In this document: in pieces, positions 1 to 22,670 of the stretch
Numbering within the stretch: position 1 is the first letter of the stretch
How the letters are laid out: each line of letters starts with the position of its first letter
Assembly (NCBI GenBank): GCA_016839445.1
Contig: JAEOUG010000104.1
Span: 1 to 22,670 of the forward strand
Reading direction: 5' to 3'
DNA: 22,670 nt
Origin: Candidatus Thorarchaeota archaeon
GTDB taxonomy: Archaea; Asgardarchaeota; Thorarchaeia; Thorarchaeales; Thorarchaeaceae
Program-made: the position numbers and the translations under genes
The notes under the pieces: generated by a model
Databases searched by the model: none
Told to the model about the DNA's origin: nothing
The model's input: only the letters and a program-made list of their open reading frames with translations

Positions 1-803
1 AGGACCGCAGTGCTCTCAGGGTCGACAATCCCAACAAGCTTCTCTGCGAGCCGCTCTGCCATTGGCCGATTCGAACACATGACCATAGTCTGTCCACGAC
101 GTGCATGGACAAACTCAGTGAGGTCTGCTAGTGAATCATCTTGGTCTTCGAATGCCTTCACTCCGAAGACTCGGTTGATATCCTGCTTCTTGTCATGAAC
201 CTCTCTTGCTGATAGCCACTTGCTGAGGTCTTGAACATTGGCGAGTGGGGGACAGATTCCGATATACTGGAGGTCAGTCTTGCCAATCAAGGACACCAGA
301 CTAGTCTCCAGGCGGGCACCTATGTCAGGTTGTCCAATGAGATCCAGTCTGTCTATGAGGACGCACTTCACATCCGCCCTGATCTCTGGGTTCAGTCGTG
401 AAGCCAAGTCAAAGGCGGTGTAAGTGGCTACTACCACTCTTCCCAACGGCTGACTAGCATGAAGTGCCATTCTCCTCTTGCTTATCTCTGTCACTGGAAT
501 ATTGAGCCTGCTGCACTTGGCCCCAATGGACTTGAGTCTCCGTTCGACTTGGTATGGGTTCGGGCACAGCACCACGGCCCTGGCCTTGAAGTCCTTGGCC
601 ACTCGGTTGATGACCGCTATCTCAGCAATCTCGTAAGCCTCATCTGAATCATACGTCACAAGTATCTGGCTTGTGCCCCTAGTGAGCCCGGTCTTTACCG
701 CATCCATCTGGAACTTCGACAGGCGGTCTATCCCCTGTCTTCTCAGGACCTCCAGTAGCGGTGGCGCCACTTGATAGAACTCCAAGTCATCAAGCGTACT
801 CAA
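1..803 (-). CDS. Hel308/Ski2-like SF2 helicase homologue with degenerate catalytic motifs (N-terminal part; runs off window start)
   Basis: Manual translation from TTG at 803 (in-frame TGA upstream at 824-822, GGAGTGGG SD-like sequence) is open to the window edge: MSTLDDLEFYQVAPPLLEVLRRQGIDRLSKFQMDAVKTGLTRGTSQILVTYDSDEAYEIAEIAV...AVVLCP...VVVATYTAFD...CVLIDRLDLIGQPDIGARLE...QYIGICPPLANVQDLSKWLSA...GQTMVMCSNRPMAERLAEKL. This is colinear with the Hel308 Q-motif and motif I, Ia, Ib, II, III and IV scaffold. Confidence 0.8.
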   Translation of the reverse strand, partial: MSTLDDLEFYQVAPPLLEVLRRQGIDRLSKFQMDAVKTGLTRGTSQILVTYDSDEAYEIAEIAVINRVAKDFKARAVVLCPNPYQVERRLKSIGAKCSRLNIPVTEISKRRMALHASQPLGRVVVATYTAFDLASRLNPEIRADVKCVLIDRLDLIGQPDIGARLETSLVSLIGKTDLQYIGICPPLANVQDLSKWLSAREVHDKKQDINRVFGVKAFEDQDDSLADLTEFVHARRGQTMVMCSNRPMAERLAEKLVGIVDPESTAV

Positions 804-849
804 AGGGTCCCACTCCGTCTTTCAGATGCGCATGTGGTACTATGAGGAA

Positions 850-875
850 ATAGTATAATATCCTATTAGTTTTGT
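850..875. promoter_or_regulatory. AT-rich TATA-like element in divergent intergenic region
   Basis: ATAGTATAATATCCTATTAGTTTT; reads TATTATA on the minus strand, about 50 nt upstream of the helicase-like start, in the AT-rich part of the spacer. Confidence 0.4.
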
Positions 876-1044
876 GTGTGCTTGGGCATATTTCCGCCCG
901 TGCTTTCCAAAAAACGATAGGGCAAGACTGCTCTACCCTATGATATGCTGGCACATACAAAGCCTCAAAAGCGCAGTGCCTCCTGTTGGAAATACTGACG
1001 AAGTGAGAGTCATAGTGACCTCTCAGATTGAGGCATGAAGCATC

Positions 1045-1785
1045 ATGGCTTTCGTTGCAACGACCGATTCGAAGTTCCAGATAGTATTGAAGAAGGGCTT
1101 CAAGATTAAGCCGGGTTCCACGTTCATATGTGGGTTCCATGGCTTGGGCGAGGTTGGATTCCTGAGCACAGCTCACCTAACGCGCACCCTTAACGCAGAG
1201 CGTGTTGGCTTCATCAAGAGCGATATGCTACCGCTATTCGTATCAATGGAGAACGAGAAGCTCGTCTTGCCGTTTGAGATATTCTCCTATGAAGAGAAGA
1301 GCATGGTCTTCCTGGTTCCCAGATTCCAGCCACATCAATCAGAGCAGTGGAGCTTCATAGATCGACTTGCGAACTGGATTGCACAGAATGGCTTCAAGGA
1401 GACTCTGCTTCTGGGAGGTCTGGATGCCAGCTTCAAGGAAGACGAAGAGAAGATGCGTGCAGTTCCTACTTCTGCCTACGGTGACGATATGGAGAAGTGG
1501 TCTGTGCCCCTACTCGAAGAGGGTCTCTTTGTAGCAGGGCCTCTGGCTCTCCTCCTTGCCGAGCTCGAGATGCTCTCCCAACCTGCCGTTGGGCTTCTTA
1601 CCTATGCCACACGTGGCAGACCAGATCCTCGTTCCGCCGCAGACATGCTGGAGAAGATCAACGAGGTCTATGGTGTGGAGGCAAACGTAGAGCAGCTGTT
1701 AGAGGAGTCACGAGAGATAGAGCGGCTCGAGAAGATGAGGAAGTCAATCGAGTCATCGGATAGTCCCAGTGACATGTTCGTCTAA
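1045..1785 (+). CDS. PAC2-family proteasome assembly chaperone (PbaA/PbaB-like)
   Basis: GFHGLGEVGFLST (G.PG.G.VG-like), LLGG, VAGPLALLL, PDPRSAA, and a C-terminal helix ending DMFV; 246 aa is typical for the family. Confidence 0.9.
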   Translation: MAFVATTDSKFQIVLKKGFKIKPGSTFICGFHGLGEVGFLSTAHLTRTLNAERVGFIKSDMLPLFVSMENEKLVLPFEIFSYEEKSMVFLVPRFQPHQSEQWSFIDRLANWIAQNGFKETLLLGGLDASFKEDEEKMRAVPTSAYGDDMEKWSVPLLEEGLFVAGPLALLLAELEMLSQPAVGLLTYATRGRPDPRSAADMLEKINEVYGVEANVEQLLEESREIERLEKMRKSIESSDSPSDMFV

Positions 1786-2336
1786 CCTAGCCGGCGGATG
1801 TACCAGCCAATATCCGTCAGGTTCTTCGCCACGAGCTTCTCTGGGGCAAGTCTGCCAATCTTTGCTGCATCTATGCTGAGAGCGGCTAGGCCCAGGCAGT
1901 AGCCGTCTTTCCCCTGTACAAGGACTCTTTCCCCACGCTCGAGGCTTGGCTCAATATCAACGACACCCTCTTTGAGAATGCTTCTTCCATACGTGAAGGC
2001 CTCTCCTGCTTTGACTGTGACCTTCAGCAGGTTCTGAGTCATCCCTAAGATCTCCGGGAGAACATGAAGACCCAGACGTAGGTGCCCTCTGAGGAAGGTT
2101 CCAACTTCCTTGCCAAGGAATCTAGGACTGAAGGATGTCTTTCTTGGCTCGCCGTTGAGGAAGAGAGTCTCTATCCATTCGGGCGGAACAAGGTACAGCC
2201 GCTTCGTTTCTCCTTCGACCATGTACAGTGGCTGTTTGCTTCCCAAGACTGCCTTTGAGATTCCCTCCCCGAATTCACGGTCGATCTCCTCTGCGAGAGT
2301 TTGCCACTCGACCGGTTCAACAAGCTTAGGAATCAT
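1782..2336 (-). CDS. NIP7-like PUA-domain ribosome biogenesis protein
   Basis: GEAFTYGRSILKEGV, GERVLV, CLGLA and NLTDIGWYIRR C-terminus match archaeal NIP7; directly downstream of a Nop2/NSUN gene. Confidence 0.85.
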   Translation of the reverse strand: MIPKLVEPVEWQTLAEEIDREFGEGISKAVLGSKQPLYMVEGETKRLYLVPPEWIETLFLNGEPRKTSFSPRFLGKEVGTFLRGHLRLGLHVLPEILGMTQNLLKVTVKAGEAFTYGRSILKEGVVDIEPSLERGERVLVQGKDGYCLGLAALSIDAAKIGRLAPEKLVAKNLTDIGWYIRRLG

Positions 2337-3316
2337 GCACGATCCTCCTTCACTAATCTGCAGATGAAGAAGCCCTCTGTCCCGTGAAGATGAGGTAAGA
2401 AGCGCCTGGCTAGAGAGAGGGACTCATGCATACTGACACCGTAGGGTGAGGAGTACCCTGGCGTGCCAAACTCCAAGCTTATCGGGGCAACCCGGAGCCC
2501 GGGATGTCTCGTCAGCATGTCGTCAACGACATACTCGTTCTCTTCTGGTGCGATGGTGCAGGTTGAGTAGACCATTTCACCGCCTGGTCTGAGTGCTCGA
2601 ACAGCGGCATCAAGAAGCTCATTCTCAACTGTAGCACAGAATCTAATGTCTGCCATGGTCTTGCTTGTCTTCCTCGTGGGGTCGAGAGGAATCAGTCCCT
2701 CCCCGGAGCACGGGGCATCCAATAGGATCTTGTCTATCTGGAAGTCGAGCTCTTCAAGCTTCTTCGCATCGCCACGGAAGACGATTGCGTTCTCAACTCC
2801 GCAACGCATGATGTTGCTTGTGAGGCTCCCCATTCGAAGCCTGTCTTGCTCTAGAGCTATCAAGGTGCCCTGATTCTGCATCAACTGAGAGAGATGTGTT
2901 GTCTTTCCTCCCGGTGCTGCGGCCATATCCACGACAACATCACCTGGTTCGGGATTCAACACAGCGACAGCAGTCATGGATGGCACACCCTGCACGTAGT
3001 AGAACCCGAGCATGTGTTCGAGAAGAGCTCCAGGTGAGTAACCATGGAAGTCAGCATAGAATCCATCTTCAAGCCACGGTATCTTCTCCAGGTCAACGCC
3101 CTTGCTGGAGATCTTCTTCACTGTTCCTTCCGTCGGGTGCTTGAGTGTGTTCATCCTGATTGCGGTCCTGAGGGGTTGATCACACGCCTCAATGAAGCGT
3201 AGTGTTTCCTCCTCTCCCCAGAGAGAGAGATACCTCTCTATCATGTATTGGAGGTACCCGTGCTCCTTCGCGATGACCTTCGCCTTCTCTCGCAGTATCT
3301 TGGACACTTTCTTCAC
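2333..3316 (-). CDS. RsmB/NOP2/NSUN-family RNA (cytosine-C5)-methyltransferase
   Basis: IRMNTLK, YYVQ, SAM-binding DMAAAPGGKT, motif IV DAPCSGEG, motif VI YSTCT, EENE, GFFIC; both catalytic Cys residues present. Confidence 0.95.
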   Translation of the reverse strand: MKKVSKILREKAKVIAKEHGYLQYMIERYLSLWGEEETLRFIEACDQPLRTAIRMNTLKHPTEGTVKKISSKGVDLEKIPWLEDGFYADFHGYSPGALLEHMLGFYYVQGVPSMTAVAVLNPEPGDVVVDMAAAPGGKTTHLSQLMQNQGTLIALEQDRLRMGSLTSNIMRCGVENAIVFRGDAKKLEELDFQIDKILLDAPCSGEGLIPLDPTRKTSKTMADIRFCATVENELLDAAVRALRPGGEMVYSTCTIAPEENEYVVDDMLTRHPGLRVAPISLEFGTPGYSSPYGVSMHESLSLARRFLPHLHGTEGFFICRLVKEDRA

Positions 3317-3768
3317 TCACCAATGTCCTCATTCCAGAGATCTGGGTTCGCCTGGATGAATCCGTCCATCATGTCCTTGCAGTCATCATCATCGAGGATG
3401 ACCAGTTCAACACCTCTCGTTCTCAGGTACTCTTCAGGTCCTTGGAAGGTCTTGTTCTCTCCAACGACAACTCTGGGGATTCCGTAGAGGAGGATGGCTC
3501 CACTACACATGTCGCAGGGGGAGAGTGTGCTGTAGATCGTGGAACGTCTGTAATCTCTGGCAGTCATTCTCCCTGCATTCTCTAGGCAGTCCATCTCTGC
3601 ATGCAGGACGGCGCTGCCTTTCTGTACCCTACGATTGTGGCCTCTGCCCACAATCTGCCCGTCTATGACAAGTACTGAGCCTATCGGAATGCCTCCCTCT
3701 TCTAGGCCGATCCTGGCCTCTTCGATGGCTGCTCTCATGTTCGCATGGTGGTCTTCCATCTTCATCAC
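3313..3768 (-). CDS. Zn-dependent cytosine/nucleoside deaminase (yeast Fcy1-like)
   Basis: EGGIPIGSVLV, GHNRRVQ, HAE, TLSPCDMC, GEN..F and C-terminal WNEDIGE, the pattern of Fcy1-type cytosine deaminases. Confidence 0.92.
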   Translation of the reverse strand: MMKMEDHHANMRAAIEEARIGLEEGGIPIGSVLVIDGQIVGRGHNRRVQKGSAVLHAEMDCLENAGRMTARDYRRSTIYSTLSPCDMCSGAILLYGIPRVVVGENKTFQGPEEYLRTRGVELVILDDDDCKDMMDGFIQANPDLWNEDIGE

Positions 3769-3769
3769 T

Positions 3770-5032
3770 TCACGCTCCGTATGCTTCTAGTCCTGCCCTC
3801 AGTTCTTTTGTATCAGGATAGATGACAGGCACCTGCGGAGTCAGTCTGTCCGGAGTCGAGAGGTCCTTGAAGCCTGATCCAGTGACTGGCACCAAGACGT
3901 GATCCCCTCTGTCGATGACTCCGTCTTCCACAAGTGTCTTCAGCCCCGCAAGAGCTGCTACGCCACTAGGTTCGGCAAATACCCCCTCTAGTCTCCCGAG
4001 GTCGACCAAGGCCTTCTCGATGTCATCATCGGGGACTGAGACTGCCTCTCCGTTTGCTAGACTGAGGAATCTGAGTGCCGCATCTCCATCCCACGGGAAG
4101 GGGTCTGCTAGACCACCTGCCACTGTTGTGTTTGAATCCCATGGTTTGATGTCCCGCGGATTCTGGCCCTCTTTGAAGGCGCGCACAATGGGAGGGCAGC
4201 CTTCAGGTTGCACCACTACTGGGCGAGGTATCTCGTCAATCAGCCCCATCTCCCGGAGCTCCCACAGTCCTTTCATAGTCCCTGCCATGAGCCCACCGCT
4301 TCCTGTAGGAAAGAGAATCCAGTCCGGAGGGTCCCAGTTGCACTGCTCCGCAATCTCATAGCCCATCGACTTGGTGCCCTCGAACTGAAAGCAATTGAAC
4401 GGCCCGAACGATGGGGTGGGAGTCCACCCAAACTCGTCACATGCTGCCTTGAGGAGCGTTGTCGTAGGGTCCACTCCCTCAGTGACTTTCTTCACGCGAA
4501 AGACCTTTGCACCAAGAGCCCTGAGGTGTATCAGCTTTCCCGCTGGAGCAGATTCGGGGACAAACACAACCGCCTGCAAGCCTGCCCGAGCCGCATATGT
4601 GGACATCGCCGCCGCTGCATTGCCCGATGATGCCGCAGAGACTGTCTTGACCCCGTCTTCATAGGCTCTGCTGACGCCGACACAGATTGGTCTGTCCTTG
4701 AAGGAGCCTGATGGATTGACAGTTTCGTTCTTGAGCACGAGATGAGTGAGATTCCATGCCTCTGCAAGGCGACTACTCCTTATGATTGGAGTATTTCCTT
4801 CTCCCAGAGTGACGATGTGCTCTCTGCTTTGGAGTGGCATGAACTCGAAGTACTTCCATAGTCCCCCACCTCTCCTCTCTAGTGCATCTCTTGTGATGTG
4901 CTCCTTCAGCATCTCCAGGTCTAACTCGAAGTCGATTCGGCCTCCACAGCCATCATTGGCCGGAACATCGCCTTCTGTGTAGACCTTCCCGCACTTCGCA
5001 CATTTGATCTGAGTGTACTTCGACATGGCCAC
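3770..5032 (-). CDS. thrC: Threonine synthase (PLP fold-type II)
   Basis: TLGEGNTP, NPSGSFKDR (PLP lysine), SSGNAA, EGTKS, PTGSGG, FAEPSG, TGSGFKD, N-terminal CxxC. Start is GTG 5032 or ATG 5026. Confidence 0.9.
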   Translation of the reverse strand: MAMSKYTQIKCAKCGKVYTEGDVPANDGCGGRIDFELDLEMLKEHITRDALERRGGGLWKYFEFMPLQSREHIVTLGEGNTPIIRSSRLAEAWNLTHLVLKNETVNPSGSFKDRPICVGVSRAYEDGVKTVSAASSGNAAAAMSTYAARAGLQAVVFVPESAPAGKLIHLRALGAKVFRVKKVTEGVDPTTTLLKAACDEFGWTPTPSFGPFNCFQFEGTKSMGYEIAEQCNWDPPDWILFPTGSGGLMAGTMKGLWELREMGLIDEIPRPVVVQPEGCPPIVRAFKEGQNPRDIKPWDSNTTVAGGLADPFPWDGDAALRFLSLANGEAVSVPDDDIEKALVDLGRLEGVFAEPSGVAALAGLKTLVEDGVIDRGDHVLVPVTGSGFKDLSTPDRLTPQVPVIYPDTKELRAGLEAYGA

Positions 5033-5100
5033 ACCAGCCAGTAGATGAGAAGGGGTAGCTGTTATTTGGGTTATGGCTCATCAAGAGAACCAGTTCTAGT

Positions 5101-5688
5101 GTGGTGAGAACATTGTCGGAGACCTTTGAAGTAGAACTCAAGCTTCGCGCGTCAGATCTTGTGTTGGCCGAGGCGACATTGCTCAAGATGGGTGCAGAGT
5201 CACTCAACTCTGAAGTTCAGTCGGATGTCTACTTCAACCATCCGTGCAGGTCCTTCGAGGAAACTGATGAGGCCGTTAGGATTCGGTCGCGGATCATAGA
5301 AAGCGATCATGTGGCTGCTTCAGCTCATCCTCTGGTGGAACTAACATACAAGGGCCCCAAGGTCGACTCAAAGACGAAGACGAGAGTGGAGTACTCTGTG
5401 GGCGTCGACGACCCAGTGAAGATGACCGAAATTCTGTTGAGCATCGGATTCAGGGAGGTCGCCACCGTCGTGAAGCGTCGGAGATTCCTGCGCATCGATG
5501 AAACAACGATAAGCATGGATGATGTGAAGGGAGTCGGCTCTTTCATCGAGTTCGAAGTGATAGCCACTGGCAAAGACGAAATGGTCAGAGCACGAGAGGA
5601 ACTGCTCTCCCTTGTCAGAGAACTCGGCTTCTCCCCAGAGGACTCTGTCAGGGAGTCCTATCTCGAGTTGTACCTCAGTGGAAAATAG
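5101..5688 (+). CDS. cyaB: CYTH-domain protein / class IV adenylate cyclase-like
   Basis: EVELK (ExExK), Q.DVYF.HP, DEAVRIR, LTYKGPK, KTRVE, VVKRRR, DDVKGVGSFIEFE, SYLEL. Start may be TTG near 5113. Confidence 0.92.
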   Translation: MVRTLSETFEVELKLRASDLVLAEATLLKMGAESLNSEVQSDVYFNHPCRSFEETDEAVRIRSRIIESDHVAASAHPLVELTYKGPKVDSKTKTRVEYSVGVDDPVKMTEILLSIGFREVATVVKRRRFLRIDETTISMDDVKGVGSFIEFEVIATGKDEMVRAREELLSLVRELGFSPEDSVRESYLELYLSGK

Positions 5689-6277
5689 TGCTGTCCGGCC
5701 TTAGTTCCTGTCGCAGTCTTTCGACAAATGACTCTAGGAATTCATGACGTTCTGCCGCTAACCTCTTTGCTGGCTCAGTATACATCAAATCTCTGAGTTT
5801 CAGAAGCTTCTCGTCCGCATGTTCTAGGAATTCTTGGAGTCCTTGGCCCTCATGTGTAGTGTAGGCTATGCTTCTGTACACGCCGACAGCCCCGATTGCA
5901 TCGAGATTGTCTGCATCGCTCAGGATCTTCCCCTCAATGGATGTGGGCTCCAATCCTTCGCTGAATCTATGGGTTCGAATCACATCTACTACGTGCTGAA
6001 TCTCATCCTGTGAATACTCCTGTTGGGCAAGAACGTCGCGACTCATCTCCCCAGACAGAATCGCATGAGAGATGCCAGTCTCGGCCTCCCTTGATCTCCC
6101 GATATCGTGAAGAATTGCGGCCGCTCGAAGGACTCGGAGGTTCGCTCCTAGTTCGGTTCCTAGCTCCACGCAGATTGCCAGTACCCTCTTGGTGTGGTCA
6201 AGTGCATGGGCTCCTCTCATGAGGTCATCTACTGAGGCCTGCACTAGCTGGAACAGACGCTCCTCTATCGAGTCCAT
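5675..6277 (-). CDS. HD-domain metal-dependent phosphohydrolase (YedJ-like)
   Basis: HALDHTKRV, AAILHDIGR, HA, THRFS, E.KILSDADNLDAIGAVG, KLLKL, TEPAKRLA.ERH. Confidence 0.92.
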   Translation of the reverse strand: MDSIEERLFQLVQASVDDLMRGAHALDHTKRVLAICVELGTELGANLRVLRAAAILHDIGRSREAETGISHAILSGEMSRDVLAQQEYSQDEIQHVVDVIRTHRFSEGLEPTSIEGKILSDADNLDAIGAVGVYRSIAYTTHEGQGLQEFLEHADEKLLKLRDLMYTEPAKRLAAERHEFLESFVERLRQELRPDSTIFH

Positions 6278-6298
6278 AGCCTCGTCTGGTTTGATGCA

Positions 6299-6313
6299 GC
6301 TTAATACCTCTTT
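6299..6313 (-). promoter_or_regulatory. Putative BRE/TATA promoter for the HD gene (likely leaderless transcript)
   Basis: Minus strand AAAGAGG-TATTAAG ends about 23 nt before the ATG at 6277. Confidence 0.5.
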
Positions 6314-6346
6314 GGTGTCCTTTCGATATTTAGTCGCTCTCCATCC

Positions 6347-6362
6347 AAGAAACCCTTTAATT
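6347..6362 (+). promoter_or_regulatory. Putative BRE/TATA promoter of the MoxR operon
   Basis: AAGAAACCC-TTTAATT, a purine-rich BRE followed by a TTTA[AT] box, about 70 nt upstream of the giant ORF. Confidence 0.55.
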
Positions 6363-6429
6363 CAAAGAAAAGGTGGTCTGAGGGTGGAACCGCACTCCAA
6401 GCTAGGTCACTGCCACTGCCGAACACGAC

Positions 6430-9400
6430 TTGGGTGAAAGCGAGGATACTCAGGTGAGCGCATCAGATAGCACTGCCAAACGCAGGATGAGCATTGCCAC
6501 TATAATCAGTACAATCTTCATTACTGCAAGCATCATCTGGGCCGTTGTAGGCTTCGGCTTGATACAGTTCGGGGCAGTTCGGGCTTATCCACCTCACTTC
6601 GAGTATGACACGATCGACTATTGGCCCTACACTCACGATTTCGCTGGCGGCAGAACGAACTGGTTTCAAGATGTGAACTACACTACAGTGCCAGTGAATC
6701 AGACGCTCCCCGATGACTTGATCGACCGGCTGGACGACCCAGTCTTCATAGTGATTCCCAGAGACCCGGCACAGTTGTGGCGAGCAGGCTCGTATGATTA
6801 CTACGATGGGTCCAGCTGGGGAAAGACCACGGTCTCACCCTATGACCTCTCTGTTGAGGAGCTGATACCTGCCGCAGCCGCCCCAAATGAGATCTACGAC
6901 ATCTTCTTCACAGCCACCGCCGGCGCGTCGGTAGGTGAGATGGAGCTTCCCACTATACACCCATCCATTCGGGTCATTCAGGACTCCTTCAGGACTTGGA
7001 GCGTTGTAGACGATACCCTTGTGCTCGATAGTCCATCTCGTTTGCTGAGCTACACATTAAGGACGGACCGTTATGGGACTCTCCTCTTTAGTCCCCTGAT
7101 ACAGGGGACAACTGGCGAAGAGGTCGTCATGAGCTTTGAACTATCATACGAGATTCAGGACCTGGTGAATGTGGAGTCTCATGCTCTGCCAGGCAGTTTC
7201 GCTCCCGGAAGCCTCGCAGTCTACACACAGACCCCCGCTCTGACAACTCGAGTTCTGGACAACATCAGCCAGTTCCAGGATGTTGGTAATGATGCCTACG
7301 AAAAGGCGCTCTCAGTTCAGTTCTACTTCAGGAACACGTTCGATCTTGTCATAGATCCAACTGCCCTTCAGAACCGGCCAGGAACGCAAGAGGTGACTGA
7401 CTGGTTCCTAGAACAAGGACAGGGCCTCCCGCTGGACTTCGCCACCGCATACTGTGTCTTCATGCGCGAACTCGGCGTTCCAGCTCGGCTCGTCAAGGGC
7501 TATGCCATCGGTGAACCTGATCCGATTGAGGACTTCAGGACGATAATGGTCAGGCACATGACCTACTGGGCCGAAGTGTTCATTCCCATGTCTGATGGCA
7601 GTGGCGGCGAATGGATTCAGGTGATTCCTGCCCCTCTCACTCCCGAGTTTGGAGGGTCTGAGGACCCCATCAATTACCCGATACCAGATGTGGAGCTTCT
7701 GGTCTATCCCACCAACGGCTTGTACTACGCTCAGATAGGCAGTCTCTTCGAGATCAGCGCGCAGATATCAGTTGAGGGGTCGAGAATAACCACTCCCGAG
7801 ACCCTCTTCTTCTTTGATGAGACTGATACACAGTACATCGGTTCTGCTTCACTTGGGCAGGCCCCCTTTGAGCCCATAGCAAATGTGAGCTATGTGTTCC
7901 CGTCCAATGCAACTGTTGACTTCCACATCATCTCTGCGACATGGTTTGCGCCCACGCTGCAGGTCACCAATTACACAGCTATCTATGCTGTGGGTCAACC
8001 TGTGCCTTCCTATGATGACTTGCAGGCCGCTCCAGACGATTTCGTTGTCAGCGGCACAACTGACGTCAATGTGAGCCAAGGAATAGACACCTACAAGGCG
8101 TATTGGGAAGACATGGTTCACGTGTACGGGCGCATGACGGTGGGTGGCAACCCAGTCAATGGCTCCAAGTATGGGAACGACCAGATCCGAATTATGTGGG
8201 ACAACACCTTCATGGGAAACGCCACAATCGACGAGTATGGATTCTACTCCTATGACATCTATGTTGATCCCATGGACCACGCATCAATGAGCGTGGGTCC
8301 GCACGAGGTCTGGTCATGGTATCTAGGTGACTTCGACGACGGCATACCACGTCTTCTGCCCGCCAGGTCTCAGGACAACTCAACAGTCACGGTCTGGGGT
8401 CGAGTGGGGTTCGACCTCTATGTGACGCCTAGTCCGGCGTATCCCGGTGCCAATATACACTATGAGGGACGAGTCTATCTCCTGAATGGGTCTCTTTTGC
8501 CCATACCAGATTTCGCTGGTGTCTTCTTCGGTTCTCAGGCGAATTCCACAAGATCACTGAACGTCACTGGCGGCTTCACATGGAACTACGTGATTCCTGT
8601 GACACAGCCCGACGGAACCTACTTCATAAGGGCCAATTGGACATCCAGCTACCCATACATCGTAGGGAACTGGAGCATCGAAGTTCCTCTTGATGTAGGG
8701 GCAGGAGGCTCTGCGCTCACTCTGGATCCTCTCCCGGACCCGATTATCATTGGATGGACTGTAAGGTTTCAGGGCTACCTGACTCATGTTTCAAACGGTT
8801 CAGGAATAGGAGGCCAGTGGATAGACATCTGGTGGGACAACGGGACGCATGTGGTGAATCTGGGCCCCGTACTGACTGCGCCCAATGGCTCGTACTACCT
8901 TGATTATCAAATCCTCTCTCCCTACAAAGGTGATGTAGACTACTGGGCGAACTTCACATCTCCAATACCCGGACTATCCGACTCCGAGTCAATACACCGG
9001 ACAACCACGGTCAAAGGCTATGACGTGGACATAACGATCTTCGCTGATCCTGACCCCGTACTACTGCTGCAGACACTGACCATCCAGGGGACAGTCACGG
9101 TTCCAGAGGCTGGAGGGCTTCCACTCCAGTTCGAGACGGTGACAATATGGATGCAGAATGGCACAGGGGTCTACAATCTCACCAATCGTGTGACAAACTC
9201 CACTGGGGGATACATCTACTACTATACAATCCCAATCTACCAAGACACCGAAGTCATCCACTTCTGGGCGAACTACACATCGCCCTACATCAATGTTGAA
9301 AACGGCGAGTCAATTCACGAGCCGGTCACTGTAGAGGCAACAGGGACTCTCCTGAGTGTGATCTCCGATGACACACACTACTACCTGAACGAGACGGTCA

Positions 9401-12400
9401 TCATCACGGGCAATCTTGCCTTTTCTAACGGCACTCCCCTCCAGGGAGAGACAGTCTACATACACTGGATCAATGCCACCGGGACCTACATCTTTGAGAA
9501 GAAGACCGATGCTCTTGGCAATTACCTCTTCCTCTACAATCTCACGACCAACGATGCCACAGGGACTGTGGACGTTGAGGTATACTTCATCTCTGGTTCA
9601 CCGCTCGTCGAGGATGCCTCGGCCATCCTTTTGCCTTCGCTCACGCTGCAGCTGTACGAGTTAGAGCTTACTATGGTGGTGCCGACGCAGATCTACGTCG
9701 ACGAGAACCTGTTCATTCAGGGGTATCTCAGATATCTTGGTGGCTATCCGCCTCTCCCCGGAGAGGACGTGGAACTCTGGTGGTTTAACGCAACCTCAGG
9801 CTTCTACGAGTATCTCTGGTTCACAACAACGGATAGCTCAGGATGGTTCAACTTCACAGTACCCTTCGTTGGCCCGCAGGAGGGAACGGTCAGTTTCGCC
9901 TGCGTTCACTGGGCTTCAGATCCCCTGAACAACGATGTGGCCGCCTTCTTTGATGTTGACAGGATCCGATACCAGTCCAATCTGGAGATCACCGTGTTTC
10001 CGAATCCAGTCTTGCAGAACGAGACAGTGGCCATCCACGTCTACCTATACATGGATATCAATGGAACCGCTATCGCAAACACGAACGTGAGCTTATACTG
10101 GAACAATGGAACTGTCCGTTTCTTGGGTATTGTGACCACTGACGGGACAGGACATGCGGACTTCTACTACTCTGGAATGGACAATGACACAGTCCGCTCT
10201 GGGATCCAGATCTACGCAGTCTTTCCCGGAACTGCATACCTGGGCCCGAACCAGACCCTTCCACAGACTCTCACGTTAGACCAGTGGCAGACGCAGCTCG
10301 TGGGTGTGAACATACCGCTTGCAGTGTATAGGCTGACCGAGACCGTCGTTGTCACAGGAACGCTTCAATACACACCGTCAGGCATTCCCTACGGTGGAGT
10401 GACCGTTGAACTATGGCATCTGAGTACGTACCTGAACACAACGGTGACCGCTCCTGACGGAACATTCGCTCTCTACTGGACCATCCCCGGAGGGCAGGGC
10501 CTAGGATTCTACGACTTGGAGGTACGTTTCGTCTCTTCGTATCGCTGGATAGCAGACTCGCAGGCACCCGTTCCCCAGTTTGAGATTGTCGCACCTGGCT
10601 ACACCTGGATCTGGTTCTCCGCGACACCGGGAGTTGTCTACCGAACATACTCCCTCAACATCACTGGGATAGTCCAGTGGGACAATGGTACCATCTTTGC
10701 CAATTCACCAGTAGAAATCTATTGGGGCGACTACTTCGGCGCAAGTAGCTATGTTCGCACGGTACTAACGGACTCCAGCGGGCGCTTCAGCATTCTCGAG
10801 CCCATTCCAGGAACCATGCCTCTCGGAGATCTGGACGTCTGGGGCTACATCGCCCCGGCGGGCTTCGCAACTTCAAGTGACTCTCCTGTGGCGACTGTCA
10901 CCGTGGCAGTCTACTCTGTAGTGCTGACTGCAGATGTTAGTGTGGGGACAGCGTATCTCGGTGAGAGTATCACGTTCTTTGGGACTCTTCAGTTCGCTAA
11001 CGGGACTCCCATGGTCGGTTACGAGGTGGAAATCTGGTGGAATGACCTGTTCATTACTTCTCTGACGATTAGTGATCCAGTTAGTGGCGCCTACAGCTAT
11101 GACTATGACATTCTGTATGGCAATGACTTGGGATATATCTCCGGGTACGTCGATTTCGTTGTTCCATCGGCGGCATTCGCTCCTTCTACGGAGATTCTGC
11201 CTGATGTACTTGTCCTCGAGTATGTCACACTGGTTCTGAGTAGCGAGCCCTCTCCTAACGATTTCACGCGGGGTGACATCGTCACGCTTAGTGGCTATGT
11301 TGAGAACGATGTACTCACCAGGGTGTCAGGTGCTACTATCGAGGTCCTCTGGGGCGTATTACCTACTGGAGTCACAGGAGTCACAGAATCTGACGGAACA
11401 TACTCGATTGACTTCACGATTCCTTCCTACTGGCCTCGAGGAACACATACGCTGACCGTCATTGTGGTTTCGCCCTTCCACGACCAGCAGAACACGCCGA
11501 TTGTCTGGACAATTGAGGTTTTCGTCATTTCTGACCTGGACCTGCAGGTGACGCCTGCAGCTATTCTGGCTGGCGAATCAGTCCCAGTGTATGTCGAGCT
11601 CTATGACGGTGATGGAGTCCCGTTACACGACTCCCAGATTCTCATCATGATAGGGACTGCAGTTGTAGGCACCTATCTCCTGTCTGATGCTTCTGGCATG
11701 ATTATTCAGGTGACCGTTCCTGCCTCTTGGAGTGAGGGCGACGGGACGTTCTTGATCAGCGGGGAGTTCACACCAGCGGGCGGTCTCTATATCCGCTCCG
11801 ATTCCGACTCAACTGTCGACTCTATCCATGTCTTCACTGATGTCGTATTCATTCGAAACACACCAAGTAGGATAGACCCCGACCAGGTGTTCTACATAGA
11901 AGTGCAGCTAGAGGATACGGCGGGTAATGCGATAGTTGGCAGGAATGCAGAGATAGTGATCAATGGGACCGTTGTTTCCACTGAGATAACAGATAGTGCA
12001 GGTGCCGTATCCTACAGACTCGATGGGTATCCTTCGGGCACAATAATCACTTATTCTATCACGCTCACATCATCACAGGTCGCAGGAATTTCATCAGATA
12101 CGTTCACAATCCAAATTCAAACACAAGGTGGTAGTCCATTGCAAGGAACAGATTTGCTAATCGCAGGTATTCTACTGGCCGGCGCTATCGTGGCCGTTCT
12201 AGCATACCTATACATCGTCAAAGGCATGTTCCGCACAACTGTGATATCCCGTAGTTCAGTGGATATCCCAACCAAGCTGCGGAACATCAAGAAACTCGCA
12301 GACGCTGGGAAGTATGGTGCATCAATCACGTTGGCGTATCGTACCTTTGAGCAGATGTGCGGTGCCAAGATGGGATCCCAAAGGGTCCATTCAGAGACCG

Positions 12401-12594
12401 CTCGCGAGTACCTTGATCGTGTGCTAGAGGCAATCCCGTTGGATGCTGGCTCTGTAGAAACATTTGTGCAGACATACGAAGAGGCCCGGTTCTCTCATCA
12501 TGAGATGACAAGGGAGCGTTACGAGGAAGCAGTCAGGATATTCACTGACCTCTATCCTCGAATTGACTCGAGTGCACCCGTTGAGAAAGTCTAG
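6430..12594 (+). CDS. Giant membrane-anchored surface protein: N-terminal TM, TgpA-like/transglutaminase-like domain (triad lost), about 14 Ig-like repeats, TM, DUF4129-like C-terminal domain
   Basis: N-terminal hydrophobic helix; LWRAGSYDYYDGSSW (TgpA_N-like); DFATAYCVFMRELGVPARLVKGY...WAEVF...WIQV; repeated beta-rich modules of about 100 aa; TM LLIAGILLAGAIVAVLAYLYIV; AYRTFE...SETAREY...YEEARFS (DUF4129 pattern). Start is TTG 6430 or ATG 6487. Confidence 0.88.
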   Translation: MGESEDTQVSASDSTAKRRMSIATIISTIFITASIIWAVVGFGLIQFGAVRAYPPHFEYDTIDYWPYTHDFAGGRTNWFQDVNYTTVPVNQTLPDDLIDRLDDPVFIVIPRDPAQLWRAGSYDYYDGSSWGKTTVSPYDLSVEELIPAAAAPNEIYDIFFTATAGASVGEMELPTIHPSIRVIQDSFRTWSVVDDTLVLDSPSRLLSYTLRTDRYGTLLFSPLIQGTTGEEVVMSFELSYEIQDLVNVESHALPGSFAPGSLAVYTQTPALTTRVLDNISQFQDVGNDAYEKALSVQFYFRNTFDLVIDPTALQNRPGTQEVTDWFLEQGQGLPLDFATAYCVFMRELGVPARLVKGYAIGEPDPIEDFRTIMVRHMTYWAEVFIPMSDGSGGEWIQVIPAPLTPEFGGSEDPINYPIPDVELLVYPTNGLYYAQIGSLFEISAQISVEGSRITTPETLFFFDETDTQYIGSASLGQAPFEPIANVSYVFPSNATVDFHIISATWFAPTLQVTNYTAIYAVGQPVPSYDDLQAAPDDFVVSGTTDVNVSQGIDTYKAYWEDMVHVYGRMTVGGNPVNGSKYGNDQIRIMWDNTFMGNATIDEYGFYSYDIYVDPMDHASMSVGPHEVWSWYLGDFDDGIPRLLPARSQDNSTVTVWGRVGFDLYVTPSPAYPGANIHYEGRVYLLNGSLLPIPDFAGVFFGSQANSTRSLNVTGGFTWNYVIPVTQPDGTYFIRANWTSSYPYIVGNWSIEVPLDVGAGGSALTLDPLPDPIIIGWTVRFQGYLTHVSNGSGIGGQWIDIWWDNGTHVVNLGPVLTAPNGSYYLDYQILSPYKGDVDYWANFTSPIPGLSDSESIHRTTTVKGYDVDITIFADPDPVLLLQTLTIQGTVTVPEAGGLPLQFETVTIWMQNGTGVYNLTNRVTNSTGGYIYYYTIPIYQDTEVIHFWANYTSPYINVENGESIHEPVTVEATGTLLSVISDDTHYYLNETVIITGNLAFSNGTPLQGETVYIHWINATGTYIFEKKTDALGNYLFLYNLTTNDATGTVDVEVYFISGSPLVEDASAILLPSLTLQLYELELTMVVPTQIYVDENLFIQGYLRYLGGYPPLPGEDVELWWFNATSGFYEYLWFTTTDSSGWFNFTVPFVGPQEGTVSFACVHWASDPLNNDVAAFFDVDRIRYQSNLEITVFPNPVLQNETVAIHVYLYMDINGTAIANTNVSLYWNNGTVRFLGIVTTDGTGHADFYYSGMDNDTVRSGIQIYAVFPGTAYLGPNQTLPQTLTLDQWQTQLVGVNIPLAVYRLTETVVVTGTLQYTPSGIPYGGVTVELWHLSTYLNTTVTAPDGTFALYWTIPGGQGLGFYDLEVRFVSSYRWIADSQAPVPQFEIVAPGYTWIWFSATPGVVYRTYSLNITGIVQWDNGTIFANSPVEIYWGDYFGASSYVRTVLTDSSGRFSILEPIPGTMPLGDLDVWGYIAPAGFATSSDSPVATVTVAVYSVVLTADVSVGTAYLGESITFFGTLQFANGTPMVGYEVEIWWNDLFITSLTISDPVSGAYSYDYDILYGNDLGYISGYVDFVVPSAAFAPSTEILPDVLVLEYVTLVLSSEPSPNDFTRGDIVTLSGYVENDVLTRVSGATIEVLWGVLPTGVTGVTESDGTYSIDFTIPSYWPRGTHTLTVIVVSPFHDQQNTPIVWTIEVFVISDLDLQVTPAAILAGESVPVYVELYDGDGVPLHDSQILIMIGTAVVGTYLLSDASGMIIQVTVPASWSEGDGTFLISGEFTPAGGLYIRSDSDSTVDSIHVFTDVVFIRNTPSRIDPDQVFYIEVQLEDTAGNAIVGRNAEIVINGTVVSTEITDSAGAVSYRLDGYPSGTIITYSITLTSSQVAGISSDTFTIQIQTQGGSPLQGTDLLIAGILLAGAIVAVLAYLYIVKGMFRTTVISRSSVDIPTKLRNIKKLADAGKYGASITLAYRTFEQMCGAKMGSQRVHSETAREYLDRVLEAIPLDAGSVETFVQTYEEARFSHHEMTRERYEEAVRIFTDLYPRIDSSAPVEKV
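7690..12120 (+). repeat. Protein-level tandem array of about 14 diverged Ig-like (Big/macroglobulin-like) domains of about 100-105 aa
   Basis: Recurring pattern L.l...P......GE.v.i.G.L...NG.p..g..V.iwW.NGT.......TD..G.y...y.IP......G...v.a.f, e.g. GNLAFSNGTP, GTLQFANGTP, GIVQWDNGTI, TDSSGRF, TAPDGTF, TESDGTY. No obvious nucleotide-level repeats. Confidence 0.75.
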
Positions 12595-12596
12595 AT

Positions 12597-14000
12597 GTGA
12601 TGCTAATGGGATGGAAGGAAGTCCTGCAAATCATCCTCTTTGTCCTCACCTGGACCCCAGTGGCAGTGCTGGGTTGGTATACGCTCATCGGAGCGGAGCC
12701 CACATACAGTCAGGATTTCTCCATCTACAACGACGAATACAACGGTCTCAGCCAGTTCAGAAGCAGCATTGAGGACAACAGGGACGTCCTCTCTATTCAA
12801 GCCTCAATGAGCGTTGTCTCTCGGTACAACGGCTCTGCAGTGCTTGTCATCATGGGTCCTGTGCGTGATTTCAGTCTCGATGTCACACTCGTCGTGTACA
12901 GCCATCTCTTGGCAGGAGGCGGGGTGTTGATCGCGGACGACTTTGGCACCGCAAACAGCTCATTTGCTGTTCTCAACTACCTCATGACAAGTCTCCTAGG
13001 AGGACAGCTACCTGGCAACATTTCTGGACTCCTATCCTACACAGGCGGCGTGATCTTCGACTTGGATTCGTATGACCCCGCAAAGGAGCCGCGTCTTCCG
13101 ATAATCAGGGACTTCCACAGTGTGTCAGGTCCCGGGGCAATACTCACACAAGGAGTATCTGAGCTTCACTTGAACTATGCTTCGGCAATCAATCCATACT
13201 GCCTGGTGGGCCTGAATGGCTTTGCATGGACTACACCTCGGACTTGGTGTGAGACCGATATCAATGACGATACACCAGCTCCCGACCCGTACGAATGGAA
13301 CGGCAGTCTTCCCGTTGCGGGAGCGCTAGACTTCTCATCTGAGCAGATTCCGAACGGTGGACGTCTCGTAGCGACCAGCGACCCGAGCATATTCATCAAT
13401 GACATGTGGAGAAGGTTCTCCGGCAACAGGCAGTTTGGGGCAAACGTCATTGAGTGGCTGTCAAAAGGAGATACTGAAGTACCTGTCATCTTCTGCGAGG
13501 AGCTTCTGGCAGTGCCTCCCGCATCCAGCGAGTTCTTCTTCGGACTATACCTTGGCCGTGCGCTCTGGCTCTCCTCACTCCCCTATCTCTCCGCACTCTA
13601 TCCTGTCTTCACTGCCGTGGGCATCAAGAAGTACCTGCCCGAGTTGAAGAAGCCGGAGGTCAAGAGCGTTTCAGACGTGTTTCTCCGAAGAGGCCAGACA
13701 TACTTCGGCGAACGGATGACGTACTACAGAACAGAAGGCAACTACACCAGAGTCGTGAAGATGCTGTATCGAAAGCTCAGAAGAGGACTGCGCAAGAAGA
13801 TGCAGTGGACTGACTTCGATCCGCGCAGGGTGTGGGATCTTATGCGTTACAAGGACTCCAAGCTCAGTGAAGCAGAGTTCTACAGGACAATCGACCGGAT
13901 AGAGGAGATTTCCTCCAATCCGAGTATCAGAATCAAGGAGAGCGAAATGATGGAGCTCTTCTTCTTCATGAGGAATATTCAGCGACATTTGGTAGACTAA
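12597..14000 (+). CDS. DUF4350-like membrane-anchored protein (GATase1-like extracellular domain, TM, helical C-terminal domain)
   Basis: N-terminal TM; FSIYNDEYNGLSQF, GGGVLIADDFGTANS, GRLVATSDPSIFINDM, N..F..NVIEWL are DUF4350-type motifs; located in a MoxR operon. Start may be ATG 12600 or 12606. Confidence 0.8.
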   Translation: MMLMGWKEVLQIILFVLTWTPVAVLGWYTLIGAEPTYSQDFSIYNDEYNGLSQFRSSIEDNRDVLSIQASMSVVSRYNGSAVLVIMGPVRDFSLDVTLVVYSHLLAGGGVLIADDFGTANSSFAVLNYLMTSLLGGQLPGNISGLLSYTGGVIFDLDSYDPAKEPRLPIIRDFHSVSGPGAILTQGVSELHLNYASAINPYCLVGLNGFAWTTPRTWCETDINDDTPAPDPYEWNGSLPVAGALDFSSEQIPNGGRLVATSDPSIFINDMWRRFSGNRQFGANVIEWLSKGDTEVPVIFCEELLAVPPASSEFFFGLYLGRALWLSSLPYLSALYPVFTAVGIKKYLPELKKPEVKSVSDVFLRRGQTYFGERMTYYRTEGNYTRVVKMLYRKLRRGLRKKMQWTDFDPRRVWDLMRYKDSKLSEAEFYRTIDRIEEISSNPSIRIKESEMMELFFFMRNIQRHLVD

Positions 14001-14016
14001 TGGAGGTAGAAGATAA

Positions 14017-15006
14017 TTGACCACAGAAGAATCCAATGAAACCCCAATCGTGGACACCACTGCAATGATGACGATTGATGAGGTGAAGAACCTTACAACC
14101 GAGATCATTCAGGAGTGCAACCGGATCATCGTAGGTAAGAACGAGATCCTGTCTAATGTCCTGATAGCTATGCTATCAAACGGGCATGTCATTCTAGAAG
14201 GTGTTCCCGGTCTGGCAAAGACATACATGGCGAGGACCTTTGCGTCAATACTGGGGTGCGCGTTCAAGCGAATCCAGCTCACCGTTGACACACTACCCGC
14301 CGACCTGCTCGGGAGCAATGTCTTCAATCAGAGAACAGGAGAGTTCTGGTTCCGGAAGGGCCCGGTCTTCGCGAATCTCGTTCTAGCTGACGAGATAAAC
14401 CGATGTCCTCCCAAGTCTCAGAGCGCCCTGCTCGAGGTCATGGAAGAGCGACAGGTCTCCATCGAAGGCGTAACTAGGAAGCTTCCGCAACCCTTCCTCA
14501 TCATCTCCACTCAGAACCCGGTGGAGCAGGAGGGTACCTACCCACTGCCCGAGGCGCAGCTTGACAGATTCATGTTCAGGCTCATTCTGGACTACCCGAC
14601 CGGGGATGAAGAGGCCGAGGTTATCCGAAGAAAGCACCTCGGCGAGGCATCAGACCTGAGAGTCCTGGCGGATCCCACAACCATGGTCAAGATGCAGAAC
14701 ACCTGCCGGACCGTGTTCATCGAGGAAGACATAATCAACTACATTCGAGACATCGTCATCCGAACAAGGAACGATCCACAGATTCTCTTGGGAGGTTCAC
14801 CGCGAGCCTCACTGGTCCTGATGAACGCTTCGAAGGCACGGGCTGCCATGCATGGACGGGACTATGTTGTCCCAGAGGATGTACGTCGCCTCTCGGTTCA
14901 GGCTCTCAATCATCGGCTTGTGCTGAAGCCCGAGGCTGAGCTGGAAGGGTTGACGGTTGAGAGAGTTGTCTCGAAGATACTGGGCGAAGTAGACTGTCCC
15001 CACTGA
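14017..15006 (+). CDS. moxR: MoxR-family AAA+ ATPase
   Basis: Walker A GHVILEGVPGLAKT, RIQLT.D.LPAD, GPVFAN, Walker B LADEINR, QSALLEVMEERQVS, TQNPVEQEGTYPLPEAQLDRF, GSPRA, HRL; SD GGAGGT before the TTG. Confidence 0.97.
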   Translation: MTTEESNETPIVDTTAMMTIDEVKNLTTEIIQECNRIIVGKNEILSNVLIAMLSNGHVILEGVPGLAKTYMARTFASILGCAFKRIQLTVDTLPADLLGSNVFNQRTGEFWFRKGPVFANLVLADEINRCPPKSQSALLEVMEERQVSIEGVTRKLPQPFLIISTQNPVEQEGTYPLPEAQLDRFMFRLILDYPTGDEEAEVIRRKHLGEASDLRVLADPTTMVKMQNTCRTVFIEEDIINYIRDIVIRTRNDPQILLGGSPRASLVLMNASKARAAMHGRDYVVPEDVRRLSVQALNHRLVLKPEAELEGLTVERVVSKILGEVDCPH

Positions 15007-15039
15007 GCGTGAGAACCTAGTTACTGGAGAAGACGCAAA

Positions 15040-16362
15040 GTGATTACGCAGAGAGGCTTTGTGGTGGTGTTTGCGGGAGTCCTCCTACTGACAAGTGGAT
15101 TCTCTTTCATCAACTTCTACCTCGTGCTTCTTGGTGTGTACCTAGTCATTGGACTCGTCGTTACACTGCCTCTCTTTGCAGTCACAGCCAATCTTGCAGG
15201 CATCGAAGTCGACAGACAGATCGACAAGGTGAAGGTCTTCTCGGGTGACTTCCTGCGTGTCAGGGTGACCATACGAAATGCCTCTCGAAGACACTTCGAT
15301 TTCATCGAAGTTCATGATCAATACCCGGAAACATGGATTCTGGCCATAGGTGAGAACTTCATCGCGTCGAGGATTGAGCCAGGCAGCAGCATCACGTTCT
15401 CCTACATACTCCAAGCCCGAATGCGGGGGCGATACTACCTGGGACCCACTGAGGTCGTCATGCGTGATCGCCTTGGTCTGCACTACTACAAGCGTACCCT
15501 CAAGGAGCAGACCGAAGTCCTGGTGTATCCTACTTGGAAAGATGTCCGAAGGATGGAGGCGCTCGGGAAGCAGCGACAGCTGGGCCTCATGTTCGGTGCC
15601 CACAGAACCAAGACGGTTGGAATGGGTGCGGACTTCGCTGGGTTCCGAGACTACGTCCCCGGCGATGAATTCAGGCTCATAGACTGGAAGACCAGCGCCA
15701 AACGTGGAGACATGGTGATTAAGCAGTTCGAGATGGAGAAGAATGTCAGCGTAGTCTGCATGGTAGACACAAGTGGTAGCATGGGAAACGGTTACCCGGA
15801 GAACACGAAACTCGAATATGCCATCAGAGCTGCTGTGCTCCTAACTCACCTTGGACTTGAGAGAAAGGACCTTGTTGGTACCTGTGTGTTCAGTGACATG
15901 GTCCACGGGTTCGTTCCTCCACAGACCACCATGAATCACATGTACGACGTCCTTGAGGTCCTCGCAGCTGCTGAACCTGGCGGCTGGAGCGACTACGAGA
16001 CCGCTATCTCGCATGTTGTGGAGAAGGTCAAGAAACGCTCGCTCGTCATCTGGATGACGGACCTTGAAGAGAGTCCCGCACCGCTTCTGAATGCAATGAA
16101 GACGCTTGTTGCCAATGGCCACAAAGCCATGGTGATCAGCCCGTTCGGGCCTTGGTTCGAGGCACCAGTGGGCCAGTTTGGTCCTGTGGAGAAGGTGCTC
16201 GCTGAGGCTGTGTCTGAAGAGCTCTGGGAACGAAGAAGGAAGATTGCCAGGGCACTCGCCAGATTCGGCATCTCGGTTGTTAACGTGGGGCCGGAGGACT
16301 TCCTCCCCACCATCATAAAGACCTACGAACAGGCAAAGCAGAGGGGGGTGGCCATGTTTTGA
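15040..16362 (+). CDS. DUF58-domain / vWA protein with N-terminal TM helices
   Basis: RGRY.LGP, VLVYP, FAGFRDYVPGDEFRLIDWKTSAK, KQFE.E, MIDAS DTSGSM, KLEYA, D.VG, TDL. Confidence 0.95.
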   Translation: MITQRGFVVVFAGVLLLTSGFSFINFYLVLLGVYLVIGLVVTLPLFAVTANLAGIEVDRQIDKVKVFSGDFLRVRVTIRNASRRHFDFIEVHDQYPETWILAIGENFIASRIEPGSSITFSYILQARMRGRYYLGPTEVVMRDRLGLHYYKRTLKEQTEVLVYPTWKDVRRMEALGKQRQLGLMFGAHRTKTVGMGADFAGFRDYVPGDEFRLIDWKTSAKRGDMVIKQFEMEKNVSVVCMVDTSGSMGNGYPENTKLEYAIRAAVLLTHLGLERKDLVGTCVFSDMVHGFVPPQTTMNHMYDVLEVLAAAEPGGWSDYETAISHVVEKVKKRSLVIWMTDLEESPAPLLNAMKTLVANGHKAMVISPFGPWFEAPVGQFGPVEKVLAEAVSEELWERRRKIARALARFGISVVNVGPEDFLPTIIKTYEQAKQRGVAMF

Positions 16363-17753
16363 GAGCAGTCACTTGGCTTCTCCGCATTGTCGCCACTGTA
16401 CTCTTCATCATAATGGCGTACTTGATCTACTATAGCTTGGATGTCAATGACATATGGCATTGGGACGCCCCCTATGCCTTTGTGGTCACGGTGTTCAGGC
16501 TCCTCTCACTTCTCGTCTTCTTCATGATTACGAATATGATAGGTGGTCTTGCTAGCGTCTTCACAGGTGGTGTTGTGCCAGATGACCTTGTAATAGGCCT
16601 TTACAACACAGTGGTCCTAAGATCGTGGTATATGCAGCCCTACGGTGTAGAAGGTCCTCTGACCAATCTCACTGATGTCTGGGCCTCGTTCGGCGCGAAC
16701 TTCAGCAGTGTACTTGGCGACCTCTGGACCAATACCTTCCTATTCCTCTACTTCCTTCTTGCCGGTGTCGGAATTGCTCTCTTTTTCCAAGCAATCACGA
16801 AGATGGACCACAAGTACGTTGGTGGATCCTTCATCTCCCTGCAGTCCATAATCATAATCGCGGCGTTCCGCACCCTCATCGTACCGGATCTGAACCCCTT
16901 CCCCACCGACTTCTTGGCCTTCTTGGCAAGCAATGCACAGATTCTGGCCCTTGTTTCCTTCGCCTTCCTTGAGGTGAGCTATCAGATGATCTATAGTCAC
17001 TCCGTTGGGAAGCCCGTTGAAGACAGAGAGGAAACCCTAAAGAAACAGCTCTTGGCATTGAGACAGGCCACAAGAAAGCAAGATGCCATAGAGAGAGGTG
17101 ACAAGGTCCGAACCACCGGAATGAGCCGAACCGCGGGTGCAACTGCATTCAGTTTCCTTCGCGAAGCGATAGAGCGCAAGGTCGTGGGCACCAAGGATGC
17201 GCTCGAGAATCTTGACGCCATCTCTGATGTGCGGCGGCTTCAGATATTCGTAGATGACCTGCTTCACACTGACTCGCGAGCCAAGGACGAACTCACGGCC
17301 AAGGCCGCATCTCCCTCCTCCGGATACGTCATCGGTTCCATGCTCATTGGCTCAGTGATTCGGTTCCTGAGTGTCGTTACGGTCACGTTTATTCTAATGA
17401 GTCCCGGCGTTCTCAGTGTACTACTCGACTTGCCTATTGGTATTCTCGATAGCGTTGAGATTCTTCAACCAGAGATTGTCCTAGTCCTTCTTGTTCCCGT
17501 TGCTCTTCTCTTCCCCTTTGCCGCGATGGTGATCAGCTGGCTATCACAGCGAGAGGTTGAAGACAAGCCTAAGCTGACAAAGGAAGAGAAAGAGGCTGAG
17601 AAGGCCCGTAAGAGGGAAATCGACCGCAAGAGAAGGGAAGCTGCAAGGGCTCGACGTGAGCGTGCCAAGGCCCGCAGGAAGCGAAGATTCGTTGATGAGT
17701 CCGAAAAGGACGAGTGGGATAAGGCTCTTGAGGAGACGTACGGAAGTTCATAG
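16359..17753 (+). CDS. Hypothetical polytopic membrane protein with highly charged C-terminal tail
   Basis: 464-aa ORF overlapping the DUF58 stop (TTGA) with SD GGGGGTGG; about 7 hydrophobic segments, a soluble helical region of about 100 aa and a K/R/E-rich tail; no family recognised. Confidence 0.8.
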   Translation: MRAVTWLLRIVATVLFIIMAYLIYYSLDVNDIWHWDAPYAFVVTVFRLLSLLVFFMITNMIGGLASVFTGGVVPDDLVIGLYNTVVLRSWYMQPYGVEGPLTNLTDVWASFGANFSSVLGDLWTNTFLFLYFLLAGVGIALFFQAITKMDHKYVGGSFISLQSIIIIAAFRTLIVPDLNPFPTDFLAFLASNAQILALVSFAFLEVSYQMIYSHSVGKPVEDREETLKKQLLALRQATRKQDAIERGDKVRTTGMSRTAGATAFSFLREAIERKVVGTKDALENLDAISDVRRLQIFVDDLLHTDSRAKDELTAKAASPSSGYVIGSMLIGSVIRFLSVVTVTFILMSPGVLSVLLDLPIGILDSVEILQPEIVLVLLVPVALLFPFAAMVISWLSQREVEDKPKLTKEEKEAEKARKREIDRKRREAARARRERAKARRKRRFVDESEKDEWDKALEETYGSS

Positions 17754-18739
17754 TGGGTCGATTCCTGATGGCAGACAAAGTAGTCCTTAGCCATGGTGAT
17801 CTTGACGGAATCACGTCTGGAGCGATTGCACTGCTCAAGTATCCTGGATCTGAATTCTACTTCACACGTCCCTCTCAGGTCCACCAGGACCTGTTCCGTG
17901 TGGCCAAGGACAGACCACGTCTCGTTCACATCAGTGACATTGCGATTAACGAACGACGCTTTGACGACCTCCTCCTAGCGCTCGATCGCTTTCCTGAATC
18001 CACTGACATCCTCTGGACAGACCATCATCCTATGAGCAAGGAACACCGCAAGCAGCTTGAGCGACGGGTCGACCTATTTCACGAGTCTGGTCCCTGTGCC
18101 GCAGAACTGGTCTATAGGAAGTTCGAGCAGGATCTCCCAGAGCATGCGGTGCGGCTGGCCTTGTACGGGGCCATCGGTGACTACTGCGACGATACGCCCT
18201 TTGCCCGACTCCACTTCGACGATATCGACAAGCGAACGCTGTACCTTGAGGCAGGCCTCCTAGTACAAGCACTGCAGGAGATTGACTACCGCAGTGAGTC
18301 GAAGGACTTGGTGCATCAGCTCACGCTGGGGATAAAGCCGAGCTCAATGAACGATATTGTGGACCTCGCGATGAAAGCCACAAGAATCGAGCATGAGGTG
18401 TTCAGGTACGTCCAGAGCAACGCCAAGAAGACGGGTGTAGTTGGCTACATACTCGACATGCCGGTAAATGGATACCGTGGTAAGAGCGCGAAGTTCTCCG
18501 CCTATGTTACCAATTCAAAGATTGGAATCAGTGCTAGGTCATCAGAAGATGAGGTGGACATGAGCATAAGGAGGCGAAGAACCGATCTGGACCTGAACCG
18601 CGCACTAAACGACATTCTAGTCAGCTTCGACGGCGCCTCTGGGGGCGGCCACCCTGCGGCCGCAGGTGCAAGCCTGAACAGGGATGATTTTCCCAAGTTC
18701 CTCCAGACGTTCTCAGACTACGTTAAGAATGGCGATTAG
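17753..18739 (+). CDS. DHH/DHHA1-family phosphoesterase (RecJ/NrnA-like)
   Basis: SHGDLDG, ISDI, TDHH, AIGDYCD, MSIR, SGGGHPAAAG. Start is GTG 17753 or ATG 17768. Confidence 0.92.
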   Translation: MGRFLMADKVVLSHGDLDGITSGAIALLKYPGSEFYFTRPSQVHQDLFRVAKDRPRLVHISDIAINERRFDDLLLALDRFPESTDILWTDHHPMSKEHRKQLERRVDLFHESGPCAAELVYRKFEQDLPEHAVRLALYGAIGDYCDDTPFARLHFDDIDKRTLYLEAGLLVQALQEIDYRSESKDLVHQLTLGIKPSSMNDIVDLAMKATRIEHEVFRYVQSNAKKTGVVGYILDMPVNGYRGKSAKFSAYVTNSKIGISARSSEDEVDMSIRRRRTDLDLNRALNDILVSFDGASGGGHPAAAGASLNRDDFPKFLQTFSDYVKNGD

Positions 18740-21030
18740 AATGCTGTGAAGAACGCATCAAGCATGACCCATGCCACTGTGACAACGGCCTCCCCTGCGA
18801 CCACGCCGCTGAGAATGCGACTTGTCCTATCGTAGCTCATTTCATAGATCCTTGTCTGAGTGGGCCTGTCTTCTGGCGCACACGGCGCAATGTCGATGTA
18901 GTCAAGACGCTTCTTCATTCTGTAGTCGATGGCTCCCCCGACGAGCATGGCGACCGCTGTTGCAGGAGGGATAAGTATCCCCACGACAAGGCTCATCGGG
19001 CTCATCCCTCTCTTGCTGAGCTCGCGTCCTGCCACGAAGCCAAAGATCGCATAGCTGAGAAGATACGAGAAGGCAATGATGGGGCTCACATCGCCGAACT
19101 GGTCTAGACCAGGGAGCCGAAACTCGCCAAGCCCCTCTAGGCTCGTGACCAAGAATCCAAAAAGCTGCGCCGCTGGGCTGGGAAAGTCAGAGCCGCCGAA
19201 ACCGTAGGTCAGGAATATCAAGTAGGTGATCGCCGACCCGACGAAGGTTCCTAACATCACCCCGACGAATACACCCTTAGCAATGTCACGCCCCCTCACC
19301 TTTGTCAGGCGTCCTAGCTTCAGATGAACGAGGAGCGCAATTGCTGAGTCTTGTACTGCACCCAGCATTGACACGAATGTGGTTATGACTGAGAAGCCCA
19401 CTCTGAAGAAGAGCACTGCAGGGATTGCCACAATATCCGAAATGTACCCCGCCAGCATTCCTGTTTCGCTGATGGCTCTTGCCGTGAAATACGCTGAAAC
19501 CAGTGCAAGGGGAGATCCTAGGATTATCAGAAGCCAATGAATCTGGAGCCCAGCAAAGGGTCGAATGAACCAGAAGACGATGATGTTCACTATCATGAAC
19601 AGAACCATTGAGAGTACTGCTACCCACGGAGGAATCTGTCCTCGTCTGCTCTGAAGGTACTCTCTCGGGTTCTCTATCATGGCCCGGATTTCTTCCTTGA
19701 GGGTCTGGATAGAGAACATCTCTTCTCGCACGCGCAGAAGCCTCGACAGCTCACTGCTCTTTGGAGGACATTCTGTTTCGACACCATCATCTGTGGCTAT
19801 CTCTCCCATGGGGACCTCCACATCTTCCCCATCTTCTCCAGATGGGGCCTCCTCTTTCTGCCGGCCTGTCAGAACATCACCTGCGATAATGGTCACGAAC
19901 ACGCCCAGCGCCAGATAGAGGATCTCGGCTCTCTGCAGATGTTCACCGAAGGCAATGGCGCTGTTGGCTCCCTCCAATACTATCCAGACAAACAGCGACA
20001 GCACACTACCTGCAGCTATGACCAGCGTTCTCCGCCACCCTACGAAGAAACCAATACCTGCAATCATCGGGGAGTTGTTTACACCCACCCAGTCGGGTAT
20101 CGCTCCCGCGGCAGGGACCACGCCCTCGAGGACGTTGGGGAAGGATGAGAAGGGTGACCCAGTGTAGTAATTGGAAAGTGGTTGTGACACACCCATCCAC
20201 CCTGCAGCTGCCGCAAGACCTATTCCGACAGTCTTCTTGGCCTGGGCGTCACCTCCGATGGAGTTGATACATCGAGCCTGCGGCTGTATTTGAGGCCACG
20301 CCTCATTCTCGAATCGATCCCGCATGGGCGCGAGGAGTAACATGCCGAATACTGCAGCAACGATGGTTACATAGACGATGAACTCGTAGGTGATTAACGG
20401 AGGGACGGTAGATGTTCCGTAGGCTGTTACTGGGTCATTGATTACTATTGCAGGGAAGACGATGAGAACGCCGACTGCAATCATTGCTGAGCTGTTGGCG
20501 ATTGTCACAACAATCGTGTTCTCTTGAGATGTATATCTCCCACCCACGCTGAGGAATATCGCTCCCAGCATCTCTGCGCCCACCAAGAACACGACTCCCA
20601 GCTTCAGTGCTAGGTAGATTGCCATGAAGGTCATAATGATGCCGACGACTATACCAGTTCCCAGCGCTCGCTTTGTCACAGGGTACTTGGGTTCGCTCAG
20701 CAGCGCGGCGTAGAGAGCGACACCTCCGATTGCCATGACGACGACATGTGAGAGGACACCGAAGAACCAGGCCAGGATGAGTAGCGCAAGAGCACCGCTT
20801 CCCAAGATGGCGAGATCCTTCTTGTTCGGCGGGCGTCCGAAGAGTGAGAGATACAGGAGACCTGCTTCAGCAATCACTGCAATAATGGCTCCTGGCCTGA
20901 ACCAATGCCCCTCGGTGAGCCAGAGTACGGCATAGAAGAGGCCCGCGGCGAAGAGACCACATGCAAGCGCCCTCGTCGGGTCTGAGAACAGGCCTCTCAA
21001 GTACTGCCGCATGGGGCGCAAGACTCGCAA
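18736..21030 (-). CDS. OPT/YSL-family oligopeptide transporter with N-terminal extension
   Basis: TKRAL..GIVVG...YLALKLG, ENTIVVTIANS, GIGFFVG, ETG, PSPAAQLF, SGVVAGEA and many TM helices. Start is TTG 21030 or ATG 21012. Confidence 0.82.
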   Translation of the reverse strand: MRVLRPMRQYLRGLFSDPTRALACGLFAAGLFYAVLWLTEGHWFRPGAIIAVIAEAGLLYLSLFGRPPNKKDLAILGSGALALLILAWFFGVLSHVVVMAIGGVALYAALLSEPKYPVTKRALGTGIVVGIIMTFMAIYLALKLGVVFLVGAEMLGAIFLSVGGRYTSQENTIVVTIANSSAMIAVGVLIVFPAIVINDPVTAYGTSTVPPLITYEFIVYVTIVAAVFGMLLLAPMRDRFENEAWPQIQPQARCINSIGGDAQAKKTVGIGLAAAAGWMGVSQPLSNYYTGSPFSSFPNVLEGVVPAAGAIPDWVGVNNSPMIAGIGFFVGWRRTLVIAAGSVLSLFVWIVLEGANSAIAFGEHLQRAEILYLALGVFVTIIAGDVLTGRQKEEAPSGEDGEDVEVPMGEIATDDGVETECPPKSSELSRLLRVREEMFSIQTLKEEIRAMIENPREYLQSRRGQIPPWVAVLSMVLFMIVNIIVFWFIRPFAGLQIHWLLIILGSPLALVSAYFTARAISETGMLAGYISDIVAIPAVLFFRVGFSVITTFVSMLGAVQDSAIALLVHLKLGRLTKVRGRDIAKGVFVGVMLGTFVGSAITYLIFLTYGFGGSDFPSPAAQLFGFLVTSLEGLGEFRLPGLDQFGDVSPIIAFSYLLSYAIFGFVAGRELSKRGMSPMSLVVGILIPPATAVAMLVGGAIDYRMKKRLDYIDIAPCAPEDRPTQTRIYEMSYDRTSRILSGVVAGEAVVTVAWVMLDAFFTAF

Positions 21031-21128
21031 TTCTACAGCTGGCCTCCGAGCTCGAGTGAATCATAAACAGGGGGACTATCTATCCCGAGCGTATAGGACC
21101 CTTCCGGACACATGGCCCATATATATCG

Positions 21129-21431
21129 TTATACTTTGCTTGAGAGCCTCTGAAGAATCTCTTCCGGCTCGATTCCATCAACAAGCAGTGTCTTCTCCCT
21201 TGACTTGTGTCCTCCAACTAAGACGAGACTGGACGTGGACACACCTAGCGCCTTAGCCAGCCTCTTCACCAGCTCGGTATTCGCCTTGCCTTCTCTTGCC
21301 GGTCCCTTGAGGTTGACATGGATTGAGGTGTCATCAATCTCTGAGACCAGTCTCTCATCTCTCGAGCTGGGCCGAACGAGAACCCGAATGAGCGTCCCCT
21401 TCTCCGTCTTCCATACAGGGCCAGAAAGCAT
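21129..21431 (-). CDS. DUF167 / UPF0235 (YggU-like) protein
   Basis: IRVLVRPSS, V.LKGPAREGKANTEL..LAK.LGV, GGHKSREK; SD GGAGG upstream on the minus strand. Confidence 0.93.
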   Translation of the reverse strand: MLSGPVWKTEKGTLIRVLVRPSSRDERLVSEIDDTSIHVNLKGPAREGKANTELVKRLAKALGVSTSSLVLVGGHKSREKTLLVDGIEPEEILQRLSSKV

Positions 21432-21565
21432 GCTCTCTACTCCCCCTCCAATGCATATGAAGGTGTCCGGACCTCAATATGACGGAAGGGCTGTCTAGGA
21501 TTTCTTTATTTGGGGAGGCTTCTGGTGACATCGTAAGACCGTACCTTCAACGGGGCGAATTCACG

Positions 21566-21952
21566 ATGAGCGATCCGGTAATGGATGCATACACGCAGGC
21601 GTACAACAGCTCGGGCAATATGGTGCAGGCCTTTGGTGTCATTACGGAGTCTGGCCAGGTCCTCTGGCAGAGCAACAACTGGGACCTGACTGCAGATGCC
21701 TCTGGCTTAATCGCAGCTGTCAAATCAAGATCGGCTTCTGTCGTTCAGAATCAGGTCAAGTACAGCACGATGAGGACTACCCCCGAGAGCCTTGTTGCAC
21801 GGAATGTCCAAGGCAGCGGAATTCTCGTGCTGACCAAGGTTGATACTGGCGGCGACCGGTGGGTCGTTGCTTGGGCCGATCCAAATGCACAACCTGACGG
21901 TATCTATGTTGACGTGGACCGAGCTGCAAAGACTCTCAAGGGTAAGATCTGA
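21566..21952 (+). CDS. Asgard-type profilin (copy 1)
   Basis: 128 aa from ATG 21566 (SD-like GGGGCGA); AFGVI...G.VLWQSNNWDL..D, VKY, SLVARNVQGSG, VAWA.P.A.P, AKTLKG resemble the Asgard profilin pattern (QT.NW.i..D, G.KY, N..G.G) as I recall it. An in-frame ATG at 21479 would add 29 aa. Confidence 0.8.
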   Translation: MSDPVMDAYTQAYNSSGNMVQAFGVITESGQVLWQSNNWDLTADASGLIAAVKSRSASVVQNQVKYSTMRTTPESLVARNVQGSGILVLTKVDTGGDRWVVAWADPNAQPDGIYVDVDRAAKTLKGKI

Positions 21953-22036
21953 TTGAATCCCTCACAGGCCGAGCTGTCAGTCTTGCACACGGGACACGCC
22001 AAAAGGCGTAGTCTTGGCTGGTTTGGAGGATAGACA

Positions 22037-22411
22037 TTGGAGTCAGCTATTGGAAGACAATGGTACCAGCTCTACGAAAACAACCCAAAACTGCAGGCCT
22101 TTGCTGTGTTAAAGGGTTCAGAGGTGGTATGGCAGACAGAGAACTGGAATCTGGTCGAGGATGTTCAATCAATACTGAAGGCCCAGAAGACTGGGTCCTC
22201 GAAGGTCTCCGCCTCCGGTGTGAAGTACAAGACAATTGAGAGTGATGAAGACAGCCTCATCGCCACTGCAGATAAGGACCAAGGACATCTTCTTCTGGCA
22301 CGAATAGACAAGGACGCCTGGACGATTGCTTGGGCGGAGTCCGGCTCAGTCCCTGAACTCGCACTGATTGACCTTATGCGGACAGCTATAGTCTTAAAGG
22401 GCAACGTTTAG
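22037..22411 (+). CDS. Asgard-type profilin paralogue (copy 2)
   Basis: GGAGG SD 7 nt before TTG; QAFAVL, VVWQTENWNLVED, SGVKY, SLIAT, QGHLLL, WTIAWA, LKG; aligns end to end with copy 1 at about one-third identity by manual count. Confidence 0.78.
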   Translation: MESAIGRQWYQLYENNPKLQAFAVLKGSEVVWQTENWNLVEDVQSILKAQKTGSSKVSASGVKYKTIESDEDSLIATADKDQGHLLLARIDKDAWTIAWAESGSVPELALIDLMRTAIVLKGNV

Positions 22412-22489
22412 CCGGGCGGCCCGCGATGCGGAAGGGATAAGTGGACCTCTTCCACAGCCGCGTGCACACTGACAAGGTCTTGACTTACA

Positions 22490-22670
22490 ATGACAGTAAC
22501 CGCATACATCCTGCTGAACGTCGAGATGCCTCACCAACCAGCAGTTCTAGAGGCTGTGAAGGCAATGGAGGCCTCCAGAGAGGTCTACATGATCTATGGT
22601 GCCTTTGACATCATCATCAAGGCCGAGTTTCCTGACAACAACGCATTGAGCACCTTTGTTGTTGACGAGC
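22490..22670 (+). CDS. Stand-alone Lrp/AsnC ligand-binding (RAM) domain protein, truncated by window end
   Basis: Manual translation MTVTAYILLNVEMPHQPAVLEAVKAMEASREVYMIYGAFDIIIKAEFPDNNALSTFVVDE: AYIL, V..IYG.FDII pattern; no N-terminal HTH. Confidence 0.85.
   Translation, partial: MTVTAYILLNVEMPHQPAVLEAVKAMEASREVYMIYGAFDIIIKAEFPDNNALSTFVVDE

Follow-up and report, generated by a model that had tools for sequence, protein, structure and literature searches.

The start of the window (the whole stretch of 22,670 nucleotides analysed here, from a Candidatus Thorarchaeota archaeon) carries the 5' third of a gene that is real and of the expressed type and that encodes a pseudo-helicase derived from Hel308. 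The residues of the ATP motor are lost and yet the gene is under strong selection, so the product probably serves as a binding adaptor that has no motor and is centred on a SWIM zinc-finger module. The reading as a whole, a Hel308-derived pseudo-helicase that works as an ATP-independent, SWIM-centred adaptor, is considered reasonably probable. Its structural and evolutionary core, that is, the Hel308 architecture, the loss of the motifs, the absence of the HhH domain, the SWIM insert, the single origin and the purifying selection taken jointly, is held with high confidence.

The original prediction described an uninterrupted minus-strand reading frame, and such a frame is indeed present (Table 1). 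It runs from a TTG codon to the first bases of the window, encodes 267 amino acids, contains no internal stop and is open at its 3' end. Since the fragment reaches the very edge of the contig start, it is the end of the contig that cuts the gene short, not a stop codon. In total 267 of about 735 codons are visible in the window, covering RecA1 and the beginning of RecA2. The 3' remainder was not found in the same assembly when the C-terminal 372 amino acids of the closest orthologue were used as the query, the sole match being a paralogue on contig C46 (E 3.3e-11, 27% identity). Upstream of the start codon, a GGAG element lies within 30 nucleotides in 18 of 19 orthologues, and the remaining one (L014) has GGAA. 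A look for RNA runs covering positions 1-1100 listed none, which speaks neither for nor against expression.

Table 1. Positions of the gene fragment, its upstream elements, its replaced and retained motifs and its neighbour in the window.
Feature	Position	Strand	Basis
Hel308-like motif-dead gene, N-terminal 267 codons	3..803	-	Open reading frame; contig edge; Hjm/Hel308 homology; orthologues of 728-735 aa
Motif N..DL..WL, NVQDLSKWL, retained	213..239	-	L192, W195 and L196 invariant
Motif III, CPP for SAT	246-254	-	P184 and P185 invariant
GxxLE element, GARLE, retained	306..320	-	2zj2 and family alignments
Motif II, DRLD for DEIH	342..353	-	R151, L152 and D153 invariant; Arg at the position of the catalytic Glu
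Motif Ia, PNPYQ for PL[KR]AL	549..563	-	Family alignment; C-P-N invariant in the family
Pseudo-Walker A, TYDSDEAY (residues 50-57) for PTxSGKT	633..656	-	2zj2 alignment; family alignment
Q-motif region, KFQ, retained	708..716	-	F and Q invariant in the family (F30, Q31)
Start codon, TTG	801..803	-	Aligned codon is TTG in the window and 18/19 orthologues, CTG in 1
GGAG, Shine-Dalgarno-like, 9 nt upstream of TTG	813..816	-	Putative role in translation
ATGCGCA, conserved, near the expected transcription start	827-833	-	ATGCGCA or a close variant upstream of 19/19 orthologues
TATA-like box, TATTATAC	853..860	-	Read from the sequence; putative promoter element
PAC2-family neighbour (proteasome assembly chaperone-like), divergently transcribed	1045..1785	+	Pfam PAC2, E 1.4e-35; syntenic context

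Homology to Hel308 is detectable in the fragment itself. A phmmer search against PDB sequences matched Pyrococcus Hjm (2zj2) over residues 16-210 of the fragment with E 3.1e-12, and further matches above chance were obtained with Hel308 2va8 (E 2.2e-8), 7ujb (1.3e-6), and 2p6r and 9b15 (about 0.0025); the other 20 of the 25 sequences listed have E >= 0.34 and represent noise (e.g. histone H3). A full-length orthologue matches 2zj2 with E 1e-16 over residues 10-407. Profile models are far less responsive. No Pfam family matched the fragment at E <= 1, and on three of three full-length orthologues DEAD and Helicase_C gave no match, leaving a sub-threshold SWIM as the only signal, so these two models do not recognise the family; a precomputed PF00270 assignment is found on 5 of 120 listed family proteins. 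The NCBIfam Hel308 models give the fragment 26-57 bits against cut-offs of 887-1216. With NF040935 (cut-off 1200 bits), the fragment scores 43, the full-length orthologue 83 and the canonical Hel308 of the same genome 616, and as the latter also falls under the cut-off, this threshold is strict for Asgard sequences.

The Hel308 scaffold that had been proposed is recovered in the predicted fold of a full-length orthologue (AlphaFold2, pLDDT 79.9, pTM 0.80), which matches domains 1-4 of Hjm. The top Foldseek match of the model is Hjm 2zj5 (E 3.9e-21, TM 0.62/0.66), and VIA-align superposes it on 2zj8 with Z 30.2 and an rmsd of 3.8 Å over 581 residues (model 4-733, chain 1-657). The predicted domain order is RecA1-RecA2-winged helix-ratchet, corresponding to Hel308 domains 1-4. 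The C-terminal HhH domain 5 is absent, and the orthologues stop after the ratchet-like helices without an HHH match in Pfam.

On this scaffold, the ATPase motifs have been replaced in a consistent manner. Replacement of Walker A, motif Ia, DExH and SAT, together with retention of the Q-motif region, G.RLE and N..DL..WL, had been read from the letters at coordinates that all prove exact, and the phmmer register to 2zj2 sets YDSDEAY opposite PTASGKT, DRLD opposite DEIH and CPP opposite SAT. The pseudo-Walker A lacks the Gly, Lys and Thr of the motif and conserves its acidic residues, with D51 and E54 invariant in 30 sequences. GK[ST], DExH and SAT are absent from all 20 family rows, which span 16 genera; motif II follows the pattern x-R-[LIVM]-D in 20/20, motif III reads CPP, SPP, TPP or similar in 20/20, and motif V is also replaced in every row. 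Motif VI (QxxGRAGR) has lost its first Arg but retains a basic residue at the site of the second, which is Arg in 18 of 19 rows and Lys in the other. Motifs Ia, Ib, IV and V are altered, the Trp of the ratchet helix is a Tyr and the helix is acidic, and the loop located at the β-hairpin position of the orthologue model is acidic and of low confidence. The F-x-H-x-G core of motif IVa is conserved in the family; according to the available text of PMC10484726, this core touches the ratchet domain of Hel308 and tunes its activity. The same paper is cited for a strand-annealing activity of archaeal Hel308 that can be separated from unwinding. Across the Asgard orthologues, which the sources name as Thorarchaeota, the substituted motif residues are invariant or nearly so.

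The second distinguishing element lies beyond the part of the gene that the original prediction could view. An insert of about 90 residues, made up of a β-sheet plus a SWIM zinc finger (CxCx14CxH), interrupts the winged-helix domain; the contig breaks off before reaching its signature, which therefore falls outside the window. CxCx14CxH occurs in 19/19 full-length family rows, where the four putative zinc ligands are invariant, and conservation is highest in this module, with 31% of its columns invariant vs 6-13% in the other domains. The Pfam SWIM model (PF04434) matches 24/24 insert sequences at E <= 0.1 (best E 5.7e-5); relative to its gathering score of 19.6 bits, the full-length proteins reach 15.1-16.6 and the insert alone 18.4. 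A model of the insert (pLDDT 89.7) gave no Foldseek match at E <= 0.001 when searched in isolation, and SWIM proteins emerged solely from the wide, unbiased VIA search, in which ZSWIM8 ranked first (Z 7.0, 84 residues) and Shu2 second (Z 4.1, 80 residues) among 48,161 chains, both Z values being modest.

The gene is widespread and has been retained. Orthologues of 728-735 amino acids without stops are found in 22 of 24 genomes of the same genus (21 full-length and one cut by a contig end) and in 41 of the 43 sampled genomes of the taxonomic family, distributed over 16 genera; the protein is single-copy and vertically conserved across this Thorarchaeota family, and its sequences form at least 120 clusters at 90% identity. 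Most members are deposited in public records as "hypothetical protein" and a few as "superfamily II helicase", which is misleading. dN/dS is 0.044-0.111 (the 25 pairs listed of 36 unsaturated ones; 190 pairs in all), and by domain it amounts to 0.05-0.13 in the dead RecA1 alone and 0.01-0.07 in the SWIM module. For the window copy, all 19 pairs are saturated at synonymous sites, so only pN << pS can be stated (pN 0.27-0.31 vs pS 0.78-0.97). This copy keeps 29 of the 32 family-invariant columns, and its 58% identity to the orthologue in genome G001 falls inside the 41-87% range of the syntenic neighbours. The original prediction of a selected non-catalytic paralogue, and not a decaying gene, thus gains support from the stop-free full-length orthologues, which are motif-dead in 20/20 rows, from the conserved substitutions and from dN/dS values well below 1. 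Loss of the catalytic residues under purifying selection, a combination expected of a pseudohelicase, is what these sequences show. The pI and net charge are uninformative, since the family pI (5.1-8.6) overlaps that of active helicases.

The dead protein is a dead branch of a wider lineage of SWIM-bearing helicases. In the tree, the dead clade (support 100) sits on a stem of 2.92 substitutions/site; its sister group (support 85) consists of SWIM proteins from other Asgard lineages in which GKT and DE are intact, as they are in 5/5 of the nearest outsiders. These SWIM-Hel308 proteins come closest to the dead clade in C-terminal searches (E 1e-11 to 1e-29), in profile search and in the tree; they include the "DEAD/DEAH box helicase" WEU40315.1 of Odinarchaeum yellowstonii LCB_4 and others labelled Hodarchaeota/Promethearchaeota, Ranarchaeia and Odinarchaeia. 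They belong to the same length class and share the insert, a β-sheet plus CxCx14CxH, with a conserved W-[KR]-[FY]. One of them (L045) has fully canonical motifs and keeps the HhH (HHH_5 in Pfam), and in several others motifs III and VI are partly eroded. According to the phylogeny, the dead form has a single origin: it descends along a long branch from Hel308-like helicases with a SWIM module and with GKT and DE still in place. A literature search, in which the supplementary tables of PMC10946056 lay outside the scope and might list such proteins, found no description of a SWIM-bearing or motif-dead Hel308 in archaea; the word "SWIM" occurs 0 times in PMC10946056, with the same restriction, and in PMC13623763.

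The genome has ATPase-intact helicases of this type as well. A separate canonical Hel308, whose presence had been proposed as a check, is encoded beside MCM (616 bits with NF040935), and the paralogue on contig C46 is an ATPase-intact SWIM protein; at least three ATPase-intact Ski2-like proteins are present altogether. The surroundings of the dead gene are syntenic in 7/7 family loci examined, with sucC/sucD downstream and PAC2 upstream, the PAC2 gene directly adjoining in five of the seven; further neighbours include a PUA protein and an RsmB/F methyltransferase. All of the conserved neighbours are housekeeping genes, so the neighbourhood points to no partner. In the same seven loci no helicase gene consistently adjoins the dead gene, and no nuclease or effector gene is among the conserved neighbours of the loci examined.

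Lacking the Lys and Gly of the P-loop and bearing an Arg at the position of the catalytic Glu, the protein should be incapable of ATP hydrolysis, and ATP binding is very improbable too. The retained Phe-Gln of the Q-motif and the one Arg of motif VI leave a small chance of some nucleotide contact. The acidic pseudo-P-loop may, as originally suggested, exclude or mimic a nucleotide. D51/E54, the Arg of motif II and the retained motif VI Arg may form salt bridges that fix both RecA lobes in one conformation, and the protein would then be a static, ATP-independent adaptor. In such an arrangement the helicase shell would offer a docking surface to nucleic acid or proteins, with the SWIM module, the most conserved part, acting as the specific recognition arm; the setting would probably be DNA repair/recombination or RNA surveillance. 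In Hel308, ssDNA is contacted by motifs Ia, Ib, IV and V. As these are altered here, and the ratchet helix is acidic with Tyr in place of Trp, HhH is missing and the modelled hairpin loop is acidic, binding to nucleic acids may be weakened.

Several other explanations can be set against the adaptor. A decaying pseudogene or an assembly artefact might be suspected from the truncated window copy, whose 3' part is missing from the assembly, and from the silence of Pfam on the fragment. The truncation is, however, a contig end, and this reading, which is almost certainly wrong, is already contradicted by the 21 full-length stop-free orthologues of the same genus (plus the one cut by a contig end), by ω of 0.04-0.11, by the excess of pS over pN and the 29/32 invariant columns of the window copy, and by the conserved TTG start and GGAG element. 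It is also very unlikely that the protein is a cryptic nucleotide switch, in which the Q-motif Gln and the motif VI Arg would form a pocket for binding, and perhaps slow hydrolysis, of a nucleotide. F30 and Q31 are conserved, and so is the motif VI Arg (18/19 rows, Lys in one), but the Walker A has two to three acidic residues and neither Gly nor Lys, the catalytic Glu has given way to Arg, none of the 20 rows preserves motif III or V, and Pfam DEAD/Helicase_C are silent on 3/3 full-length orthologues. A role in anti-virus defence, for example as a Hachiman HamB-like sensor helicase without its motor, is considered highly improbable: the dead protein, single-copy and vertically conserved across the family, reaches only 15-17.6 bits on any PADLOC model, and its neighbours are housekeeping genes without a nuclease or effector gene. 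What connects it with this idea is that HamB is Ski2-like and that HamB models give the C46 paralogue, whose ATPase motifs are intact, up to 129 bits via the shared helicase core.

An unlikely, though better placed, alternative is that of a regulatory cassette acting in trans, where the dead protein would pair with and modulate an active Ski2-like helicase (the canonical Hel308, the C46 SWIM paralogue or ASH-Ski2). By analogy, it would do what the inactive C-terminal cassette of Brr2 does to the active N-terminal cassette, only from a polypeptide of its own. Candidate partners exist, given the three or more ATPase-intact Ski2-like proteins of the same genome; the model resembles the Brr2 C-terminal cassette (Z 30.0) as closely as Hel308, the motif IVa core is conserved, and Brr2 offers, in the available text of PMC8220420, the precedent of a cassette that is inactive and yet has a nucleotide pocket with a regulatory role. 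That pocket is kept in the Brr2 cassette, as far as this source describes it, but not in the dead protein, and the seven family loci show no conserved adjacency to helicase genes. In a broader and quite doubtful version, the dead protein would belong to an undescribed, Asgard-wide SWIM-Hel308 family with at least two motor-less conversions, and the Thorarchaeota protein would regulate an active Ski2-like helicase in trans as a forerunner of Brr2/ASCC3. If this were true, one conversion would be that of the Thorarchaeota family and another that of an Odinarchaeia protein, and in archaea two polypeptides would foreshadow the tandem of an active and an inactive cassette in the eukaryotic Brr2 and ASCC3.

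For the SWIM-centred adaptor favoured here, a helicase shell that was frozen and then kept for a very long time would illustrate non-motor uses of Hel308 scaffolds, be it binding, recruitment or regulation. The family also has a bearing on eukaryote origins: no organisms known are more closely related to eukaryotes than the Asgard archaea, and inactive cassettes serve as regulators in the Ski2-like machines Brr2 and ASCC3 of eukaryotes. A free-standing dead Hel308 with a SWIM arm and intact Asgard sisters also provides a tractable system for testing how inactive modules arise and what SWIM recognises.

Known systems resemble the dead protein in part. With Hel308/Hjm (2zj2/2zj5/2zj8, 2va8, 2p6r; NF040935) it shares homology over RecA1 and RecA2 and domains 1-4, including the Q-motif FQ, GxxLE, N..DL..WL and the motif IVa F-x-H-x-G. 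It differs in having replacements at Walker A and motifs Ia, II, III and V, only half of motif VI, no HhH and a SWIM insert. ZSWIM8 (PDB 9rwz) and Shu2/SWS1 (PDB 6dex) have the CxCxnCxH signature in common with the insert, but use SWIM in a ubiquitin-ligase receptor or a Rad51-paralogue complex, whereas here it sits inside a helicase shell. Yeast Utp25 and Deinococcus radiodurans PriA are likewise, in the available text on them, helicase folds without ATPase motifs that are still functional; however, Utp25 (DEAD-box-like) and PriA belong to other helicase families, have other partners and carry no SWIM module. A further analogy is the C-terminal cassette of Brr2 (and tandem proteins of the ASCC3 type), a Ski2-like fold without helicase activity and with a regulatory or scaffold role of the kind proposed for the dead protein; the orthologue model aligns to Brr2 residues 1318-2057 with Z 30.0, compared with 29.5-30.2 for Hel308. 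In Brr2 this cassette is joined in cis to an active one and includes Sec63 units. It keeps its nucleotide pocket, according to the available text of PMC8220420. By contrast, the dead protein is free-standing and combines an acidic pseudo-P-loop with a SWIM insert. The likeness is taken as an analogy and not as evidence of orthology.

A minus-strand frame of 267 codons (3..803, TTG start at 801-803) is still open where the window begins, and is uninterrupted as the original prediction claimed; the motif coordinates it gave were all exact when rechecked. It is the end of the contig that truncates the frame, since the window covers positions 1 to 22,670 of contig C70, in a 2.9-Mb assembly of 190 contigs that is 89.8% complete with 6.5% contamination. 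A search of this assembly with the last 372 residues of the nearest orthologue did not recover the gene's 3' two-thirds; only a paralogue on contig C46 matched. The proposed Hel308 scaffold with replaced motifs is confirmed by phmmer against PDB sequences, and it is on this computed alignment that the register of the motifs rests. Residues 16-210 align to Hjm, the Hel308 of Pyrococcus (2zj2, E 3.1e-12), with PTASGKT over YDSDEAY, DEIH over DRLD and SAT over CPP. The next matches are Hel308 2va8 (E 2.2e-8), 7ujb (1.3e-6), and 2p6r and 9b15 (about 0.0025); the remaining 20 of the 25 PDB sequences listed are noise (E >= 0.34). Pfam assigns no family to the fragment at E <= 1, and the NCBIfam Hel308 models score it at 26-57 bits against cut-offs of 887-1216. 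In the full-length orthologue, sequence similarity to Hel308 spans RecA1 and RecA2 (residues 10-419).

Motif elements of the Hel308-like gene and genes of a plus-strand cluster in the window
Feature	Position	Strand	Remark
KFQ, retained	708-716	minus	Q-motif
TYDSDEAY	633-656	minus	aligned in place of Walker A
PNPYQ	549-563	minus	at motif Ia
DRLD	342-353	minus	aligned in place of DEIH
GARLE, retained	306-320	minus	GxxLE element
CPP	246-254	minus	aligned in place of SAT
NVQDLSKWL, retained	213-239	minus	L..WL element
2054-aa ORF (transglutaminase core + DUF4129), then unassigned 467-aa ORF	within 6430-16362	plus	MoxR-DUF58-transglutaminase type cluster
MoxR-type AAA ATPase	14017-15006	plus	same cluster
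DUF58/VWA protein	15040-16362	plus	same cluster

Full-length versions of the gene come from its orthologues. Within the genus, 22 of 24 genomes match strongly (E <= 1.4e-55, 55-60% identity), the frame being stop-free over 733-761 codons in 21 and cut by a contig end in one; G003 (85% complete) and G013 (92% complete) give paralogue-level matches only. Trimmed to the conserved start, the orthologues measure 728-735 aa. At least 120 clusters (90% identity level) in a large protein database show 58% identity or more to the orthologue query. Almost all bear the name "hypothetical protein", and those with a stated organism come mostly from Candidatus Thorarchaeota. With the C-terminal 312 residues alone as query, which avoids helicase-core cross-hits, matches appear in 41 of the 43 genomes sampled from the window's own taxonomic family, f1 (E 1e-82 to 1e-206, 16 genera), and the best matches in other families are far weaker (f21, 1e-25 to 1e-29; f10, 1e-17; f3, 1e-11).

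The window copy starts with TTG, as do 18 of 19 orthologues (L002-L020); the remaining one (L003, from genome G001) has CTG at the aligned position, and its true start may be elsewhere. A GGAG element lies 5' of the start in 18/19 orthologues, with GGAA in L014. Conserved intergenic DNA upstream of the TTG (827-860, minus strand) includes a TATA-like TATTATAC and, about 25 nt further down, ATGCGCA, present as such or as a close variant upstream of the start in all 19 orthologues; this stretch is probably a promoter with its transcription start.

The substitutions are conserved among orthologues, a point that had been proposed as a check. All 20 family rows surveyed (16 genera) read [TS]-x-D-[YF]-x-E-[AG]-[YL] at Walker A, C-P-N-P-[HY] at motif Ia, x-R-[LIVM]-D at motif II, CPP, SPP, TPP or similar at motif III, and M-P-x-R-F-A-x-A-S-G at motif V; motif VI keeps one basic residue. 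In a 30-sequence alignment the replacement residues D51, E54, C79-P80-N81, R151-L152-D153 and P184-P185 are invariant, and the Q-motif F-Q, GxxLE, L..WL and the motif IVa F-x-H-x-G core are retained. Among Hel308 features, several motifs that contact DNA, as well as the ratchet Trp and the HhH domain, have changed or are missing. The expected dN/dS below 1 is likewise found, with Nei-Gojobori omega at 0.044-0.111 in the 25 pairs printed, among 36 unsaturated of 190. Synonymous sites of the window copy are saturated against all 19 orthologues, and pN is 0.27-0.31 vs pS 0.78-0.97. The copy retains 29 of 32 family-invariant columns (misses E->D, G->N, I->V), and it is 58% identical to the G001 orthologue, within the 41-87% range of its syntenic neighbours; because of these three features it is regarded as an ordinary member that is not decaying. 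At the sequence level, motif loss, low omega and stop-free orthologues thus support the predicted selected, non-catalytic Hel308-like paralogue rather than decay.

An AlphaFold2 model made for the closest orthologue from 30 aligned family members (pLDDT 79.9, pTM 0.80) agrees with the intact Hel308 fold that had been proposed. Hjm and Hel308 head the Foldseek hits (2zj5, E 3.9e-21, TM 0.62/0.66), and VIA-align superposes model residues 4-733 on 2zj8 chain residues 1-657, corresponding to domains 1-4 (Z 30.2, rmsd 3.8 Å, 581 residues), with the Brr2 C-terminal cassette (Z 30.0), PolQ-helicase, Mtr4 and Ski2 close behind. The chain stops after the ratchet-like helices, and HhH domain 5 is absent.

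In the family the winged-helix domain is split by an insert of ~90 residues, which canonical Hel308 does not have. It consists of four β strands, a CxCx14CxH motif and one helix; the motif occurs in 19/19 full-length rows, with all four ligands invariant. Pfam SWIM scores 15.1-18.4 bits, just below its 19.6 threshold, and matches 24/24 insert sequences. Modelled alone (pLDDT 89.7), the insert gave nothing with Foldseek at E <= 0.001, but an independent search of 48,161 PDB representatives places known SWIM proteins at ranks 1-2: ZSWIM8 (Z 7.0, 84 residues) and Shu2 (Z 4.1, 80 residues). This module is the most constrained part of the protein, with omega of 0.01-0.07 vs 0.05-0.13 in the dead RecA1 (six pairs) and 31% invariant columns vs 6-13% in other domains. 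Mtr4 and Ski2 are described as bearing an arch insertion in their winged-helix domain (PMC10946056), a position that the SWIM insertion point would parallel at the level of the domain.

The nearest relatives outside f1 share the CxCx14CxH insert and a W-[KR]-[FY] signature, and keep GKT and DE. Relative L045 is canonical at every motif and retains HhH; in others motifs III and VI are eroded. These nearest relatives include the "DEAD/DEAH box helicase" of Odinarchaeum yellowstonii LCB_4 and proteins labelled Hodarchaeota/Promethearchaeota, Ranarchaeia and Odinarchaeia. A tree was computed from 39 rows (740 columns) by an IQ-TREE quick search with SH-aLRT support, taking three ASH-Ski2-like rows as root and leaving out the window fragment and the truncated L051. 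In it the 21 dead proteins group as a single clade (support 100), whose stem measures 2.92 substitutions/site vs a median terminal branch of 0.46. Its sister (support 85) comprises four SWIM proteins keeping GKT and DE, among which the Odin row sits on a long, hence unsure, branch; deeper forks are left open. The tree carries the signature of one functional shift followed by renewed constraint. An exhaustive profile search of 1.84 billion representatives returns 40 proteins at E <= 1e-30, and the score falls sharply from 1105 bits in the family to 289 for the next full-length protein. The SWIM signature appears in 35 of the 75 aligned rows printed, most of the 35 having canonical motifs. The 593-aa Odinarchaeia protein P0151, from a two-member cluster, keeps CxCx14CxH and differs from the LCB_4 protein in having both Walker A and DExQ replaced (CTPMSCWEL vs CAPASSGKT; IDYLH vs VDEFQ); judged on these residues, it looks like a second, independent motor loss in the SWIM-Hel308 lineage.

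The genome also has a separate canonical Hel308, for which a check had been proposed, on C20 adjoining MCM (GKT, DEIH, SAT, FHHAGL, GRAGR and HhH; 616 bits on the NCBIfam Hel308 model NF040935); a nearby TAG is a stop just ahead of that ORF. The C46 paralogue (L022:1489-3678) is ATPase-intact and Ski2-like (GSGKT, DEIQ, SAT, GRAGRPG), with no HhH and a shorter SWIM (CxCx10CxH); orthologues occur in G001 and G025, and it groups in a clade of its own. An ASH-Ski2-like protein is encoded on C62, and three more Ski2-like or DExH helicase genes lie on C154, C77 and C65. The 886-aa Ski2-like protein of C154 (L024) has GSGKT intact, DELT for DExH, SSR for SAT and a degenerate motif VI (GRIGE), and may be another partly eroded helicase.

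Conserved neighbours of the dead gene encode SucCD, PAC2, a PUA protein, an RsmB/F methyltransferase, a deaminase, a PLP enzyme, CYTH and HD, and this context indicates no functional partner. Succinyl-CoA synthetase beta then alpha follow 3', co-directionally, in 7/7 family loci (L062-L068), and in Odinarchaeum (L070) an aconitase gene follows the intact SWIM-Hel308 gene; TCA-cycle neighbours in both are probably a coincidence. Elsewhere in the window, 6430-16362 (plus strand) is a MoxR-DUF58-transglutaminase type cluster.

SF2 proteins use the Lys and Gly of Walker A to bind phosphates and the Glu of DExH to activate water. Given these established roles of the lost residues, the dead protein should be unable to hydrolyse ATP, and ATP binding is very probably lost as well. 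The acidic pseudo-P-loop and the motif II and VI arginines are co-conserved and could pair, fill the site and fix the lobes. The window carries a genuine gene, under selection, for a Hel308 derivative with a dead motor: the protein has kept the fold and lost the catalytic residues, and it is strongly constrained. The best reading is a static, ATP-independent, SWIM-centred adaptor, in which the helicase shell would be a platform and the SWIM finger a specific recognition arm, for either nucleic acid or protein. Motif IVa is described as tuning an annealing activity of archaeal Hel308 that can be separated from unwinding (PMC10484726); since the dead protein retains the core of this motif, annealing or clamping is a candidate role.

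A survey of archaeal Ski2-like proteins that included 27 Thorarchaeota genomes is described as recognizing Hel308, ASH-Ski2 and Brr2-like groups (PMC10946056). The word SWIM is absent from its main text and from that of a 2026 Hel308/HELQ review (PMC13623763), and no published description of a SWIM-bearing, motor-dead Hel308 family was found in the literature searched. From Hel308 proper the dead protein departs at motifs I, II, III and VI, in domain 5 and in the curated score, and is alike in fold alone. In ZSWIM8 and Shu2 the SWIM domain sits within protein complexes. Utp25, Deinococcus PriA and the Brr2 C-terminal cassette are described as pseudohelicases, as the dead protein is; unlike these three, as so described, it is free-standing, archaeal, Hel308-derived and SWIM-bearing.

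Follow-up and report, generated by a model that had tools for sequence, protein, structure and literature searches.

A Thorarchaeal six-gene operon as the Asgard form of a widespread, already predicted MoxR-DUF58-DUF4350 module

It is established for CbbQ-CbbO, RavA-ViaA, NorQ-NorD, and Rea1 that a MoxR ring works by way of a vWA/MIDAS adaptor, which engages acidic residues of the target. The MoxR-vWA pairs RavA-ViaA, CbbQ-CbbO, NorQ-NorD, and BchI-BchD serve enzymes, soluble or respiratory, which they mature or remodel. In Pseudomonas aeruginosa, the two genes upstream of tgpA, PA2875 and PA2874, presumably encode a MoxR ATPase and a DUF58 protein. The three genes are co-transcribed (PMC3507681), and the accessible part of that paper does not use the names MoxR and DUF58 for PA2875 and PA2874. 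The PFNA cluster of Bifidobacterium consists of pkb2, fn3, aaa-atp/MoxR, duf58, and tgm, with MoxR proposed as a chaperone of the surface protein (PMC8430577). The closest archaeal case is the neighbourhood of DUF4350, MoxR, Ig-vWA, Ig-like surface, and multi-TM proteins for which Makarova, Galperin and Koonin (2015; PMC5898192, section 3.2, Table 2, Fig. 2) predict a "secretion or membrane remodeling complex" around arCOG01314/DUF4350.

The window, i.e., the whole stretch of 22,670 nt analysed here, contains six plus-strand ORFs in a row (g1-g6, positions 6430-18739 in the ORF list), preceded by two conserved boxes:

~6321-6330, + strand: second conserved box, TTTCGAT-A, upstream of g1
6354..6362, + strand: putative TATA-like box CCTTTAATT, ~68 nt upstream of the g1 start
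6430..12594, + strand: g1, 2054 aa, TgpA-like/beta-sandwich/DUF4129 giant (ORF, Pfam, hydropathy, repeats, structure)
12597..14000, + strand: g2, 467 aa, DUF4350 membrane protein, arCOG01314-type, GldG/GIFT-like (ORF, Pfam of orthologues)
14017..15006, + strand: g3, 329 aa, MoxR-type AAA+ ATPase (Pfam, Walker motifs)
15040..16362, + strand: g4, 440 aa, DUF58 protein with a vWA domain (Pfam, hydropathy, orthologue alignment)
16359..17753, + strand: g5, 464 aa, all-helical polytopic membrane protein of an unnamed family (profile and structure searches)
17753..18739, + strand: g6, 328 aa, short DHH/DHHA1 phosphoesterase (Pfam, motifs, locus survey)

The gaps between g1 and g2, g2 and g3, and g3 and g4 are 2, 16, and 33 nt, respectively; g4 and g5 overlap by 4 nt, and g5 and g6 by 1 nt. 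The ORF coordinates thus bear out the compact co-directional arrangement described in an earlier sequence-only reading, and hydropathy finds hydrophobic segments in four products, g1, g2, g4, and g5 (several in g5), four being the number that it had called membrane-anchored. Its promoter-like element is conserved, as the CCTTTAATT box is kept in 18/18 aligned upstream regions (the window and 17 relatives) within an otherwise divergent spacer; conservation makes this box a putative promoter element. Neighbours of the cluster are housekeeping genes, e.g., PAC2, RsmB, PALP, and a tRNA synthetase.

The same reading had presented the locus as an undescribed system, a claim that falls with the 2015 description. 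The core set of DUF4350, MoxR AAA+, Ig plus vWA (DUF58-type), Ig-like, and multi-TM proteins is common to the complex of PMC5898192 and to the window module, and both are known by computational prediction. That description is older than the Asgard genomes and in its accessible part lists no transglutaminase-like or DUF4129 protein; the word "transglutaminase" has no occurrence in the text of PMC5898192. PMC5898192 also gives the vWA protein an extracellular location, in contrast to the cytoplasmic one proposed here. Relative to the tgpA operon, DUF4350 and g5 are additional in the Asgard cluster, and the genes are ordered differently. The PFNA operon resembles it in joining a membrane-anchored FN3 surface glycoprotein, MoxR, DUF58, and a transglutaminase-like membrane protein, but its Ig-like protein and transglutaminase are separate genes, a Ser/Thr kinase belongs to its core, and its occurrence is limited to a single bacterial genus, where it has been interpreted as host sensing; the accessible part of PMC8430577 mentions no DUF4350 or g5-type protein. 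With the general MoxR-vWA pairs the window shares a MoxR/AAA_3-AAA_5 AAA+ ring gene beside a vWA gene whose MIDAS is intact, whereas here the adaptor would be tethered to the membrane and its candidate clients would be surface proteins, engaged by their cytoplasmic tails.

Synteny was compared at loci found via g5 homologues (16 loci in 16 genomes from 12 families) or through DUF4350 (a further 80 loci), many of them from related genomes, so that the following counts are not independent: MoxR and DUF58 genes are adjacent at 16/16 loci and DUF4350 at 15/16, a transglutaminase-like and/or DUF4129 protein occurs at 14/16 (one of the two misses is a contig end), and the order g1-g2-g3-g4-g5 is intact in the 80 additional loci as far as the DNA reaches. 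DUF58 adjoins g5 at every locus examined, and the flanks of the cluster differ in every family examined. Across Asgard families, where a check of synteny had been proposed, the five-gene order recurs with differing flanks. Judged from these comparisons, the conserved unit is five genes, not six: the giant, DUF4350, MoxR, DUF58, and g5.

The fifth gene, first taken for an extra component of the system, was found by its profile in 233/251 Asgard genomes at least 80% complete, mostly as one copy per genome, in 85/89 high-quality genomes, and in 56/62 genera. The g5 family comprises only 128 clusters among 1.84 billion proteins, and its HMMER matches are solely records labelled Asgard, or Korarchaeota by depositors. 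Genomes without g5 have the module absent or truncated: the DUF4350 matches of families f13 and f17 sit in glycosidase contexts, and in family f27 the cluster ends after MoxR, with neither DUF58 nor g5 found in that genome. By this distribution, g5 is the core fifth gene of the module in Asgard archaea. The protein is all-helical, with ~7 TM helices, a predicted cytoplasmic helical domain of ~100 aa (215-320), and a basic C-terminal helix (408-461). Its conserved residues are E205, Y212, R335, S365, E367, and E372, the charged ones (E205, R335, E367, E372) being located in or near the membrane. Neither Pfam nor NCBIfam models match g5. The multi-TM proteins of PMC5898192 include the "5 TM" proteins arCOG07126 and arCOG11232. 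Structure searches returned no recognisable fold relative (best Foldseek E 0.66; best VIA Z 8.1, the background level for helical bundles).

The DHH enzyme, also regarded as an extra, is indeed an add-on, with the correction that it is confined to Thorarchaeia, as far as the surveyed loci go, and often lost. Of 59 Thorarchaeal loci, 35 have the DHH gene directly after g5, 4 have only a remnant, and 20 have none; 4/4 loci from other Asgard lineages lack it. Pfam matches g6 to DHHA1 (37.9 bits) and, below cut-off, to DHH (22 bits), and all motifs are kept (H14-x-D16-x-D18, D62, D90-H91-H92, and GGGH). The product is probably a dispensable accessory, co-transcribed with the module.

The giant protein g1 has the order N-terminal TM helix, TgpA-like head, ~12 beta-sandwich repeats, second TM helix, and DUF4129 tail:

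6487..6579, + strand: N-terminal TM anchor, residues 20-50, with KRR just before (hydropathy)
6580..7839, + strand: TgpA-like ectodomain head, residues ~51-470 (Pfam, phmmer, AF2, Foldseek)
7288-7623, + strand: Transglut_core within the head, residues 287-398 (Pfam)
8317..12129, + strand: stalk, residues ~630-1900, ~12 repeats (self-search)
12136..12231, + strand: C-terminal TM helix, residues 1903-1934 (hydropathy)
12232..12591, + strand: predicted cytoplasmic DUF4129 tail, residues 1935-2054 (Pfam, alignment)

Pfam reports Transglut_core (287-398) at 47.6 bits and DUF4129 (1969-2036) at 48.5 bits. The best PDB sequence match of the head in phmmer is TgpA (6g49), and the AF2 model of the head (pLDDT 83.6) matches the same structure in Foldseek (E 2.7e-13, TM 0.66 on target, 328 columns). 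The head has a TgpA-like fold in which all three catalytic residues are lost, in agreement with the transglutaminase having been called dead: in the phmmer alignment to 6g49 and the orthologue alignment, the catalytic Cys, His, and Asp positions hold Pro334, Thr378, and Ile, and the three aligned same-genus orthologues have them replaced as well (Pro, Thr or Gln, Ile). Other Asgard families retain a triad in the orthologue alignment, Cys-His-Asp in f7 and Ser-His-Asp in f3, f6, and f8. Thus, TgpA and the g1 head have the periplasmic fold in common, TgpA being a membrane protein with its transglutaminase domain outward, whereas TgpA is active and essential with an intact Cys-His-Asp, and g1 carries Pro/Thr/Ile as well as the additional ~12 beta-sandwich repeats and a heavy sequon load. 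In this genus the head is most likely a pseudo-enzyme with a structural or ligand-binding rather than catalytic role. An analogy is offered by erythrocyte protein 4.2, a catalytically dead transglutaminase with a structural scaffolding role. Its transglutaminase fold, in an ankyrin complex (7uzs), ranks fifth among the Foldseek matches to the head (E 1.2e-5); as a eukaryotic cytoskeletal protein without evolutionary or contextual link to the window operon, it is a precedent by analogy only.

The repeats are diverged, roughly 105 aa each, and of a CarboxypepD_reg/Big_1-like beta-sandwich type; their matches in the window g1 fall below the Pfam threshold, and the orthologue L013 gives strong stalk matches (CarboxypepD_reg 106 bits, Big_1 72 bits). 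There are 40 N-x-S/T sequons in g1 against 12.6 expected, mostly in the repeats and all within residues 83-1845, with no comparable excess in g3 (3 vs. 1.7), g4 (2 vs. 1.1), or g6 (0 vs. 1.0). Since all 40 lie between the two TM helices, this part of g1 is predicted to lie outside the cell. In the tail, Arg1992 and Tyr2042 are invariant and E2017-x-A-R-F-S is near-invariant in a 40-sequence alignment. The fusion of a transglutaminase-like head, beta-sandwich repeats, TM helix, and DUF4129 in one chain, at first considered unusual, is normal Asgard architecture. The most variable component of the module is g1, ranging from 143 to 2122 aa among orthologues. Family f4 has only a 143-aa TM+DUF4129 protein instead of the giant, which suggests that what is conserved as a partner is the tail rather than the ectodomain.

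Orthologues of g2 match DUF4350 at 33-70 bits, whereas the window protein scores below threshold (20.2 bits; cut-off 30.4); ABC_transp_aux and IFT52_GIFT are also matched by the DUF4350 orthologues. In g2, a hydrophobic anchor at the N-terminus is followed by an ectodomain and a second hydrophobic segment near the C-terminus, after which comes a basic helical tail predicted to be cytoplasmic; in the window protein only the N-terminal segment is called, the C-terminal TM falling below the hydropathy threshold used. Its tail weakly resembles the DUF4129 tail of g1 (hhalign probability 59%, E 9e-5). The g3 protein matches AAA_3 (207 bits), AAA_lid_2, and bpMoxR ("MoxR-vWA-beta-propeller ternary systems"; 48 bits), and has no hydrophobic segment by hydropathy. 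The g4 protein matches DUF58 (118 bits) and VWA_2, and has a hydrophobic N-terminal part followed by a beta-sandwich (BatD/DUF11-like) and the vWA domain, whose MIDAS lies at:

15766-15780, + strand: g4 MIDAS, D243-T-S-G-S247 (translation, alignment)

The Walker A (GVPGLAKT) and Walker B (LLADEINR) motifs of g3 and the DTSGS of g4 are intact in the translations, as had been stated, and D243, S245, S247, and D341 of DUF58 are conserved in 40/40 orthologues. The hydrophobic stretch of g4 covers 53 residues (5-57) by hydropathy and is read here as a hairpin.

We infer the topologies, the contacts between components, and the action of the ATPase as follows. The soluble MoxR AAA+ ring would be cytoplasmic, at the inner face of the membrane, where the N-terminal hairpin of DUF58 would hold it, the vWA/MIDAS domain of DUF58 being the adaptor. 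This adaptor would grip two bitopic surface proteins by their helical tails, on the cytoplasmic side and close to the membrane: the DUF4129 tail of g1 and the weakly DUF4129-like tail of g2. The membrane scaffold would be g5, a guess given that the structure searches found no fold relative for it; the Glu and Arg residues conserved within its membrane part could equally mean transport. ATP hydrolysis would then assemble or remodel an extracellular complex of the GldG-like DUF4350 domain and the g1 stalk, heavily N-glycosylated as predicted from the sequons. If the 53-residue stretch of DUF58 were a single signal-anchor rather than a hairpin, the vWA domain would be out of reach of cytoplasmic MoxR and the model would fail. 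Overall, the chances are about even that the cytoplasmic MoxR-vWA pair, the two tailed surface proteins, and g5 form an envelope assembly or remodelling machine, with g6 as an accessory.

The contact at the centre of this arrangement was modelled by complex prediction, in which the g1 tail was paired with residues 55-440 of DUF58. The pair scores 0.43 (runs 0.44, 0.43, and 0.14), compared with 0.01 for the best of 3 controls; the mark for this score is reached by 116/157 solved complexes and 2/215 mismatched pairs, and at 0.60 or below stand only 18 of those 157 solved complexes together with both passing mismatches. Contacts agree between runs by at least 88%, and partner pLDDT is at least 75. 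By this calibration, the model weakly suggests that DUF58 contacts the DUF4129 tail. It returned no interface, and the conserved Glu of the tail is a candidate for the acidic residue, proposed as something to look for, that would complete the MIDAS.

A novel secretion system, in which DUF4350, Ig-like, Ig-vWA, and multi-TM proteins jointly make up a conduit or anchoring platform, assembled or regulated by MoxR, for the export or display of further large proteins, is unlikely. It was argued for in PMC5898192 from the DUF4350-GldG similarity and the preponderance of membrane and extracellular components, and it would suit the ABC_transp_aux and IFT52_GIFT matches and the charged residues of the polytopic g5. 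However, the differing flanks contain no conserved cargo gene, g5 has no recognisable channel or translocase fold, and the extreme length variation of g1 resembles payload rather than machinery.

Outside-in reception is quite improbable. Here the glycosylated ectodomains of g1 and g2 would sense a ligand, a partner-cell surface, or the state of the envelope and signal through the DUF4129 tails to MoxR-DUF58, the DHH enzyme supplying a nucleotide-linked output in Thorarchaeia. The TgpA-like fold retained by the pseudo-enzyme head could bind a ligand, the DHH and GGGH motifs of g6 are all retained, and the PFNA cluster, whose FN3 protein binds TNF-alpha, is discussed as host-signal sensing in PMC8430577, although the functional claims for PFNA are themselves largely inferential. 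Against this, the Asgard clusters share neither a conserved kinase nor a transcription factor nor any other signalling output, and g6 is missing or decayed at 24/59 Thorarchaeal loci and absent from the other Asgard loci surveyed.

It is very improbable that g1 is a transglutaminase or protease acting on surface proteins and matured by MoxR-DUF58, in the manner of active TgpA, whose periplasmic domain has transglutaminase activity and which is essential in Pseudomonas (PMC3507681). The triads of f7, f3, f6, and f8 may point to an ancestral role, maybe persisting in other Asgard lineages, but all three positions are replaced in the window and its three same-genus orthologues, and in f4 the ectodomain is lacking altogether. 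A catalytic g1 is ruled out by sequence in this genus. An anti-virus or conflict system is hardly credible, since, although predicted conflict systems include MoxR-vWA pairs, bpMoxR matches g3, and PADLOC gives a weak IetA match to g3 (E 7.6e-4), no other PADLOC model matches any of the six proteins, the cluster occurs almost throughout the phylum, mostly in one copy and in conserved synteny, and its housekeeping surroundings are unlike defence islands.

The observations of the sequence-only reading are confirmed and its interpretation is partly supported: the general idea of a cytoplasmic MoxR-vWA pair coupled to DUF4129-tailed membrane proteins with large ectodomains holds, the likeness of the g2 tail and the DUF58 contact being its weakly supported parts. 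That the module might tension or release an adhesin, or serve contact with a partner, is pure conjecture. The literature already predicts this widespread module, of which the window operon is the Asgard (Thorarchaeal) version; in these archaea it may assemble or remodel a complex at the cell surface.

The ORF list for the window agrees with the sequence-only reading in placing six co-directional genes, g1 to g6, between 6430 and 18739, with gaps of 2, 16 and 33 nt followed by overlaps of 4 and 1 nt. Pfam searches identified a divergent HD-domain gene upstream of g1 and, downstream of g6, a convergent OPT transporter gene, which overlaps g6 by 4 nt.

5675-6277, - strand: HD-domain gene, divergent, upstream of g1 (Pfam)
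6430-12594, + strand: g1, TgpA-like/beta-sandwich/DUF4129 giant, 2054 aa (ORF list)
12597-14000, + strand: g2, probable DUF4350 protein, 467 aa (ORF list)
14017-15006, + strand: g3, MoxR ATPase, 329 aa (ORF list)
15040-16362, + strand: g4, DUF58/vWA protein, 440 aa (ORF list)
16359-17753, + strand: g5, polytopic membrane protein, 464 aa (ORF list)
17753-18739, + strand: g6, DHH/DHHA1 phosphoesterase, 328 aa (ORF list)
18736-21030, - strand: OPT transporter gene, convergent, downstream of g6 (Pfam)

When g5 alone was used as the query, a match was obtained in 37 of 41 related genomes. Up to 20 kb was fetched around 16 g5 matches, representing 16 genomes and 12 families, and the loci were scored by tblastn with the six window proteins and by Pfam searches of 86 ORFs from 11 loci. 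The MoxR and DUF58 genes adjoin the g5 homologue in all 16 loci, DUF4350 is present in 15 (all except locus L025), and a protein with a transglutaminase-like and/or a DUF4129 domain is encoded in 14, the exceptions being L015, which is cut by the contig start, and L025, which has none. Except in L025, the genes invariably run giant, DUF4350, MoxR, DUF58 and g5. The flanks differ by family and include chaperonin, F420, tRNA synthetase, glycosyltransferase and other genes. Synteny across Asgard families is borne out for five genes.

The length of the giant ranges from 1168 to 2122 aa. In locus L022 it is split into a transglutaminase-bearing and a DUF4129-bearing protein, and in L016 it is represented by two ORFs of 1287 and 482 aa that overlap by approximately 290 nt, a split for which either a frameshift or faulty assembly may be responsible. 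In family f4 the giant is replaced by a 143-aa protein that comprises a transmembrane helix and a DUF4129 domain (43 bits; L017, 8965-9396, and L018, 5500-5931), followed as usual by DUF4350, MoxR, DUF58 and g5. This minimal form suggests that the tail is the conserved handle that the rest of the module needs. The single f27 genome (G230, 93% complete) carries a shortened arrangement (L111, 1240-8392), in which a transglutaminase/Ig protein of 1512 aa, DUF4350 and MoxR are followed by an unrelated MCH cyclohydrolase gene; a search of the whole genome yielded neither DUF58 nor g5.

The unknown membrane protein g5 had been regarded in the sequence-only reading as an extra component, which is contradicted both by its position beside MoxR and DUF58 in every locus fetched and by its distribution. 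Among Asgard genomes at least 80% complete, the g5 profile matches 233 of 251, including 85 of 89 high-quality genomes and 56 of 62 genera, nearly always as one copy. No match was obtained in families f10 (0 of 1 genomes), f13 (0 of 3), f17 (0 of 2) and f27 (0 of 1). The DUF4350-like matches in f13 and f17 have glycoside hydrolases as neighbours, and neither MoxR nor DUF58 is close by. Since the module is missing or shortened in f13, f17 and f27, g5 comes and goes with the module, in one case (f27) together with DUF58. A profile search of 1.84 billion representatives returned 128 proteins at E-values up to 0.001, and among the 10 weakest full-length clusters that were looked up, the three with names were all of the Njordarchaeales type or labelled Korarchaeota by the depositor. 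These two results point to g5 as an Asgard-specific membrane subunit, as far as tested. A search with a 73-sequence alignment returned only Thorarchaeal sequences among the matches listed (120 of 276) and so adds nothing on where the g5 family ends.

Alignments of 15 and 73 sequences revealed conserved positions E205, Y212, R223, L294, R335, S365, E367, P371 and E372 in g5, the first two within a YLE.S.Q..Y motif. Nothing was found for this protein in Pfam, NCBIfam or PADLOC, and its Atlas matches, none of which reaches the 0.9 lead level, are unnamed archaeal clusters only (0.85; 0.83, Promethearchaeota; 0.75, Thermoplasmatota). The AF2 model is all-helical (pLDDT 86.7, pTM 0.78). Together with the charge distribution and two sequons (N103 and N114), it suggests an external N-terminus, seven transmembrane helices, a cytoplasmic helical domain at approximately 215-320, and a short conserved segment, S-x-E...P-E, ahead of the last transmembrane helix, which would be followed by a long basic C-terminal helix. 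No fold relative was detected with the whole 464-residue model as query (best Foldseek E-value against the PDB, 0.66), and the best Z of 8.1 in a wide VIA-align search is within the background for helical models. The terminal helix (residues 408-461, window 17580-17741) is extremely basic, with many K and R residues. Both aligned orthologues from the same genus (L026 and L028) have this helix, which is shorter or absent in most other aligned Asgard families, with the exception of L025, and occurs with or without g6.

The sixth gene has a different distribution. None of the 16 loci of the first sample carries g6 beside the cluster, although its standing as a mere local neighbour is ruled out by a larger sample. 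A search of 41 genomes found full-length g6 directly beside g5 in the window genome and 6 of 24 congeners, and g6 fragments in the same place in 3 more. The larger sample came from a DUF4350 scan of a species-level collection, taking the best 80 of 356 relatives, from which 17 loci were dropped (11 end before g5, 2 cut g5 and 4 have less than 1050 bp downstream). Among the 59 Thorarchaeal loci of these best 80, g6 directly downstream of g5 is full in 35, partial in 4 and absent in 20, and it was found in none of the four non-Thorarchaeal Asgard loci with room downstream; these counts are descriptive only, the genomes being related and overlapping with the 41-genome search. The distance between g5 and g6 is at most 41 nt in 34 of the 35 full-copy loci, including L093, where the two genes overlap by 4 nt, and reaches 268 nt in L100. 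The OPT transporter gene directly overlaps g5 in the sister-family locus L013 (15311-17101, - strand), which lacks g6, but overlaps g6 in the window, so that g6 sits exactly at the g5/OPT junction. The sister family has a g6 homologue, 45% identical, on another contig.

Pfam assigns DHHA1 to g6 (37.9 bits, cut-off 25.9), with DHH at 22 bits below its cut-off of 28.1. The protein retains H14, D16, D18, D62, D90-H91-H92 and GGGH, of which D90-H91-H92 and GGGH align with archaeal RecJ. Its closest solved relatives are the archaeal RecJ/GAN nucleases 5x4h and 5ghr (E-value 1.3e-5), which at 464-500 aa are 140-170 residues longer. Assignment to either nuclease family fails by a wide margin (RecJ_archaeal, 56.4 bits against a cut-off of 360; GAN, 23.8 against 850), and orthologues of approximately 322 aa bear generic names only. 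We read g6 as a small, dispensable phosphoesterase that Thorarchaeia added to the operon. The DHH enzyme keeps the status of an added component proposed for it, with the qualification that the addition is Thorarchaeal and often lost.

The giant g1 contains a Transglut_core domain (47.6 bits, cut-off 23) and a C-terminal DUF4129 domain (residues 1969-2036, 48.5 bits, cut-off 24.8), with sub-threshold matches to beta-sandwich families (CarboxypepD_reg, Big_1, MG2, TTR-52 and Dioxygenase_C). Hydropathy indicates two membrane segments, one (residues 20-50) preceded by KRR and the other (1903-1934) with a K/R-rich stretch behind it; the DUF4129 domain comes directly after the second helix, the tail being the last 120 residues. 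The protein has 40 N-x-S/T sequons versus 12.6 expected from its composition, all of them at residues 83-1845, and the soluble cytoplasmic candidates g3, g4 and g6 have no comparable excess. Because the sequons all lie between the two membrane segments, this pattern argues for a bitopic glycoprotein with both termini inside and an ectodomain of 1,850 residues. A tile-against-self search resolved 10 to 14 diverged repeats of approximately 105 aa between residues ~630 and ~1900, and the repeat region of the sister-family orthologue matches CarboxypepD_reg (106 bits) and Big_1 (72 bits). In a 40-row alignment of the tail, one Arg and one Tyr never vary, and the Glu of E-x-A-R-F-S is near-invariant.

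For the head, a PDB sequence search with residues 1-557 gave Pseudomonas aeruginosa TgpA (6g49, periplasmic domain, E-value 0.005) as the best match. Residues 51-560, modelled by AF2 from 45 sequences (pLDDT 83.6, pTM 0.79), also have 6g49 as their best Foldseek match (E-value 2.7e-13, target-normalised TM 0.66, 328 columns, 17% identity), ahead of animal transglutaminases and protein 4.2, and Pfam finds TgpA_N in the orthologues L014 and L020. By its Transglut_core domain and its predicted TgpA periplasmic fold, the head belongs to the TgpA-type transglutaminase-like superfamily.

The sequence-only reading had called this transglutaminase dead, and all three catalytic positions are indeed replaced in the window protein. 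In the alignment with 6g49, the catalytic Cys of TgpA pairs with Pro334 of g1 and the His with Thr378. The triad columns were then compared in 13 sequences, the window head and 12 orthologues, the Asp column being the position that the alignment gives and that we take to complete the motif. The Cys/His/Asp columns read Pro, Thr or Gln, and Ile in the window and three same-genus relatives; Asp, His and Glu in the sister family (L013); Gly, His and Asp in f12 (L014); Cys, His and Asp in f7 (L016 and L019); Ser, His and Asp in f3, f6 and f8 (L021, L023, L020 and L024); and Ala, Phe and Gln in L022. With Pro334, Thr378 and Ile in place of the triad, g1 was rejected as an active transglutaminase, and by its residues the head is therefore a fully eroded pseudo-enzyme in the window genus. 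Certain other lineages of Asgard archaea may retain a catalytic head. The f7 orthologues (L016, 10113-13976, - strand; L019, 8942-13654, - strand) contain two Transglut_core stretches within one protein (136.8 bits), at least one of them with an intact Cys-His-Asp.

Both the Walker motifs of MoxR and the MIDAS of DUF58, described as intact in the sequence-only reading, are visible in the translations. The MoxR AAA+ ATPase g3 (AAA_3, 207.4 bits, cut-off 27; AAA_lid_2, 81.9 bits, cut-off 22.7) has Walker A GVPGLAKT and Walker B LLADEINR, in keeping with the usual definitions of these motifs, and no hydrophobic segment by hydropathy. The g4 protein (DUF58, 117.8 bits, cut-off 23.4; VWA_2, 41.6 bits, cut-off 27) carries the MIDAS motif DTSGS; across 40 orthologues, D243 and D341 are invariant and S245 and S247 are at least 90% conserved. 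It begins with a conserved hydrophobic stretch of 53 residues (5-57), long enough for a hairpin, and lacks a sequon excess; such a hairpin would keep the vWA and beta-sandwich domains on the cytoplasmic side, next to MoxR. No PDB sequence matched DUF58, and NCBIfam has no name for g2, g4 or g5. The window g2 protein scores below the DUF4350 cut-off (20.2 versus 30.4 bits), with ABC_transp_aux also sub-threshold, and its syntenic orthologues (23-36% identical) reach 38-70 bits for DUF4350. It has an N-terminal hydrophobic segment at 7-31; a C-terminal one was detected in 8 of the 14 g2 proteins examined (8 of the 13 orthologues), the window protein falling short of the hydropathy threshold there.

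A profile of the g2 tail, built from the eight proteins in which the last transmembrane segment is detectable, was compared with that of the g1 DUF4129 tail, and the two aligned over 90 columns with a probability of 59% (E-value 9.2e-5). In a single complex prediction, DUF58 residues 55-440 and the g1 tail, both entered as 40-row alignments, scored 0.43 (runs 0.44, 0.43 and 0.14) versus 0.01 for the best control, with the runs agreeing in at least 88% of contacts and a partner pLDDT of at least 75. In calibration, 116 of 157 solved complexes passed the mark, as against 2 of 215 mismatches; at 0.60 or below, it was passed by only 18 of those 157 and by both of the mismatches. The prediction lends weak support to a contact between DUF58 and the g1 tail, as the sequence-only reading had supposed, and no interface was returned. 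In MoxR-vWA pairs generally, ATP-driven MoxR acts on its targets via a vWA adaptor; by extension, MoxR with DUF58 as the adaptor would act on the tails and so assemble or remodel a surface complex.

The promoter-like element reported in the sequence-only reading is present as a conserved box, and its role as a TATA element is our inference. The 152-nt spacer 5' of g1 contains CCTTTAATT at 6354-6362, and in an alignment of the window with 17 loci at least 50% identical in the g1 N-terminus this box is kept in all 18 upstream regions amid divergent surrounding sequence; a second box, TTTCGATAAA, is kept in most of them. The CCTTTAATT box fits an archaeal TATA element. Scans for sigma-70 promoters (12 sites versus 8.4 +/- 3.2 in shuffles) and terminators (9 versus 8.1 +/- 3.1) gave numbers expected by chance from models inapplicable to archaea.

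Several features of the surroundings were noted in passing. Phosphohydrolase-type genes bracket the cluster in the window genus (CYTH, 5101-5688, + strand; HD, 5675-6277, - strand; DHH, 17753-18739, + strand), and same-genus loci have ORFs of a size similar to the CYTH and HD genes upstream. A PAC2 (proteasome assembly chaperone-like) gene lies a few kb from the cluster in three different Asgard families (window 1045-1785, + strand; L021, 4516-5283; L024, 12669-13496), and a PALP enzyme gene lies near it in two (window 3770-5032; L014, 13381-14652), which looks like a trace of ancient gene order in a housekeeping region. A 157-aa ORF at 21479-21952 (+ strand) has a weak, sub-threshold Profilin match (E-value 8.7e-4, 19.8 bits, cut-off 25) and is a candidate Asgard profilin. 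Its presence is consistent with an Asgard source, and the names attached to close homologues point to a Thorarchaeon. No Pfam match was found for the window ORFs at 3-803 (- strand, 267 aa), 790-1176 (- strand, 128 aa) and 22037-22411 (+ strand, 124 aa).

The claim that the window encodes an undescribed system does not survive comparison with the literature, since the archaeal neighbourhood has already been described computationally. Makarova, Galperin and Koonin (2015, PMC5898192) reported DUF4350, MoxR, Ig-vWA, Ig-like surface and multi-TM proteins together and proposed a secretion or membrane-remodelling complex. The window cluster matches the arCOG01314 neighbourhood of their Table 2, with the same kinds of components co-located; in their account of it the vWA protein was assumed to be secreted, whereas a hairpin in g4 would put its vWA domain in the cytoplasm. 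For P. aeruginosa, Milani et al. (2012, PMC3507681) showed that tgpA is transcribed together with PA2875 and PA2874 and encodes a periplasmic transglutaminase that is both active and essential. In Bifidobacterium, the PFNA cluster (PMC8430577) combines MoxR, DUF58 and a transglutaminase with an FN3 surface protein. Our literature search found no published description of the Asgard form. We conclude that the module is a lineage-specific variant of a known, functionally uncharacterised module. The interpretation in the sequence-only reading is thus partly supported: what it observed stands, and the novelty of the system and the six-gene core do not.

A more ambitious account, which we consider a long shot, would make the module an Asgard-wide, ATP-driven, inside-out surface machine, in which a membrane-tethered MIDAS/vWA adaptor and an AAA+ motor grip the DUF4129 tails and switch the glycoprotein stalk via g5, the head being repurposed as a binder and DHH placing it under nucleotide control. 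Such a machine would be a functional analogue of integrin activation. The conformation, clustering or release of the stalk would be switched through the seven-helix g5, the pseudo-transglutaminase head would bind partner cells or substrates, and in Thorarchaeia the putatively co-transcribed DHH enzyme would provide nanoRNA or cyclic-dinucleotide control. An anti-phage system is rejected: the one PADLOC match among the six proteins, g3 to IetA, is weak (E-value 7.6e-4, 17 bits), and the phyletic pattern also speaks against it.

The lineage-specific variant of a known module remains the preferred reading, and what is new here is the five-gene conserved unit; a g5 subunit seen only in Asgard-labelled records and with no detectable fold relative; a head whose catalytic state varies by family, from Cys-His-Asp through Ser-His-Asp to fully eroded; the minimal form of transmembrane helix and DUF4129; and the DHH gene as a dispensable Thorarchaeal add-on. 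The module is of interest as near-universal in Asgard archaea, with a membrane subunit that is phylum-specific as far as tested and homologues without tested function, none of which is known to have an established mechanism in any organism. By its g5 marker it is among the most conserved envelope gene clusters in these archaea, and it probably encodes one of their largest glycosylated surface proteins. Because ideas on the origin of eukaryotes turn on the surfaces of Asgard cells and on contacts between them, a conserved ATP-coupled surface system will, when genetics or proteomics become feasible, be a sensible target.
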